64,000 nt of DNA from Candidatus Latescibacterota bacterium (GTDB taxonomy: Bacteria > Latescibacterota > UBA2968), in NCBI GenBank assembly GCA_965198115.1, contig OZ240241.1, positions 8,362,056-8,426,055 of the forward strand. Reading direction: 5' to 3'. The notes under the pieces are model-generated. The model saw only the letters and a program-made list of their open reading frames with translations. It searched no databases and was not told where the DNA came from. Of the stretch, positions 1 through 64,000 are shown in pieces. The position numbers and the translations under genes are program-made. Numbering within the stretch: the first letter of the stretch is position 1; each line of letters opens with the position of its first letter.

Positions 1-165
1 GGACACCTGATGGCGGAGCTGATCGATGGCTGCGAGAAAGGGCAAGATCACGACCGGGACCCGGTGCAGGTTACCATGCCATACTCGGGGTGCGTCCTGA
101 ACAGTGGGTTCTATTCCAGAAACCGGGAAATCAACAAGGACAGTAGTTTTTCAGTGTTGGGATGA
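1..165 (+). CDS. C-terminal end of a gene entering from the left edge, probably an FAD-dependent (DAO/sarcosine-oxidase-like) oxidoreductase
   Basis: Frame 1 reads GHLMAELIDGCEKGQDHDRDPVQV...GFYSRNREINKDSSFSVLG* with no internal stop; family call from memory of similar C-termini. Confidence 0.45.
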   Translation, partial: GHLMAELIDGCEKGQDHDRDPVQVTMPYSGCVLNSGFYSRNREINKDSSFSVLG

Positions 166-301
166 CGCATCTGAATCCTTCAGTCGACACGCCACACTCG
201 ACGTTATACGTCGCTTCGAGCGAGGCCGACCCCAAAATGCCGGAGCGTCGGCTGCGACTCAGAGCCTTCTCGATGTCGTGAATGAGGAGTAAGGAGCACG
301 C

Positions 302-1102
302 ATGCAAGAGACCATCTCGGATACACAGTGGCAGACGTTTCAAGACCTGGGGTCTGTGAGACTGGGTCGTGTGGTGACAGATGAAGAACTGGAAGAGCTG
401 CGGCGGCGAATCGACGAAATCATGCTGGGCACGGCGCCCGTGCCCTACGACCGCATCATGATGCAGCTGGATACCCGAACCGGACGCCACGAAGACATGG
501 ATCCGCAGACCAAGGGCCACAAGGGTGCGACGCTTGCCTACCGGAAAATGCAGGGACTCGAATTCGATCCTCTCTTCCTGGCCTACACGCAGAAACCTCT
601 CTTCCACCATATCTGTCAGCGAGCTTACGGCAAAGGCACGCCGATCACCACGTTTCGGGCGATGTTCATGAACAAACCCGCTCTGCAGGGAACGGTCCTG
701 CCCTGGCACCGGGACTACTTCGGCCAGATGGATCGTCCCCCCGAGATCACGATCTGGTTGGCTCTGGACAACGCGACCAGCGCGAACGGCTGCATCCAAG
801 TCCTGGCCGGCAGCCACCATCTCTACTCGGATGACAACGCCACGCTTCTCCTGGACGAAGAGCAAACCCAGGAGGTGCTTGGCGAACACACGCCGGAAGC
901 GCTTGAGTGTTCGGCCGGCCACGCCATCCTTCTGCACAACAGGTTGCTGCACACTTCTGACGTCAATCCAACGAACGAGCCCCGTCGGGCGTTCAGCGTG
1001 TGTTACATGGACGGCCGGGCAAGAGACAGCAAAGGCACGAAGTTCTCGACGATCTTCGGTCAGGGAGCCCTGGATCCGAAGACGGTGCTTGAAGAGGCTT
1101 GA
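302..1102 (+). CDS. Phytanoyl-CoA dioxygenase (PhyH) family Fe(II)/2OG dioxygenase
   Basis: WHRD (HxD), ITIWLALDNAT..NGC..V..GSH, LLHTS..N...RR motifs; RBS AAGGAG upstream. Confidence 0.9.
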   Translation: MQETISDTQWQTFQDLGSVRLGRVVTDEELEELRRRIDEIMLGTAPVPYDRIMMQLDTRTGRHEDMDPQTKGHKGATLAYRKMQGLEFDPLFLAYTQKPLFHHICQRAYGKGTPITTFRAMFMNKPALQGTVLPWHRDYFGQMDRPPEITIWLALDNATSANGCIQVLAGSHHLYSDDNATLLLDEEQTQEVLGEHTPEALECSAGHAILLHNRLLHTSDVNPTNEPRRAFSVCYMDGRARDSKGTKFSTIFGQGALDPKTVLEEA

Positions 1103-1337
1103 CTGGCTCATCCGTTGTCCAGAGTGGCCTGGCGTTCGTGAGTCGAGGACAATCATCTAACAGACAGGAACATCGAATATGTCTACGATTATGATCCGTG
1201 GAGCAAAAAGAGCCGTCCAAGAGGTCCGACCATAACCCGCAACGTGCCGCCCGGGCGTTGCTCAACCTTGTGGGATCTGAACGGCGAAGCGAGCTGACAG
1301 GCAAAACGAGCATAGCTCTTCTGGAGATGAGACGCCC

Positions 1338-2774
1338 ATGGAGGACGGCAGGGATACTGCAGGAGCACGTAACGTATATCACGAACTGCACCGTCCTCAG
1401 TTTCACTTCACGTCAACAAAGGACTGGCTCAGCGATCCCAACGGCCTGGTTTGCTACAGGGGTGAGTATCATCTGTTCTTCCAACACTGCCCCGGATTCA
1501 TCAACCACGCGCCCAATACGTGGGGCCACGCGATCAGCACCGATCTGGTTCACTGGAAACAGATCGACAATGCCATAGAACCCGATGAATACGGATACAT
1601 CTGGTCCGGTTCTGCCGTGGTGGATTGGAAGAACACGTCCGGTCTGCAACAAGGCGACGAGGCCGTGATCGTGGCTTTCTATACCACTGGAGGCTTTGGG
1701 GACCCGCCGAACCCTTGCGTCCAGGCCATGGCCTACAGCAACGACTCCGGCCGAACCTTCACCAAGTATCCAGAGCCCGTGCTCGGTCATATCCGTGCCC
1801 GCAATCGTGACCCGAAAGTCACCTGGCACGAACCCACCGGGCGATGGATTATGGCACTTTTCCTCGAAGGCGACGACTTTTCACTCTTCGGCTCTAAAGA
1901 TCTGAAGCGTTGGGACCGGCTCTGTGACGTGGAGGTAGGGGGGACCGGAGAATGCCCGGATCTTTACGAGCTGCCCGTCGACCAAGATCCGGCAAACACG
2001 CGTTGGGTCTTGTGGGGAGCAGCGGGAACTTACCGGATCGGCACCTTTGACGGCGAGACGTTCACGCCCCAAACCGATACCATCCGGTCGGAACTCGGCC
2101 CCAACGGATATGCCGCTCAGACGTGGAGCGACTTACCTGACGACGATGATCGGCGTATTCAGATCTCGTGGATGTGGAAGGGGCTGTATCCTGGCATGCC
2201 ATTCAACCAGCAGATGTCCTTCCCTGTGCAACTTTCTCTACGCACCACACCTGAGGGTATCCGTCTATTTCGCGAACCCATTCGGGAACTCGATCTTCTG
2301 CACACACGTGAACACAAGTGGAATGATCACACTCTCACCTCAGGTGACGATCGTCTTGCAGTGTTCTATCGATACGGACCTACCTGGCAGGACAAACTCC
2401 CGCACGCTGTTGCGAACATCGTCGTCGACACCGAGTGGGACCTCTTCGAGATCCGAGCAGAAATCGAGTTCGAAGGCGCCACAACGTTCGGAGCAATCAT
2501 CCACGGTAACCACCTATGCTACGAGGTGGCCGGGCGAAAGTTCACCTTTCTCGAGCACGAAATCTCGGCTGAACCCGACGACGACGGACGACTGCGTTTT
2601 CAGCTGCTCGTGGACAGGACATCTCTCGAACTTTTCGTAGGCGGTGGCAGAGTATCTGCCTCGTTTTGTTTCCTGCCCGCACCGCACGACGCGCCACTCG
2701 AGTTTTATGCGCAAGAGGGTAGCGTGCGCATCGTAACGTTGACGGTCCACGAACTGGCGTCGATCTGGAGTTAG
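1338..2774 (+). CDS. Glycoside hydrolase family 32 (beta-fructosidase/levanase-like)
   Basis: Catalytic motifs WLSDPNGL, RDPKV, ECPDL; WSGSA; C-terminal beta-sandwich DRTSLELF. Confidence 0.92.
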   Translation: MEDGRDTAGARNVYHELHRPQFHFTSTKDWLSDPNGLVCYRGEYHLFFQHCPGFINHAPNTWGHAISTDLVHWKQIDNAIEPDEYGYIWSGSAVVDWKNTSGLQQGDEAVIVAFYTTGGFGDPPNPCVQAMAYSNDSGRTFTKYPEPVLGHIRARNRDPKVTWHEPTGRWIMALFLEGDDFSLFGSKDLKRWDRLCDVEVGGTGECPDLYELPVDQDPANTRWVLWGAAGTYRIGTFDGETFTPQTDTIRSELGPNGYAAQTWSDLPDDDDRRIQISWMWKGLYPGMPFNQQMSFPVQLSLRTTPEGIRLFREPIRELDLLHTREHKWNDHTLTSGDDRLAVFYRYGPTWQDKLPHAVANIVVDTEWDLFEIRAEIEFEGATTFGAIIHGNHLCYEVAGRKFTFLEHEISAEPDDDGRLRFQLLVDRTSLELFVGGGRVSASFCFLPAPHDAPLEFYAQEGSVRIVTLTVHELASIWS

Positions 2775-2778
2775 TCCA

Positions 2779-4101
2779 ATGGGATTGACTGGGCTCAACA
2801 TCACACGGAACTCCGCCCGACTGATCGCGCCCGCCGCAGACGCCGATGGAAGAACCTATCGCTATGGAGTCGGGGCGCCGTTCCAGGTTGCGTCGGGACT
2901 TGCGGCCCTGACCATTTCTATTCGCAACGAGGGATATCCGGTCGGCGATTTCGAGAACGGCAGCGATCTGATCCTGTTCGACAACCTGGAAACCATATCG
3001 ACGGACAACGCCATCGTGCTCTGCCGGAATGATAAGTACGTGCGGGAGGACGGTGAAAAGCGGATCGGCATCAAGTACCCGATTCGGGGTGCCTTCATTC
3101 CGTTCGGTGCCCTGAAGGAAGACGGGTCACCTCACCCCCACGCCGGAACCGGTTTCGGTCTCAGCGAAGTTCTCGACTTCCCCATGTTGGGGGACGGCTA
3201 CTACGACAAAGCGCACAAGAAATCTTCTATGCTACGCCACACCCAGATCGATCAGTTCGCTTACGATGGCCAATCCTTTCGCGTGGACCAAACTGATATC
3301 TATCCCCCTGATGGAGCACTCTACGCACCGGGTTCAGAGTGGGCAATTACCGGTGGGCCGAGCCTGACCGAAGGGGTACCGGATGGTGATGACTTGCTGT
3401 TCCCGGTCATGACCATGGCTGACCCTGACGCCTGGGTGTGCAAGCGGATGTCGAGCGGGGTGACGCGGTGGAGCCGGTCTGGCGGGACCTGGCAGGTCGT
3501 GTCCTATTCGCCTGTCACGGTCGACGAGAACGTCCAGGAGGGGCGGGGCTCGGAGCATGTACCTGATGGGCAACTCTGGATGGAACCATCACTGGTCAGG
3601 GATTCGGATGGATCGCTGTTGTTCACTGCCCGCGGGGCCTACGGCGAAGTTGACAACCTGCTCAAGGTATGGCGGTCACGGGATGGAGCCGAGACCTGGG
3701 AAGAGATCATCGTGATTCCCAATGGGAAAGCGCAGTCCACCATCTGTTTGGGTCGCCTGGCGGATGGGCGTCCCTACATTGTCGCCAACGAGTACGGTCG
3801 GGAGCGGGACAAACTCTGCGTATGGCCTTTAAACGACGCCCGCGACGGGCTGATGGATCCTGTGACCGCCCGGGATGCGCTGGAAGAATTCGGTCCTCCG
3901 CCGAGCGGCATCGTGTGGTTCATGGATCATCCGGCCAGCAGCACCGTGCAGTTCGGCGATGGAACGTGGCACCACCTGCTTTCGTACCGCATCATGGATA
4001 GGGGTGAGCACGCGGGAGAAGACCCGCCGCCGCAAAGCGGACAATACGTTGAAGAAGTGACGAATGGGGCAACGCCAAAGCCCGTGTGGCGTTTCGAATA
4101 A
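2779..4101 (+). CDS. BNR/Asp-box beta-propeller protein (sialidase-like)
   Basis: MEPSLVR and WRSRDGAETW Asp-box; 4 bp downstream of the GH32 stop. Confidence 0.6.
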   Translation: MGLTGLNITRNSARLIAPAADADGRTYRYGVGAPFQVASGLAALTISIRNEGYPVGDFENGSDLILFDNLETISTDNAIVLCRNDKYVREDGEKRIGIKYPIRGAFIPFGALKEDGSPHPHAGTGFGLSEVLDFPMLGDGYYDKAHKKSSMLRHTQIDQFAYDGQSFRVDQTDIYPPDGALYAPGSEWAITGGPSLTEGVPDGDDLLFPVMTMADPDAWVCKRMSSGVTRWSRSGGTWQVVSYSPVTVDENVQEGRGSEHVPDGQLWMEPSLVRDSDGSLLFTARGAYGEVDNLLKVWRSRDGAETWEEIIVIPNGKAQSTICLGRLADGRPYIVANEYGRERDKLCVWPLNDARDGLMDPVTARDALEEFGPPPSGIVWFMDHPASSTVQFGDGTWHHLLSYRIMDRGEHAGEDPPPQSGQYVEEVTNGATPKPVWRFE

Positions 4102-4174
4102 TTCGGATGAAGTTGCGGTGTGCCGTGCTAGCCTCCGCCGGCACTTGGCGTTGGATTCCGTTGGAATCACCTGA

Positions 4175-5356
4175 CTACCCCTTCTCCTTCAAACGGCAGC
4201 AGCGCACGTAGGTGACGTACTCTTCGGTCACGTAGAAGGCCACGACAATCGTGCCGTCCGAAAGCTGAGTGACTGACGGCGTGCCGAAGGTGAAATGGTG
4301 GTAGGAGTCGAGGACGTTCTCCACCAGATCGCGTCGCTTCGTCAGAATGGGCGCATTGCGCACGCGCGCCGGTTCGACACCCCAAAGCTCGACGCAATTC
4401 CCCTCATCGAAGCTTACGCCGCCGTCTTCTGAGAGGGCGGCGCGCACGCCCAACGGCTCACGACGGTGGTTGGTCACAGCGATGACCCGACCGCTCTGAA
4501 GCCCGTGCACGTCGGTCACCTGCCCCCAGAATCCAGCGTCGCCGGGTTCGCTCCAGGTGTCCCCGCCGTCGGTAGATCGAGCGGTGTGGACGTTCACGCC
4601 GACATCCTCATTCATGTCGTGGGTCCAGTAGGCGGCCACCAGCGTATCGTCAGGCAGCCGCGTCAGTCGCAGGTCGAAGAAGTAGAGCCCGTCATCACCC
4701 GGCCCTTGAATGCGGCGCCAGGGCTCCCAGGTGTGGCCGCCATCGACCGACTTCGTCATCGTGGCCGCCCAATCCGGTTTTTCATCGTCGGGATTCCCTC
4801 CCCACTCCCCGGCGGCGATCATCGTGCCGTCTGTCAGCGTCACGAGGTTGCCACCCGGCCCCAGGTGATCGAAAGGGGTGCTGTCGATCCGCTCGAGCGC
4901 AGACCAACTGCTGCCGCCATCACGCGAGCGCCCCACCATCTGCCCTTCACTTTCGCTCCCGGGATAGCGCGCGCAGGCGAGGGTCTCGCCGTCAGCGGTG
5001 ATCCCGAATCCCCCCGGGAGGCGCATCCCTTCTGCGACATTCTGCGGCTCCGGCAAATCGCCTGCCCGCTCCCAGGACACACCTCCGTCGGTCGATCGGT
5101 GGATGACAACCACCCCGTCGTTGCTCTCGCGCGCAGTACCGTGCCGGCACATGCACAGCAGCGTGTCGTTCGGGAGCGCTTGAATCGCCGGAAACGCCAC
5201 GTATTCGCTGGCCAAATTGGGATGGAGATTGCGATAGATGGGGCTGTGCCCCAGAACTTCGAGCGTCGCCACGTTCACACTCCAGTCGTCAGGTAACCTT
5301 GCACGTACGCGTTCAAAGAAAAGGCGTTCCGGGTAGGGTCCGTTCCGGAACGCCAT
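4175..5356 (-). CDS. Exo-alpha-sialidase-like BNR-repeat protein
   Basis: Five Asp-boxes (RSTDGGVSW, RSRDGGSSW, KSVDGGHTW, RSTDGGDTW, LSEDGGVSF), AFP motif and FGTPSVTQL; true start may be the downstream GTG (VATLEV). Confidence 0.82.
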   Translation of the reverse strand: MAFRNGPYPERLFFERVRARLPDDWSVNVATLEVLGHSPIYRNLHPNLASEYVAFPAIQALPNDTLLCMCRHGTARESNDGVVVIHRSTDGGVSWERAGDLPEPQNVAEGMRLPGGFGITADGETLACARYPGSESEGQMVGRSRDGGSSWSALERIDSTPFDHLGPGGNLVTLTDGTMIAAGEWGGNPDDEKPDWAATMTKSVDGGHTWEPWRRIQGPGDDGLYFFDLRLTRLPDDTLVAAYWTHDMNEDVGVNVHTARSTDGGDTWSEPGDAGFWGQVTDVHGLQSGRVIAVTNHRREPLGVRAALSEDGGVSFDEGNCVELWGVEPARVRNAPILTKRRDLVENVLDSYHHFTFGTPSVTQLSDGTIVVAFYVTEEYVTYVRCCRLKEKG

Positions 5357-5384
5357 CGGGTTCAGTGCGGGAAGTCACGCCTGT

Positions 5385-6083
5385 CTACTTGCCCGCCTTC
5401 ACACTGTCGGCAAGGGCATTGGCTCGATCCGTTGAGAACGGAAAGTAATCGAGCACATCATACTCCCACACGTTGGTCGGAAAGATGACGACCAGTTCGG
5501 CCACTTCTTCATCCAGATTCTGGAAGGAATGAGGTACCATGGGAGGAATATTGACCATGTACGGCCCTTCGATGACGAAGATCTCGTCACCCAGCGCGTA
5601 GAGGATCTTCTGACCCTCTTTGACGAGAACGTGGGCTTCCTCCCCAATGTGCGTGTGCATCGGGGGTGCGCCTCCATGAGCCGTATACGTGATCCCGATC
5701 GTCAGGTTGCGGTATCCGTGGCGCTGCCCCTCCATCACGTGGACGTACTCACCGGGCCCGGGGTTGATGACGGCCAGGTCTTTCTTGGCGAGGGCGAAAT
5801 CCTCGATGGAATCCATCGCCGGCTTCTCGAAGCGGCCCGGAATCCTGCGTGTTTCTATCACACCGTGCGGGTGATGCTGCCTGTGGAGCGCCATCCTCGC
5901 TTCGTCGATGTTCGAGATCGACTCACCGTGCTCGATCCGGTGCCCGGGCTCCGCATCTTTTTCTGAATACGTGACGGTCGGCTCCGGGGGCAGGTGTTTT
6001 TCGTGTGAGATAGATTCCGATGTGAACCATGTCGTCAGCCCGACAAATACGGCGAATGTGCGCATGATGGCTCGAGAAGACAA
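5385..6083 (-). CDS. Secreted cupin-domain protein
   Basis: Signal-peptide-like N-terminus; cupin motifs PPMHTH..EE and IPPMVPHSFQN. Confidence 0.75.
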   Translation of the reverse strand: MSSRAIMRTFAVFVGLTTWFTSESISHEKHLPPEPTVTYSEKDAEPGHRIEHGESISNIDEARMALHRQHHPHGVIETRRIPGRFEKPAMDSIEDFALAKKDLAVINPGPGEYVHVMEGQRHGYRNLTIGITYTAHGGAPPMHTHIGEEAHVLVKEGQKILYALGDEIFVIEGPYMVNIPPMVPHSFQNLDEEVAELVVIFPTNVWEYDVLDYFPFSTDRANALADSVKAGK

Positions 6084-6333
6084 GCTACCTCCTTTTGTCG
6101 TGGGTTAACGGCGTGACTTCTGTCTATCGCAGTTCGCGGATCGAAAATAGCGACTGGTGTCACTCAAGCAAGTGGTTTAACTGCCAACGCATCCCTCTCG
6201 GAATTCATCGAGAAGATCGTACGGGGCGACCTCTTTGACGACGGGATCTACGGCATCCGCGGTGATTTAATCCCATTCAGCTCGAAAAGACCTGCCGATT
6301 TGGTTGAGCTCGGTACTAATTAGGAGGAAATCC

Positions 6334-7215
6334 ATGGATGAAACCACAGTCCCCGAAATCGATCCTGACGAAATCATCGATTTCATGAACATTGACCGGA
6401 CAGATTTCGAATCATTCACTCAGGCGCAGCAAATCCGTCATTTCGAGCTGGAAGGCTATGTTGTGCTACCTGACGTGCTGGACGTCGACCACATTGCGCG
6501 GCTCAAAGCAGAACTTGCCGATGTGCCCACGGAACCCAGGCCCTATAGCGAGTACCAGACGAGTGCGATCACGCAGCCCCAATGGATGAGTCCTGCGGTG
6601 GCTGAGCTAATTGGACATCCTCCCACGATCGAATTTCTCACGGTGCTGATGGGACCAGATATCGTATTCACGCGAGGCGTCTTTCAGCGCACACATCCTG
6701 GCTCGCCCGGAATCTCGATGCACACCGACGGCCAGCCCTTCGGGTCGTCAATTTTTGACTATGAGGGCAGCTCGCCTCGATTGTTGCGGGTCCTTTATTA
6801 CCTGGACGACCTCATCCCGAAGCGAGCGCCGTTTCGACTCATCCCGCGGAGCCACCTTTCATTCCACGCGCAGGCTAACCCGTACGTGCGCTACAAGTCC
6901 CATCCCGAAGAGATTACCCTGTGCCTGAAGGCCGGGTCGGCGGTGATCATCCCGAGCACGCTTTTTCACGCCACCCACCCGAACACGGACGGCTCACCGA
7001 GAGAACTCATTCAGCTTGGTTACCGACCCGCTTGGGCGGGCCCCATCCAGCCGATGGAGGAGTGGGACTCTGAATTGATCGACGACGCGCCCGAGCAGGC
7101 CAAGCCATTCCTGCAGAGTCTCAACACGACCGGTGGCGTCTGGGGACTGGAACATAAGCCAAAGGGGATGAAGACCGAAGCACACGGGATCAATCCGAGT
7201 CGATGGGACACTTGA
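6334..7215 (+). CDS. PhyH-family dioxygenase
   Basis: MHTDG (HxD), LYYLDDL, LFHATHPN; AGGAGG RBS before ATG at 6334. Confidence 0.88.
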   Translation: MDETTVPEIDPDEIIDFMNIDRTDFESFTQAQQIRHFELEGYVVLPDVLDVDHIARLKAELADVPTEPRPYSEYQTSAITQPQWMSPAVAELIGHPPTIEFLTVLMGPDIVFTRGVFQRTHPGSPGISMHTDGQPFGSSIFDYEGSSPRLLRVLYYLDDLIPKRAPFRLIPRSHLSFHAQANPYVRYKSHPEEITLCLKAGSAVIIPSTLFHATHPNTDGSPRELIQLGYRPAWAGPIQPMEEWDSELIDDAPEQAKPFLQSLNTTGGVWGLEHKPKGMKTEAHGINPSRWDT

Positions 7216-7357
7216 GCGAGGGTGATTTCTTTGGCCCATCCCCAAACTGCCACCGTAGGTTATTCCGAGTGTCAGACTCTGCTTTGCTCCAGAGAAACCT
7301 GCTGCGCAGGTTCGGGCACTCTTGTGGCATGCCTCAACCTCCAATGACCAATAGACA

Positions 7358-8176
7358 ATGAGAACAGTGTCTCAATCCACCAGGATTTTTGACGGTGTTT
7401 CGCTTGAATACGATGCCTTCCGATTGGCTACCCCGAGGCGGGTGCCTGATCTGCTCACGCAAATACTGGGACGTCGGCCGGGTCTGGTCGTGGACCTGGG
7501 CGCAGGCACAGGACTCTCGACATTCGTGTGGGAGGCCTCGGCTGACCGCATAATCGGTATCGAGCCGAACGCCGAAATGCGAGCCATCGCCGCGTCGAAG
7601 GCACGGGGCAAGGATCGAGTCGAGTTCCGAAAGGGTGACTCTGGGTGCACTGGCATCCCCGAAGGTGGGGTAGACATCGTGGTGTCCACGAGCGCCCTGC
7701 ACTGGATGGATCCGGAGGTTACCCTCCCGGAGGTCGCCAGAATCCTTCGAAGAGATGGGGTGTTTGCAGGCCTAACCGAGATTGGATGTCCAACCGTACA
7801 TCCTGCCCTCGAAGTTACCTATCAAGAAGTAGCAGCAGCGGCCTCCAGACTTGGCAGGGAACGGAAACTATGGAGAGAAGTCCCGATATGGTATCTAGAT
7901 GACTACTTGGAGTGTGTCACAAAATCAGGATACTTCGCCTACACAAAAGAGATTCTCTTCCACGAGGAAATTGTGCGGAGCGCGGAACAATTCGTCGGGT
8001 GGGTTCGAAGCGTTGGAGCCGTAAGAGGGGCACTGCGGGAGGGAATCACGGAAGGGGAAATCGGACTTCCTGGACTCGAGAAGATGTCGCAGGTGCTCAT
8101 AGGGGAGACCAGTCGGTGGCACATTAGCTACCGGATGATCGTGGGGGCAAGAGCCGTTCAAGAGGTCCGCGCATAG
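7358..8176 (+). CDS. Class I SAM-dependent methyltransferase
   Basis: VVDLGAGTG, GIEPN, VDIVVSTSALHW, EVARILR..G. Confidence 0.88.
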   Translation: MRTVSQSTRIFDGVSLEYDAFRLATPRRVPDLLTQILGRRPGLVVDLGAGTGLSTFVWEASADRIIGIEPNAEMRAIAASKARGKDRVEFRKGDSGCTGIPEGGVDIVVSTSALHWMDPEVTLPEVARILRRDGVFAGLTEIGCPTVHPALEVTYQEVAAAASRLGRERKLWREVPIWYLDDYLECVTKSGYFAYTKEILFHEEIVRSAEQFVGWVRSVGAVRGALREGITEGEIGLPGLEKMSQVLIGETSRWHISYRMIVGARAVQEVRA

Positions 8177-9483
8177 CACGAGCCAAGGTTCCGCCGGTGC
8201 AGGTCTTTGCACAACCTGTGGATGGCTGTCTGAACAGCGCAACGATGCTTGCCCGACGTGATAACCACTTACGGAGACGGGACGCTCATGGGGAAGGCTG
8301 GACCACGGCAGGGTATCGTGGCGAGTGCTTCGGCGAGGTCGTCTTTGTCACGATTGGTGCTACGATAGGTGGGTTGCTCGCTCTGTTTCCGTATTACAAC
8401 TGTGGAGCTTCCCCGGGGACTTCACGTTTCCAGATTCTTCGGTCTCAGCTCTACGTGTCCGTCGCAACCCTGTATGGCCCGGGGGCAGTCGATGTATTCC
8501 AAGAAGTTTGCTCTCCATCATGAATCGCACATAGCCTTTGCGTACGACAAGTGTGGGTCAGCTCTTGCGAGCTCATCGGGGCCAACGTTAGGAGTCCAAC
8601 GTAGAGCTGTACTGGAGGAGCACTGACCGTGCTGAATTCGAACGCTCGAACGATGCGATACTCTCGATCAAGGACAGATAGATGGCAATGGTAGAGTTGA
8701 ACCAGGTCGAGCCGCTTCAGGATGTGACGGGGTTGCTGAGTGCGCCGGAGGTAATGAGAGAACGGGCAGATCGTGACGGACTGCTGTTCTTTCGCGGGCT
8801 ACTGGATCCTGATAAGGTGAACGGGTTGCGATCCCAGATTCTATCGGTCTGCGACAAGCACGGGTGGATCGAAGAGGAAACGGACACTGATGACGGGACC
8901 GCCAATCTCGAGGCGACGGTTGTCGAGAGTCGTGATCCGAGGTGGATCGCGTTCTACAAGACCTTCAACGGGTTCGCGATTTCCACGCGCTCGCGCTTGA
9001 CCCGGCGATCATCAACGCGCTTGAAGTGCTCTTCGGGGAATCCGTTCTACCCCATAGCCGAAACATCTGCCGCGTCGTGTTTCCCGATACCGCGACGCAC
9101 TCGACGCCCCCTCATCAGGACAATCTGTATATCGGCGGATCCGAGCAGACGTGGACGGTGTGGATTCCGTGCGGGGACGTGCCCGTGACACTCGGAGGTC
9201 TTGCCGCCGGCAAGGGGACACACAACCTCGGCAAGCTGAAAGACGTCGAGGCTCAGGGGCCCGGAGGGAGGCAGGTTGAAGTCGACGACGAGGTAGTTTG
9301 GGTCAACGGCGACTACGCGTGCGGCGACGCCATCTTCCTGCATAGCCTGACCGTTCACCAGGGCTGTGACAACCTGAGTGGGAATCAGCTGAGAGTATCG
9401 TTGGACTACAGGTATCAGCCAAGTAGCCATCCCGTTCGGTCGGATTCGCTGCTACCCCACATGGGATGGTTGACCTGGGACGA

Positions 9484-10774
9484 GGTGTTGTGCCTATCGT
9501 AGTTGAAACTTAGAGGGCTCCAAACTTACGTTGGGTAGACGTGTAGGAGCGTATACCCGTAAGAGTTGATCCCGTTGGGTCTGGAGGCAGTGGCAGACCT
9601 CCTCCAGCAGGAGGTCGAGCAGCTCGCAGGCGTTCGGTATGCGCGCAAAGGTTCGGAGCAGGCGCATCGTCGGTGGGGAAGCCAGAAGGGATCCGTGTAT
9701 CTGATGGACCAGAAGCTCCCGTTAGACGTTCCCCGGGTGCGCGACGTCGAGGCCGACGCAGAGGTTTCCCTGGCTGCATACCGGGCTCTACAGACGCCCA
9801 AGAAGACGGACGAGGGGCTGTTGCTTCGTGTTCTCAAGGGGATCTCGTGCCGCAACTACAAGGCCTGTGCCGAATCGGTTCCAGAAGCGTTTGGTATCTC
9901 AGCGTCCTCCGTCTCGCGGCGGTTCATCAAAGCCACCGCGAAGAAGCGGAAGCAGTTCCAGGAGCGTCCCCTCGACGACTACGGCTTCGTGACCCTCTTC
10001 ATTGACGGAAAGAGCTTTGCCGACGAAGAGATCGTGATCGCTCTGGGGGTCACGATGGACGGCCAGAAGATCCCCCTGGGCTTCGTCGAATCGGCGACGG
10101 AGAACGAACGGATCTGCCGCCAGCTGATCCAGGACCTCATCCGGAGAGGCCTGTGCTACGACCAGGGCCTTCTCGTTGTGCTTGACGGCTCAAAGGGACT
10201 CCGCAGTGCTGTCACCAAAGCCCTCAAAGGGTATGTGCGCGTTCATCGCTGTCAGTGGCACAAGCGCGAGAATGTCGTCAGCTATCTCCCGGAGAGGGAA
10301 CGTCCAAGAGTTCGACGGAAGCTCCAGAAAGCCTATGACTGCGACACCTACGAGGAGGCAAAGGCCGCACTCGAATCACTTAAACCCGAACTGAAGCTGA
10401 TGAATCAGTCTGCCGTAACGAGCCTCGAGGAAGGCCTGGAGGAAACCCTGACCCTCCACCGGCTGGGTATGCTCCCATTCCTGAAACGAAGCTTCCGAAC
10501 CACCAACTGCATCGAAGCCCTCAACAGCATGACCGGCGAGCTCACTCGGAAGGTCAGACGCTGGAACAACTCTCCCCAGAGACACAGATGGGTGGCTGCC
10601 GCACTCCTCGACATCGAACCTCGCCTGCGACGCGTGAGCGGATACAAACATCTTCCCCTACTCAGGCAAGCACTGAACAAAGATCTGAATCTCGATAACG
10701 AACAGAATGCTCAAAAGAGAGCCTGACCAAACTACGGGGCCCGATGAGTTTTCAACTGACTATGGGACTTGACC
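9484..10774 (+). mobile_element. IS256-family element
   Basis: Imperfect terminal IRs (GGTGTTGTGCCTATCGTAGTTGAAA / rc GGTCAAGTCCCATAGTCAGTTGAAA); 8-bp TSD TGGGACGA at 9476-9483 and 10775-10782. Confidence 0.9.
9566..10726 (+). CDS. IS256-family DDE transposase (start uncertain, N-terminus possibly lost)
   Basis: FIDGK, VVLDGSKGL, RCQWHKRENV, RTTNCIEALN. Confidence 0.88.
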   Translation: MIPLGLEAVADLLQQEVEQLAGVRYARKGSEQAHRRWGSQKGSVYLMDQKLPLDVPRVRDVEADAEVSLAAYRALQTPKKTDEGLLLRVLKGISCRNYKACAESVPEAFGISASSVSRRFIKATAKKRKQFQERPLDDYGFVTLFIDGKSFADEEIVIALGVTMDGQKIPLGFVESATENERICRQLIQDLIRRGLCYDQGLLVVLDGSKGLRSAVTKALKGYVRVHRCQWHKRENVVSYLPERERPRVRRKLQKAYDCDTYEEAKAALESLKPELKLMNQSAVTSLEEGLEETLTLHRLGMLPFLKRSFRTTNCIEALNSMTGELTRKVRRWNNSPQRHRWVAAALLDIEPRLRRVSGYKHLPLLRQALNKDLNLDNEQNAQKRA

Positions 10775-10901
10775 TGGGACGATGTCTACGAAAAGTGGGA
10801 CGAATCGGATCCGGTGAGGCGATACTGGGAGGGCTGGGACCTGGATGTGTTCGAGTGTGAAAGTTGAGCGTGATCAATAGCTGCTTTTGGAGGGGACCTG
10901 C

Positions 10902-11672
10902 ATGACACCCGAAGAATTGTTTCGCTACGACGTGAGCGGATTTCTTCTGATCCCCGGAGCGATCGAATCGGACTATCTGACACACCTGAATGCGCGGTTG
11001 GACGAGTGGGAAGAAAAAGCCCGGAAACAGTTCGAAGCAGAAGGGAACCCACAGGTGCGTTACGACGACATCCTGAATCAGGAACCCGCGTTACTAGACC
11101 TGGTCGTGAACCCGGTCGTGCTGCCCTACCTGGTGGAGATGGTGGAACGTCCTCGATTGAAGTCGACGTGGGCGACGTTCAAGTGGCGGGGGGGTGAGAC
11201 AGGGTATCACTCCAACCATACGCCTACGGTGACGCACAATCTTTACCACTTCAACGGACAGATCAGACACAACCTGTTCCAGGTGTTCTATGCCATGCAC
11301 GATATCGGACCGGGAGAAGGGGCGTTGAAGGTGGTGCCGGGCAGTCACAAGGCCAACTATGTGCAGCCACCCGTGGAAGCCGTCGAAGACATGCTGGTGG
11401 AGATTCCGATGAAGGCCGGCGACGTGCTTCTGTTTACCCACGATCTGGGTCACTGCTCGCGCAATGAATCCGACAACATCCGGCGCACCATCATCTTTAC
11501 GTATTGTCCGGGCGTCATTTCCAATTCGTTTGGCGGAGATGGGCTCTACGACGCCCTCTTCGAAGGGGCGCCGGATAATAGCTGGCTGAAGTATCTGCTC
11601 CGCCGCCCGAACGGGTACCTGGAAACTTATCCGCAACCGGAATGCGGCGTTGCCGAATTGCAGGGCTCATAA
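10902..11672 (+). CDS. PhyH-family dioxygenase
   Basis: GFLLIPGA, VVPGSHK, MKAGDVLLFTHDLGH; GGAGG RBS before ATG 10902. Confidence 0.85.
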   Translation: MTPEELFRYDVSGFLLIPGAIESDYLTHLNARLDEWEEKARKQFEAEGNPQVRYDDILNQEPALLDLVVNPVVLPYLVEMVERPRLKSTWATFKWRGGETGYHSNHTPTVTHNLYHFNGQIRHNLFQVFYAMHDIGPGEGALKVVPGSHKANYVQPPVEAVEDMLVEIPMKAGDVLLFTHDLGHCSRNESDNIRRTIIFTYCPGVISNSFGGDGLYDALFEGAPDNSWLKYLLRRPNGYLETYPQPECGVAELQGS

Positions 11673-11688
11673 GCTGCCGGGATTTTAC

Positions 11689-12864
11689 GTGGCGATTCAC
11701 TTTTCAACCGAAGAGTTCAAGGCCAGACAGAACGCTGTTGCCCTCGACCTTCGTGGCCGTGGGCTCGACGGATGCCTGATGTTCAAGCAGGAGAGCATGT
11801 ACTACCTGACGGGCTACGACAGCTTCGGCTACTGCTTCTTCCAGTGCCTCATCTTCGGCGCCGACGGAAGCCTGACCCTGCTCACTCGGCTGCCCGACCT
11901 GCAGCAGGCCAGACTCACGTCGATCATCGAGGACGTCCGGCTCTGGTACGACGCGCCGGACGCGGACCCTGGCGCCGAGCTGCAGCGAGTGCTCGATGAT
12001 CTCGGTTACAAAGGAAAACACCTGGGAATCGAGTTCGACGCCTACGGACTGACCGCCTCGAGCTGGCGGTCGGTCGAAGCCGCACTGGACGGGTTCTGCG
12101 ATGTGACGGACGCATCCGACTTGGTCGGTCGCCGGAGGGCGATCAAGAGTTCGGCCGAGCTGGAGTACGTCCGACGCGCAGCGGAACTGGCCGACGAGGC
12201 GCTGGATGCAGCGGCCGAACACGCGCAGCCGGGCGCTTTCGAGGGCGACATCCTGGCTGCCATGCACGGTGCGATCTTCAGAGGCGGCGGCGACTATGCG
12301 GGCAACGAGTTCATCATCGGCTCGGGCCCAGAAGCGACGCTGATTCGATACCACTCGGGTCGGCGCAACCTGGACCGGAAGGACCAGCTCACGCTGGAAT
12401 TCGCCGGAGCGTTCCGACACTACCACGCCTGCCTCATGCGTACGATCCTCGTGGGAGCGCCCGACCCGGAACAGGTCTCCATGTACGAGGCCTGCCGGGA
12501 CGCACTGCTCGCGTGCACCGAGGCGGTAAAGCCCGGCGCGACGATGGGCTCGGTCTTCGACGCACACGCCCGAATCATGGACGACGCGGGCTACCGGGAC
12601 CAGAGGCTCGAGGCATGCGGCTATGGCCTGGGCGCGGTCTTCACCCCCGTCTGGGTGGAGCAGCCCATGTTCTACGAAGGGAACGCGCTCGTCATCGAGG
12701 CGAATATGGTCTTCTTCCTCCACATGATTCTGCTCGACCGCGAGGCCACAAGGGCGACGACGCTCGGCCACACCGTCGTCGTCACGGAAGACGGATGCGA
12801 GCCGCTGAGTAAAAGACCCCTCGACCTGATCGTTAACCGCGTAGAGGGTGTCCCAACTCGCTGA
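11689..12864 (+). CDS. M24 Xaa-Pro peptidase family protein (creatinase/ectoine hydrolase-like)
   Basis: QESMYYLTGY, RAIKSSAELEYVRRAA, YHACLMRT, GYGLG, GHTVVVTEDGCE. Confidence 0.88.
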   Translation: MAIHFSTEEFKARQNAVALDLRGRGLDGCLMFKQESMYYLTGYDSFGYCFFQCLIFGADGSLTLLTRLPDLQQARLTSIIEDVRLWYDAPDADPGAELQRVLDDLGYKGKHLGIEFDAYGLTASSWRSVEAALDGFCDVTDASDLVGRRRAIKSSAELEYVRRAAELADEALDAAAEHAQPGAFEGDILAAMHGAIFRGGGDYAGNEFIIGSGPEATLIRYHSGRRNLDRKDQLTLEFAGAFRHYHACLMRTILVGAPDPEQVSMYEACRDALLACTEAVKPGATMGSVFDAHARIMDDAGYRDQRLEACGYGLGAVFTPVWVEQPMFYEGNALVIEANMVFFLHMILLDREATRATTLGHTVVVTEDGCEPLSKRPLDLIVNRVEGVPTR

Positions 12865-12877
12865 GAGGAGGCCATTG

Positions 12878-13920
12878 GTGCCCGAGATCGAAATACTCGA
12901 CAGCGGTCATATAGATCGCAGCGATTCCGCTTTTCCCACAGTCGTTAGAATGGACGATGGCAATTTGGTCTGCGCGTTCAGCATGGGCGGCGGGGCGCAC
13001 GTGTCGGGGGGCACGCACTGTTCCCGATCGGGCGACGGGGGTCGTACATGGGCCTACGAGGGTCCCATCCTCGAGCCGACGACCGCGCCGCTGACGACGA
13101 ATAGCTTGCGACTCAGCCGCACGCCGGATGGTACGATACTCGCCTACGGTCAGCGGGATCAGAAAGAGCAGCCGGACAAAAGGACTAGCGAGCCGGTGCT
13201 GTGCCGTTCCACCGACGGCGGACGCAGCTGGTCCGAGCCGCAGATCATCCCGTTTCAAGTGCCCGGGCCCTACGAGATCTCCAATGCCATCGTCGTCACG
13301 AGCGACGGACGCTGGCTGGCGCCGGCGGCTTCCTTCCACGACGGTCGCTATGGGGAACGAGTGGTCCTGCACGAGTCGTCCGATCAAGGCGCGTCCTGGC
13401 CGAGGATGCACACCGTTTTCGAGGATTCCGGAGCGAAAATCGGATACCTCGAACAGAAAGTGATCGAGTGCAGCCAGAACGCCTGCTGGCGATGGCGTGG
13501 GTGCAGGACTACGGGGCAGACACGGATCTGAAGAACGGATACAGCTGTTCACACGACGGCGGCCGTACGTGGGACGGTCCCCACTCGACGGGCATCCAGG
13601 GGCAGACCATGACGCCCGTCTGGCTGGGTGACGACCGCTTCCTCGTGCTCTACAACAAACGCTACGGTGAACAGAGTGTGCAGATGTGTCTGGTGCGTGC
13701 TGCCGGCGAACGATTCGATGTCGAATTCGAGGGCACGATGTACGACGGCCGCGCTCGGCTGGAATTGACCGATGACGTCAGCAGCCAGGAGCAGATCGCG
13801 CTCATCCGCTTCGGCTTCCCGACCGCCGTGCGCCTCGACCAGGAGACCTTTCTGGCCACGCACTGGTGCGAGGAAGAAGGCGTGTGTGGCATACGCTGGA
13901 CGCGGCTGCGGCTGACATGA
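12878..13920 (+). pseudogene. Sialidase-like BNR-repeat protein with one frameshift
   Basis: Asp-boxes RSGDGGRTW, RSTDGGRSW, SSDQGASW, SHDGGRTW; frame switch near 13471 (VIEC/QPERLLAMAW); GAGGAGG RBS. Confidence 0.8.
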
Positions 13921-13926
13921 GTCGGC

Positions 13927-14670
13927 CTACAGCCGTCCACTCAGGATGTCGTCGACGATTTCCACGAGGCAGTCGACGGTGGCATCGACCATACGTCGAC
14001 CTTTGTCCGCCGTCGCCACGGTCGGATCGCCGAAATTGCCGCGGCTGCTGTGTTCGTCCAGCCGGCGAAACCGTCCTACGCGGTCGGCGTAGGACGATGG
14101 CGATGTCCCGCCGTCAGCGTGCAGGCGGTCCGTTCGGACCAGGTCCGGTCGCAGCGCCAGCATCATCGATGTTTCCGTTTCGCCGGCGTGCCCTGAGCCG
14201 TTCGGACCGGCCTCACGAATGGGGTCCAGCGCCGGGGCCGCGACATCCCACCAGGAGGCGTCGTATACACGGGCGTCCGCGTGCATCTCTTTCAGCTCCT
14301 GCAGAGCCACCCGTATGTCCGCGGAATTGCCGCCGTGGCCGTTTATCACGAGCACCTTGTCGAACCCCCCCCCAATCAACCCGTCGACCGTCTCTACCAG
14401 CACACGAATGTGGGTCTGAGAACGCGCCGTCAGACTCCCGGCGAAGCGCATGTGGTGAAAGGAGTAACCCAGCCACTGGGTCGGCAGACAGGCGATGCGA
14501 TCGCCGATCTTCAAGTCCATCGCATCCACCATTGCATCCAGCTGGATCGTGTCGGTGAGCATGGGTAGGTGGAGCCCGTGCTGTTCGAACGACGCAATGG
14601 GGTAGACGGCGACCAGGCGTTCCTTGTCCAGGTCGCGGATATCGGGCCAGTTCATCTCCCCGAGTTTCAT
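13927..14670 (-). CDS. Creatininase family amidohydrolase
   Basis: EQHGLHLP..TD, INGHGGN, HAGETETS, GDPT.AT..KG. Confidence 0.92.
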   Translation of the reverse strand: MKLGEMNWPDIRDLDKERLVAVYPIASFEQHGLHLPMLTDTIQLDAMVDAMDLKIGDRIACLPTQWLGYSFHHMRFAGSLTARSQTHIRVLVETVDGLIGGGFDKVLVINGHGGNSADIRVALQELKEMHADARVYDASWWDVAAPALDPIREAGPNGSGHAGETETSMMLALRPDLVRTDRLHADGGTSPSSYADRVGRFRRLDEHSSRGNFGDPTVATADKGRRMVDATVDCLVEIVDDILSGRL

Positions 14671-14684
14671 TTCAACTCCCCTGT

Positions 14685-15716
14685 CTATCTGTGAGCTGCG
14701 TCCGTGTGCCTTCTTCGATAGCTGTAATGGAACTCCCGGGTCGATTCGAAGACCGGAGGGAGCGGGCGCCCATTCGGGATGGTCATCCAGATTCGCAGCA
14801 TATGGCGGTCGTCGCCCCGTCGATCATCCGTGAACGCGGAGCGGGCGTGAAGCATGTCGTAGTTGTTCGCCATCAGAATGTCACCAGGCTGCATGTCGAA
14901 CTCGAGCGATAGTTCGTCGCAGACCTGATCCATGAGGTCGAGTGCCTCGATCTGTTTCGCATCGAACCTGGGAACGTCTTCGAACCGTTGCGCCAGGTCG
15001 ATGTACTCGCGCTTGTAGAGAACGTTCAGATGCCCTTCATGGTAGCTGTAGATGGGCACCTCCTGCACCGGCGGCGCGTTCGGAAGCTGTTGTCCTCGGG
15101 CGTCGAAGTGGAACGGCTCCTGAAGCACTTGTGCCAGGTCGTGACGGCGGCGGACGATCTCGTTGAAGACCGACACGGCGCTGACGAGCCTGGAACGACC
15201 TCCTTCCTTCGCCTGGTGCAGGCAGAGCAGCGCGAACACGTCCGACCCGTCGTTGTGATAGTTGATCGCACGATTCGTCTGGTACGCGCGCAGGTCATCG
15301 TTTCTTTCCAGGCTTCTTCCCGTATCCCGCACGTGGTGAAGAAGGTTGCCCGCCGCATCTTGCGGCTCCGGCGTGCCGAACTGTGTGCCGAACGTCCAGA
15401 ACATTTGCTCGATCACCGGCGCGTCGCAACCTGCAGGGAAGCCCCGAACCAGCGCGAATCCTTGCCCACCCTCTAGGCGACCCAGAAGCCAGTCGCGCAG
15501 TCCAACAAAAGCGGGCAGCGCTTGGTCGGCGTGCCCTGTACCCGAGGCCCGATTCGAAGCTCCCGCGCCCGCTTCGCTCAAGTCGTCGATCTGCTTTGGC
15601 TCGAAGTCTTTAATCCAGTCGGTCTTGTCGACCAGGTCAGAGCCACGCCACGCCACGCCGCGGGCGTTTCCAACGTCGTTTTCAGGTAATGGGTCATCGA
15701 GACCTATGCGATCCAC
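14685..15716 (-). CDS. TauD/TfdA family dioxygenase
   Basis: YHND, LLCLHQAKEGG.S, PGDI...NN...HAR..F, RHMLRIW. Confidence 0.88.
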   Translation of the reverse strand: MDRIGLDDPLPENDVGNARGVAWRGSDLVDKTDWIKDFEPKQIDDLSEAGAGASNRASGTGHADQALPAFVGLRDWLLGRLEGGQGFALVRGFPAGCDAPVIEQMFWTFGTQFGTPEPQDAAGNLLHHVRDTGRSLERNDDLRAYQTNRAINYHNDGSDVFALLCLHQAKEGGRSRLVSAVSVFNEIVRRRHDLAQVLQEPFHFDARGQQLPNAPPVQEVPIYSYHEGHLNVLYKREYIDLAQRFEDVPRFDAKQIEALDLMDQVCDELSLEFDMQPGDILMANNYDMLHARSAFTDDRRGDDRHMLRIWMTIPNGRPLPPVFESTREFHYSYRRRHTDAAHR

Positions 15717-16758
15717 AATTCGTGCGTCAAGAGCGCGTCGGATGTGAGGACTTCTGCGCCCGTCTCGGTAACCAGTACCACGGCCTCGAGCCCGAATTTC
15801 TCTTCAGCCTCCCAGAATGGGTAGACGCCGTCCAGCGTGACAAACGGCTCCACGGCCAGCACCATGTCCTTCTGTATCAAGTCTTCGTTGGCGGCCGTGA
15901 GCCCCGGTTCCTCGTGGATGTCGAGACCGAGGCTGTGACCGATCGTCGACCAGCCGTAATCGAGACACCATTTTGAGAAGTCACCGAAGCCGGCCGCATC
16001 GTTCACCGCGAAAGCAGCACCAAGAGGGACGTTGAAGGGGACGCCCGGTTTGACTTGGTCGATGGCGGCTTCGAAACCGGCTTTCGCCAAATCGAAGTGA
16101 CGCCGCTGCTCGGGCCGCGGTTCACCGATCGCGGCAATGCGCTTGAAGTCGCACCAGTATCCCCCGTAGACACAGCCTCCGTCGAACTGAACGAGGTCAC
16201 CCTTTTGGAGCACATAGTCCGTCGGCATGCTGTCCGCCCACATCGCCCGGGGGCCGGCGTAGAGGGCATTGAACCGCTGCTCGCTGGCACCCTCCGCACA
16301 CATGATGCTCGTCATGATGTCGACGACCTGTTTCTCCGTCACACCGGGACGCAGGGCTTCGAACCCGGCTTTGACGCCCTGTGTCGAGATCCGGGCGGCC
16401 GTGCGCAGGCGCTCGATTTCGGCTGACGACTTGATGCGGCGCAGACGCCACACGGCCTCGCTGCCGTCGACGATGTTGGCGTGCGAGAGTCCGTCGGTCA
16501 GTTCACGGAAATCCTCCTGACCCAGGTTCACCTGCATCCCCGAACTCAGCTCCATGCCGATCGTCGAGCTACCCAACCCCTTATCCTCGAGGACGTCGAG
16601 GACAAGCGCCACGGCATTCGACTTCTTGTCGATCTGAGATCCCTTCGTCAACGGCCAGTAACGTACGTCTTCGATCCAGCACTGTTTCACGAGATGCTCG
16701 AAACCGTGGGAGACCATCAGGACGGGAGTCCCTTCGACGGGAACGAGTAAGAAAAAAA

Positions 16759-18178
16759 GGCTATATCCGGATCTCTCAACGAGATGAAGTGGGTGAAGGT
16801 GCCGTGGTTCCTGGCATGGGGGCGCGGTTAGAGTGTGCGGAACCTCTTCGGAATCTGCTCAGGGATGTTTATGTCTCCGACGGTAAGGAAGATCATATCG
16901 TTGAATGCGTCGAGTGTGCGGAATCCGCTGGCTCGGTTCTTGACGATTTGGACGATTCGGTTGAGGCCTTCGGCGATGGCGTTGGTAAGACGCGTGTTCA
17001 CGAATGCGAGGACGCCGAAGAAGTGCTGTCGCAGGGTCCTGACGAACTTTCGCAGGGGTTCAAGTCGACTTCTGAGTGCGGACGTCGTCCAGCATTTCAG
17101 GAAGCGTTCGGCAGCCCAGGGCGCTTTGTATTCCCAGAACTGCTCGAACTCGTCCTTGAGTCTCCAGGCTCTATAGATTCGGTAGTTCGCCTTCTCCAGT
17201 GCTTTGAGTGTCCGAGTATCCCCTCTGGAGCGTGTCGCTGAGTGCCGGTAGAGGAGCCATCGGAGGCCCTTCATGGCTTTGCGCTCATCCGGGGCAGCTT
17301 TACGCCACTGGTCCTTACGGACCTCGTCAACGGCGGCATTGAGAGCCTTGACGATGTGAAAGCGATCGAGGACCAGCTTGGCATTCGGACAGTGTTCCTG
17401 GATGGCTCCGATGTAAGCTTCGCTCATGTCGCAGCAGGCCCACTCGATCTTGGATCTCCGGTAGGGACTGAGAGCCTCTGTGAAGAACCGATCGATCGTT
17501 TTACGCGCCCTGCCGCGGCCAACCCACACCACGCAGGAGCGGTCCAGATCGTAAACGAGCGTGGCGTACCTGTGACGCTTGGCGTAGGAGATCTCGTCGA
17601 TCCCGATGGTTTTGAGCCCTCGGATACGATGACCTTCACGAAGCCGCGTGATGGATCGGTGAAGGAGATCCGACAGCGTCGAGGCAGAGATGCGCAGTAA
17701 CTCGGACGCCGCCTTCTGCGTCATGGTCTGGCAGTAGCGCAGCATGGCATACTCGAAGCGATACGTCACCCGAGAGAACCGCTCCGCCCACGGAATCTCC
17801 TCGACCACACGACCGTGGGTAGGACACCGAATCTCCCGAGGATGGTAGAGAAGCCAGACCCTCCACCCGCACACCGGAATGTCACGCCACCGACGCGGAT
17901 GGGGCATTGTGCGGACGATTTTACCTCGACGGCCGCACTCCGGACAACAACAACCATTCTTATGTGGCTTTACGGCGATGACGAAACAGCTTCTCCCCTC
18001 AAACCACCAGCTGACAACACGGAACCCCTTGAATCTCAGCAGTTTCGATAGTAATCTGCTCCCGGTCATAGGTCGCACCCCCTTCGCTTTGATTGTCCTA
18101 CACACACAACCAAGCGTAGGGAACGATCTATGACCTTGTCATTCTATAGTTTCATCGTTGAGAAACCCGGATAGAGCC
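16759..18178 (-). mobile_element. ISL3-family element, copy 1 (1420 bp)
   Basis: IRs GGCTATATCCGG / CCGGATAGAGCC; 8-bp TSD GAAAAAAA; near-identical to 58644-60063 and 60071-61490. Confidence 0.95.
16828..18105 (-). CDS. ISL3-family transposase
   Basis: CPECG zinc finger, IGIDE, CDMS, DRFHIVK, TNAIAEGLN; start may be ATG 18069. Confidence 0.95.
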   Translation of the reverse strand: MCRTIKAKGVRPMTGSRLLSKLLRFKGFRVVSWWFEGRSCFVIAVKPHKNGCCCPECGRRGKIVRTMPHPRRWRDIPVCGWRVWLLYHPREIRCPTHGRVVEEIPWAERFSRVTYRFEYAMLRYCQTMTQKAASELLRISASTLSDLLHRSITRLREGHRIRGLKTIGIDEISYAKRHRYATLVYDLDRSCVVWVGRGRARKTIDRFFTEALSPYRRSKIEWACCDMSEAYIGAIQEHCPNAKLVLDRFHIVKALNAAVDEVRKDQWRKAAPDERKAMKGLRWLLYRHSATRSRGDTRTLKALEKANYRIYRAWRLKDEFEQFWEYKAPWAAERFLKCWTTSALRSRLEPLRKFVRTLRQHFFGVLAFVNTRLTNAIAEGLNRIVQIVKNRASGFRTLDAFNDMIFLTVGDINIPEQIPKRFRTL

Positions 18179-18378
18179 GAAAAAAATAGAAGTGACAGGC
18201 GTCCCACGCGCCGTCCCGCAGACCGGCGAAGTAGCGCAGGTTCTGGCGTCCGGTCAGGTAAAGGGCGTCGATGGCGCTCTCGCGAAGGACCTGCTGTGCG
18301 CGGACGTAGCGCTGCTCGTATTCGGCGCGCGGAAAATCAGGGAACATTAACTCTTTCATAAACGGTGTTCGACCCGTC

Positions 18379-18647
18379 TCACTGCTCGTCGAAGAACCCG
18401 ATTGCGTCCAGGGCAGTCCGCATCTGGTGCTTTTCGCCCTCATCAAGCGGGGGTATGGGCGTGCGTGGAAGGCCGCACGCCAGACCCATCCAATCCATGG
18501 TCTGCTTGGCCGCGGCGACGACCTCGACAGTGGAAATGGCGGCGATGCACGCGTTGATCCGCTTCTGCGCAGATGTGGCGGCGGGCATGTCCGAGGCTTG
18601 GATCGCATCCCAAAGCTCGACGAACCACTGAGGTATAAGATTGTAGC
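18379..18647 (-). pseudogene. C-terminal fragment of a DHDPS/N-acetylneuraminate lyase family protein, truncated by IS630
   Basis: SYNLIPQWFVELWDA...AQKRIN...AAAKQTMDWMGLACGLPRTPIPPL; the N-terminal part is not present beyond the IS630. Confidence 0.72.
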
Positions 18648-19914
18648 TAAGTGCATGGTTTCATAAACATTATTACGTATGTCCTGAACATTATTTGTAG
18701 CTTATGTTCTCCTTCAAAAGGAGGAGAACAATGCCAAGACGTTCGCCTTATGTGGTGCTACTGTCTGAGAAGGAACGGGTCGACCTCGAGCGAATGGCTG
18801 GACAATATACGTTATCGTATTATAAAGTGATCCGATCGAAAATCGTGCTTCTCGCCGCCGAGGGATTATCCAACAAGATTATCGCCCAACGGTTGGATGT
18901 CCCGCGTCCGATCGTAAGCAAATGGCGTAAGCGCTTTTTCGAAGAGCGTCTTTCGGGACTCGAAGATAGATCTCGTCCCGGGCGCCCGCCCGGTTTTCCC
19001 CCCTCAGGTGGTCGTTCAGATCAAGGCGCTGGCGTGTGAACTACCGAGCGAGAGCGGGATACCGCTCTCGCGGTTCAGCTGTTCCGAGATTGCCGCCGAG
19101 GCAGTGCAAAGGGGCTTCGTTGCCAAGATCAGCGGCGCCACTGTCTGGCGCTGGTTGAACGAGGACGCGATTCGTCCTTGGTATCATCGCTCCTGGATTT
19201 TCCCACGGGACCCGGACTTCCAAACCAAAGCAGGTAGAGTCCTTGATCTGTATCACCGCCAATGGCAAGGAAAGCCTTTAGGGCCGAGGGAATATGTACT
19301 TTCTGCCGACGAAAAGACCAGTATTCAAGCACGAGCTCGCAAGCACGTTACCCTACCGCCAGCCTCGAACAGAGCGGCACGCGTTGAACACGAATACGAG
19401 CGGAAAGGAGCCCTGGCCTATCTGGCTGCTCTCGACGTGCACAATGGTCGAATCTTCGGTCTCTGTGAGTCTTCTTCGGGTATCGAGCCCTTCAACCGGC
19501 TCCTGAGCCTGATCATGAGCCGGAAACCCTATTGCTCGGCAAAGAAAGTCTACCTCATCGTGGATAATGGCTCCTCGCACCGAGGGCAAACATGCATCGA
19601 CCGTATCCAGGGGAAGTGGCCAAACATCCACCCCGTTCACCTTCCGATCCACGCAAGCTGGCTCAATCAGATCGAGATCTACTTCTCGATCCTCAAACGC
19701 AAGGCTCTGACACCTATCGAATTTGCATCGCTCGAAGAGCTTGAGGCAAGAATCCTCGGTTTTCAGGAACGCTACGGACGTATCGCCACACCCTTCAAAT
19801 GGAAGTTCACACGAACAGATCTCGCGGAGATGATCGACAAACTCAGGTTCTACGATACGCCCTTGGCAAAGTCTGCTTAGAATACGTCACCGTATTTGAG
19901 AACAGGAGTACTAA
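18648..19914 (+). mobile_element. IS630-family element
   Basis: CTAAG at both flanks (TA target), imperfect IRs ending ...ACGTAT; right end duplicated at 42980-43193. Confidence 0.85.
18731..19880 (+). CDS. IS630 transposase in two frames (likely programmed -1 frameshift at TTTTCCCCCC near 18995)
   Basis: HTH ORF (to 19039) plus DDE ORF 19008-19880 with SADEK, VDN.SSH, HASWLNQIE. Confidence 0.88.
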
Positions 19915-20101
19915 GGAAGCAGCCTACGTACATCTAGGACCCGATGAGACCTGCTAGGCGGAGGCGCCCTTCGATATAGTCTTAAGTCTGCAGGTCAACC
20001 TTTCCTCCCCGCTCCACGGCTCCTATAACGGGAGTCTTCCTCGGGACGAGCAAGAGGTCGACCGCCTGACATCGGCCAAGATCGTCGAAGGGCTCATTCA
20101 G

Positions 20102-20509
20102 ATGGAGGAACGGCCGTGGCCAGAGTGGCGCGGCGGGAAGCCCCTTACGCAGCGCGGCCTTGCCCGGCTGTTAGGGCCTTTCAGCGTTCGACCCCAACAG
20201 CTTTGGATCGATGGGGCGAAGACACGGGGCTACAATCGCGATGACTTCGTAGACGCCTGGACGCGCTACCTAGTTCCTGACCCTCCCACCGGGGCTTTTT
20301 CCGAGGGACCCCCGGCCCCAAGTGGTAGGTCCGGTAGGACCCGCGTCAGGACTGCGTTTCAGCCAGATTCGCAAGCGGTAGGCGCTCGCAATCCTACCAG
20401 TTGCGAAAACGCCCAAAAACCGCGCCAGGACTGCCTCCTACCGGTCCTACCACTTGCAAACCGCCCATCTGAGACGGAAGTGAATGAAGATGGCTGGACG
20501 GAGGTATGA
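20102..20509 (+). pseudogene. C-terminal fragment of a DUF3631-type primase/replication-associated protein
   Basis: EERPWPEWRGGKPLTQRGLARLL...TRGY...F.DAWTRYL signature; N-terminus missing. Confidence 0.65.
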
Positions 20510-21547
20510 CCATGACCTGAGCTATTGGAGATGCTGCGCCTACCGGAAGACGGTTGCCGCACTATCCCGACTCCCGACGTGGCTCGCGGGATCCGGCCTC
20601 GTTCTCTCCTGCTTACTGCCCAGAGTCCTTTGAAAGGGAGCCCCAGCCAAATGTCCGCTAACATCGGAAAAACCAAGGTCGCAACGGAGTAGCGAAGCGT
20701 TCAAGACGCAGGTTCGCACTCACTGTGGCGAAGAAAAAACGTTTGCTCAAAGCGATCCGGCTCGGTATGTCCTACGCGCACGCGGCGCTGTACGGGCATT
20801 GCCGAAAAGACGTTCTACAATGTTCAAGTAATTGAAACCCGACGGCTTGCCGGACCCCCCCCGAGATTCCTGAGAGTGTCTACGTCCGATGCTGTGACCA
20901 TTCGATTGTCCTTTGCATCGGGGATGTTGTCCCTCTTGACGTAGATTTCAAGTGGAGTCAGGTTGACTTTGCCGAAAGTTCATGCAAGTGAACTGCAGGC
21001 TGTTGGCGACAGCCTACGTTTTCGTTCGATGCAAGCTGTCCCACCGGAATTGCTGTCCGCCATTCGCACCCACCACCCCCCCCCCCCCCAAGCCGATCGG
21101 CGCTCCTGAGCGCCCTCAAGGCCCTTCCCGGGTCAGGGATGGCCACAGCACGATCACGGGCCAGGACGCCGGCGACGTGGGATCAGCAGGACGGCCGAAG
21201 CAGTTTCACGAACCGTGGGTTGGGGGTCGGGGGTCTTTTCCCTGGGTCGGGGGGTCTTTTCCGCGCTTGGCGCAAGCCTGAAAAGCACCAACGCGTTACT
21301 AGTACTTCTTATGAAGTACTAGAGAGAGCATCGTAGACAGGATATAATATCCGTATTATCAGTCGGTTAGATCAATTTCGGCCGCGTTATTGCCGGACGC
21401 CCTATTCCACCTCCTTTCACAGATGCGCCTACGCCCGCCGCCGCCGTGGGTGGAGGACGAAGGACCTGGTAGTCACGACAAGGGGATGCGGCACAAGGGG
21501 ATTCGCAAGGGTCTGCAGATGCACGAGGCCCAGGAACTGGCTCTGGC

Positions 21548-21745
21548 TTCTCGTCCATCCCGGTCTTGGCGGCGGCGACAGCGAGTGTCTTTTCCTTCGG
21601 TATCAGCGACATTAATCTCCTCACCTGTGCATCCGTGACCATCTAACCTCCCATCACAACAAGGGGTTAGATAACCTACGGCCATCCCCGCAAAACGGGA
21701 ATTATGGTTTGTCGTCAGGTGGGAGTTCTAATTTGTCGCTAATCA
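21548..21745 (-). mobile_element. IS21-family left-end relic with the first codons of istA
   Basis: MVTDAQVRRLMSLIPKEKTLAVAAAKTGMDEK then an abrupt switch; repeated TTTGTCG terminal boxes at 21709-21740. Confidence 0.6.
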
Positions 21746-21769
21746 CCTCCTCCCATAAAATGGCGGTCT

Positions 21770-22523
21770 TCACCGCTTCCGCTTGCTATTCTTTCGCCGC
21801 TGGCGCTCTTGCTGCTTCAACATCCGCTTGGGCATGACGCTACTTTCGGGAAATCGGATTCCGTTTGTCCCCGCGAGTTTGATCATCTCCCGTAGCTCCA
21901 TCTCGAACTGCGTAGACGACAGATGAGGTCGAAGCACCGTCAGTTTCGGGCCGTGGCAGTCCCGCAGCTTGCGCCCTCCACCACACGGGCACGCCATCAA
22001 AGGTGGGGAAAAATTATCCGCCAAACACTTGAGTAACTTCATCGCCTCGATTAGAGGGACCTTAAAGAACTCCACGTAGTACTGTTGTAAACCCGCTTCC
22101 CCATGCAAAAGCTCGCCGAAGGGTAGTTTTCCGTAGTTTCTCTTGTAGCTGTAGGCAAAGAGATAGGGAATGACTTGATCGTTGATGAAGCGGAGGAGGT
22201 TCTTATGCTCGGCGAATTGTCGGCGGACCTCGACCGGAGCTCCAAGGCAGAAGTTGCCATCTGCCATAAAGTGGCCAAAATCTTTTGGAATCTTGCTTTC
22301 TGTCTCGTAAACGAAAGGCGGTGAAGCGGGATAATCGTTGGGAATCTTGAACTCCAGGTTGTAATAATCTTCAATCCTGAGGGAGTCGTGCTCCATCGAG
22401 AAGCCGACACCTCCCAGTATCCGGAGCGCACCGGAGGGATCACGAAGTAGCTCTAGGGTGGGATGCCCGAGCTTGCACTTCCGTCATCTGGTCGATCACA
22501 AGCTGTTCTACTCCTTCATCCAC
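21770..22523 (-). pseudogene. Prokaryotic E2 (ubiquitin-conjugating-like) protein with a C-terminal SEC-C motif; one-base frameshift near 22467
   Basis: IPNDYPASPP.VYE, GHFMADGNFCLG (H..G..C), ELLHG..G, CPCGGGRKLRDCHG; GTG start overlaps the CD-NTase stop. Confidence 0.75.
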
Positions 22524-23401
22524 AGGAGTCAGGGGCCCATGGCTTACTTGGCCGCGACGGTAGCTCAATTTTGGGCGTTGTAGGTTGCTCGGACTTACGC
22601 GGTACAAGCACTAATGGTGCAGCGGAGTACTTCAACATCGCTGCCTCCGCGTCACGTCTACCATAGGCCTTGCGTAGGTAGTCCCCGACCTTCTCGAATC
22701 CTTGCTCGGTTAGGAGTTCTTTGTACTCCCGCTCGAGCACGTGGAGCCACCTGAAGAGCATCTCTGCCTTGCGCGGTTTTTCGGCCCACTTGTCGGCAAA
22801 ATTCTCCTCCGGATTCACGGGATTCGGCACCCACCAGGAAGCGCCGTCGCGCTTCTCGATGTAATCGCGCATGCGTGGTATTACGTCCAGCACAGCTTCC
22901 GTGAGGTCGGATTCGTTGTTGTAAGCCTGTGCTGCGAGCGTGGTGATGATGATCGAGATGGGCTTATCTTCATCGTCGTTGAAGCGCACGTCTCGGTGGC
23001 GTTTGAGGATCTGGATAAGCCGTTGGAGCGGGGTGCGAACGTCGAAGTCTTCAATTTCTTCTACTTCCGCTCGTATCTCCATCGCGTGTAATTGCTTGGC
23101 CTTCTCGAGGCTCACACGCATACGGTCCTTGAACCAGGCGACGTACCCCTTAGGGTTGCTTCGAGGCCACTCTGCGTTGGGGTCGCCCCATGTCTTGCGG
23201 TCGGTCAGACAGATGGCGGTTTCCGCCCACTCCATAGGCACGCCGAGCGCAACAAGCACACCATAGTCATCCGGGATTGCCGGGAGCACATCCAGATGGA
23301 ACTTTGACGCGTCGGCGTACCTAATTGTCCAGCAGCGGAGACCGCCGGCCGGTGGCTCGATCATGTCCTTATACCGGCTCTGCGGATGCTTGAGACGATC
23401 G

Positions 23402-24775
23402 GAGCTATAATCAAAAGGTGTGGAAAAAGAGAAAGGGCGACCCTACCCTTCCCGTGAGATAGTTGATTCACACAAAACCGGGTGAGAGGCCCGGTTGGGA
23501 AGGAGGATCGCCGTGAAGGAACATACGCATAGAGCCCCATTGAAGTCCATGCCGACGTGGGAGACGGTTGACGATTGGATCCGTGAAGAGATCCAGGGCC
23601 GGTTCCAGTCCATTCTGGAGGAGGAGGCGACCGCGTTCTTGGGCCGGTCGTGGTATGAGCGCCGAGCCGAGGTCGATAGCTCCAGGGGCTACAGGAACGG
23701 CTACGGCAAGCCCCGGCGTCTCTCGACGAGCTGCGGAACGATCAAGGTCCGGCGTCCCCGGGTTCGTGGTCTGGAAGAGCGGTTTGAAAGCCGCATCCTC
23801 CCCCTGTTCGCCCGGAGAACCAGGGCCATTGGAGATCTGCTTCCCGACCTTTATCTCCACGGTCTCTCCCAGGGCGACTTCGAGTTGTCTTTGCGTGCGC
23901 TGCTCGGTGATGGCGCGCCGCTTTCGCCGACCTCGATCGCTCGTCTTCGAGGGAAGTGGGAGGTCGACTTCCAGGACTGGAAAGAAAGGCGTCTGGATAA
24001 TCGCGAACTGGTCTACGCCTGGGCTGATGGCATCTACGTCAAAGCCGGGCTCGAGCGCGAGAAGGCGTGTCTGCTGGTCGTGATCGGCGCGATGAGCGAC
24101 GGCAGCAAGGAGATCCTGGCGATAGAACCCGGTTATCGAGAGTCTACAGAATCCTGGCTCACGGTGCTACGGGATCTCCGGGATCGCGGGCTCGAACATC
24201 CTGTCCTGATCGCCGCGGACGGGAATATGGGCATCTGGGCGGCCGTTGATCAGGTCTGGCCAGAGAGCCGGCAACAACGGTGCTGGAACCACAAGATCCT
24301 CAACGTGCTCGACAAGGTCGCCAAGCGTGCACAGGCTGAAGCCCGCGCACTGCTCGTCCAGATCCCCTATGCCGGCACGAAAAAGGAGGCCGAGAAGCTC
24401 CGGAAACGCTTTGCCGCACGGTATCGCTCACAGTTCCCTGCCGCCGTGGAGACGCTCGAAAGAGACTGGGATCGGATGGTCACGTTCTACGACTTCCCGA
24501 AGGAACACTGGAAACACCTGAGAACCACGAACGTCGTCGAGAGCCCCTTTGCTTCCGTTCGGCTTCGCACAAACGCCGCCAGGCGATTCAAGAAAGTCAG
24601 GAACGCCACGACTCTCATCTGGCGTACGCTCAAGGTCGCAGAGAGCCGATTCAGGAAACTCACCGCGCCACACTTGCTACAACAAGTCTACGATCAGAAA
24701 CACTCAACCGGACCGCAGGTCGAAACCGGGAAGATGGCCGCCTGATTTCTTTTACACACCTATTGACCTGAGCTC
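23402..24775 (+). mobile_element. IS256-family element (distinct from 9484-10774)
   Basis: IRs GAGCTATAATCAAAAGGTGTG / rc GAGCTCAGGTCAATAGGTGTG; 8-bp TSD GACGATCG at 23394-23401 and 24776-24783. Confidence 0.92.
23513..24745 (+). CDS. IS256-family transposase
   Basis: GYRNGY, WADGIY, ADG..G.W, QRCWNHK, RTTNVVES; AGGAGG RBS. Confidence 0.93.
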   Translation: MKEHTHRAPLKSMPTWETVDDWIREEIQGRFQSILEEEATAFLGRSWYERRAEVDSSRGYRNGYGKPRRLSTSCGTIKVRRPRVRGLEERFESRILPLFARRTRAIGDLLPDLYLHGLSQGDFELSLRALLGDGAPLSPTSIARLRGKWEVDFQDWKERRLDNRELVYAWADGIYVKAGLEREKACLLVVIGAMSDGSKEILAIEPGYRESTESWLTVLRDLRDRGLEHPVLIAADGNMGIWAAVDQVWPESRQQRCWNHKILNVLDKVAKRAQAEARALLVQIPYAGTKKEAEKLRKRFAARYRSQFPAAVETLERDWDRMVTFYDFPKEHWKHLRTTNVVESPFASVRLRTNAARRFKKVRNATTLIWRTLKVAESRFRKLTAPHLLQQVYDQKHSTGPQVETGKMAA

Positions 24776-25055
24776 GACGATCGCCTACTAAATTCTTCAG
24801 CTTCTTTTGCGTGACTTGGTTAGGTGCGAGTTGCAGCAGACAGACTGTGTCCACGTCATACTCTTCGTCGCCGAGAGGCTTTACTGCGGTACCCAGTGCA
24901 AACGAACCCTGTGGTATATGGACAATTGGTAGCGGGCTAGCTCCGAGCCATCTAGCCACGCGCCGACAGCCTCGTAGTGCTCTGTGGCTTCGCGATATTT
25001 GGATGGAGGAATATCGAGTTCTTCTGCAAGATTCTGGAGAATTCGGTTCAGGCGT

Positions 25056-25440
25056 TTACGGCCAATGTGTTCGTTCAATTCGTACTCCCTTCAAGCGATA
25101 GAAACGCTGCGATTTGGCTGCGTTGTGCGTGAAAACGTGATCCGCTTTGGCGATCCAGTCGTGTTTTTTTTCAGTTGAATCCATGGAAAGCGACTGATCC
25201 GACTCAAACGTCAGTCGTAAAACTTTCGGTTCGAGCGGACTCTCGCCCAACAGCAAGCAGAGCATGTTGTGTGCGTTGTTAGATTGGAGATTGAAGATCA
25301 GATCGATGAACTTGCTGCCCCGCCATCGGGTTGCGAATCCCCATCCCTGCCAGCTGTAAACGAGCCGGTCTTTCCACTTGCCTTTGCTCCGAGGGTAGAA
25401 CGTGGTGGTTTTCCCCGTCCCAATGGCCAGTGACCCGGCA
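25056..25440 (-). pseudogene. C-terminal fragment of a patatin-like phospholipase (CapV-like CBASS effector)
   Basis: LAIGTG...WG....W....IDLIFNLQS...H..L..LLG pattern; overlaps the CD-NTase start; catalytic N-terminus (GGG.RG, GxSxG) absent. Confidence 0.6.
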
Positions 25441-25534
25441 AGGCCGGGGCGACTCTCAGTCGATGGCGGTATTGGAACTCGCAAGGATCGAGGGGGAGGC
25501 GGACGGAGACACGGTCACAGACTGGACACCCTGA

Positions 25535-26110
25535 ATGCGATCACATCACACGACGAGAGATAAATGGCTACTCAGACCATTGACAAGTGGAGATAGATCG
25601 ATGATCGACCCCGAGTTTCAACTGCAACTCGAAATTTCAATGATGGCTGCCTGCTCTGAGGGGATTGAGCCCCGCGAAATAGGAGTGTGGGGGTCGAACA
25701 GCCAAGAGGCGTTGATTTTTGTGGAGGATTTCCGCAACGAACTCGATGATGATTGGCCCGGGGAATCAGGCTATGAGGAATATGCGCTCGCCCTGGCCCG
25801 CACCAGACTTGACGAGATTGACCGGAGTTCGCTCTCCTCTGCGTGGAAAGAAATCGCACGAGAGGCCGTGATGGTCACCTTGTTTTGTAGAACAAGCGAC
25901 CTCTATATCTATGCCGGTCTGCCTCCAGCGGTTCTATTGAACAGATTGGGCGGCAGGACCGCCGGAGCCATTTGGATCCTCTGTGAGTCTCTACTGCTCA
26001 TGAACCCTCTGGAAGCACGGGCGCATATACAGAAGTGGCTTACCGAAATTCCGGTGGCCCCTGGGTTCTCTCACGAGGATGAAACCAATCAAGGCAGAGC
26101 CGGGACCTAA
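25535..26110 (+). CDS. Hypothetical protein
   Basis: Open 191-codon frame with protein-like composition; no motif recognised; start may be ATG 25601. Confidence 0.5.
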   Translation: MRSHHTTRDKWLLRPLTSGDRSMIDPEFQLQLEISMMAACSEGIEPREIGVWGSNSQEALIFVEDFRNELDDDWPGESGYEEYALALARTRLDEIDRSSLSSAWKEIAREAVMVTLFCRTSDLYIYAGLPPAVLLNRLGGRTAGAIWILCESLLLMNPLEARAHIQKWLTEIPVAPGFSHEDETNQGRAGT

Positions 26111-26136
26111 ATGCAGATTTTCATAATGGTGAGAAT

Positions 26137-26532
26137 GTGAAACAGCCAGAGAAGGACGTGGGTGTTGCTCGATCTAACCCTGAAGAAGGGCCGGATAGGG
26201 ATGAACTTGGTCGGATCTTGCCAGGGCGTCGACCGGTGGGAAGAGCTGCAGGAACTCCCAACAAGATCAGCGCTGTGCGGGCCGAGTTCCTCAGGGTTTA
26301 CCATGAGAACAACGGTTACGAGCGTTTGGTGGAGTTGTTGGAGGAGGACAAGCCGACCTTCTTCAGGTTGTTTGTGGCGATGGTTCCGAAGCTGAAGATT
26401 CAGGAAACTCGTGACACGAGCGGGTTGGACATATCCGAAATATCCACCGACGAGCTCCTGGCGGCCCTGGGGCTCACGTGCATAGAAGAGGCTGAGGTAG
26501 AGGGTACAGGCGGGGGAAGTGGAGAGCAGTGA
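26137..26532 (+). CDS. Phage small-terminase-like / DUF5681-like protein
   Basis: RDELGRILPG...GR..GTPNK...FL.....G...L..L...D..F..L...VPK...DISEISTDELL pattern. Confidence 0.55.
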   Translation: MKQPEKDVGVARSNPEEGPDRDELGRILPGRRPVGRAAGTPNKISAVRAEFLRVYHENNGYERLVELLEEDKPTFFRLFVAMVPKLKIQETRDTSGLDISEISTDELLAALGLTCIEEAEVEGTGGGSGEQ

Positions 26533-26634
26533 GGTGATCGCCGTGGGATCAGTGGGGGCACACTCCGACTTTCGCCGGAGTCTTGCTGGCCTGGCGGCGT
26601 TCAGATGGCGTCTATAGGCTACGTGGTAACAGCC

Positions 26635-27219
26635 TCAAGCGTATTTTTGAACCGTTCCCCTCGGCACGTTCAGTTCCTTCGCGATCTCACCCAGACTCAT
26701 CTTCTTGTCCCGTCGGAGTGTCCTGATTCTCGAGACGGTCTTTTCCGGAACCCGTGGTCTGCCCAGCTTCTTTCCCTCGGCCTTTGCCTTGGCAAGACCG
26801 CTGCGGATCCGCTCTCTGATGATCTCCCGCTCGAACTCGGAGATGGCGCTGATGATTGTGAACATGGCCTTGCCCATCGGGCTGCTCGTGTCGATCTGCT
26901 CGTGCAGGCTGATGAAGTCCACGCCCAGGTGATTAAACTCCTCCAGGGCATCGACCAACTGCTTTGTTGACCTGGCGAACCGATCGAATCGATACACGAG
27001 GATCGTATCGACCTTGCGGCCTCGTACCAGGGTCCACAGACGGTCCAATTCGGGACGACGGTCTTTGGACCCGCTCTCTGTATCGACAAGCTCGTCTACG
27101 ACCTCCAGACCCCCCTGATGAGCGTATTCTCTAAGCTCCCTCACCTGCATCCCCACATCCTGACCGGTCGTTGAAACACGCGCGTAGATGGCTACACGGG
27201 CGTTCTTCCTCGGTGCCAT
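26635..27219 (-). CDS. Small serine recombinase (resolvase/invertase)
   Basis: YARVST, RPEL, DRFARS, EFEREIIRER..GL..AK..G..LGRP, C-terminal HTH. Confidence 0.93.
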   Translation of the reverse strand: MAPRKNARVAIYARVSTTGQDVGMQVRELREYAHQGGLEVVDELVDTESGSKDRRPELDRLWTLVRGRKVDTILVYRFDRFARSTKQLVDALEEFNHLGVDFISLHEQIDTSSPMGKAMFTIISAISEFEREIIRERIRSGLAKAKAEGKKLGRPRVPEKTVSRIRTLRRDKKMSLGEIAKELNVPRGTVQKYA

Positions 27220-27514
27220 GTGACCCTCCTGAAGGTATATGTAAAACAGTAGTTAAAGAAACAAGTAGTAAGAACGACGACGACTGTGAATAAACCAGGC
27301 CAGCTTGATCTTGATCAGTTCCCGCAGAGCGTGGGGCGTGCGTACGTGTCCCCACTTTAGCACCGAGAGGTCCGGTTGCAATGCCGATGTGTCATATTCC
27401 TCTGCACTGGGCCACGGTGCGATCGCTTTTTCCGTGAGCCTGCCGTCGAACTCGACCCAACCGATGCCGTGGTCCACTCCATCGAGCCGCCGCCGAATCA
27501 GCTTTGATGTGAGG

Positions 27515-27640
27515 CTAATGATCCGAGCACGCGCACCAGATAGGCGCGGCCACGCGGCGGGCGGCCCGGGCATCGGCCGTGAGCCAGACGCCATCCGACA
27601 GCGCGGCTAACGCCACGTACACCGCGTCGTCCAGGAGCTG
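27515..27640 (-). pseudogene. PIN-domain (VapC-like) C-terminal fragment
   Basis: DAVYVALAAL...WLTADARAARR. Confidence 0.5.
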
Positions 27641-28740
27641 GTCGAAACGGTAGCCCAGGCCCACGCCGGCCTGTCCGAGGTCGCCTTCAAGTTGCGGCGG
27701 GCGCTGACGCCGAAAGGCCCTGCGCTGAAGGCAGCGATCAAGGCCGAGCATGAAACCTTTCGTCTCAAGCGCGAGCTCGGGCGGCTCGATATCGAGGACC
27801 CTGAACCCGCCCAAGGGCGCGAGTCATTGCCCGAGGTTCACCGGGGAAAGTGATCGACGTGGACCGGCTACGGCGGCAGAAGGTTCGACACGACGAGCCG
27901 TGAACACGTGTCCCGCGAGCGGGACGAAACCCCAGGTGTTCCGGGTCCAACCTGAAGGATTGGAAGGGGTATGAGGCCAACCTCTGACGGTTTCCTTCCT
28001 GGGAGGGCTGGGTTGGTTCCGCGCCGGAGCGATGGCGGGCGTCCAAGTCAAAAGGGGAGGAAGCAGTCTGTGCCACTGAGATCTCCATACAAGCCTTTTA
28101 AGGAGGCTTTGAGGTTAAAAGTAGTATAAGGGGGTCCCTTTCGGGGCGAAAAGAGCTTAAAAGGGGCGTATGAGAGCCTGGGGGATGCATGAACTATATT
28201 TGAAACTGGGGAGGATGCGGGGGCTGGTCTTGATTCAGGTCGATGTCGTAGAAGTGATTGAGATGTTGAACGTAGCCGAAATCTTCGACGGGGTTGGATC
28301 ATGCCTCGCGCCCGCGATGCGCTCCTGCCCGCTGCCACTTGGTGACGCCTATCTTGTGGATCGCGGTGCTCTGAGTAGATCGTGCCACTCGTCTCGTCGC
28401 CGTCGGCGGCTTGGTCGGCAAAGAGCGGGCCGGCGGTTGCCTCGGTGATCCGTCGACCCGCCTCGTCTTTGTGGAGCGCACGCTGAAGCGAGCGCCTGAG
28501 CAGGACATGTTGTGTCGAGCAGATGTATTCTTTAGAACTGCTTGGCTGGACCGGCCAGGACGCGGAATGGATCGCGCTCGTGTGCCTTCACAGCGGCGTC
28601 TTCACGCGGGCGCAGTTCTGTCATTACTTTGATACTCAGCGAATGACAGCGGCGCGATTCGTGAAGACCTTGATCGAGCGTCGGGAGGCCGTCGAAACCG
28701 ATGTAATTGCCTTTAACGGGGAAGGGAAGACGTGCCGGAT

Positions 28741-28878
28741 TATCTTCCAGTTCATCGAAGGATGGTACAACCCCCACCGACGTCACAAAGGCACCGGACA
28801 GAAATCACCCATCGAAAAGCTTCATCACCTACAACACGACCCAAGCCTGGAACTGTCCACTGGACCGGGGTAACTCCA
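28741..28878 (+). mobile_element. IS3-family right-end relic
   Basis: IFQFIEGWYNPHRRH...KSP followed by the IR CTGTCCACTGGACCGGGGTAACTCCA. Confidence 0.7.
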
Positions 28879-28904
28879 TACATCCCAAGCCCAAAGAGCT
28901 CCTG

Positions 28905-29684
28905 ATGCCTCAGCGGCCAACAAGCATACTTACGACACTTGCCGTCTCCCTACTGGCCTTGACGCTAATCGCGCCTTGGGCGCTCGGGCAGGACCCGGAC
29001 CCGATCACGGAAATCCGCCGCCTCGCCGAGCAGGGGGACGTTGATGCCCAATTCACCCTCGGGTTCAAGTACGCCAACGGCGAGGGCGTGCCGGAAAACG
29101 ATGCCGAAGCCGTGCGTTGGTACCGTCTGGCCGCCGACCAGGGTAACGCCGGTGCCCAAAACAACCTCGGTCTCATGTACGCCAACGGGCGGGGCGTGCC
29201 GGAAAACGATGCCGAAGCGGTGCGTTGGTACCGTCTGGCCGCCGACCAGGGTAACGCCGGTGCCCAAAACAACCTCGGTCTCATGTACGCCAACGGGCGG
29301 GGCGTGCCGGAAAACGATGCCGAAGCGGTGCGTTGGTACCGTCTGGCCGCCGACCAGGGTAACGCCAGGGGCCAATACAGCCTTGGTTCCATGCTCGCCC
29401 AAGGTCAGGGCGTGCCGGAAAACGGTGCCGAAGCCGCGAAATGGTTCCGGCTCGCCGCCGAGCAGGGGGACGCCATGGGCCAATACGCCCTCGGGTTCAT
29501 GTACGCCAACGGCGAGGGGTTACCGGATGATTACGTGCTCGCCTATGCCTGGTACAACCTTGCCGCCGCGCAAGGAAACGAGGTGGCTAGGAAGAACAAA
29601 GACAATCTCCGGACGCGCATGACCCCCGACCAAATCGCGCGGGCGCAAGAACTAAGCGCGACTCTTTTCGACCGCATCAACTAG
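28905..29684 (+). CDS. Secreted Sel1-like repeat (SLR/TPR) protein
   Basis: Signal peptide followed by about five 36-aa repeats AQ.NLG.MY.NG.GVP.N..EA..WY..AA.QG. Confidence 0.93.
   Translation: MPQRPTSILTTLAVSLLALTLIAPWALGQDPDPITEIRRLAEQGDVDAQFTLGFKYANGEGVPENDAEAVRWYRLAADQGNAGAQNNLGLMYANGRGVPENDAEAVRWYRLAADQGNAGAQNNLGLMYANGRGVPENDAEAVRWYRLAADQGNARGQYSLGSMLAQGQGVPENGAEAAKWFRLAAEQGDAMGQYALGFMYANGEGLPDDYVLAYAWYNLAAAQGNEVARKNKDNLRTRMTPDQIARAQELSATLFDRIN
29070..29393 (+). repeat. Three tandem near-identical 108-bp units encoding Sel1 repeats
   Basis: Units start at 29070, 29178 and 29286 (TACGCCAACGG...). Confidence 0.92.
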
Positions 29685-29812
29685 CACTCGGGCTACCGGG
29701 GAGGTGAACGTTTCATGGACGGGGACATTGAAGAAATCGAGCAATTCCTGAACCAGATTGAGCTGTTGGTGCAGAGCCGGTCACCCCTGGGCCGAAGACA
29801 GCCGAAGCCGCA

Positions 29813-30130
29813 TCAGCGGAGGTCATCCTGTCCGACGCTCCCGATCTCACTTTCAAGCTCCAATATGTGGGCTTCAATCAAGTGTCGTAACTCAGCGACC
29901 ATCTGGCGGTTGGTTGCGCTACACGCTGTCTTGAAACGCCGATGGACGGAGACCGGAACATCTACGCTGAGCCGTTTTGTCGGCTCAGTGGTTTTCTCCT
30001 GCTTGATGTTCTTGCGGGGAGGTTCTTCAAGGGCCGGGCCATGGCCTGGACCCGCTTTTTCAAAGGACTCCAGGGCGTCATCGATAAGCATTTTTGGTTT
30101 CGGAACGCTCTGAAATGATTTCTTGCTCAT
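29813..30130 (-). CDS. ParG-like ribbon-helix-helix partition protein
   Basis: KRLSVDVPVSVHRRFKTACS; overlaps the 3' end of parA. Confidence 0.7.
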   Translation of the reverse strand: MSKKSFQSVPKPKMLIDDALESFEKAGPGHGPALEEPPRKNIKQEKTTEPTKRLSVDVPVSVHRRFKTACSATNRQMVAELRHLIEAHILELESEIGSVGQDDLR

Positions 30131-30743
30131 AGCTTAGAATCTCCTTTGTCAGCTTCTCAATATCGCTCGCGGCAGGGCTTTCCGGTGCCCATTCAAAAAT
30201 CATTTTGCCCATCGTCAGACTCTCGGCATAGGCGACTCGCTGGGCGATTTCGTTTGCCAGGATCGGGATGCCCATCGCGGCAGCCATCGAGCGGATCTCG
30301 CGACCGATAACCGTGTTCCCTATTTTGCGTGAAACCACAAAACAACATTTGATGATTTTGAGTTCCTGTGCTTCCTGGACCTGACGGACGGTGAGATCGC
30401 TGGCCCAAGTAGACAGGCCGCTTGGTTCGATGGGCACGAGGACAAGGTCAGACGCCACAATGCACGAGCGAGCAATGGATTCAGCGTGTGGCGGGCCATC
30501 AATCACGGTGTAGGTGTGGTCGGCTGCCAGTTTCAGCGCATCCCGCGCCATGTTTTCGCGGGCGAGTGAGATCACCTTGAAATCGGTATGCTCGCGCAAG
30601 CTCGCCCAAGCAGAGGCGGACCCTTGCTTGTCGGCGTCGATCAAAAGGACATTGTGCCCGTTACGGGCCAACCCAGCGGCGACATTCACTGCCAGCGTGG
30701 TTTTCCCGACACCACCCTTCTGATTGAGAAAAGAAATAACCAC
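30078..30743 (-). CDS. parA: ParA/ParF-type plasmid partition ATPase
   Basis: NQKGGVGKTT, LIDADKQGS, VIDGPP. Confidence 0.92.
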   Translation of the reverse strand: MVISFLNQKGGVGKTTLAVNVAAGLARNGHNVLLIDADKQGSASAWASLREHTDFKVISLARENMARDALKLAADHTYTVIDGPPHAESIARSCIVASDLVLVPIEPSGLSTWASDLTVRQVQEAQELKIIKCCFVVSRKIGNTVIGREIRSMAAAMGIPILANEIAQRVAYAESLTMGKMIFEWAPESPAASDIEKLTKEILSYEQEIISERSETKNAYR

Positions 30744-31207
30744 AAAACCACATTACCGTGTTTCCCCTGGCCAAAACAGACCTCGACATCGGGCTGGCCA
30801 GGAACCCCCGTATCGCCCACCTCTCTTTGGTTGGGCGACGTAGAGGGGGCGCGACTTGGCGTACCGTCTGGTCGATGCTGTTCACCGCTCTCTATTGGAG
30901 GGCCTCAGTCACGGGTCTCGTCGTTAGATGTAGGGATGAGGTCATCCACGGCAACCCTAAGAGCATCGGCCAGCTTGCGCAGAGTGTGAACCGATCCGCT
31001 GTTACGGCCCGCCTCGATCTCGACGATCTGCACTCGGTTGACGCCAGCGGTGCGGGCGAGGGCCGCCTGAGATAAATCACGGAACTCACGCCAGACTCGC
31101 AAGGGAGGGTCTCCGTCGATGAGACGTTCAACCACGCTGGCCGGAACAAGCTCTTCCTCGCCGCTGGTGATCCGGGCCTCAATGGTTAGCGCTGTCTGAA
31201 TATCTGC

Positions 31208-32506
31208 TTAGGATTTGCCACGAAATAAGTGCTGCACTTTTCAAGGTAATGATCTTACGCTCGGAGTGTGGACGTCGAAACTCTCCGAACGAAGTATGAA
31301 GCCTTGGCTCCGGTGCTGACGGAACGCACGCGTCGTCTGTGGGCCGCCACGGAAGCCGAAGCGTTGGGTCACGGTGGGATCGCGATTGTGGCTCTGGCGA
31401 CAGGAATGTCCAGAGAGCGGATCTTTCGTGGCATTCAGGAGTTGAGGTCGGACGAACCTTTGGACCCGGCTCGCATCCGGCGTCCAGGCGGCGGTCGTAA
31501 GCGGAAGGCCGACACGGACCCGACGCTGTGGCAGGACCTGAATGATCTGGTCGAGCCAACGACTGCGGGGTCGCCTGACGACAATCCTCTGAGATGGACA
31601 TCGAAGAGCACTCGCAAACTGGCCGCCGAGTTGCAAGCGATGGGGCATTCGGTGAGCCCCAGGATCGTTGCCAATCTCCTGCACGAACACGATTACACGC
31701 TGCAGGCGAATCGGAAGACAAGGGAGGGATCTGCACACCCGGATCGGGACGCTCAGTTCGTTTACCTCGATGATCGGATTAGCCAGCAGCAGCAGCAGGG
31801 CCTTCCCGTTATCTCGGTGGACACCAAGAAGAAAGAGTTGATCGGCGACTTCAAGAATCCTGGCCGAGAATGGCGACCCAAGGGAGACCCGGAGCGTGTG
31901 AAGGTACACGATTTCATAGTGCCTGCTCAGGGCAAGGCGATCCCTTATGGAGTGTATGATCTGAGCCGTGATGAAGGCTGGGTAAGTGTCGGTATCGATC
32001 ACGACACGGCCAGCTTCGCCGTGAATGCGATCCGAAGTTGGTGGAAGAACATGGGACGGCCCGCCTACGGCACTTCGACGCATCTGCTAATCACGGCGGA
32101 CGCAGGCGGCAGCAACGGCGCCAAGACGCGGCTGTGGAAGTGGGAGCTGCAGCGCTTTGCGAATCGCACTGGCCTGACGATCACCGTATGCCACTACCCT
32201 CCTGGCACTAGTAAGTGGAACAAGATCGAACATCGCCTGTTCTCCTTCATCGCTATGAACTGGCAAGGCAAGCCCCTGGTCAGCCTGGCTGCAACCGTGA
32301 ATCTCATTGCCGGAACGACCACTCAAGCCGGTCTCCGAGTACGCTCCGAGATCGACAAGCGACCCTACCCTAACGGGGTCAAGGTGACCGATGAACAGAT
32401 GACCCAAATCGATCTCACTCCGCACGATTTCCACGGCGACTGGAACTACACGATCCGGCCAATGGCTCAACATTGAGATCGACCGTTTATTTATTCGCGA
32501 ACCCTA
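31208..32506 (+). mobile_element. ISAzo13-family element
   Basis: Ends TAGGATTTGC..AAATAA / TTATTCGCGAACCCTA at a TAA target; exact ends +/-2 bp. Confidence 0.85.
31268..32476 (+). CDS. ISAzo13-family transposase
   Basis: RRPGGGRK, LRWTSKS, ISVDTKKKE, ADAGGSN, GTSKWNKIEHRLF, HG.WNY. Confidence 0.93.
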   Translation: MDVETLRTKYEALAPVLTERTRRLWAATEAEALGHGGIAIVALATGMSRERIFRGIQELRSDEPLDPARIRRPGGGRKRKADTDPTLWQDLNDLVEPTTAGSPDDNPLRWTSKSTRKLAAELQAMGHSVSPRIVANLLHEHDYTLQANRKTREGSAHPDRDAQFVYLDDRISQQQQQGLPVISVDTKKKELIGDFKNPGREWRPKGDPERVKVHDFIVPAQGKAIPYGVYDLSRDEGWVSVGIDHDTASFAVNAIRSWWKNMGRPAYGTSTHLLITADAGGSNGAKTRLWKWELQRFANRTGLTITVCHYPPGTSKWNKIEHRLFSFIAMNWQGKPLVSLAATVNLIAGTTTQAGLRVRSEIDKRPYPNGVKVTDEQMTQIDLTPHDFHGDWNYTIRPMAQH

Positions 32507-32575
32507 AGTCTTCTTCCAGCGCGCGTAGGTGGTCATACTCGGATTTTGGGATCGTCACCATTTTGGTCATAGCTC

Positions 32576-32830
32576 TCACTCCTTGTAGGCGCTTCCTCGG
32601 ATGGTCACGTCGAGAACGTGCAGCACGACTCCAGAGCGCATAATGATGCGCCAGCCGCCTACCCGAAGTCGTGACAAACCGTCAGAGCCTTTCAGCCTCG
32701 TGATGTTATTGGCCTGGGATTCCGGGTCTTCCGCATAGGCCCTGATCTTCTCCATGATCCGTTCCGCCCAATTGCGAGGCATCCGTGTCAGGGCCTTCTG
32801 GGCCGTGCGGCTGTAGGCAATTTCTTTCAC
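32576..32830 (-). CDS. RelE/ParE-family toxin
   Basis: 84 aa; IAYS..A.KAL..M...RI...I..Y...P...N...LKG...RLRVGGWRII...RGSAY; directly upstream of the HTH antitoxin. Confidence 0.85.
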   Translation of the reverse strand: MKEIAYSRTAQKALTRMPRNWAERIMEKIRAYAEDPESQANNITRLKGSDGLSRLRVGGWRIIMRSGVVLHVLDVTIRGSAYKE

Positions 32831-32836
32831 AGGAAC

Positions 32837-32865
32837 GATATAGCTTAAACTTGTCATGTAGTCAA
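32837..32865 (-). promoter_or_regulatory. Sigma70-type promoter of the TA operon (probably leaderless)
   Basis: TTGACT-17 bp-TATATC, ending 6 bp before the GTG start. Confidence 0.65.
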
Positions 32866-33339
32866 GGGCTACACGTGGGGGCGGCCCAGGGCGGCGGGCG
32901 GTCGCTTCGATCCGGGCGAGCACGTCGGCGGTGATTCCGTTCGATGGCCTGGACCGTGCGCCGCACCTCTTCGTTAACCGGCGATTCGAGGTCGGTGGCG
33001 CGGTGTCCGGGCTGCGATGGCTGCGAGCGCGAATCGGATCGAGGATGGCTTGCGGCCGGATCGTGCGAGCTGGGTCGGCGTAGGCCCCGACGCTTTCCGG
33101 CGTGGCCGGGCGGACGGCGAAACCGTGAGCGGATGCCCACGCGGAAAACTGGCCCCATCCGCGGCGGTAGGCGGCCCTGGTCGAGGGCGCGACGGCGGAT
33201 TCAAGGCGTTCGGCGAGCTGGTCTCATTATTGGAGGGGAGCAATGGACAACCGACAGACACAACCCAGAACGCAAACCCGACCGAGACCGACTCGGTTTC
33301 CCTGGCGTGCGGCGGTGTACCTGACTGCAGGCGAGGGAG

Positions 33340-33518
33340 CGCCGCGCCCGGACGGAGGCGCAATGAACTCGGACGAGCGCGCACATCCCTCTGGTGCTAA
33401 AGGCGCGTATCGTGCGATGGTTGAGTTTGCGACGGCCAGTAGCCTTGTTAGGACATCTGAGAGAGGTTCATCCGGCGCCGACGTGCCGTCCCCCTCGCCG
33501 ATCGCGGCCGCAAGCTGC
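33340..33518 (+). repeat. ~180-bp repeat, inverted copy at 38766-38945
   Basis: Near-identical reverse complement (CCGGACGGAGGCGCAATGAACTC...CCCCTCGCCG). Confidence 0.9.
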
Positions 33519-33924
33519 TTAAACCTGAGCGCGAAGGTCTGCGACGTAGGACTGTTGCCGGGAGGGTCTCGGCGTTCTTGCTAGCTAGGTGGTCGGTCGC
33601 ACGACCTGCCTGCCCGCAAGCAAGTTCACCTCTCTTTCCGCAAACCTGAAAGCGCCGGGCTTTATCCTCTCTGTTTTTCTTACGCCGTCCGCCCGCTGTC
33701 GGTTTTCTATCCCTTCGGTTTCGATCGCCCCCGCTTGCCAGGAGGGACGGTGGCCTCGTTCTGACGGACGGACCCCAGGCGCTCGACGTGCGTGCCGAGC
33801 TTCCTGATTGCCGCGACTGCCCCGCCGGCCGGACGCCGTGGGACCTCGTGCAAGAGAACGACGCACGGTTCGACGCCATGAGCGAAAGGGAGGCAGGCCA
33901 AAATCTTAGAGAGGTGGGGAACGT

Positions 33925-34485
33925 TTAATCGCGTGAACTCGTTTTGGGCTTCCCCGTGTAGTCGGTCAGCGCCACGGGGCCGAATCCTTGCCCATCTTTC
34001 TGATGGGCCAGCCAGGCCGCCTCGACGAACCGGGCCGACGCCCGGACCTGGAGTCCGGCCCGATGGGCTCGACTGCCACGAACACGCGCCACAATCTCGA
34101 CCGTATCGCCCGCGGCCGCCTCATGGCCCGGCGCCGGGGAAACGAAGTACCCCTTCAGGGTTTCGACCGCCCGGTCGAACCGCTTCCGCGCGGCATCGTC
34201 CGCCGTCGGGTCGTTCGGGTCCCACCAATTGCCCACCAGGTTCAGGACCTCGCGCCAGCCGACGAAGACCACCGGGCCGGGTCCGGTCTTGCCGCTGTCC
34301 GGACGAAGGTCCGGGGCAATGCCTAGCTTGCCGTCCCACCGTGCGCCAAGACGGTATTCGAGACCGGTCACGATTCGGCCAGCCAACGACTGCTTGCCCG
34401 CAAGGAACCGCCGGGCCGACGCCGCCGAACCTTCGCCGGTCAGAGTCCACCGTTCGCCCTTCGCCGCCAGTTGCCGCGCCCACAA
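33925..34485 (-). pseudogene. Fragment (copy 1) of an unknown gene ending GQGFGPVALTDYTGKPKTSSRD
   Basis: Highly similar to 37891-38469 and to the ends of 49139-50200; 5' end cut by an IS3 relic. Confidence 0.7.
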
Positions 34486-34504
34486 CGGGCGGGAGGCTCG
34501 TTTA

Positions 34505-34621
34505 GTTGAGTCCAGCCATCAAAGGCCGGGCTTCCCGTTGATCGTAGTGGTGCTGTTCAAACTCGCGTGGCGGGATGTCTCCGATCGGTTTGAGCAGCCG
34601 CTTGTTGTTGAACCAGTCGAG
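34505..34621 (-). mobile_element. IS3-family transposase 3' fragment
   Basis: DWFNNKRLLKPIGDIPPREFEQHYY. Confidence 0.65.
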
Positions 34622-34839
34622 GTTCCGCCCAGATTTGTGCCAATTATACATCGTTTGACGCGAAACCCCCCGCACTCTCGGGCCATAGTTTTCGTCTGGC
34701 CCGAGATCTCAAGCCTGGCGCACAGATGGGCGCACTCGATTGTTTTTTTGGTGAGCGTCATCGGTCCCCCTTCGCGCCATCCAAATTTGGAGACGCAAGA
34801 TCTTGTTTTTACACTGGTTTAAGTGTTTCCGACACCTGA

Positions 34840-35093
34840 AAAACCCCCTTTCGTCGACAACGGCCGCGATGCGCCGATCCGGAACGAAAATTAGGACGGA
34901 TTAGTAAAAGAAACGGGACATGACCGGTATCCGGTAAACGGGGAAAACCTTTCGCCCCCCCCTACCCCTGTGGTGTAATGAATCGCCCGCTACCACCGTT
35001 TAGGGGAGTAGCGGGCGACGTTCTGCTCTTAGAGGAAAGGTTACCCTGCTGGCGCCTTACATCTCCTGTTCGTCCTCCTGTGCACCCTGGGCG
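34840..35093. repeat. ~250-bp diverged direct repeat, mostly non-coding; second copy at 41255-41500
   Basis: Shared blocks GGAACGAAAATTAGGACGGATTAG, ACCGGTATCCGGT and hairpin TCGCCCGCTAC...GTA(G/A)CGGGCGA. Confidence 0.88.
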
Positions 35094-35590
35094 GCATGCT
35101 TCTCTTCTTCGTCCGGCACTTCCTCTTCAGGCGTCGGGGTTGCAGCTACCAGCATTTGACGAACGGCCCGCTCAAACTCTTCACAAGTTTGTGCGATTCG
35201 CAGCTTTTCCGTGTTCGATACTTCGGCCTCTGCTCGCAACTCCAAGCATGTCATGCTAGTCCCTTTCAATGTTTCACATTCAGAGACAGAAGGGCTCCTT
35301 GCCACGTTGTCTCCAATCGCGTCTCGAAGCCGGTCTATCTCGGCGGCGATGAGGGCATCGGCTTTGATGAGTAAACCTTGCCGCTCTTCAGGGGTATAGG
35401 TGGACGGGTCCGGGGGTAGACTTTGTAGAAGAAGGGTCCGTGCTTCACCGTCACCACCGATTGTCTTTTGTGTCCTAGGGCCAGGTCCCTTCCCGATCGA
35501 GGGTCCGAGAAGGGGGCGCTTTTCTATCCAAGCAACTCTGTCAAGGTCCGTTTCAGCACCGCCAGTTCCCACGGCTTGGGTATGCTGCAA
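35057..35590 (-). CDS. Hypothetical protein (probably 5'-truncated)
   Basis: Open frame; its last codons (GAQEDEQEM*) recur as GAQEDVEET* at about 41474-41503. Confidence 0.55.
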   Translation of the reverse strand: MQHTQAVGTGGAETDLDRVAWIEKRPLLGPSIGKGPGPRTQKTIGGDGEARTLLLQSLPPDPSTYTPEERQGLLIKADALIAAEIDRLRDAIGDNVARSPSVSECETLKGTSMTCLELRAEAEVSNTEKLRIAQTCEEFERAVRQMLVAATPTPEEEVPDEEEKHAAQGAQEDEQEM

Positions 35591-35710
35591 GGCCCACTCG
35601 AAAAGTTATCCTATCGGTAACTTTTCCGCTGACGAAAGTTAACTAATACATTAACTTGGTGGCGTCACATAAAGACCGTCTCCCCTACGGTCATCTCTCC
35701 CCGGGAAAGG

Positions 35711-36064
35711 ATGCTCGATGGGAGTTGTATTCTTTAGGACGGAGAAATGGTAGGGAGCCGGCGCAGGAATTTCTCGATACCTTGACCCCACAGCAGCTTC
35801 TAAAGGTCGAGTTCGTGTTCCGACTCATCGAGGATACGAAAGGGTTTGTTCCGGCAAACTTTTTCAAGAAACTCATCGGGTGCTCCCGACATTTGGGAGA
35901 TTCGCGTTTCAGCATTGGGTAGTGCGTTACGATTTCTGTCCTTCATTGATCAGGGCAGTCTGATCATCGTCACGCACGGCTTCGACAAGAAGACCCCGAA
36001 GATCCCCCAGCGCGAGATCCGGCTTGCCGTATCACGAAAGAAAGACTACGAAAGGAGAGCATAG
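35711..36064 (+). pseudogene. HigB/Gp49-like (RelE/ParE superfamily) toxin, frameshifted
   Basis: NGREPAQEFL..L, KKLIG/APDIWEIRV, IIVTHGFDKKTPKIP.REI; frameshift near 35879. Confidence 0.8.
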
Positions 36065-36171
36065 GTAATTCGCCACCCCAGTCCGGTGGATTGGTGAAGA
36101 AAACCTGGAAACCCGGCCGCACTCTATGACGGATGCGGCCGGGTTGGGAGGGACCACAAGGAGGGGCGAAA

Positions 36172-36465
36172 ATGTCCAAAGCCACCACCCCCCGTGGCAG
36201 GAGTTTCCGCGATTACATCGAACAGCGGAAGAAGACCGATTCTGAATTCGCCAAAATTCAGGGCGAAGGGTACGAAGAATTCAAAGCCGGTGTTCTTCTG
36301 AGGATGGCCAGGAAGGAGGCCAAGATGACCCAAGAGCAGGTCGCCGAAATCATGGGCACCAAGAAATCCTTTATCTCGAGAATCGAGAACAAGAACGATG
36401 ACATTCGCGTGTCGACGTTCTTCAAGTTCCTATCTGCAGTAGGGAAGGAATTGCGAATAGCCTAA
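36172..36465 (+). CDS. HigA-like XRE-HTH antitoxin
   Basis: LRMARKEAKMTQEQVAEIMGTKKSFISRIEN; AAGGAGG RBS. Confidence 0.88.
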   Translation: MSKATTPRGRSFRDYIEQRKKTDSEFAKIQGEGYEEFKAGVLLRMARKEAKMTQEQVAEIMGTKKSFISRIENKNDDIRVSTFFKFLSAVGKELRIA

Positions 36466-36555
36466 GTACAGGAGATAACGCTGCACGGATAATCTGCTTA
36501 ATGCGCCATACCCTTGGCGGCCCAGGTCGCCCACGGGAAAGGTAAGGAGGGTAGT

Positions 36556-37659
36556 ATGTGGAGAAGTTTCCGTCGTGTGATTGTGGTGGTGCTTGCCGGG
36601 GGGGTGTTATGGAGTTGTGGCAGCGAGGCGCCCGAAGAGATCGCCGTGGGCGTCGTCGTGTCCCTGACCGGTCCCAATGCGTTGTACGGCCTGTCGGTGA
36701 GGAACGGTTTTGAGCTTGCGCTCGAAGAGGTCAACGGATCAGGTCTCATCGCCCCCAAAATCCGGTTCATCGTCGAGGACTATCGAGGCACGGCTGCGGG
36801 TGCGGTGGAAACGTTCGGTAAGCTGATCCACCAAGACAGGGTGCCCGTGATCTTGGGTCCGGGCATCTCCACGGCGGCGGTGGAGGCATTTCCGTTCGCG
36901 CAAGAGAATCAGGTGGTGGCGTTCAGCTCGATCTCGTCGGCGGCGGGGTTGAGCGCGATCGGCGATTTCATCTTCCGTGCGAGTCTTACCGTCGATAGGA
37001 TGGTGCCGGTCGGCGTGGCGACGACCCGGGAGAAGCTGGGGTATCAGAGGGTGGCCGTGCTGTACGATCGGATCGATCTCTATTCCCAGAGCGGCTATGA
37101 GGCGTTAACGGAAGCGTTCGCGGACAACGGCGTCGAGGTTGTCGCGACCGAGACGTTCGAGACGGGCGACACCGATTTTTCGGCGCAACTGACGCGGATA
37201 GAGGCGCTCGACCCGGATGCCGTCTTCGTCTCGGCCTTGTCGCCGGAGAGGACCTTGATCCTGCAAGGCCGTGACCTGGGCGTTCCTTTTATCTTCCTGG
37301 GGATGACGATCGATGAGGTCCAAGCTGCCGGTGCGTCCGCCGAAGGCGCCATCACGTTTACGGGGTGGACCCACACGGCCACGACACCCGGGAACCCGGT
37401 TTTTGTCCAAAAGTATGGGGAGACATACGGGGAAAACCCGAACCCTTGGGCGGCGCAGTCGTATGCCGCGGTGTATGTTTTGGCAGAAGCGCTCGCGAAG
37501 GCAAAATCGACGGATGCGCGCGCGATCCGGGCGGCGATGGCCGGCATCCGGGATTTCGACACGGTTCTGGGATCATTCTCTTTCGATGCTGACGGGGACG
37601 CGATCTACGACCCGCTGATCCTGGTCGTCAGGGACGGCAGGCTCGAGGTCTTCGAATAA
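36556..37659 (+). CDS. ABC transporter substrate-binding lipoprotein, branched-chain amino acid (LivJ-like) family, copy 1
   Basis: Lipobox LWSC, SLTGP.A.YG, VILGP, FIFRA, TDFSAQLTRI, AAQSY.AV. Confidence 0.9.
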   Translation: MWRSFRRVIVVVLAGGVLWSCGSEAPEEIAVGVVVSLTGPNALYGLSVRNGFELALEEVNGSGLIAPKIRFIVEDYRGTAAGAVETFGKLIHQDRVPVILGPGISTAAVEAFPFAQENQVVAFSSISSAAGLSAIGDFIFRASLTVDRMVPVGVATTREKLGYQRVAVLYDRIDLYSQSGYEALTEAFADNGVEVVATETFETGDTDFSAQLTRIEALDPDAVFVSALSPERTLILQGRDLGVPFIFLGMTIDEVQAAGASAEGAITFTGWTHTATTPGNPVFVQKYGETYGENPNPWAAQSYAAVYVLAEALAKAKSTDARAIRAAMAGIRDFDTVLGSFSFDADGDAIYDPLILVVRDGRLEVFE

Positions 37660-37799
37660 ACCGTGCCACACCGGAGGGCGTACTGCGATGAGCGATGATC
37701 TGATTGGCACGATCTGGGTGGGCGTCGCGCTGGCCGCACTGCTTGCCTTTGTGTTTGGCGTGGTGATCTCGACGTGACCTGCGCCGAACGATAAAGGAC

Positions 37800-38469
37800 G
37801 TGGGCTGCTGGCGCGGACCCGCACGACACAGCCCCGGGCGGACGCGCCGTCGAGCTGCTGGACGCGCAAAGCACGGCGTCCGGCCTGTACGTGATCGGCC
37901 CCCCGTTGTGGGTGCGGCAACTGGCGTCGAAGGGCGAACGGTGGACTCTGACCGGCGAAGGTTCGGCGGCGTCGGCCCGGCGGTCCCTTGCGGGCAAGCA
38001 GTCGTTGGCTGGCCGAATCGTGACCGGTCTCGAATACCGTCTTGGCGCACGGTGGGACGGCAAGAAAGGCATTGCCCCGGACCTTCGTCCGGACAACGGC
38101 AAGACCGGACCCGGCCCGGTGGTCTTCGTCGGCTGGCGCGAGGTCCTGAACCTGGCGGGCAATTGGTGGGACCCGAACGACCCGACGGCGGACGATGCCG
38201 CGCTGAAGCGGTTCGACCGGGCGGTCGAAACCTTGAAGGGGTACTTCGTTTCCCCGGCGCCGCGTGGCCATGAGGCGGCCGCGGGCGATACGGTCGAGAT
38301 CGTGGTGCGTGTCCGTGGCAGTCGAGCCCATCGGGCCGGACTCCAGGTCCGGGCGTCGGCCCGGTTCGTCGAGGCGGCCTGGCTGGCCCATCAGAAAGAT
38401 GGGCAAGGATTCGGCCCCGTGGCGCTGACCGACTACACGGGGAAGCCCAAAACGAGTTCACGCGATTAA
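37800..38469 (+). pseudogene. Fragment (copy 2) of the unknown ...KPKTSSRD gene
   Basis: Inverted near-duplicate of 33925-34485; its 5' part matches about 49345-49465. Confidence 0.7.
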
Positions 38470-38765
38470 ACGTTGGACCCACGTGCCAGGCGCACCGTAA
38501 TCATCTCGGTTCTCCTCCACCGTCCGGTCTAGGCCCACGGCCCGACGATCCGGTCCTCTGGCTAAGTCGTTGATGACGCGGATGGTAGCGGGCTGTTTCA
38601 TTCAATGGGGTAGGGGGGGGAGAAGGCTCAAGGCCCGTATTCGGATACCGTGAGTGAACGGTTTCTTTTGCTAAAGCGCGGTAAATTCGTTTTTTCGGTT
38701 TTAAGCGAATCGAGGGATTCGATGAATTCAACATGCTGGTATTTCTGTCCGATTCTGGCCAACGG

Positions 38766-38945
38766 GCAGCTTGCGGCCGCGATTCGGCGAGGGGGACGGC
38801 ACGTCGGCGCCGGATGAACCTCTCTCAGATGTCCTAACAAGGCTACTGGCCGTCGCAAACTCAACCATCGCACGATACGCGCCTTTAGCACCAGAGGGAT
38901 GTGCGCGCTCGTCCGAGTTCATTGCGCCTCCGTCCGGGCGCGGCG
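38766..38945 (-). repeat. Inverted copy of 33340-33518
   Basis: Direct sequence comparison. Confidence 0.9.
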
Positions 38946-38974
38946 TTTCATGCGGACTCTTGGGGTCTACAGAA

Positions 38975-39058
38975 GCGACGGCAAAGTGGGAGAGCAAGAT
39001 CGAACTCATCCAGCACCCAGTGCCACTCGACATGAACACCCTCACGGCGCTCAAGGCC
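38975..39058 (+). pseudogene. Internally deleted fragment of a plasmid RepA (RepA_C/IncW-like)
   Basis: WESKIEL/IQHPVPLDMNTLTALK matches 63178-63270. Confidence 0.65.
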
Positions 39059-39072
39059 AGATAGGGACGAAC

Positions 39073-39393
39073 ATGAGCTCACTGTATCTGAACAAGTTGA
39101 GTAGGGAACAGAGAGAGGAGTTGGTTGCCACGTTACTGAGTAGCCAGAATGGCAACTGCTTCGTCTGCGGCAAGACTGTTGACCTTGCCGTGCATGGCAA
39201 CAGCGCTGACATTGATCACATTGAACCGATCAAAGTCGGCGGCAAGGATGTCCCTGAAAACTTCGCTGTCACTCACGATTCGTGCAACCGCATGAAGAAG
39301 GCGAGCGACTTGCGTGTCGCGCGAATCCTGGCTTCATTCGATCAAATTGCCGAGTCGATCTCGGAAGAAAACCGCGCTCCGAATCTTGGCGAT
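39073..39393 (+). pseudogene. N-terminal fragment of an HNH endonuclease
   Basis: QNGNCFVCG...IDHIEP...GGKD..ENF..TH..CN..K; reads on into the antisense of the neighbouring fragment. Confidence 0.75.
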
Positions 39394-39394
39394 A

Positions 39395-39652
39395 TGTACG
39401 GTACGCTTTCGTCCGTTCTACCTCCGGTACTGGGAGCGCAACCGACTGCATCAGAGGGTATAGATAGCTCTCTGCAGGAAATGTCCAGTTGTTATTCCTC
39501 GAAAGCTTGATGACTTTCTCTTCCTGGTTTCCATCGAAGGAGAGAATGGCGACGAAGTTCTCAAAGGACCGACATCTTCGGACGGTTGACGGACCGCCGG
39601 ATATCCGTTGGCCAATCTCCAGGGCTTTCTCCTCAAGCTTTGAATCTGTCAC
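39395..39652 (-). pseudogene. 5' fragment of a cassette gene, aminoglycoside/choline phosphotransferase-like
   Basis: VIKL......E..L..LM....LPVPEV; starts about 30 bp after the attC GTT. Confidence 0.45.
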
Positions 39653-39682
39653 ACGAGGGTCCTCATCGTAGTTCCGGCTGGC

Positions 39683-39769
39683 ACATAACGTTTGGCAAGT
39701 TGCGAACCGGCGTTAGCCGGTTGGGTGGCTGGGGTTGGCCGGGGTGGAGCGCAGCTTGACCTGTTAGCT
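39683..39769 (-). other. Integron attC recombination site
   Basis: Minus strand AGCTAAC-AGGT-CAAGCTGCG ... CGCAACTTG-CCAAAC-GTTATGT; the APRT stop TAA lies inside the inverse core. Confidence 0.75.
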
Positions 39770-40294
39770 GCTGACGATCGGCATGTGAACCGCGTGGATG
39801 TTGTACTGTTTAATCACTTTCTTCGTCTTCCGAGTGACGTCAGCGACAAGCACTGAAGCTCCGACGACCGTGGCTCCCAGTCGCTCCATCAACAGGATCA
39901 AGGCCTTCATTTGCGCGCCGGAGTCGATGACATCATCCACGATCAGAATTCGATCACCTGGCTCCACAAGGCACCTATTCACCTCAAGCGTCTTCCGGGT
40001 GTTCGAGAAGTCCACGAAAGAAGTGATTGACTTGTGTCGCTTGAAGATGGGGAGCTTGTCGCCCTTCCGTACCGGAATAAAGCCCTTCCCAAGCCTCTGA
40101 GCGACTGCACTCCCCAGGATGAATCCCAACGCCTCTGGACTGGCTACCTTGTCGAAGTCGACGTCCCTGAACGGCCGCGAAAGATCCAGAATCAGGTGCC
40201 TCCTGACCTCTGCGTCATTGCATAGAGGTGTCAGGTCGACCTTGTCTCCGGGAACTCTTCGATCAATGTGCTCTCTGTAGTAGGGCCACTTCAT
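39764..40294 (-). CDS. apt: Adenine phosphoribosyltransferase-like (type I PRTase), cassette-borne
   Basis: PEALGFILG, FIPVRK, ILIVDDVIDSG PRPP-binding motif. Confidence 0.8.
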   Translation of the reverse strand: MKWPYYREHIDRRVPGDKVDLTPLCNDAEVRRHLILDLSRPFRDVDFDKVASPEALGFILGSAVAQRLGKGFIPVRKGDKLPIFKRHKSITSFVDFSNTRKTLEVNRCLVEPGDRILIVDDVIDSGAQMKALILLMERLGATVVGASVLVADVTRKTKKVIKQYNIHAVHMPIVSS

Positions 40295-40336
40295 TGGGTA
40301 TTGGTTCCAAAGGTGTTCTGTCCTTCGTTTGCAGCT

Positions 40337-40445
40337 TGCGGATTTCGGTGAAAGTTTCCACCCGTTTCGGTTCAAAGTTGCCACTGATCGGAGCGAAGCG
40401 ACGCTGGTGTTTGTGATGATGTGAGAGTGGCAACTTTGGGTCAAG
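40337..40445. mobile_element. IS21-family terminal relic
   Basis: TGCGGATTTCGGTGAAAGTTTCCACCCGTTTCGGTTCAAAGTTGCCAC with a reiterated box and an inverted copy GTGGCAACTTTG. Confidence 0.65.
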
Positions 40446-40839
40446 TTTTGAGGTGGAAATCGGTGTGTCTTGCCCCGGTGTTTTTAGCCGAGTCTGTCAG
40501 TATGGCGGGTGATAGCCTCCGTAGGTGTATGAGGGGTGGCAGTTGGGGATCGAGGTGCCCTGTTGCTGTCAGAATGTAGGCGAGGAGGCAACGAGCCCCC
40601 TGTGGATTGGCTGTTCGTATATCGGGGTGACGGGCATGGTGATTTTGCGCTCTGAGCGGTCTTAACCTGTGTTCCCCGTTTCGTTTTGGGATGTTTTTCA
40701 TGTTTTGCCTCCCTTCTTTCGGAGCGAGTCACCTTTGAGTTCGGGCTCGACATAGTGCCATAGGAGTACTTACAAGGCGCAACGGCCCAAAGCGGTTGTC
40801 GGACCTACGCCTGGATGTCCCTTTCTTTACGCGAACGCG

Positions 40840-40947
40840 TTTGGCACATTCCGGGGGATCGGGACGCGAAACGTTCTCGACCTCCGACGGGTCCACGACC
40901 GGCAGCACCGCCAGGGAGACGGCCGATTTTCTACCCCGCTTCGCCAC
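40840..40947 (-). pseudogene. N-terminus of a P27-type small-terminase-like protein
   Basis: MAKRGRKSAVSLAV...RPDPPE, then similarity is lost. Confidence 0.4.
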
Positions 40948-41179
40948 TGCTCAGCAACCGTTCGACGTTCTGCCTGATGTAGTCGGGCTCCCATTCGGCC
41001 AATTCGCAGTAAATACCAAACATCCGACCCTCCCGAATAAACCGATGAGCAGACCAACGAACATCCTTGTCTTTATCGGCCGTCGCATCCTGGACTGCAT
41101 GAAGGAGCACCGCCCGAGCTAAACCCACCCAACCGACAGTCCGAGTGCTGTTTTGGGCATGTCTTCTGCGCTTCGCCAT
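40931..41179 (-). CDS. Small phage-type hypothetical protein
   Basis: LARAVLLHAVQDA...A.RF.....F...CELA...PDYIR pattern. Confidence 0.5.
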   Translation of the reverse strand: MAKRRRHAQNSTRTVGWVGLARAVLLHAVQDATADKDKDVRWSAHRFIREGRMFGIYCELAEWEPDYIRQNVERLLSSGEAG

Positions 41180-41254
41180 TTCCAGGAAACCCCCACCTTG
41201 TAGACAGGCTCAAGCTATTGAATTTAAACGCACTTAAGCGAAAAAGACAACCAA

Positions 41255-41500
41255 AAACCCCCTATCGGTCGACGGACGGCCGCGATGCGCGAATCTGGAA
41301 CGAAAATTAGGACGGATTAGTTAAAGAAGCGAGTCTCGACCGGTATCCGGTAGACACGCAAAACCTTTCGACCCCCCCCTACCCTTATGGTGTACTGAAT
41401 CGCCCGCTACCACTGTTTAGGGGAGTAACGGGCGACGTTCTGCTTTTAGAGGAAGGGTTATCCTGCCCGGCGCCTACGTCTCCTCTACGTCCTCCTGTGC
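41255..41500. repeat. Second copy of the ~250-bp element at 34840-35093
   Basis: Direct sequence comparison. Confidence 0.88.
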
Positions 41501-41959
41501 GCCGCTTTTCGGAATCAAGGTTCGTCTCCACAATGCCGATGAGCCACCGCCTTCAGCAGCCCACGACAGCCGCCATTGAGACACCTTCACTAAAGCACTG
41601 ATTTGCGTCCGTAGGTGAACCGCGGGGCGATGCGCCCTAAGCTCCGTCGAGCGACGGTCAATCAGACCCGCTACAGGCTAGCGGGCGCGTGCATCATCGC
41701 CATCACACCGGCGGATTCCTGGCCCCGCCACCGGCAGGATTGACTCCCAACATCACCCACCTGCATGGTTTGGCCAGCCAGCCGGCTCCTGGATCGGATT
41801 CCGCTGTCCTCAAGCGGACTGATTGCCCAATCCCGGATGCCGACCGTTTACCGCTGAGGTGCATCGGGTTGCCTCAAGGCCTATGCCATCCTCTACGGCG
41901 AGCCCTTACCGCGTCAAGCTCAATCAAGGGACAACGGCCCCGAAAGATCGCCCGCGATT

Positions 41960-42212
41960 TGATGGGGGCCAAGTTGCGGCAGGAGATCCTCTTGAGAACA
42001 CGAAGCCCCCAGACCTCGTCCAACGCTCTGGGGCTCTGGAGTGCACGGTGTGCCGAAAGGGAAACCTCCGTGTCGGCCTCGACGTCGCGCACACGGGGTA
42101 CGTCTATGTGTCGTCACCAAAGCCCTCAAAGGGTATGTGCGCATTCATCGCTGAAAGTGGCACAAGCGCGAGAACGTCGTCACCTGATATTCCGATCACC
42201 TCAAAGCAGCTA
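41960..42212. mobile_element. Scrambled relic of the IS256 at 9484-10774
   Basis: 41960-42105 resembles the reverse complement of about 9727-9860; 42110-42212 resembles forward 10208-10290. Confidence 0.7.
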
Positions 42213-42979
42213 TCCTCTCACGAGTTCTTCCCTCAGCAGGAGACAAAATAACTTTGCCATCTGCTCCACCTTGCTTATCCAGTCCTGATGCCAGCTACAT
42301 GAATCGTATAATTAACTGCACGACAATTAGTTACGAATAAATAGGACGACTGGTAACGGCAATCGGAGTGTGGTCAATACCCCCCAAGACAAGATGTGTT
42401 ACGCGTTCACTGAGGAAAGTCGGTCGTCGCTCATACCCGACCGGCCCAAGAACGCGGTCGCTTCTTCATCCAGAATCGCTTGGAAACAGACCTGGATCTC
42501 TTCACGGATCCAATCATCAACCGTCTCCGGTCTCTCTCCTCTGCCCCGCCGTCCACTTTGGTGGTCTCTCCTTGACGGAGAAGCGTACGGGGGCGATAGT
42601 CAGGGGCATGGAAACGCGAGAACTCATCTGGCGCCGCGGGGGCTGCTGTGGCTGCCAGCCGGAGTTATGGCGACGGCGGTGGTACGCTTCTGGCCGGGGA
42701 CGGGAGGGCCGCAGCCGCCCGGCCTGTGGGTGATGGGGATCCTGATGGCGGTGCCGTCGCTGGTGTTCGTCGCACCCTGCGGCCTGCCGGCGGCTCTGGC
42801 GACTGGGCTTCCGGCGCACGGCCTGGTGGACGGGCATCGGGCTCGGCGCGGTCACGGTGGCGGGACTGCTCGGGCCGATCGCCCGTCTACGCGGCCGTGT
42901 TCAGCCTGCCTGTCTGGATCGCCTGGTGGTGGCTGGCGCGCCGGAGTTGAGCACCAACGACGGCGGGCCGGCGGCCGCA

Positions 42980-43193
42980 AGGCTCTGACACCCTATCGAA
43001 TTTGCATCGCTCGAAGAGCTTGAGGCAAGAATCCTCGGCTTTCAGGAACGCTACGGACGTATCGCCACACCCTTCAAATAGAAGTTCACACGAGCAGATC
43101 TCGCGGAGATGATCGACAAACTCAGGTTCTACGATACGCCCTTGGCAAAGTCTGCTTAGAATACGTCACCGTATTTGCGAACAGGAGTACTTA
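42980..43193 (+). mobile_element. Right-end fragment of the IS630 at 18648-19914
   Basis: Near-identical to about 19698-19913, with a nonsense change. Confidence 0.9.
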
Positions 43194-43730
43194 GAATCTG
43201 TCACGTGCAGCTGTCTTCGGAGACAACGCGAATAGCCCGGGATCGTCGCGGGATTCTGCTTCACCGCTGGACTTCAACGTCCCCCGATCGCAAGCGTCGG
43301 GTGCTTTCCGTGCGTCGGGTCGGCGCTGTGTATATTTTCGAGGTTCGATGGGACGGAGACGCCTCTTGAGCTCGTCGACCGAGTACGTGAGGCCACTCGA
43401 CCCAAGCCTAAAAATCGTCGTCTTTCCACGTCCTGGCCAGCGTCCCGCAGGGCTGTCATGGGAGGCTCGGAGTGTACTTCAAACCGAGTGCCCAGCGTTA
43501 GGTTCACGGTTTCGAGGGTCTCCAGACGCTGACCGGTAAGATCAGGAGGATCGATGGCAACGGGGGCAACGGGAACGGATTCCGTCGCGCGTAGCCCGCT
43601 CAGTCGACGAGAAACTATCCTCGAACCCCCGTTTTCCTTTCAGATCTGGGAATTCCGGTTCTACGATAAACTTCAGAGGGCAAGCTGATCGAACTGCTTG
43701 CCACGTCCAAAGCTTCCAGGGGATCATGCG

Positions 43731-46490
43731 ATGAGAAGAGCGCTCATGACCATCTTACTGTTGGTCGTTCCTACTGCCGCCTTCGGCCAAGGCACGATTG
43801 AAGGAAACGTTCGCGATGTCGAAAGCGGACAGGGACTCGTCAACGCCTGGGTCGATATTCCCGCGCTGGGACTGGTGGACTACACGGCGGCAACCGGCGC
43901 CTTCTCGATTTCCGGCGTGGCCGCGGGCACACACACGCTGGAGATCCGCCTCCTCGGCTTCGGTCTTCACACCCAGGAGGTGACGGTTGCAGCGGGCCAG
44001 ACCCTCAATCTGGACATCCAGCTCGAGGTGGAGGTCTTCGCGCTCGACGAGTTGATTGTGGTGGGAAGCCGCACCCGCCCCCGCACCGTGACCGAGTCGA
44101 TGGTCCCGGTGGACGTGATCCCGGTTTCGGACATCGCCAGGCAGGGGACCGTCAACCTGCAGGATCAACTCCGGACGGTTGTCCCGTCCTTCAACGTCAA
44201 CGCCCAGCCGATCAGCGATGCTTCGACGGTCGTCCGGCCGGCGATGCTGCGCAACCTGGCTCCCGACCACACGCTGGTTCTGATCAACGGCAAGCGCCGC
44301 CACCGCTCGTCGATCATCGACTGGCACGGCGGCAACGGGGTGGCTTTCGGCTCGCAGGGACCCGACATCTCGGCCATCCCGGCCATCGCGCTGCGGCAGG
44401 TCGAAGTGCTGCGGGACGGGGCGGCCGCGCAGTACGGCTCGGACGCGATCGCCGGCGTGCTGAACTTCCAGCTCAAGGATGCGGCCTCCGGCGGCGCTTT
44501 CGAGTACGGGACCGGTAGGTACCGCGACGGCGACGGCGAGGCGATGAATGTGGCCGCCAACGTCGGTCTGCCGCTCGGCGCCAGCGGCTTCGCCAACCTC
44601 AGCCTGGAGTACGGCGGCGCGAACCCCACCAACCGGAGTGCGCCGCGCAACGACGCGATCGCCCTCATCGCCGCCGGCAACGCTGACGTGTGGTCCGACA
44701 CGCCGCAGGTCTGGGGCTCGCCGGAGATTGAGGACGACCTCAAGCTCTTCGGGAATTTCGGCTATACCTCCGACGCCAGCGTGCAGGTCTACGCCCACAC
44801 CAACTATGCCAGCAAGAAGGTGACCGGCGGCTTCTTCTTCCGTAACCCGAACACCCGCGGCAGTGTGTTCAGCGCCGACAGGGGTAAGACGCTGCTGATC
44901 GGCGACGTGCTGGCGGCGAACGGGACGGGCTCGGCGAACTGCCCGACGGTGGCCATTACCAACAACGTGGCCGACCCGGTTGCCCTGCAGCAGGTGTTCG
45001 ACGACCCGAACTGCTTCTCGTTCCGGGAGCTGTTCCCGGGCGGCTTCACGCCGAGCTTCGGGGGCAAAGCGCAGGACATGTCGGTGGTGGGCGGGGTCCG
45101 CGGCTTCACCGCCGGCGGCTTCAACTGGGACGTGAGCGCCTCTTTCGGCGCCCACGAGACCGACCTCTTCATCAGGAATACGGTCAACGCCTCGCTCGGC
45201 CCCGATACGCCGACCGCGTTCAATCTCGGCAGCAACCGGCAGCGGGCTGTCGGCCTCAACGCCGACTTCTCCTTTGCCGCCACCGAGATGATCAACATCG
45301 CAGCCGGCGCGGAATGGCGGAACGAGCAGTACGAGACCCAGGCCGGCGATCCGGAGTCGTGGACGGTCGGCCCCTACGGCCGGGGACAGGGCTTCTCGGC
45401 CGGGTCCAACGGGTTCTTCGGCTACGGGCCGATGGCTGCGGGGACCTGGAGCCGCGGCAACGTCGCGGCCTACGGCGATCTCGAGCTGGCCGGCACCGAG
45501 GGAGAATGGACGCTCGGGTCAGCCGTTCGCATCGAGCGCTTCGAGGATTTCGGCACGACGGTGAATGGCAAGCTCGCCGCCCGCTTCCTCTTTTTGCGCG
45601 CCAGCGCGAGCAGCGGGTTCCGCGCCCCGACGCCGGGCCAGCAGAACGGATTCAACATCTCGACCATCTTCGACCCCGCGCTCGGCGATCTGGTCAACAA
45701 CGGCACCATCCCGTCGACCTCGCCGCTGGCGGCGCTGCGCGGCGGCGTCCCGCTTGCCCCGGAGAAATCGATCAACTACGCCGTCGGCGTCGTCTTCGGC
45801 ACCGACCAGTTCAGCTTCACGGCCGACTATTTCCGGATCAACGTGTCCGACCGCATCGGAATCACGAGCAACTTCACGCTTACGGCAGACGAGATCAATG
45901 GTCTGCTGGCGTCGGGAGTGACGGCCGCCCGCGACCTGCGGCGGTTCCGGTTCTTCACGAATGCGTTCTCCACCGCGTCGCAGGGGATCGATCTGGTGTC
46001 GACCTTCACGCCGCTCGCGCTACGCGGCAACACGACCATCAGCGCCGTCTTCAACTACACCGACACCGATGTGACCGACAACGAGATGGGGCTGCTGAAC
46101 GACCGGCGTCTGACCGAGTACGCCTACGCGCTGCCGCGGACCCGCTGGAACATCGGTGTGACCCAGCAGATCGCACGGGTGAGCGTTGTCGGCCGGCTGA
46201 ACTACTTCGGCGGCTGGTACGACTACGACAGCGGCTTTGCCGAGTCGTTCCTGCCGTCCGGCGGAATTGATCAGGGCTTCTTCGACGGCCGACCGTTTGT
46301 CGACCTGGAGGCGAGCATCGCGCTCGGCGCCGGAGCGAACTTGACCATCGGTGGCCAGAACGTGTTCAACGCCTACCCGGACGAGAGCGCGCGCGCGATG
46401 TCGGTCGGCGAGAAATACAGCGAGTACACGCCGTGGGGCTTCAACGGCGCCTACTATTACGTGCGGCTCGGGTACGGATGGGGCCGTTAG
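43731..46490 (+). CDS. TonB-dependent receptor with an N-terminal carboxypeptidase-regulatory-like domain
   Basis: Signal peptide, LDELIVVGSR, plug motifs LVLINGKRRH and VEVLRDGAAAQYGSDAIAGVLN, FRAPT, C-terminal beta strand. Confidence 0.93.
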   Translation: MRRALMTILLLVVPTAAFGQGTIEGNVRDVESGQGLVNAWVDIPALGLVDYTAATGAFSISGVAAGTHTLEIRLLGFGLHTQEVTVAAGQTLNLDIQLEVEVFALDELIVVGSRTRPRTVTESMVPVDVIPVSDIARQGTVNLQDQLRTVVPSFNVNAQPISDASTVVRPAMLRNLAPDHTLVLINGKRRHRSSIIDWHGGNGVAFGSQGPDISAIPAIALRQVEVLRDGAAAQYGSDAIAGVLNFQLKDAASGGAFEYGTGRYRDGDGEAMNVAANVGLPLGASGFANLSLEYGGANPTNRSAPRNDAIALIAAGNADVWSDTPQVWGSPEIEDDLKLFGNFGYTSDASVQVYAHTNYASKKVTGGFFFRNPNTRGSVFSADRGKTLLIGDVLAANGTGSANCPTVAITNNVADPVALQQVFDDPNCFSFRELFPGGFTPSFGGKAQDMSVVGGVRGFTAGGFNWDVSASFGAHETDLFIRNTVNASLGPDTPTAFNLGSNRQRAVGLNADFSFAATEMINIAAGAEWRNEQYETQAGDPESWTVGPYGRGQGFSAGSNGFFGYGPMAAGTWSRGNVAAYGDLELAGTEGEWTLGSAVRIERFEDFGTTVNGKLAARFLFLRASASSGFRAPTPGQQNGFNISTIFDPALGDLVNNGTIPSTSPLAALRGGVPLAPEKSINYAVGVVFGTDQFSFTADYFRINVSDRIGITSNFTLTADEINGLLASGVTAARDLRRFRFFTNAFSTASQGIDLVSTFTPLALRGNTTISAVFNYTDTDVTDNEMGLLNDRRLTEYAYALPRTRWNIGVTQQIARVSVVGRLNYFGGWYDYDSGFAESFLPSGGIDQGFFDGRPFVDLEASIALGAGANLTIGGQNVFNAYPDESARAMSVGEKYSEYTPWGFNGAYYYVRLGYGWGR

Positions 46491-46799
46491 TTTAGCCGCA
46501 TCGCGGATGGACCGCTCGCCCGGTTCCCGACGTGGTGCCGGTGCGTTGACGCCTCGGTGCCGCGGTGGCCGCCGCGAGTTGCTGGCGCTCAACGGTGGCG
46601 ACGCCGTGAGCAAGGCCACGGCAACACGGGATGCGGCGGCGAAGCGGAAGGACGGAGACGAACGGAGTGGTCGCGGGCCGGCCTCGGACTCGCTGGACCG
46701 CTTGGGTCAATTGGTGCTCGATGAAGCCGGCCAACTCCTCGTCCCGAATCGTATGCGCGCATCGCTCAGAAACCATGCAGCGTCATCTGGTCATCCAGG

Positions 46800-46930
46800 T
46801 TGGCATCCTCCTGTGGCTCAAGGACAGTGCTCTGGACGACACATGCTACTTTGTGCCCTGCGGGTCGAAGGCTGAGGCGGATTGCGTACAAAGACTTTAC
46901 TGCATTCTGAACCTGCCCAGGAGCTGCTAA
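46800..46930 (+). pseudogene. Short fragment resembling a DNA methyltransferase C-terminal region
   Basis: LDDTCYFVPC.S..EA......ILN. Confidence 0.35.
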
Positions 46931-47637
46931 GCGCCTTCGTGTTCTGGGACTCCAAGCGACGATCACGGTGGGACTACTCAGTCGCCTAGACCTCCTAGCG
47001 GTCGCTCAAGAGAGATAAGGTGGACGACAATGCGATAGAGGGCGGGGATTTCGTAGGCCGGTTGGGTGGGCTGGTGGGTCCGGCAAGCCGCCTCTCGTAA
47101 CTCCCACAATGTAGATCCTCTGGTAGTTTTCTAATTTCGGCCGGCCATTAATCGGTTCAAAGGGCTGTTTCCCTGTCCCCGTCTGGCAAAAGTCCTGTCT
47201 TTCGGGCATCGGGTTGGAACGCGACTCTTTGAGGGACGATCTAGATCCCGTCCAGCGTCAAAAAGCAGAAAAACGCAGTCCCGTAGCGCCTTTCGGGCAT
47301 CGATCGTCGTCCGGTAATTTCGATTCCCCATTAAATTGATTCCAAGGGGGCTAAAGGGGGCTGTTTCCTTCTCCCCTGGTGGCAAAGGCCCTATATTCGG
47401 GCATCGGAAAAGCCCGGAATTTGGAACGCTCTGGAACGCCTCTATGACGCTCACCGACAAACACATCGAGTGCGACGCATCTGTGTGGCAGGCTTGAAGT
47501 TGCGGGCATCCCAGGACACGAAAAGAATGGCCAAAGAATGCGGCGTCACTCTATAAAATGGTTCCAATCATTCCAAACGGGCTGATCCTTGGCCACCTCG
47601 AATTCCGAAAACATCCCTACCTCCTGACACCACATTC

Positions 47638-47682
47638 AAAAAGCTTTTCAGGCCCCCCGGTCGCGGTTTCGACCGGGGGGCC
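47638..47682 (-). terminator. Intrinsic terminator-like hairpin
   Basis: GGCCCCCCGGTCG-CGGTTT-CGACCGGGGGGCC with a T-rich tail on the minus strand. Confidence 0.6.
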
Positions 47683-48419
47683 TACCGCGCGTCATCACCT
47701 GCTCGACTCAACATTCTTTGGTCAAACGCGGACATCCTCGACACCCTCAAAGCAGTGAAGTTCTCTCGCGCTCTCTGGGCCGGAGCAGTCGGTCAGCGCC
47801 ACGGGGCCGAATCCTCGCCCGCCTTTTCTGGGGGTAGCAGTGCTGCCTGATCGATCAGTTGACCCGGAGCGCTAAAGACTGGATGCTGGCCCGCGGGGTG
47901 ATTGCCGTCTTCGGTTCGCGCGTGGGCATCTATTGGCCCGTGATCGTGCTGTGGCCATCCCTGGCCCTCCGGGAAGGGTCTTGAGGGCGCTCAGGAGCGC
48001 CGATCGGCTTGGGGGGGGGCCGGCAAGCCGTCAACGCGCCTCTGTGGAGTCGGGGGGCACCGGACACGATGCCTCTCGGACAGGAGTCCGGTCGTAGAGC
48101 CGGGACATGGAAAGATGAGACGGCGGCTGACGTTGAGGGGATGGTGGAGAGCGCTCGAGGCTGGCTACAGAAAGTGCTCGGCGAGTACCCCGATCTGCTT
48201 GAGAAGCCCGTGCCGAGAAACCTACTCAAGAGGGGGATCGATCTTGCCGGACCCCCCCAAGACCTCGGGCAATCCGAACTGGCGGGAAGGAACGATGGCC
48301 AAAGACGGCCTCACCCCACTGCATACGGCGGCAAAGCGACTGGCGGACAGTCACGCGCACCGGACAACCTGCATGGCGTAACGCTCCGATGAAACATCGC
48401 CCCGCCTTCCTGCTAACGC

Positions 48420-48945
48420 CTAAAGAGTAGCTACGCGATTTTCAGCTTCCAGCACCTTCAGGAGTGAAATGGCGGCCACGTTCTTGCGATACTTGGTTTT
48501 CTGACCGCCCTTTTCGATCTCGGCCTCAAAGCCGGAAGGAGCCGTGAAGTTCTCGCCCTTTACTCCTCGGCCGGGAGCAATATCCACTCGGCCAGAGCCA
48601 GTTCCTTGGCCTCGTGCATCCGAATCCCGTTGTGCATCCGCATCCCCTGCTCGTGCAGATGCACCCCCAGATCCTTCGTCCTCTCCTGGGCCTCGTAGGC
48701 GCTCTGAATCAGTGTCCCCGCCTCCTTCAGGGCCTTGAACTTCCGTGGCAGATACTCCTTCCAGTGATCGATCGCCATCAACCCGAAGCTGTCCAGGTCC
48801 TCCTTCTTGGCGTGTTCCTTCATCGGTTTCCCCCTCTGCGGTGGTGGGCGCATCCTCGGTGGCGGGCGTAGGCGCAGCGTCGGCGGGCGCATCCTCAGAC
48901 CGTTGTCTTTTCTTATCCTCGATCGCCCCGGCCGCGAAATCCTGG
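48420..48945 (-). pseudogene. Internal fragment of a large DarB-like helicase/methyltransferase (polyvalent) protein
   Basis: GG.KTKYRKNVAAISLLKVLEAENR.AT motif after a low-complexity linker. Confidence 0.6.
48560..48823 (-). CDS. Small TnpV-like protein nested in an alternative frame
   Basis: FGLMAIDHWKEYLP..FKALKEAG.L...A..AQE...HEAKELA..EWILLP; purine-rich RBS upstream. Confidence 0.5.
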   Translation of the reverse strand: MKEHAKKEDLDSFGLMAIDHWKEYLPRKFKALKEAGTLIQSAYEAQERTKDLGVHLHEQGMRMHNGIRMHEAKELALAEWILLPAEE

Positions 48946-49085
48946 ATTCCCTCTGCGACGGCGTGGGTCTCGGCAAGACCTTCGTCGGTTTGATGCTGAT
49001 CGAGCAGCTCATCCTTCACGAAGGCAAGCGTGTCGCACTGTTCGCACCGAAGGCGGTCAAGGAGGGGGTATGGGAGTCCCACCCG
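48945..49085 (+). pseudogene. SNF2-type helicase motif I fragment
   Basis: LCDGVGLGKTFVGLMLIE...VALFAPKAV...W. Confidence 0.65.
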
Positions 49086-49138
49086 CGCCATGATGCGAAA
49101 GGGAGGCAGGCCAAAATCTTAGAGAGGTGGGGGAACGT

Positions 49139-50200
49139 TTAATCGCGTGAACTCGTCTTGGGCTTCCCCGTGTAGTCGGTCAGCGCCACGGGGCCGAATC
49201 CTTGCCCATCTTTCTGATGGCCAGCCAGGCCGCCTCGACAGCCAGGCGGCGCCCCTAGTAAAGCGCCGTTAGGCGTTTTTTTGGGGGGGGGGGGGGGGCG
49301 GCAGGTCGAACAGTGCCAGGTCCTGGACACTTCCGGCCAGCCAACCCCTTCGCCGCCAGTTGCCGCGCCCACAACGGGGGGCCGATCACGTACAGGCCGG
49401 ACGCCGTGCGTTGCGCGTCCAGCAGCTCGACGGCGCGTCCGCCCGAGGCTGTGTCGTGCGGGTCGTAGACAATCAAGGCCCAGCGTCCAGCCACCCAGGC
49501 CCTCCGGAACCGCTCCCGGTCGCTTTCCCGTGGCCGCCGGAATTCGCCCCCGCGGGTCCGCGCCAGCAGCGCCGCGCCTTCGGTTTCGGTCAGGTAGATG
49601 GGCCGGTTCAGCGCGTAGGACGTCGTCACGATCATCGACAGGTCGCCCGCCAGGATCGGGGGCATTCCCTCCAGCGTGGTGGTAAGGCGCATGTCGGGCC
49701 GAATCCGCGGCTTCAAGCCGCGAGGCCATTCGATGCCCATCTGTTCGCCGGGCTTCGGCTTCAGCATCCTCATCCGGGGCCGGTGGACGGCCGCCGCGTC
49801 CGGTATCCGTGCGGCCAGGGCCTCGCCATCGACCGTCGCCGCCTCGACGGTTCCGGCATCGTCCCAGGCCGTGCGGGCCAGGTCGGAAATCAGCGCCGGT
49901 TCGCTTTACCATCGGGGAATCGCCCACGGTCGTGGTAACGATCGCGGCCGCGAGACTGTCCGGCCGCTCCTGCCACGCCCGAACAATCGGGCTCAAAGGA
50001 TGATGCCGGGGCCGTTCCGCTTCTTCTTGGGACGCGAGCCATGCGGCATGTACCGCTACGGTCTCATGGCCTTCGGCGATCCGGCCGGGGAGCCGCTCCA
50101 GTGACTCATCGGTGATGGGCTCCGGGTCGTCGATCCCATCCGCCGACGGCGCGCTTCGATGGACCGCCGTAGCCACGCGGATCAGACTCGAGAGCGACAT
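49139..50200 (-). pseudogene. Copy 3 of the unknown ...KPKTSSRD gene (N-terminal half plus last codons; frameshifted, middle replaced)
   Basis: Matches copies 1 and 2 at both ends of a ~100-bp unrelated insert containing a long G tract. Confidence 0.7.
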
Positions 50201-50663
50201 GCTTTCGAACAGGTCGCGGGTCAGTGAAGCCGTCTCGCGCTTCGCCTCGTCCGGGCAGTTCGGCAGCCAGGCAGCCAGGCCGCCAGGGCCGCCTCGGTCG
50301 GGCTCATGCTACGCCACTGGGGATAACCGCCGAGCCACAGCGCCGCTCCGGCCAGTCCGTAGGACGCCTTCTCATTCCGCAGCCGGACGTTCCCAGGGGA
50401 TCGGGACCGCCCACAGCGCCCGAACGGAATTGCGCCAGTCGGTCGAGCCGGAATAGATCGCCGCCTCGCCCTCGCTCGCCTTCGATGGGTGCGAGATCAG
50501 CAGGACCGCGCAACGGGCCGAGGATTACTTGTAGTACGTTCTGCGAAGTTCATTTCCTTGTCCCATTTTTCTGAGGAGCTGCCCTGAGGTGAGTGAAGCA
50601 CCCCGGTAGAGAACAGGACAGGAAACGGTGCAGGCGTCTCGGTCGTGCAGAACGGACAAAAGC

Positions 50664-50692
50664 TTGACAATTCCTGTGGCAGGCCCTATTTG
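50664..50692 (+). promoter_or_regulatory. Candidate sigma70 promoter for the SBP gene
   Basis: TTGACA-17 bp-TATTTG, about 150 bp upstream of ATG 50844. Confidence 0.45.
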
Positions 50693-50843
50693 TGCTCTGG
50701 GGTGTGTCCAGCCTGGACGCGATGACGAGACGTGGGGCAGCTCGAGGCTGTCTACCTGGGAGACTGATGCGTGGAGGCAGCGGGTTTCGGCGCCGTACCC
50801 TTGGCGGCCCAGGTCACCCTCGGGAAAACGTAAGGAGGTCGTT

Positions 50844-52346
50844 ATGTCGAGAAGTTTTCGTCGTGTGATTGTGGTGGTGCTTGCCGGCGGGGTGTTATGG
50901 AGTTGTGGCAGCGAGCGTGTGACGGTGTCAGAGGGGGGTCAGGGGGCTGGCGAGCAGGTTAGGCGGTCCTTGAGCAAGGCGGCTGTCGACAGGGGCGTGA
51001 CGCAGGCCGTGGTGGTGGTGACGGTGCGCGAAGATGATGGGATGCCTGTGCCCGGTGCGGCTGTGGAGTTCTCACGATCTATCTCCGGGCGGTCGGCCCA
51101 GTATGCGTGGTCGGGCACGACGGATGAGGTGGGCCGGGCGCGGGTGGCGCTTGGTGAAAATGCGACCGGTTACTACCAGGCGCGTGCGTGGCAGGACGGA
51201 AACCTGCTGGGGAGGTGGTCGAGCATCCCGATCAACGGCGGGTATGAGGTGCTGCTCGATCTGGCCGTTGGAGGGAAGGCGCGCGTGACGGGTTCATCGC
51301 TTCTGTCCTCAGCGCCCGAAGAGATCGCCGTGGGCGTCGTCGCGGCCCTGACCGGTCCCAGTGCGTTGTACGGCCTGTCGGTGAGGAACGGTTTTGAGCT
51401 TGCGCTCGAAGAGGTCAACGAATCAGGTCTCATCGCCCCCAAAATCCGGTTCATCGTCGAGGACTATCGAGGCACGGCTGCGGGGGCGGTGGAAACGTTC
51501 GGTAAGCTGATCCACCAAGACAGGGTGCCCGTGATCTTGGGTCCGGGCATCTCCACGGCGGCGGTGGAGGCATTTCCGATCGCGCAAGAGAATCAGGTGG
51601 TGGCGTTCAGCTCGATCTCGTCGGCGGCGGGGTTGAGCGCGATCGGCGATTTCATCTTCCGTGCGGGTATTACCGTCGATAGGATAGTGCCGGTCGGCGT
51701 GGCGACGACCCGGGAGAAGCTGGGGTATCAGAAGGTGGCCGTGCTGTACGATCGGATCGATCTCTATTCCCAGAGCGGCTATGAGGCGTTGACGGAAGCG
51801 TTCGCGGACAACGGCGTCGAGGTTGTCGCGACCGAGACGTTCGAGACGGGCGACACCGATTTTTCGGCGCAATTGACGCGGATAGAGGCGCTCGACCCGG
51901 ATGCCGTTTTCGTCTCGGCCTTGTCGCCGGAGATGACCTTGATCCTGATCCAAGGTCGTGACCTGGGCACTTCCCTTATCATCCTCGACTTGGCGATCGA
52001 CGAGGTCAAAGCGGCCGGTGCGGCCGCCGAAGGCGCCATCACGTTTACTTCGTGGATTCACACGGCCTCGACACCCGGGAACCAGGCTTTTGTCCAAAAG
52101 TATGAGGAGACATACGGGCAAAACCCGAGCCCTTGGGCGGCGCAGTCGTATGCCGCGGTGCATGTTTTGGCAGAAGCGCTCGCGCAGGCGAAATCGACGG
52201 ATGCGCGAGCGATCCGGGCGGCGATGGCCGACATCCGGGATTTCAACACGGTCCTAGGGTCATTCTCTTTCGATGCCGACGGCGACGCGATCTACGACCC
52301 CATCATCCTGGTCGTCAGGGACGGCAGGCTCGAGGTCTTCGAATAA
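50844..52346 (+). CDS. ABC substrate-binding lipoprotein (LivJ-like) with an extra N-terminal Ig-like domain, copy 2
   Basis: AAGGAGG RBS, lipobox LWSC, VTV...G.PVPGA.VEFS...GTTD..G.A domain, then an SBP nearly identical to 36556-37659. Confidence 0.9.
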   Translation: MSRSFRRVIVVVLAGGVLWSCGSERVTVSEGGQGAGEQVRRSLSKAAVDRGVTQAVVVVTVREDDGMPVPGAAVEFSRSISGRSAQYAWSGTTDEVGRARVALGENATGYYQARAWQDGNLLGRWSSIPINGGYEVLLDLAVGGKARVTGSSLLSSAPEEIAVGVVAALTGPSALYGLSVRNGFELALEEVNESGLIAPKIRFIVEDYRGTAAGAVETFGKLIHQDRVPVILGPGISTAAVEAFPIAQENQVVAFSSISSAAGLSAIGDFIFRAGITVDRIVPVGVATTREKLGYQKVAVLYDRIDLYSQSGYEALTEAFADNGVEVVATETFETGDTDFSAQLTRIEALDPDAVFVSALSPEMTLILIQGRDLGTSLIILDLAIDEVKAAGAAAEGAITFTSWIHTASTPGNQAFVQKYEETYGQNPSPWAAQSYAAVHVLAEALAQAKSTDARAIRAAMADIRDFNTVLGSFSFDADGDAIYDPIILVVRDGRLEVFE

Positions 52347-52374
52347 ACCGTGCCACACCGGAGGGCGTACTGCG

Positions 52375-52690
52375 ATGAGCGATGATCTGATCGGCACGAT
52401 CTAGGTGGGCGTCGCGCTGGCCGCACTGCTTGCCTGTGTGTTCGGCGTGGTGATGTCGACGTTGAAGGACCTGCGCCGGACGATAAAGGACGTGCATCAG
52501 GACGTGAGGGGCCTCAAGAAGGAGACGGAGAAACACTTTGACGGGGTCACGGCGCGGTTCGAGACGACCGACGATAGGGTGCGGGCCGTGCGACTCGGCC
52601 GTGGCGAAGCTGGAAGGTCTGCTGGAAGGCCTGCGCGACGCGATCACGGTGCGGGTCGTCCGAACCGCCGCCGTCTTCGCCAGGGCGGTG
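52375..52690 (+). pseudogene. Small single-TM coiled-coil protein with a nonsense and a frameshift mutation
   Basis: TGG in the 37688 copy is TAG here; the C-terminal KLEGLLEGLR frame matches 55401-55655. Confidence 0.55.
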
Positions 52691-52865
52691 CAGCGGCAGA
52701 TACGCTGATTCTGCAAGAGCAAGGACGATAGAAAGCCCCAGACCACGTAGGGGGGCAACTCCACTGAGGATTGTCTTCCCAATGGCTCCTGGCACCAACA
52801 GTACGTTAAGATGGCCACTCGGTTTCTCGATCAATCATGGTTCACTGGAATAGAGTCGAAGCATC

Positions 52866-53615
52866 TTGGAAACTCACGAGCGTGGACTAGGGGCGTTGAT
52901 TGGCTTGCTGGTGGTTGCCAGCCTGTGCATTGGGGCAGGCGAAGCCCACGCGCAGTCGGTCTTCTTTGTGCGCCTGGCTCCCGAGGTAGGCCGGATTACG
53001 GTCGAACACACCAAAGAAGTAACCATCCAGGGGGGATCGAGTTCAAGCACATCGTCCTCTTCGGGCCTCGCCCTCGCGGGCAACCTCTCGGTCGGGCTAC
53101 TCTTGGAGCTCCCGGGGAGCTGGCTTGTGGGCGGCGAGATCGAAAGTGCCGTCTCCAGCCGACGCAAGCTTGAGGGCACGATTTCTCCGACCCCGAACGG
53201 GAACGTTCACGATGTCTGGCCCGGCCAGTGGGACTTCAGCGACCTGTACGGGGCGGGTGGCAACATCCTCTTCGGGCACTGGCTAGGGGACGGCCGCTCG
53301 CAGGTCTACGTCTTCGGTGGAATCCGTCGAATGTGGACCGAGTTCGCTTCCGGATCGACGAATCCCGAGACCGGAACGGCCGGTGAAGACCGCGAGCGCC
53401 TCGCAAGATGGCCGTGGGCGATCGGCGCGGGTTCGACGTTTCACCTGAAGTGGCCGCTGGACTTCCGGGTCCGCTACTCGCGCTCTCTCACCGACTGGAT
53501 AGTCGTCGATGAGGGGGCACGGCTCGACTACAGGTACGCGGCGGGCGGCGTTGTGTTCTTCTCTCTAGGGGTCCACGTCTTCGAACTGACCACACCCCGC
53601 CCCGATCCTGGGTAG
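52866..53615 (+). CDS. Outer-membrane beta-barrel protein
   Basis: Signal peptide ending AHA-Q; alternating amphipathic strands; terminal FSLGVHVF. Confidence 0.6.
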   Translation: METHERGLGALIGLLVVASLCIGAGEAHAQSVFFVRLAPEVGRITVEHTKEVTIQGGSSSSTSSSSGLALAGNLSVGLLLELPGSWLVGGEIESAVSSRRKLEGTISPTPNGNVHDVWPGQWDFSDLYGAGGNILFGHWLGDGRSQVYVFGGIRRMWTEFASGSTNPETGTAGEDRERLARWPWAIGAGSTFHLKWPLDFRVRYSRSLTDWIVVDEGARLDYRYAAGGVVFFSLGVHVFELTTPRPDPG

Positions 53616-53754
53616 GCACCCTCTACTAGTCATTTGGAAGGACCCCAATCGAACGAACGATCCAGACGCCAACTCCCCGGGGAGGGACGAAACGCGGAAC
53701 AACATTGCGGAGCTTGGTTCCCTTCCCGCCCGCCGCTACTGTAGATTCCGAGGC

Positions 53755-53851
53755 GAAAATCTTGGACCGTGCGGTTGTCATTTGCCCTTGACGGGTTCAC
53801 TCCGAACTGCTGGTACAGCTGCCGCCAACTGAGTCGTAGCGGGCGCGTCAA
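53755..53851 (-). pseudogene. RepA_C fragment
   Basis: PLRLSWRQLYQQFGVNPSRANDNRTVQDFR, homologous to 63335-63423. Confidence 0.65.
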
Positions 53852-53894
53852 CGCGAAAGAGAACTAGCAGCAAGCCCGGCTAAGAGAATAGCCC

Positions 53895-54740
53895 TTCACG
53901 AGTGTGCATCCGTACGTGCAAGTCCGGCTTGGTGAGCGCGCGCAGGTGTGGGGCGCGGCGGGCTGGGGCCGAGGCGGACTCGAGATCGCGCCGGAGAGCG
54001 GGGCCGCGCTCTCCGGCGGACCTGAGGAACTCGATGGCGGCGGCGGGTGCCCGGGCGGTGCTCATGGGTGCCGGTGGGCTCGAGATCGCGCTGCGTTCCG
54101 ACTTCCTATGGACGGAGACGTCCTCGGACGAGACCGCCGCGCTGGCGGAGGCAGTGGGCACGGCGAGCCGCGGGCGGCTGATGCTCGAGGGCGCGGGCCA
54201 GATCCAAGGGCTCGGAGGCGTCGTGCGTCCCAAGGTCGAGGGCGGTGTGCGCTACGACGGCGGGGACGCGGAGACCGGACGGGGATTCGAGGTGGGCGGC
54301 GGACTCGACTGGGCTCGGGGATCGCTGACGCTCCAAGTCAACGGGCGGATGCTCGTCGCCCACGCTGACGAGTCCTACGAGGAGTGGGGCTACAGCGGCT
54401 CGCTCGTCTACGAGCCGGGCGCCGACGGCCTGGGTCTCCAGATGCGGGTCGGATCGAGCGCGGGGGCGTCGGCGAGCGTTCTCCAGCACCTGTGGGCGCT
54501 GGAGAACGCCAGCGGCCTCGTGCGCGGGGGCGGAATGCCCTTCGCGCAACGTTTCGACGCAGAGGTCGGCTACGGGCTCGGGCGCGGAGCCGACGATTCC
54601 GGGCGGACGAGGCTCGGCCTGAAGCTCAGCTCGGGCCGGACGATGGGCGTCGGCCTCGAGTTCGGGGCGAAGGGAGAGTGTGGACCTTGGGCCGGAGGAC
54701 GCGATGCTCCTCCGGGGGGAGCTCAGGTTCTAGAGGCCGG
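53895..54740 (+). pseudogene. Autotransporter-like outer-membrane beta-barrel fragment, frameshifted
   Basis: VHPYV...QVWG..G.GRG, GVRYDGGDAETG.G.EVGGG, YEEWG.SG, DAEVGYGL. Confidence 0.65.
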
Positions 54741-55400
54741 CGCTCTCCGAAGTGAACGCGCTTCAGACCCGGGCGGCCGGACGGCGACTCCGGGAACACC
54801 ACGCTCCGAGGGATGCGTCCGTGCCGACATCTACGGGTGTGAGAACCGCTGTGATGCCGAAAGGCGTTGAGCACATGTGAAGCATCGTGATCGCGGAGTG
54901 GGCCGAGAATGACCCGCGCTCCTATTGGGAAGCGGCGGACGAGCACGAGCGGGTCAACGGGCGGCTTTTCCGGGGGAAGTGGAATTTGCCCAGGAGTTGA
55001 ACGAGGGCGAGGTTGAACTGGCGCGGGAGTTCGCGTCCAAGTTGACCAGCGATCGAGTGAAGGCCGCCGAAGCGAAGTACGCGGCTGCTGGTTGGGACTG
55101 CCGAAAAGTTAGAGGCGCCTCAAGAAGTTCACGGGCACCGCGCACACTTGCTATTCGGCCATCATTGCGTTGCAAAGGGAGATCAAAGAGGACCAGAAGG
55201 CCGAGCGTTGGGCTTTCTAGCGGTTTGTGTCGGTGGTCGGGGCGGTGGCCTTCGCCGGGGGTTTTTCTTGGGTGCGCGAGGCTGCCGTGCGGACCCTGGA
55301 TGCTCTGGGGGCTTGGTGGGGAAGCTGATGTAAATCTCACCGCCTGTTGGTCTTGCTTAGGGGGCGTGGGAGAATAGACCGAACGGATTGGGAGGAAGCA

Positions 55401-55655
55401 ATGAGCGTTGAGCTAATCAGTGTCTTGGTTGCAGTCCTGGCAATAGGGGCGACCTTGGCCGGGGTGATCCTGACCAGTAATCGCGGGTTGCGGAAGGATA
55501 TGCGAGAGGACATGGGAAAACTGGAGTCACGGCTGCGAGACGACATCAAGCAACTGGGGGATCGCGTGGGCCGGGTGGAGCATAGCCAAGCCAAGCTCGA
55601 AGGGTTGCTGGAAGGGTTGCGGGAGGCTATCAGCGGGCGGGCTGCGGCCAGCTAA
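55401..55655 (+). CDS. Small membrane-anchored coiled-coil protein
   Basis: GGAGG RBS, N-terminal TM helix, heptads ending KLEGLLEGLREAI. Confidence 0.75.
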   Translation: MSVELISVLVAVLAIGATLAGVILTSNRGLRKDMREDMGKLESRLRDDIKQLGDRVGRVEHSQAKLEGLLEGLREAISGRAAAS

Positions 55656-56020
55656 GGTTTTGCCCGTTGTCCGGCCTCGGAGTGGGAAAATTGCCTGGAT
55701 GTTTCGTGTCGTCTACCTGAACGGGATGTGCCACTACGCCACGATGCATCCGAGAGTACCTTCCCCCGTGAAAGACGGCCTTGTTCGGCGCCTCGCCAAG
55801 CTCTTCTCGTGCGTCGTTTCAGTCCTGGTTGCTTGGGTTTTTCGGGGGCAGCTGGATCGCGACAGCGGTTGTTTTTCTGGTCGGCTATACTGTGCTCCTT
55901 CAGGGTGTTGATCTCAAAAGCTACGCGGAGACTTCGGAATGCAATCTTTGGCCAAGCGTCCGAGACCAGGACTGCCCCCTTCATTGTTCTGTGAGTGAGA
56001 AACGGTTTGCGTCTTCCATT

Positions 56021-56046
56021 AGTGTGATAACGTCCTTTATCACACT
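56021..56046. other. Candidate tyrosine recombinase core site
   Basis: Perfect IR AGTGTGATAA-(CGTCCT)-TTATCACACT, 33 bp upstream of the recombinase. Confidence 0.7.
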
Positions 56047-56079
56047 CTAATATGACACCCAACGGGGAGGCCCCGCGAC

Positions 56080-57120
56080 ATGAGCGACACCGGCTTCGAC
56101 GGACAAAGAATCACGACCCCGGGCACCGGACTCACCCTCTCTCCGGCAAGCCCGCTTCAGCCCGCGTCCCTGTTCGCACCGACCCCCAAGGCCGCCCGGC
56201 GCGTCCTGGAGTTTTTCACCGCCCAGATCAACAACGACCACACCCGCCGGGCCTACCTGAGTGCCGCGCGGCGTTTTGACGCCTGGTGCGGCGCCCGCGG
56301 CCTCGCCCGGCTCACCGACGTGCAGGCCTTCCACGTCGCCGCCTTCATCAAGGATCTGCAGGGAGAGTTCTCCCCGCCCACCGTCAAGCAGCACCTGGCC
56401 GCTTTGCGCATGCTTTTTGACTGGCTGGTGACCGGCCACGTTCTCGACGTGAACCCCGCCCACGCCGTGCGCGGCCCCAAATACGTCGTCAGAAAAGGCA
56501 AGACGCCCGTCCTGACGGCCGGGGAAGCCCGCGAGCTGCTCGAGAGCATCGGGACGGTCCGAACGACGAAGCGCCAGGACGGAGTGGACGAGGAACCGTC
56601 CCTTGTCGGCCTGCGCGATCGCGCCCTGATCGGCGCCATGGTCTACACCTTCGCCCGCGTCAACGCCGTGCTGAAGATGAAAGTCCGCGACTTCTTCGTG
56701 CAGGGCCGCCGGGGCTGGGTGCGGCTGCACGAAAAAGGCGGCAAGGAGCATGAAGTCCCCTGCCACCACAACCTGGAGCGGTATCTGGACGAATATATCG
56801 CCGCGGCCGGCATCGCGGAGGACCCGGACGCACCCTTGTTCCAGACCGCGGTCGGGAGAACGGGCCGGCTCACGGGCAACGCTCTGTGGCAGCAGGACGC
56901 CTACCGCATGATCCAACGCCGGGCAAAAGCCGCCGGCATCCAGACCCGGATCGGCAACCACACCTTCCGCGCCACCGGCATCACCGCCTACCTGAAGAAC
57001 AGCGGCACGCTCGAGACGGCGCAGCACATCGCCAACCACGAGTCCCCACGGACCACCAAGCTCTACGACCGGAGGCAGGAGGAGATTTCGCTGGACGAAG
57101 TGGAACGGATCGCCATTTAA
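56080..57120 (+). CDS. Tyrosine recombinase (plasmid/transposon resolvase type)
   Basis: RDRAL...ARV, EKGGK, HTFR, ANH, TTKLY catalytic set. Confidence 0.93.
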   Translation: MSDTGFDGQRITTPGTGLTLSPASPLQPASLFAPTPKAARRVLEFFTAQINNDHTRRAYLSAARRFDAWCGARGLARLTDVQAFHVAAFIKDLQGEFSPPTVKQHLAALRMLFDWLVTGHVLDVNPAHAVRGPKYVVRKGKTPVLTAGEARELLESIGTVRTTKRQDGVDEEPSLVGLRDRALIGAMVYTFARVNAVLKMKVRDFFVQGRRGWVRLHEKGGKEHEVPCHHNLERYLDEYIAAAGIAEDPDAPLFQTAVGRTGRLTGNALWQQDAYRMIQRRAKAAGIQTRIGNHTFRATGITAYLKNSGTLETAQHIANHESPRTTKLYDRRQEEISLDEVERIAI

Positions 57121-57270
57121 CCGGTTCCGTTCACTTGGCTGAGTCGGAACGTGCCGCTGGCAGGACGTGCGGTACCTGTGGCCGGACACTCCGACCTCCG
57201 CACCACCCAAATGAAACGCGGCCTTCCTCTCCCAGATTCTGACTGACAGGGGCAGTGCCAAGCCAAGCGG

Positions 57271-57543
57271 GGCAGCCTTGATCAGCGTATTCGCACCGAA
57301 ACCGGGAGTATCCTCGCCGTTCGGGGCATCAACCCAGAGGGCCACGATCTCGACCGGCAGCACCTTGGCCGGACCAATTTTGTCGTGCTCAAAGCCGCCA
57401 TTGACCGGGAAGTAAACGCAGCCGTCGAACATCAGCCCGGAGAACGGCACAAGTTCAGCCGGATCGAGTTGGATCAGATCGAGCAGGTTTTCACTGGCAT
57501 CGTTGAGCGAGCGATTCAAGAGGTCTTCGGTGCCGCGATTTAG
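57271..57543 (+). pseudogene. C-terminal fragment of an upstream gene (possibly a DEAD/DEAH-type helicase)
   Basis: Start-less open frame GSLDQRIRTETGSIL...ERAIQEVFGAAI* overlapping the next start; family call is tentative. Confidence 0.4.
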
Positions 57544-57784
57544 ATCACTTCTCATCCGCACCGAGATGGACGTAGCCAAGAGGGCGCATAATTGCCAGGG
57601 CAACACCCGGCACCGCATCGCGTGCGGCGACAAGCGCCTGAAAGTTCGCAACGGACGCAACTGGGATCATTACTGCTTGGAATGCGCCAGGGCCATCATG
57701 CATCGCGACATGGCCACGCTTGAATCGCACGCCCGAGAACTGGAACCCGATACTGCCCGAGGGAATCCAATAAAAGCATTTTAG
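57530..57784 (+). CDS. Small Cys/His zinc-finger-like protein
   Basis: HNCQ....H.I..GD.RL.V.....HYCLEC; GAGG RBS. Confidence 0.65.
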   Translation: MPRFRSLLIRTEMDVAKRAHNCQGNTRHRIACGDKRLKVRNGRNWDHYCLECARAIMHRDMATLESHARELEPDTARGNPIKAF

Positions 57785-57795
57785 GGGGAGCCTCA

Positions 57796-57965
57796 ATGGC
57801 AAGACGGGTATTCCAGAAACCCAACTCTCAGCAGTTCAACAAGCTACGCCGACAACTCAGCAGTGCCTCGAACGAGGAAGAGGTTCGACTGGCGTGGGTT
57901 CGGTCCTTAGAGGCTTCTCTCGGTATCACGTTCGGCGGCGAACGTGGAAATCGGGACCTGAGTGG
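57796..57965 (+). pseudogene. N-terminal fragment of a probable type IIG restriction-modification enzyme
   Basis: A.NEEEVR..W...L.......E....D pattern, then truncated; strong RBS. Confidence 0.4.
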
Positions 57966-58207
57966 GCAACTTTTTGGACTGCCGGCGTGCAGCAACAGAA
58001 ACTGAAAGCGAGGATTGACGATGAGCGAGCGCACCGAAGCCGATGCCAAGACGCCGGATCAGGACCCGCGCGTCACCGGGATGGGCTCCAGCACGTCGTA
58101 AGCCTGCCTCACTTCGTCGGACGTATATCCCTTTTCCTGGGGAGCACCTTTAAGAGCGGCAAGGGCCTCGCCCTCCTTGACGAGTTTGCATGATTATACT
58201 ACACATT

Positions 58208-58227
58208 GATTAATGTTAATTAATCAT
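58208..58227. promoter_or_regulatory. Palindromic operator of the TA operon
   Basis: TGATTAAT-GTTA-ATTAATCA just upstream of the antitoxin RBS. Confidence 0.55.
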
Positions 58228-58246
58228 CATCACAGGAGCAGCCGAC

Positions 58247-58568
58247 GTGGCTAAGCAGATGAAGTTGCCGAAACCTATGGTCCATCACATCCCCATCACC
58301 AAAGCGCGCATCAAACCTGGGTCAGGTCGGGCGACGTGCCTATCTTAACCGGGAGTGCTTCATCTTGGAGAAAGATGGCATTCCCGTAGCTGGCCTAATG
58401 AACGTAGATGATATGGAAGACTGGCTCGAACTTCAGGACCCGGGCATGCGGAAGCAGATCGCGGAAGGCCACGCAGAGTATCAGCGAGGTGAGACCTCCT
58501 CGCTGGATGAATTTCTTGCTGGCGCACCAGGGTCGAAGAAGAAGACCAAGAAGACTGCACGCAAGTAG
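58247..58568 (+). pseudogene. Phd/YefM-like antitoxin with one frameshift near 58314
   Basis: IPITKAR.NLGQV........ILEKDGIPVAGLM..DD.ED.LEL. Confidence 0.75.
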
Positions 58569-58643
58569 CCCACCGGTATGCCGCAGTCGTTCAAAGTACA
58601 CATCACATCTCGCTTCAGGCGAGACGCCCAGAAGCTTTTAAAG

Positions 58644-60063
58644 GGCTATATCCGGATCTCTCAACGAGATGAAGTGGGTGAAGGTGCCGTGGTTCCTGGC
58701 ATGGGGGCGCGGTTAGAGTGTGCGGAACCTCTTCGGAATCTGCTCAGGGATGTTTATGTCTCCGACGGTAAGGAAGATCATATCGTTGAATGCGTCGAGT
58801 GTGCGGAATCCGCTGGCTCGGTTCTTGACGATCTGGACGATTCGGTTGAGGCCTTCGGCGATGGCGTTGGTAAGACGCGTGTTCACGAATGCGAGGACGC
58901 CGAAGAAGTGCTGTCGCAGGGTCCTGACGAACTTTCGCAGGGGTTCAAGTCGACTTCTGAGTGCGGACGTCGTCCAGCATTTCAGGAAGCGTTCGGCAGC
59001 CCAGGGCGCTTTGTATTCCCAGAACTGCTCGAACTCGTCCTTGAGTCTCCAGGCTCTATAGATTCGGTAGTTCGCCTTCTCCAGTGCTTTGAGTGTCCGA
59101 GTATCCCCTCTGGAGCGTGTCGCTGAGTGCCGGTAGAGGAGCCATCGGAGGCCCTTCATGGCTTTGCGCTCATCCGGGGCAGCTTCACGCCACTGGTCCT
59201 TACGGACCTCGTCAACGGCGGCATTGAGAGCCTTGACGATGTGAAAGCGATCGAGGACCAGCTTGGCATTCGGACAGTGTTCCTGGATGGCTCCGATGTA
59301 AGCTTCGCTCATGTCGCAGCAGGCCCACTCGATCTTGGATCTCCGGTAGGGACTGAGAGCCTCTGTGAAGAACCGATCGATCGTTTTACGCGCCCTGCCG
59401 CGGCCAACCCACACCACGCAGGAGCGGTCCAGATCGTAAACGAGCGTGGCGTACCTGTGACGCTTGGCGTAGGAGATCTCGTCGATCCCGATGGTTTTGA
59501 GCCCTCGGATACGATGACCTTCACGAAGCCGCGTGATGGATCGGTGAAGGAGATCCGACAGCGTCGAGGCAGAGATGCGCAGTAACTCGGACGCCGCCTT
59601 CTGCGTCATGGTCTGGCAGTAGCGCAGCATGGCATACTCGAAGCGATACGTCACCCGAGAGAACCGCTCCGCCCACGGAATCTCCTCGACCACACGACCG
59701 TGGGTAGGACACCGAATCTCCCGAGGATGGTAGAGAAGCCAGACCCTCCACCCGCACACCGGAATGTCACGCCACCGACGCGGATGGGGCATTGTGCGGA
59801 CGATTTTACCTCGACGGCCGCACTCCGGACAACAACAACCATTCTTATGTGGCTTTACGGCGATGACGAAACAGCTTCTCCCCTCAAACCACCAGCTGAC
59901 AACACGGAACCCCTTGAATCTCAGCAGTTTCGATAGTAATCTGCTCCCGGTCATAGGTCGCACCCCCTTCGCTTTGATTGTCCTACACACACAACCAAGC
60001 GTAGGGAACGATCTATGACCTTGTCATTCTATAGTTTCACCGTTGAGAAACCCGGATAGAGCC
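58644..60063 (-). mobile_element. ISL3 copy 2 (intact transposase 58713-59990)
   Basis: Same IRs and length as copy 1. Confidence 0.95.
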
Positions 60064-60070
60064 TTTTAAA

Positions 60071-61490
60071 GGCTATATCCGGATCTCTCAACGAGATGAA
60101 GTGGGTGAAGGTGCCGTGGTTCCTGGCATGGGGGCGCGGTTAGAGTGTGCGGAACCTCTTCGGAATCTGCTCAGGGATGTTTATGTCTCCGACGGTAAGG
60201 AAGATCATATCGTTGAATGCGTCGAGTGTGCGGAATCCGCTGGCTCGGTTCTTGACGATTTGGACGATTCGGTTGAGGCCTTCGGCGATGGCGTTGGTAA
60301 GACGCGTGTTCACGAATGCGAGGACGCCGAAGAAGTGCTGTCGCAGGGTCCTGACGAACTTTCGCAGGGGTTCAAGTCGACTTCTGAGTGCGGACGTCGT
60401 CCAGCATTTCAGGAAGCGTTCGGCAGCCCAGGGCGCTTTGTATTCCCAGAACTGCTCGAACTCGTCCTTGAGTCTCCAGGCTCTATAGATTCGGTAGTTC
60501 GCCTTCTCCAGTGCTTTGAGTGTCCGAGTATCCCCTCTGGAGCGTGTCGCTGAGTGCCGGTAGAGGAGCCATCGGAGGCCCTTCATGGCTTTGCGCTCAT
60601 CCGGGGCAGCTTTACGCCACTGGTCCTTACGGACCTCGTCAACGGCGGCATTGAGAGCCTTGACGATGTGAAAGCGATCGAGGACCAGCTTGGCATTCGG
60701 ACAGTGTTCCTGGATGGCTCCGATGTAAGCTTCGCTCATGTCGCAGCAGGCCCACTCGATCTTGGATCTCCGGTAGGGACTGAGAGCCTCTGTGAAGAAC
60801 CGATCGATCGTTTTACGCGCCCTGCCGCGGCCAACCCACACCACGCAGGAGCGGTCCAGATCGTAAACGAGCGTGGCGTACCTGTGACGCTTGGCGTAGG
60901 AGATCTCGTCGATCCCGATGGTTTTGAGCCCTCGGATACGATGACCTTCACGAAGCCGCGTGATGGATCGGTGAAGGAGATCCGACAGCGTCGAGGCAGA
61001 GATGCGCAGCAACTCGGACGCCGCCTTCTGCGTCATGGTCTGGCAGTAGCGCAGCATGGCATACTCGAAGCGATACGTCACCCGAGAGAACCGCTCCGCC
61101 CACGGAATCTCCTCGACCACACGACCGTGGGTAGGACACCGAATCTCCCGAGGATGGTAGAGAAGCCAGACCCTCCACCCGCACACCGGAATGTCACGCC
61201 ACCGACGCGGATGGGGCATTGTGCGGACGATTTTACCTCGACGGCCGCACTCCGGACAACAACAACCATTCTTATGTGGCTTTACGGCGATGACGAAGCA
61301 GCTTCTCCCCTCAAACCACCAGCTGACAACACGGAACCCCTTGAATCTCAGCAGTTTCGATAGTAATCTGCTCCCGGTCATAGGTCGCACCCCCTTCGCT
61401 TTGATTGTCCTACACACACAACCAAGCGTAGGGAACGATCTATGACCTTGTCATTCTATAGTTTCACCGTTGAGAAACCCGGATAGAGCC
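60071..61490 (-). mobile_element. ISL3 copy 3 (intact transposase 60140-61417)
   Basis: Same IRs and length; separated from copy 2 by TTTTAAA. Confidence 0.95.
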
Positions 61491-62183
61491 CTTTTAAAGC
61501 AGCATCCAGAGTTGACAGATGTGCTCGAACGGCTGCGATCGACGCTTCGTGTAGATCCCTATAATCGCGGGCGCAAGCACAGCATCGCCAAGCTGACTGG
61601 CGTTGCCGAGGGCGAAGGCCAATGGCGAATCCGTGTGGGCGATTACCGGCTCCGGTACGACATCATCGGCCGTGACGTAGTGCTTTACTCTTTCCGTCAT
61701 CGCCGAGAGGTCTACTGAAACAAAGGCCTCTCTAAATGTCAAGATGGGGCTTTCTTCATTTCCGTTCCTGCTTCAAGAGATGTTCGACAGGACCTCGGCT
61801 TGTCTGTCGGGATGTCCTTACTCTCGAATTTGATTTAGTGGGCCTCCTCCACGTTCAACTGCCAGCGGCGAACCGACGCTTCGGCGCAGCATCCAGGCCG
61901 GGAACCAGGGCGCCGCGCGCGCCACGACTTCGACCAGCGGCGCATTGGCCTCCGCCAATACCTGCCACGGCACCACCGAGACCGAGCGGCATGTCACGCC
62001 GCGGATTCTTTAATTCCTCGCCGACGTAAAGCAAAATAGGGGGGGAGTCCATGGAACAGCTTGGCAAGGAACACGCCATTGTATCGAGCTTAGATGAGGC
62101 TTGACACGTCGAAGAACACACGAGACTATCGAGGAAGTCACGGTTTGGTTTCCAAGTACGCAGCTCACCAAAGGGACTTCAAT

Positions 62184-62720
62184 ATGCGCAAGGTCAAGCT
62201 AGACACTAAGCAAGTCTATCTGCTATACGGGGAGAGGTGCTTGGAAGCCAAACAGAGGCTGCTAGCGACGGAGGAGTTGAAGGATAGCTGGCAGATCTCC
62301 GCCGGTGTTTACCCGAACAAGCGCAATCCTGACGGGGCTGGCATCCAGCTCTTCAAGGGAGGGTGGTTCAACGATACCGGTGGTGGCCTTCACTTCGAGA
62401 CGTGGATCAAGAAGACGCACCACGAGCGTGGCGAGCTACCGTTCGTGTTTCACATAGAGGTTGGCAAGGCGCGCGCAGGTTTTGGTCAGAGAGAGTTTCG
62501 TGATGAGTTCCTTGCCTGTTGCGGCGACCAGTTGACGAGAAAAGGCTACGAGATAAACCCAAGATATGCGATGGAACCCGTAAGGTGCTTTCGCAAGTTT
62601 ACCGAAGCCGATTTCTTGGATGTCTGTGTTAAGGAGTTCTTGTTCTTGAGTAGGTTCGGCTCGAAAATTGACAGATCGATCGCCAAGCTTACCAAGGGAA
62701 CCAAGCATGAAGGCAAGTAG
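62184..62720 (+). CDS. Hypothetical protein
   Basis: 178-aa open frame with lower GC; IQLFK.GWFN...G.HFETW. Confidence 0.65.
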   Translation: MRKVKLDTKQVYLLYGERCLEAKQRLLATEELKDSWQISAGVYPNKRNPDGAGIQLFKGGWFNDTGGGLHFETWIKKTHHERGELPFVFHIEVGKARAGFGQREFRDEFLACCGDQLTRKGYEINPRYAMEPVRCFRKFTEADFLDVCVKEFLFLSRFGSKIDRSIAKLTKGTKHEGK

Positions 62721-63174
62721 CTCGTTGGTTTTCAAGTACACGAACAGCACGTGGAAAGGGGATCCGTAGTCGAGGGTGTAAGGTTTTCTGCCTAAGTCTC
62801 AAACTGTTCTACAGTTTTACAGACCTGTGAGGGCAAGGTGATCCAGACGAGACATCACGTCGCAAGAAATCTCCTGGACGAGTTGATGGACGGCTACGAC
62901 AGGCTCGCCAGACGCGCTGGCCCTGGACGCGCTCATGCTCACCGTTAAGGTCCTGCAGGACATCGGAAATAACAGTTACCGGGTTCTGCTCACAACATTC
63001 CGCCACGGCCGAGCCGCGACGGAGAGGAAGCCAGGAGCAGCTTGCAGCAGAGGACAGTACCCCTTTTTGAAGCCGGTATCCGCCGGCTCGTTGCTTTTCA
63101 GAAGGCTGCCCTTCCTCACCCCAGGCGGTGCACCACTTCACCCAGGCCGATCAGGTGAACCAGCTTGTGGGGGG

Positions 63175-63561
63175 ATGCTCTGGGAGAGCAAGATCGAACT
63201 GGGCGAGGCGTTCTTTAACGAGATCATCCGCCACCCGGTGCCCCTCGACATGAACACCCTGAAGGCCCTCAAACGCTGCGCCGGCCTGGATCTCTACCTG
63301 TGGCTCACCTACCGGACGTTTGGCCTCAAGAGCTCGCTCCGGCTCTCCTGGAAGCAGTTGTACCGGCAGTTCGGGTTGCACCCAGACAAGGCCAGCGACA
63401 ACCGCACCGTTGACACCTTCCGCACAAAGTGCCTCCGTGAGTTGAAGAAGATCAAGATGTCCTGGCCGGATCTGAAGTACTCGATAGCCAAAGGCGTGTT
63501 GATCCTCCATCCTTCGAAGCCCGCCATCGCTCCGGCAGAGCAGAGAGCGTTAGTGAACTGA
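63175..63561 (+). pseudogene. repA: C-terminal part of a plasmid replication initiator RepA (RepA_C/IncW-like)
   Basis: LWESKIELGE.FF.EI..HPVPLD...L.AL.....LDLY.WLTYR...LSW.QL..QFG. Confidence 0.75.
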
Positions 63562-63563
63562 AT

Positions 63564-63590
63564 CCTCTCCCAGCTTAAAGCTGGGAGAGG
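63564..63590. terminator. Perfect hairpin after repA
   Basis: CCTCTCCCAGCT-TAA-AGCTGGGAGAGG between convergent genes. Confidence 0.55.
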
Positions 63591-63699
63591 TTCCAACTCA
63601 ACGCAGGGGCACCGTGGCCTTTTCGGGTCCTGTAACATACGTTCGCCGATGTTCATGAGTGCCGATGGGGCTCCACGAGGTTTCTACGATCTGCCAGCA

Positions 63700-64000
63700 T
63701 CAGTCTATGATGAACGACGGCTGGTAAGTCTTATGCTGCTTCCGGTCGTAGTCAAACTCGTACACGATACAGGGAGAGATGCCCTGGTGCTGCTGGCCAA
63801 GGTAGAATAGGAAGCTGTTCGGACACGCGGCAAAGATGTGCACTCGACAGTCCGGATTTTCGCCCTTCACTTCGCGCAATACGTTCGAAGCTTGTTCAGC
63901 CAACACGCATGCGTGTTGCCCGCCTGCGATGCTCTGTTGTCCGGGGCCATTCTGGGGATTCAGAGATACCAGCTTGCCTACATTTGGAAGCCTGGCCCTG
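63700..64000 (-). CDS. C-terminus of a SAVED-domain protein (continues beyond the window)
   Basis: GPGQQSI.G..HA..LAEQ...VHIFAACPNSFLFYLGQ......VYEFD......Y.PS. Confidence 0.75.
   Translation of the reverse strand, partial: RARLPNVGKLVSLNPQNGPGQQSIAGGQHACVLAEQASNVLREVKGENPDCRVHIFAACPNSFLFYLGQQHQGISPCIVYEFDYDRKQHKTYQPSFIID

What the first reader, a model, noticed from the sequence alone, without database searches (positions are those of the whole stretch)
21770..25440. Reconstructable CBASS-type operon: patatin effector, CD-NTase and a stand-alone E2/SEC-C, each gene broken
Seen: three overlapping minus-strand genes hidden by damage. The CD-NTase is restored by removing IS256 (TSD GACGATCG) and one indel near 24912. 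The upstream gene keeps only a patatin-like C-terminus, and the downstream E2 has a 1-nt insertion. Known: patatin (CapV) plus CD-NTase defines CBASS, and E2-only (short type II) variants exist. Inference: this is a short type II CBASS with no E1 or JAB gene, silenced by loss of the effector active site and then decayed. It can be resurrected in silico.
Basis: partly seen in the sequence, partly recalled or inferred. Interest (0 to 1): 0.85.

Follow-up and report, generated by a model that had tools for sequence, protein, structure and literature searches.

The report
Dead E2-only CBASS, glycine-less tail branch
This is a recently destroyed copy of a known kind of bacterial anti-phage alarm system; its intact relatives belong to a catalogued but apparently untested branch whose signal-making enzyme lacks the tail glycine that the one studied example needs, so they likely use different attachment chemistry.

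Summary
Three minus-strand genes (patatin 3' remnant, clade-G-like CD-NTase, E2 with SEC-C) match intact operons at about 70-85% amino-acid identity. The IS256 with its 8-bp duplication is real.

Damage is heavier than reported: 8 indels (4 frameshifts), plus a 5' deletion removing patatin residues 1-~205 and probably capH/capP. Those parts were not found elsewhere in the genome, so only the cyclase and E2 can be read through. dN/dS is still that of intact pairs, so decay is very recent. 'Effector lost first' cannot be shown.

The interest lies in the family. Among 80 related cyclases, all 24 beside this long E2 end in (P/Q)W-x with no conserved Gly. All 35 beside the short Serratia-type E2 end in aromatic-Gly. 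In Serratia, Gly→Arg kills defence, yet Arg is the commonest residue here, and the E2 keeps its catalytic Cys and His. A glycine-independent ligation is the likely, untested mechanism.

This scan has already noted this branch in intact copies in other genomes, which are better test material than this one.

The parts
25075..25438 (-). 3' remnant of a CapV-like patatin phospholipase (residues ~206-325 of 325-aa relatives). The DGGG, GTSTG and DGG motifs (residues 11, 44, 177 in relatives) are deleted. Carries a -3 nt (~25224) and a -1 nt (~25115) change.
   Evidence: PADLOC phospholipase E 8.5e-8; 83-85% aa identity to L007/L008; alignments; intact L007 passes NCBIfam CBASS_lipase, 231 vs cut-off 200
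24776..25078 (-). 5' part of the clade-G-like CD-NTase (TTG start at 25078; QGS and DxD motifs), with a -6 nt (~24953) and a frameshifting -1 nt (~24915)
23402..24775 (+). IS256-family element (intact 416-aa transposase, 23495-24745) inserted in the cyclase; 8-bp target duplication at 23394-23401 and 24776-24783
22516..23401 (-). 3' part of the CD-NTase (third catalytic Asp, SNPKGY lid, KRHR, ENF). Carries +3 nt (~22841), -33 nt (~22626) and a -1 nt at ~22537 just after the Pro-Trp tail motif; the relatives' stop position corresponds to 22531-22529.
   Evidence: PADLOC cyclase E 2.4e-86; 76-81% aa identity to L007-L011 and L013
21770..22523 (-). Stand-alone long E2 (UBC fold, His-x7-Cys active site, PFGExxHG motif) with a C-terminal SEC-C zinc knuckle; GTG start at 22523; frameshifting +1 nt at ~22468
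   Evidence: PADLOC E2 PDLC00871 E 3e-59; fold of intact relative
25439..25439 (.). Deletion junction: unrelated sequence replaces the patatin 5' two-thirds, the operon's upstream region and, by comparison with relatives, capH/capP
   Evidence: blastn homology ends at genome 8387493 = window 25438; one run contig crosses it with 0 differences; no capP match in the genome

Best explanation
This is a very recently inactivated E2-only (type II-short) CBASS operon whose intact form likely made 3'2'-cGAMP to trigger a membrane-destroying patatin, and whose long E2 is predicted to cut and ligate the cyclase's Pro-Trp tail without needing the glycine used in Serratia.

Shown here: the gene identities, the gene order, the IS insertion, the eight indels, the 5' deletion, and the pairing of tail type with E2 type.

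Inferred from known systems: (1) phage infection activates the cyclase; (2) the product is 3'2'-cGAMP, because all 15 checked catalytic and lid residues match VcCdnG numbering; (3) patatin kills or arrests the cell; (4) CapH/CapP control transcription (recalled).

Inferred and untested: the E2 Cys92/His84 dyad acts as an E1-independent protease/transpeptidase that recognises the invariant Trp and cleaves after Trp or the next residue.

This copy is dead. A deletion removed the effector's active site and the upstream region, and IS256 and four frameshifts hit the rest, in a genome undergoing an IS expansion. The order of these events is unknown.
For: Identity and order.

Clade: best PDB matches of the intact cyclase are 9WOO (E 6e-63), SmCdnG 8HSB (2e-33) and 7LJN. 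9WOO is VcCdnG, a clade-G enzyme making 3'2'-cGAMP (PMC12804361), and it ends in KPWFKQ.

Tail and E2 pairing among the 80 loci kept: 24 of 24 with the long E2 have (P/Q)W near the cyclase end; 35 of 35 with a short E2 have aromatic-Gly and none has PW; 0 of 21 others have PW. In E2-anchored searches, 8 of 9 loci with an upstream cyclase end in PW-x. The residue after Trp in 33 cyclases is R12, S5, G3, C3, V3, A2, L2, Q, K, F.

E2: Cys92, His140 and three knuckle Cys are invariant in 24 of 24, and His84 aligns in 23 of 24. The AlphaFold model (pLDDT 92.9) has a UBC fold: UEV Z 12.0, UFC1 Z 11.0, SmE2 Z 9.2 with rmsd 3.4 over 128 residues.

Tail type is scattered on the cyclase tree: 13 changes against a minimum of 2.

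One natural in-frame cyclase-QPWSP-E2 fusion exists (L031).

Complex prediction for L007 gave weak support: score 0.52, best control 0.00; runs agree in at least 61% of contacts; partner pLDDT at least 83. The mark was reached by 116 of 157 solved and 2 of 215 mismatched pairs, but at 0.60 or below by only 18 solved and both mismatches. A like complex (8HSB) is solved, so the pass may be from memory.

Recency of decay.
Against: No experiment shows covalent linkage in this branch. In Serratia, G406V and G406L abolish linkage and G406R abolishes defence (preprint 10.1101/2022.05.25.493364), so a non-Gly position could mean no ligation at all. The long and short E2 profiles are only weakly alike (HHalign probability 10.5%, E 0.003). 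Tail and E2 gene are adjacent, so one recombination moves both and co-occurrence alone does not prove interaction. One E2-anchored locus ends in PHRC rather than PW. The cyclase is only 36% identical to the VcCdnG-like protein, and I found no paper on a clade-G cyclase activating a patatin, so the product and its receptor are predictions. The best structural matches include catalytically dead UEV domains.
Confidence: 0.7

Rival explanations
1. Same dead operon, but in this branch the E2 only binds the proline-rich PW tail non-covalently (UEV-like), as an inhibitor or phage sensor, and does not ligate it.
For: No conserved Gly or Ala after Trp (5 of 33). Top fold matches are TSG101 UEV domains, several solved with PTAP/PSAP peptides. 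VcCdnG makes product in vitro as a purified protein with Mn2+ (PMC12804361).
Against: The Cys at the E2 active-site position is invariant in 24 of 24 and the His is nearly so, across sequences only 18-78% identical. HHalign places both on the short family's invariant His and Cys.
Confidence: 0.2
2. One reading: the patatin and promoter deletion came first, silenced the operon, and the IS and frameshifts followed neutrally.
For: One deletion removes the toxic effector and the upstream region together. A ~99%-identical strain in run X3 has contigs one base shorter over 22042-22486 and one base longer over 24844-25115, as expected if it lacks the two frameshifts; this is inferred from lengths, and the gap positions were not shown.
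Against: The patatin remnant is no more decayed than the other genes (dN/dS 0.11-0.15). X3 has no cover over the deletion junction. Other decayed relatives lost the cyclase 5' end (L011, L020, L102) or the patatin 5' end (L031), so either order occurs.
Confidence: 0.4
3. The 1-nt indels are long-read assembly errors and the locus is broken only by IS256 and the 5' deletion.
For: The 24915 and 22468 changes lie in short C and G runs; the genome is a single contig.
Against: Run contigs at depth 9-13 reproduce all four frameshift sites with no gap. Singleton indels in 127 IS copies run at 13 per 174 kb, giving 0.17 expected in 2.3 kb and P(>=4) of about 3e-5.
Confidence: 0.04

Closest known systems
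Serratia marcescens E2-CBASS, SmCdnG-SmE2 (PDB 8HSB/8YJY/9KKB; bioRxiv 10.1101/2022.05.25.493364; PMC12948482)
   Same: Clade-G cyclase plus a lone E2, with no E1 or JAB. UBC fold (Z 9.2 to 8hsb_B). Cys and His at the positions that correspond by profile alignment.
   Different: The Serratia tail needs Gly406; this branch has Pro-Trp-x. SmE2 is 162 aa and belongs to the short family (profile E 6e-33); this E2 is ~250 aa with a helical extension and SEC-C knuckle, and 8hsb_B is not among the best 60 hits of its profile. The effector is patatin, not 2TM-SAVED. This copy is a pseudogene.
VcCdnG-Cap5 (PDB 9WOO; PMC12804361)
   Same: Closest solved cyclase (E 6e-63). It has the same PW tail (KPWFKQ), the same N/Y lid and all 15 checked catalytic residues. 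A nearly identical cyclase on a Vibrio gigantis plasmid is followed by a long E2-SEC-C gene.
   Different: The effector is Cap5 nuclease; identity is 36%. In the passages I saw, the paper does not study an E2 ('Cap2' and 'type II' occur 0 times; the term 'E2' could not be searched). I did not see that strain's own operon.
CBASS type II-short as catalogued in PADLOC-DB (E2 models PDLC00859/861/865/870/871/872, 216-241 positions)
   Same: The window's E2, cyclase and patatin remnant all hit these models, so the gene set is already catalogued.
   Different: The models carry no mechanism. The separate ~150-position E2 models hit the Serratia-type proteins instead.
CapV-type CBASS phospholipases (PDB 9KH6/9KH7/9WN0/9WN1, 8ZR9) and CapH/CapP regulators
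   Same: Intact relatives' patatin hits these (E 7e-41); their upstream pair hits PADLOC capH (1e-24) and capP (5e-60).
   Different: In the window the catalytic two-thirds of patatin and both regulators are missing.

Membership tests
CBASS (any type) | CD-NTase with GS motif, three acidic metal ligands and lid residues | tested here: met
   PADLOC cyclase hits on three consecutive pieces; Q55, G56, S57, D73, D75, R120, D135, S193, N194, Y198, K244, R247, S261, E308, F310 all identical in VcCdnG numbering
CBASS (any type) | Adjacent nucleotide-activated effector gene | tested here: met
   Patatin remnant directly upstream; full-length CBASS_lipase in relatives
CBASS (any type) | Intact, functional genes in this genome | tested here: not met
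   IS256, 4 frameshifts and a 5' deletion
CBASS (any type) | Cyclic nucleotide synthesis and phage protection | not testable with these tools
   Needs bench work on an intact relative
Type II-short / E2-only CBASS (gene content) | Lone E2 downstream, no E1 domain, no JAB | tested here: met
   E2 models cover the whole protein; UBC fold; only JAB hit ~200 kb away; no E1 or JAB evident next to the closest relatives (ORF lists; L007's next gene has no PADLOC hit)
Clade G CD-NTase | Closest to characterised CdnG enzymes; N/Y lid | tested here: met
   Best three PDB hits are VcCdnG 9WOO, SmCdnG 8HSB and 7LJN (BdCdnG per PMC12948482); no tree with reference clades A-H was built
Serratia-type E2-CBASS (mechanism) | Conserved Gly near the cyclase C-terminus | tested here: not met
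   Gly after the aromatic residue in 3 of 33 cyclases of this branch; Arg in 12; only Trp399 is invariant in the tail
Serratia-type E2-CBASS (mechanism) | E2 catalytic Cys and His | tested here: met
   Cys92 24 of 24, His84 23 of 24, His140 24 of 24; the match to SmE2 C101/H87/H152 rests on a weak profile alignment
Serratia-type E2-CBASS (mechanism) | Short (~160 aa) SmE2-family E2 | tested here: not met
   Different PADLOC model sets; the short profile finds 8hsb_B, the long profile does not list it in its best 60; SEC-C-like motif in 24 of 24 long E2s
Serratia-type E2-CBASS (mechanism) | Covalent cyclase-E2 linkage and poly-cGASylation | not testable with these tools
   Complex prediction gave only weak support for contact and no interface

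The most novel reading that the evidence does not exclude
A widespread branch of E2-only CBASS uses an E2 that cleaves and ligates a cyclase tail through a non-glycine residue, reading an invariant Trp, with a zinc knuckle as the likely sensor or brake. That would be ubiquitin-like conjugation without E1 and without the C-terminal Gly or Ala. Tail plus E2 behave as a cassette that has been swapped repeatedly onto clade-G cyclase cores.
Probability: 0.4. Interest if true: 0.72.

Novelty: new variant of a known kind. Interest (0 to 1): 0.38.

Why it matters
The locus itself matters little. It is one dead defence cassette in a genome where 12.8% of the DNA lies in repeats present 10 or more times.

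The family it exposes poses a clean, testable question. The conjugations in the CBASS papers I read go through a small C-terminal residue, and in Serratia Gly→Arg abolishes defence. Yet 24 of the 59 E2-linked clade-G cyclases in my sample carry Pro-Trp-x instead, with a catalytically intact E2. Either the E2 ligates through an unusual residue, or it regulates without ligation. Both would extend current models of CBASS control. Intact relatives at ~80% identity exist, so nothing needs to be resurrected.

Tried and rejected
Patatin 5' end or capH/capP displaced elsewhere in the genome: not found by tblastn or blastn, by the phospholipase model (two other weak hits, E 7e-5 and 3e-4) or by the capP model.

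A second CBASS in the genome: the cyclase model hits only these three pieces.

A sister genome with the same cassette at this site: of 52 other genomes of the order, 4 carry related cyclases at 40-70% identity. The one congener has none at E 1e-20.

Ordering the lesions: dN/dS gives no gradient. A finer read-level view of the near-identical strain in run X3 was not obtained, so its gap positions stay inferred.

The frameshifted tail ending in Gly (PWAPDSCG) as a functional adaptation: rejected. The final GGA-TGA is dictated by the E2's own GTG-GAT start.

ORFs in the replacing DNA (25535-26110, 26137-26532): no hit in Pfam, PADLOC, NCBIfam or PHROGs.

Metagenome scan with the E2: 3 loci from 53 candidates, one with a cyclase end.

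An IQ-TREE run did not finish; FastTree was used instead.

Literature searches that found no description of the PW tail or the E2-SEC-C pairing. Figures and supplements were not visible. Ledvina Extended Data Fig. 8 (type II-short logos), Yan Extended Data Fig. 5a and Xiao Fig. 4D/S5 may already show such tails. The Burroughs 2015 survey (recalled) could not be retrieved.
Full report
1. What is in the sequence. On the minus strand lie a patatin remnant (25438-25075), a CD-NTase (TTG at 25078 to about 22529) and an E2-like gene (GTG at 22523 to 21770). The cyclase pieces hit consecutive stretches of PADLOC model PDLC00770 (6-55, 56-102, 107-376). The E2 hits PDLC00871 at E 3e-59, and the remnant hits phospholipase PDLC00758 at positions 212-318 of 331. 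An IS256 (NF033543, 295 bits) occupies 23402-24775 between two copies of GACGATCG. The window is the end of a single 8.43-Mb contig with 127 full-length copies of this IS, 94 of them with 8-9 bp duplications. Overall, 12.8% of the genome lies in 24-mers seen 10 or more times.

2. Intact relatives. A scan of species genomes with the cyclase's 3' piece confirmed 271 relatives among 344 pattern matches and kept the best 80. The closest complete ones (L007-L010, L013; 76-81% identity) come from Acidobacteriota and Latescibacterota MAGs. They have the same order with open frames of about 325, 401 and 250 aa. Four of the five closest with enough flank (L007, L008, L010, L013; not L012) also carry a divergent HTH plus M78 peptidase pair, which in L007 hits PADLOC capH and capP. 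Their role as transcriptional regulators is recalled, not checked.

3. Damage. Against these relatives the window has eight private indels: patatin -3 (~25224) and -1 (~25115); cyclase -6 (~24953), -1 (~24915), +3 (~22841), -33 (~22626) and -1 (~22537); E2 +1 (~22468). The relatives have 0-2 each, none shifting a frame. Homology stops at 25438. Patatin residues 1-~205 with all three catalytic motifs, and capH/capP, were not found anywhere in the genome.

The lesions are real. Contigs of run X1 match 22424-22870, 24861-25163 and 25327-26902 with no difference at depth 9-13 (possibly the window's own sample). The background indel rate seen in IS copies predicts 0.17 such events here.

Decay is very recent. 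There are no stops in 734 codons read in the relatives' frame, and dN/dS is 0.09-0.20 over the three whole genes for window pairs, against 0.07-0.20 for intact pairs (four relatives). A ~99%-identical strain in run X3 has contig lengths consistent with lacking the 24915 and 22468 frameshifts (inferred from lengths). It has no cover at the deletion junction.

4. Which CBASS. The intact cyclase's best PDB matches are 9WOO, SmCdnG and 7LJN. 9WOO is VcCdnG, clade G, product 3'2'-cGAMP (PMC12804361; I read part 1 of 6 and passages). All 15 catalytic and lid positions that I could map are identical in the window. I used a nearly identical Vibrio gigantis plasmid protein for the numbering; K118/K119 did not align. 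The genome's only JAB hit is about 200 kb away. This is the type II-short arrangement described in PMC12948482 (parts 1-3 of 4 read) and defined in the Ledvina preprint legend (passages).

5. The twist. The 80 loci fall into three groups.
(a) 24 have a long E2 found by tblastn with the window's E2. All 24 cyclases have (P/Q)W in the last 14 residues; for the fusion L031 this is at the junction.
(b) 35 have a short E2-like ORF, assigned by length and alignment. Seven were checked by HMM, and a profile of 14 finds SmE2 at E 6e-33. All 35 end in aromatic-Gly and none in PW.
(c) 21 have no E2 and mostly longer cyclases with a shared C-terminal extension (read as AGS-C from memory); none has PW.

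E2-anchored checks agree. Of 10 plasmid records I examined 7, skipping three near-duplicates. Six have an upstream cyclase, all PW, and one has IS30 in its place. L096 and L105 are PW. L106 ends in PHRC, the one exception. After the Trp come R12, S5, G3, C3, V3, A2, L2, Q, K and F in 33 cyclases.

In Serratia the matching residue is Gly406: Val or Leu abolishes linkage, Ala is tolerated, and Arg abolishes defence; Cys101 and His87 are required (preprint 10.1101/2022.05.25.493364, parts 1-3 of 6 read). The long E2 keeps Cys92 (24 of 24), His84 (23 of 24), His140 (24 of 24) and a SEC-C-like knuckle (24 of 24). It folds confidently (pLDDT 92.9) into a UBC domain: UEV Z 12.0, UFC1 Z 11.0, SmE2 Z 9.2. 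It is only distantly related to the short family (HHalign 10.5%).

On a FastTree of 90 cyclase cores with tails trimmed (80 loci, 9 added, and the window's 3' piece), the three types need 13 changes against a minimum of 2. PW needs 9, at least 5 of them forced by well-supported branches. So tail plus E2 moves as a cassette. Because the two are adjacent, this does not by itself prove interaction. Complex prediction was weak: 0.52 against a best control of 0.00, runs agreeing in at least 61% of contacts, partner pLDDT at least 83. Passes at 0.60 or below were reached by 18 of 157 solved pairs and by both passing mismatches of 215, and a like complex is solved.

6. Mechanism. Most likely the intact operon made 3'2'-cGAMP to activate the patatin, and its E2 acted, like SmE2, as an E1-independent protease/ligase on the cyclase tail, but keyed on Trp rather than Gly. 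The first half follows from established CBASS biology plus residue conservation. The second half is inference (about 0.4). The main rival is non-covalent tail binding. In this genome none of it can work.

7. Novelty. The gene set is catalogued in PADLOC, and one PW-tailed cyclase has a structure and a product. I found no paper that addresses the PW tail or the E2-SEC-C (searches). Unseen figures and supplements of the Ledvina, Yan and Xiao papers may show such tails. I reached the pattern before looking up earlier notes. This scan has recorded it several times in intact operons of other genomes (unchecked notes, not evidence).

8. Verdict. A real, well-read pseudogene of a known system type, in a variant branch with an open biochemical question that is better pursued on intact relatives. 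Interest 0.38.

Noticed in passing
whole genome G000; window 9565-10695, 16752-18154, 18646-19917, 23400-24777, 31208-32508, 58640-61495: Massive recent IS expansion: several families at about 40, 77, 141 and 236 copies; 12.8% of the genome in repeats of 10 or more copies. The genome is 8.4 Mb against 5.6 Mb for its one congener.
   Followed up: partly
L031:5698-7545: Natural in-frame fusion of cyclase, QPWSP linker and E2-SEC-C (616 aa), preceded by a patatin that appears 5'-truncated. A ready self-cleavage test if the fusion is not a sequencing artefact.
   Followed up: partly
L100:2771-4663: A Vibrio gigantis plasmid encodes a cyclase nearly identical to PDB 9WOO, followed by a long E2-SEC-C, with a SAVED gene upstream. 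The solved cyclase therefore belongs to the PW-tail branch.
   Followed up: partly
L011:4966-6801, L020:5848-6534, L102:3042-4516: Other broken copies of the same cassette: the cyclase 5' end is replaced by a transposase-like gene or other DNA, or the cyclase is replaced by IS30.
   Followed up: no
window 21700-25493 versus runs X1/X2: The samples hold several related alleles at higher summed depth (roughly 15-110) than the window's allele (~10), including contigs that join across the IS site. IS-free relatives of this cassette appear to occur in other members of the same community.
   Followed up: no
window 25535-27219 and 20102-20509, 29813-30743: Mobile-element remnants around the operon: two ORFs without family hits, a serine resolvase (86% identical copy at genome 1.156 Mb), a DUF3631 fragment with a 99.8% identical copy at 4.959 Mb, and a ParA with a small partner gene.
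   Followed up: partly
window 21367-21745: Directly downstream of the E2, a short repeated segment (97% identical elsewhere in the genome) encodes what looks like the start of an IS21-type transposase; the family label is recalled, and Pfam gave no hit.
   Followed up: no
L037, L040, L043, L046, L047, L051 at about 1030-1873 (L046 745-1587): Several Rhodobacterales-type loci carry a second CD-NTase-like gene about 5 kb upstream of the main one.
   Followed up: no
L106 (G134), reverse strand 317-2148: A long-E2 operon whose cyclase ends in PHRC, showing that His can replace the otherwise invariant Trp.
   Followed up: no

What the first reader, a model, noticed from the sequence alone, without database searches (positions are those of the whole stretch)
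21770..22560. E2 fused to a SEC-C zinc motif and a basic tail, paired with a cyclase ending ...PSKPWAPDSCG
Seen: the E2-like fold has H-x7-C (HFMADGNFC), then CPCGGGRKLRDCH and a very basic tail. The CD-NTase has a long Pro-rich tail ending in Gly, and one extra G would instead give KPWGP*. Known: CBASS E2 enzymes conjugate the cyclase through its C-terminus. Inference: E1-independent processing or conjugation of the cyclase tail, with the SEC-C/basic module as a possible nucleic-acid or target sensor. I do not know a defined role for that module.
Basis: partly seen in the sequence, partly recalled or inferred. Interest (0 to 1): 0.7.

Follow-up and report, generated by a model that had tools for sequence, protein, structure and literature searches.

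The report
Broken E2-only CBASS with zinc-knuckle E2
This is a broken copy of a bacterial anti-phage alarm operon (E2-only CBASS) whose ubiquitin-E2-like gene carries a SecA-type metal knuckle; the glycine at the cyclase's end is a frameshift by-product, and intact relatives mostly carry arginine or serine where the one studied system needs glycine, so they likely attach or hold the cyclase by different rules.

Summary
The motifs are real: E2 fold (PADLOC E2, E 4e-60; structural match to SmE2), His-x7-Cys, SEC-C knuckle, basic tail. But the operon (CapV, CdnG cyclase, E2) is a pseudogene. CapV lost its 5' two-thirds, an IS256 splits the cyclase, and four single-base frameshifts hit all three genes, including the E2 start. 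The assembly is accurate, and same-sample contigs carry all four. The ...APDSCG glycine is read-through into the E2 start. The six closest relatives aligned have an extra A there (KPW-RP/SP), not the proposed G. The E2-SEC-C architecture is normal for a large, catalogued family; the basic tail is clade-specific. The open point is family-wide. Catalytic Cys is invariant, yet the residue equivalent to Serratia G406 is Arg in 63 of 113 close cyclases, and G406R kills the Serratia system. Its Arg codons (11 of 11 AGR) look tied to the E2 ribosome-binding site. The solved Vibrio CdnG (9WOO) ends KPW-FKQ, and a near-identical plasmid copy sits beside such an E2. This scan reported the family before in other genomes. 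Ordinary, dead locus; modestly interesting unstudied variant.

The parts
25056..25438 (-). 3' remnant of a CapV-type patatin phospholipase effector gene (about codons 207-325 of the 325-aa relative); 5' part missing; one-base loss at about 25114
   Evidence: PADLOC PDLC00758 E 8.5e-08; DNA homology to L001-L003 starts at 25438, tblastn 83% over residues 207-320; indel in 4-relative alignment; L001 gene is Pfam Patatin
24776..25078 (-). 5' part of the clade-G CD-NTase (cyclase) gene, TTG start; one-base loss at about 24912 just before the QGS motif
   Evidence: PADLOC cyclase hits in two frames, Pfam DncV-like_NTFase, alignment, run X3 carries the base
23402..24775 (+). IS256-family element inserted in the cyclase gene; transposase ORF 23495-24745; 26-nt imperfect inverted ends; 8-bp target duplication at 23394-23401 and 24776-24783
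   Evidence: NCBIfam NF033543 E 4.8e-88; repeats; 132 near-full copies in the genome
22516..23401 (-). 3' part of the cyclase gene; ancestral stop TGA at 22531-22529 after KPW-x-P; a one-base loss at 22536/22537 gives the read-through end KPWAPDSCG with stop at 22518-22516
   Evidence: PADLOC PDLC00770 E 2.4e-86; best PDB hits 9WOO E 2e-42 and SmCdnG 8HSB E 6e-19; DNA alignment with 6 relatives; coordinates
21770..22523 (-). E2-SEC-C gene: native GTG at 22523, extra base at about 22466 breaks the frame; remaining open frame 22471-21770 (internal ATG 22396)
   Evidence: alignment; PADLOC PDLC00871 E 4.3e-60; AlphaFold2 pLDDT 91; structural match to UFC1 Z 9.5 and SmE2 8HSB_B Z 8.1
22247..22273 (-). 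His-x7-Cys active-site segment (H67...C75 of the open frame P0001)
   Evidence: Cys 119 of 119, His 102 of 116 aligned close homologs; aligns to the catalytic Cys of eukaryotic-type E2s 2FO3, 2H2Y
22100..22108 (-). Second conserved His (H123 of P0001), likely equivalent of SmE2 H152
   Evidence: 119 of 119 and 150 of 150; structural range model 3-122 to chain 25-152; equivalence inferred from range ends only
21953..21991 (-). SEC-C (SecA-type) metal knuckle C-x-C-x8-C-H, inside a small helical domain
   Evidence: 116 of 119 close and 140 of 150 distant relatives; Pfam PF02810 above cut-off in 3 of the 10 proteins scanned as distinct sequences P0135, P0179, P0265; 1OZB hit
21773..21832 (-). Basic C-terminal helix (net +10 in last 20 residues)
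   Evidence: net charge at least +6 in 115 of 119 close but 32 of 150 distant relatives; predicted helix 215-232

Best explanation
This is a decayed copy of a three-gene E2-only CBASS anti-phage operon (CapV effector, clade-G cyclase, E2 with SEC-C knuckle) that most likely no longer functions, because all three genes are broken. Shown: the gene identities, the IS256 insertion, four frameshifts, loss of the CapV 5' part, and that the cyclase's terminal Gly is read-through. Inferred for intact relatives, by analogy with Serratia SmCdnG-SmE2: the E2 binds the cyclase through its Lys-Pro-Trp tail; Cys75 with His67 would attack the bond after the residue that follows the Trp (W-X|P) without E1 or ATP and hold the cyclase inactive; infection would release or chain it; it would then make a cyclic dinucleotide (likely 3'2'-cGAMP) that fires CapV and kills the cell. 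The SEC-C helical module is predicted to be a metal-stabilised extension standing where SmE2 has its regulatory C-terminal loop, a lid or docking surface more likely than a dedicated nucleic-acid sensor. I put about 0.9 on 'dead E2-only CBASS' and about 0.45 on covalent chemistry at a non-Gly residue in the intact clade.
For: Gene identities. Same order CapV-cyclase-E2 intact in L001-L003 at 78-86% DNA identity. Lesions. Lesions are real: only 26 gap openings in 181,287 aligned bases of 132 IS256 copies (0.14 per kb, an upper bound on assembly error) against 4 in about 2.3 kb here; contigs of runs X1 and X2 (one sample, possibly the source) match across all four sites without gaps, while run X3 of another study has the intact allele at 22466 and 24912. 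No second cyclase, E2 or CapV 5' part elsewhere in the genome. E2 catalytic residues under strong constraint. Tail register: SmCdnG ends Y405-G406-E407; here 104 of 113 close cyclases have exactly two residues after the Trp and none has fewer. Cyclase and E2 occur as one in-frame fusion in L047/P0179 with QPW-SP kept at the junction. Predicted complex of the intact L001 pair: weak support, score 0.49, best of 3 controls 0.00, runs agree in at least 88% of contacts, partner pLDDT at least 82; the mark was reached by 116 of 157 solved and 2 of 215 mismatched pairs, but at 0.60 or under by only 18 of the 157 and by both mismatches, and a like complex (8HSB) is solved.
Against: In Serratia G406V, G406L and G406R abolish linkage, and in the E1E2 system Gly to Ser, Val, Arg or Trp abolishes conjugation, so covalent chemistry at Arg/Ser contradicts both studied systems. 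Pro at P1' is unusual for a cysteine protease (general knowledge). Deleting E407 did not stop linkage in Serratia, which weakens the argument from tail length. No Lys equivalent to SmE2 K159 follows H123. His-Cys spacing is x7 here against x13 (H87-C101) in SmE2. One contig of another study (X6, depth 2) carries the APDSCG allele, so that allele could have existed in a working operon, giving KPW-A, a tolerated residue. No transcript or protein data.
Confidence: 0.8

Rival explanations
1. One reading: a working system in which the E2 conjugates the cyclase through the terminal Gly of APDSCG (or a true KPWGP end).
For: The sequence does end in Gly; Gly is the conjugation residue in studied systems; Gly follows the Trp in 20 of 113 close cyclases, one of them KPW-GP; the allele is also seen in run X6.
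Against: Lost base is A in 6 of 6 relatives; the Gly codon overlaps the E2 start codon; none of the 113 tails reads APDSCG; the cyclase is split by IS256 and lacks an in-frame QGS/DxD part, and the E2 start is frameshifted.
Confidence: 0.04
2. In the intact non-Gly clade the E2 does not conjugate the cyclase tail: it binds it non-covalently as an inhibitor or scaffold, or uses its Cys on another substrate such as a phage protein, so the residue after the Trp drifts and is shaped by the E2 ribosome-binding site.
For: The residue is highly variable (R63, G20, S14, K7, M4, N2, C2, Q1 of 113; Phe in 9WOO); small/large state changes at least 5-7 times on an E2 tree of 48 labelled rows; Arg codons are AGR in 11 of 11 against 75 of 436 in the same genes' bodies, forming TGGAG(G) 7-14 bases before the E2 start; G406R kills SmCdnG linkage; VcCdnG makes 3'2'-cGAMP alone in vitro (abstract and first results).
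Against: Cys and both His stay nearly invariant in exactly this clade; K-P-W and the two-residue overhang are tightly kept, as expected if the end enters an active site. AGR codons can also be inherited from GGR by single transitions, and the lineages are not independent.
Confidence: 0.35
3. The E2 cuts and conjugates after the invariant Trp (P1 = Trp), so both following residues are a disposable leaving group.
For: W/Y is the only invariant C-terminal residue; the next residue accepts Gly, Arg, Ser, Lys, Met, Phe.
Against: No tail has fewer than two residues after the Trp (0 of 113; 0 of 45); in SmCdnG the aromatic Y405 is dispensable and G406 is the linked residue; distant KPY-A-R/K tails keep Ala (9 of 45), fitting the Gly/Ala rule.
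Confidence: 0.15
4. The frameshifts are assembly errors and the E2 gene is intact.
For: Single-contig assemblies from long reads can carry one-base indels (general knowledge); three of the four sit at or beside short base runs.
Against: Low indel rate across IS copies; Logan contigs of X1 and X2 show the same alleles (may be the source data, so not fully independent); X6 of another study shares one of them; IS256 and the CapV truncation break the operon regardless.
Confidence: 0.03
5. The truncated 208-aa frame from ATG 22396 is still made and serves as a stand-alone metal/nucleic-acid-binding protein.
For: The frame from 22471 to 21770 has no stop and keeps all motifs; a few database relatives are called from the same ATG (P0064, P0106).
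Against: It lacks the first helix and part of the E2 sheet; no partner genes remain; RNA runs X7 and X9 laid no contig on 22300-22700 (not proof of absence); lesions are too recent for intactness to show selection.
Confidence: 0.05

Closest known systems
Serratia marcescens E2-CBASS, SmCdnG-SmE2 (PDB 8HSB, 8YJY, 9KKB; bioRxiv 10.1101/2022.05.25.493364; PMC12948482)
   Same: Clade-G cyclase plus a lone E2, no E1 or JAB beside it; E2 fold (Z 8.1, rmsd 3.2, 108 aligned); catalytic Cys and two His; cyclase ends aromatic-X-X'; cyclase E 6e-19.
   Different: SmE2 is about 160 aa with a C-terminal loop carrying K159; here about 250 aa with a helical SEC-C domain and basic helix. SmCdnG needs Gly/Ala at 406; this clade has mostly Arg/Ser. 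Effector CapV instead of 2TM-SAVED. This copy is broken.
PADLOC CBASS E2 family PDLC00871 (type II-short CBASS)
   Same: E 4.3e-60 over profile positions 18-239 of 241, so knuckle and most of the tail lie inside the catalogued model.
   Different: A catalogue model, with no tested function for the SEC-C part found in my paper searches.
Vibrio cholerae CdnG-Cap5 (PDB 9WOO; PMC12804361)
   Same: Closest solved cyclase (E 2e-42); ends KPW-FKQ, no Gly; a copy differing at 5 of 396 residues on Vibrio gigantis plasmid p1 is followed directly by an E2 of this family (hhalign probability 99.6).
   Different: Effector is HNH-SAVED Cap5; the paper's main text has no mention of Cap2 and its two 'ubiquitin' hits are a tag protease and a reference; that E2's knuckle ends C-D, not C-H.
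SecA C-terminal metal-binding domain / SEC-C motif (PF02810; YecA, YchJ)
   Same: C-x-C-x8-C-H ligand pattern; profile hit to 1OZB.
   Different: Embedded in a helical domain, not terminal; the Ser needed for iron preference in SecA (bioRxiv 10.1101/613315, abstract and one section) is Gly here, Ser in 125 of 140 distant and 60 of 116 close relatives.
Type II CBASS with Cap2 (E1-E2) and Cap3 (PMC10097602, PMC11153139)
   Same: E2 Cys chemistry on the cyclase C-terminus.
   Different: Needs E1, ATP and a terminal Gly/Ala; no E1 domain on this protein and no E1/JAB gene seen next to it.

Membership tests
Type II-short (E2-only) CBASS | CD-NTase gene | tested here: met
   PADLOC cyclase models on all three pieces; broken in this copy, intact in L001-L003, L006
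Type II-short (E2-only) CBASS | Adjacent effector gene | tested here: met
   CapV-type remnant; whole patatin gene in L001
Type II-short (E2-only) CBASS | Stand-alone E2 with catalytic Cys | tested here: met
Type II-short (E2-only) CBASS | No E1 or JAB gene in the operon | tested here: met
   Flanking ORFs scanned give IS, resolvase, DUF3631 or nothing; relatives' flanks were read from ORF lists, not scanned
Functional CBASS locus | Intact reading frames of cyclase, effector and E2 | tested here: not met
   IS256, four frameshifts, CapV truncation
Serratia-type E2-CBASS chemistry | Gly (or Ala) at the linked position after the aromatic residue | tested here: not met
   Ancestral Arg/Ser by 6 relatives; Gly in 20 and Ala in 0 of 113 close cyclases; the frameshifted allele itself reads Ala there
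Serratia-type E2-CBASS chemistry | Catalytic Cys plus H87- and H152-type histidines | tested here: inconclusive
   C75, H67, H123 conserved; residue-level equivalence inferred from alignment range only; spacing differs
Serratia-type E2-CBASS chemistry | Acceptor Lys (K159) in a C-terminal loop | tested here: inconclusive
   No Lys seven residues after H123; K148 is kept in 116 of 119 close homologs but falls under 85% in distant ones
Serratia-type E2-CBASS chemistry | Covalent cyclase-E2 adduct and poly-cyclase chains | not testable with these tools
   Only a weak complex prediction without contacts
SEC-C motif (PF02810) | C-x-C-x8-C-H/C pattern and profile match | tested here: met
   Pattern present and conserved; this copy scores under Pfam's cut-off, relatives pass
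SEC-C motif (PF02810) | Metal binding; SecB/ribosome binding | not testable with these tools
   No assay; SecA role from abstract of 10.1101/613315
Type II CBASS (Cap2/Cap3) | E1 domain fused to E2 and a JAB peptidase | tested here: not met
   Protein is about 250 aa; long E1-E2 models score only E 0.04-0.06; no ThiF/JAB Pfam hit among the 10 ORFs scanned

The most novel reading that the evidence does not exclude
A large E2-only CBASS branch has broken the glycine rule of ubiquitin-like conjugation: its zinc-knuckle E2 reads a Lys-Pro-Trp degron-like tail and transpeptidates at almost any following residue (Arg, Ser, Lys, Met, Phe), even before Pro, which freed that codon to serve as the E2 gene's ribosome-binding site; the SEC-C/basic module is the infection-sensing switch.
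Probability: 0.25. Interest if true: 0.7.

Novelty: new variant of a known kind. Interest (0 to 1): 0.33.

Why it matters
This copy matters little: it shows a defence operon decaying in an IS-rich genome. The family matters more. Both studied CBASS conjugation systems, like ubiquitin, need a small residue (Gly/Ala) at the linked position, and the E2-CBASS papers call that Gly highly conserved. Here an E2 branch of at least 389 clusters at 50% identity (E up to 1e-30) keeps its catalytic residues, while the cyclases of the nearest clade naturally carry the substitution that kills the Serratia system. Either E2 conjugation can be sequence-tolerant, which would be new chemistry and a possible peptide-ligation tool, or these E2s regulate without conjugating the tail. 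One two-protein mixing experiment decides it.

Tried and rejected
Assembly-error reading: rejected. KPWGP as ancestral end: rejected. Cyclase-E2 fusion by the paired -1/+1 frameshifts: rejected, the shifted frame stops at 22516. A second intact CBASS copy elsewhere in the genome: none found. Fold of the SEC-C/helical module alone (model pLDDT 84): no Foldseek match at E up to 0.001, best VIA-align Z 4.6 to a MarR protein, within noise; this neither supports nor excludes nucleic-acid binding. Foldseek on the whole E2 gave only E above 0.001, all top rows E2/UEV folds. NCBIfam and PHROGs: no family for the E2. Habitat and expression: RNA runs labelled sponge metagenome held 0.11-0.30 of the words, and X7, X9 laid no contig on 22300-22700, so no claim is made. 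Paper searches for an E2-SEC-C CBASS study found none; the library lacks most subscription papers, and two PMC ids I recalled for Burroughs 2015 and Millman 2020 were not held, so their text, the figures of all papers and the Extended Data alignments of the Serratia preprint were not seen and may already show such E2s or tails. Earlier-findings look-ups by sequence and place returned nothing. Rows dropped before counts: window itself and fusion L047 from the tail survey, L036 without motif; 6 of 119 cyclase homologs without a terminal motif; the E2 partners of those 119 were not checked.

Full report
Observation. PADLOC places the downstream frame in CBASS E2 model PDLC00871 (E 4.3e-60, profile 18-239 of 241) and the upstream one in cyclase models (best E 2.4e-86). 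An AlphaFold2 model (mean pLDDT 91) matches UFC1 (Z 9.5, rmsd 3.0, 104 aligned) and the Serratia CBASS E2 8HSB_B (Z 8.1, rmsd 3.2, 108 aligned) over residues 1-122. The knuckle scores under Pfam's cut-off here, but a profile of relatives hits the SecA peptide 1OZB (E 6e-4).

The operon is broken. Upstream lies a CapV-type phospholipase remnant; DNA homology to intact relatives begins only at 25438, about codon 207 of 325, and the 5' part is nowhere else in the genome. It has a one-base loss at about 25114. The cyclase starts at 25078, loses a base at about 24912 just before QGS, and is split by an IS256 at 23402-24775 with an 8-bp target duplication. It loses another base after the Trp codon of KPW. 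No other cyclase or E2 of these kinds was found in the genome.

The lesions are real. The 132 near-full IS256 copies show 26 gap openings in 181,287 aligned bases, an upper bound of 0.14 per kb; four indels in about 2.3 kb is over ten times that. Logan contigs of runs X1 and X2 (one sample, possibly the source data) match across all four sites without gaps. Run X3, from another study, has the intact alleles at 22466 (20 bases from a contig end) and 24912. One depth-2 contig of run X6, from a third study, carries the APDSCG allele. That allele may therefore be older than the other lesions; it reads KPW-A, so if it was ever processed it would be at the Ala, not at the terminal Gly.

The terminal Gly is an accident. 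All 6 relatives aligned at DNA level have A at the lost position, giving KPW-RP or KPW-SP followed by TGA. The Gly codon of APDSCG overlaps the E2 start codon. Among the 119 best cyclase homologs (of 7,395 hits), 113 end in the motif; the residue after W/Y is R 63, G 20, S 14, K 7, M 4, N 2, C 2, Q 1; the 30 closest are all R or S; 104 have exactly two residues after the Trp and none fewer (their E2 partners were not checked). In loci where the E2 is adjacent, 45 distinct tails gave G 13, R 11, A 9, S 5, Q 3, K 3, T 1 (L036 had no motif; window and fusion L047 left out).

The E2-SEC-C architecture is ordinary for its family. The catalytic Cys is present in 119 of 119 close homologs, a second His (H123) in 119 of 119, the knuckle in 116 of 119 and a tail of net +6 or more in 115 of 119. 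A profile search found 2,321 clusters at 50% identity with E up to 0.001, 1,641 up to 1e-10 and 389 up to 1e-30 (weak hits may be knuckle-only or other E2s). In the best 150: Cys 148 (2 gaps), second His 150, knuckle 140, strongly basic tail only 32. A His lies 6-9 residues before the Cys in 131 of 138 with a readable motif. The Ser that favours iron in SecA (10.1101/613315, abstract and one section) is Gly here and Ser in 125 of 140 distant relatives. The C-terminal module folded alone (pLDDT 84) has no clear structural match.

What is known. In Serratia E2-CBASS the lone E2 cuts after G406, links the cyclase to C101 and K159 without cofactors, inhibits it, and poly-cyclase chains activate it; G406V/L/R, C101A and H87A abolish linkage, G406A and deletion of E407 do not (10.1101/2022.05.25.493364: parts 1-2, section 7 and passages). 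PMC12948482 (parts 1-3) calls the terminal Gly highly conserved in E2-CBASS and mentions cyclase-E2 fusions; the parts read mention no zinc module. In the E1E2 system Gly to Ser, Val, Arg or Trp abolishes conjugation (PMC10097602, passages). PMC11153139 and PMC12359967 (passages) have no SEC-C or zinc hits; PMC11381338 (passages) has SEC-C only in the unrelated Rugutis system. The closest solved cyclase, VcCdnG (9WOO; PMC12804361, part 1 and passages), makes 3'2'-cGAMP and ends KPW-FKQ; a copy differing at 5 of 396 residues on a Vibrio gigantis plasmid is followed by an E2 of this family, which the paper's main text does not discuss. Searches for a study of SEC-C-bearing CBASS E2s found none; two key surveys were not held, and figures and supplements were not seen.

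Mechanism. Shown: identity of the genes and their decay. Inferred for intact relatives: the E2 binds the K-P-W tail. Support: conserved adjacency, a natural in-frame fusion keeping QPW-SP at the junction, and a weak complex prediction for the L001 pair (0.49, best of 3 controls 0.00; contact agreement at least 88%, partner pLDDT at least 82; the mark was reached by 116 of 157 solved and 2 of 215 mismatched pairs, at 0.60 or under by 18 of 157 and both mismatches; a like complex is solved). The aromatic-X-X' register matches SmCdnG Y405-G406-E407, so X is the expected linked residue. I give about 0.45 to covalent attack after X with relaxed specificity, 0.35 to non-covalent control or another substrate, 0.15 to attack after the Trp. 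On an E2 tree (50 rows, 48 labelled) small and large X alternate at least 5 to 7 times (long branches meet at the base). Arg at X uses AGA/AGG in 11 of 11 cases against 75 of 436 in the same genes, and Ser uses AGY in 5 of 5 against 127 of 279 (binomial p 4e-9 and 0.02, overstated because lineages are related). With the Trp codon this spells TGGAG(G) 7-14 bases before the E2 start, so the codon likely doubles as the E2 ribosome-binding site; descent from GGR by one transition is the alternative. The product is likely 3'2'-cGAMP, from the SNPxGY lid segment shared with 9WOO and 8HSB. The SEC-C helical module follows H123, where SmE2 has its regulatory loop (range ends only); a lid or docking role is my inference, and a nucleic-acid sensor role has no support beyond charge.

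Novelty and verdict. The locus is a pseudogenised member of a known system type. The family differs from the one studied member in a defining feature (Gly/Ala at the linked position: tested, not met) and in the added knuckle, so I file it as a new variant of a known kind, catalogued by PADLOC but apparently unstudied. Four earlier notes of this scan describe the same family in other genomes; I had reached the non-Gly reading before the look-up, and they are not independent evidence. New here are the proof that this copy's Gly is a frameshift by-product, the contrast with G406R, the codon bias at X and the link to 9WOO. Interest 0.33; novel case probability 0.25, interest 0.7 if true.

Noticed in passing
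whole genome G000; window 16828-18105, 18704-19880, 23402-24775: Massive IS expansion: 132 IS256, 223 ISL3-like and 66 IS630-like near-full copies at over 99% identity (the ISL3 and IS630 names are my reading of the ORFs, not scanned). IS256 duplications are 8 bp in 74 and 9 bp in 19 of 126 copies with both ends.
   Followed up: partly
L047:322-2202 (G011); P0179: Natural in-frame fusion of cyclase, E2 and SEC-C (616-626 aa) with QPW-SP kept at the junction. Such fusions are mentioned in PMC12948482.
   Followed up: partly
P0135 (660 aa): E2-SEC-C fused behind a metallo-beta-lactamase-like region (my reading of the THLD..H motif; Pfam gave only SEC-C) that ends in a cyclase-like ...RPSKPWA tail, as if a non-cyclase protein carries the same tail. 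Could be a called read-through.
   Followed up: no
L065:2771-4663 (NZ_AP025494.1): Near-identical copy of the solved VcCdnG lies between a SAVED gene and an unannotated E2 of this family.
   Followed up: yes
L005, L011, L012, L020, L021, L026, L029, L030, L033, L034, L038: Many relatives appear to sit inside or beside type I restriction-modification loci, and effectors alternate between CapV-like and HNH-SAVED-like genes (read from ORF lists; not scanned).
   Followed up: no
L004:3102-4937, L007:4007-4937: Two of the seven closest genome loci also have a truncated or IS-interrupted cyclase, so decay of this operon is recurrent.
   Followed up: no
L038:4775-6523; P0355, P0366, P0370: A second cyclase type ending in an AGS-C domain (PF18134 precomputed for the P ids) lies directly behind the E2 in L038.
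   Followed up: no
window 25535-27219: Where the CapV 5' part should be lie two ORFs of no known family (191 and 131 aa) and a serine resolvase/invertase, suggesting a mobile segment replaced it.
   Followed up: partly
window 20102-20509 and 21367-21642: Downstream of the E2: a DUF3631 C-terminal fragment and what reads like a transposase N-terminal fragment.
   Followed up: no
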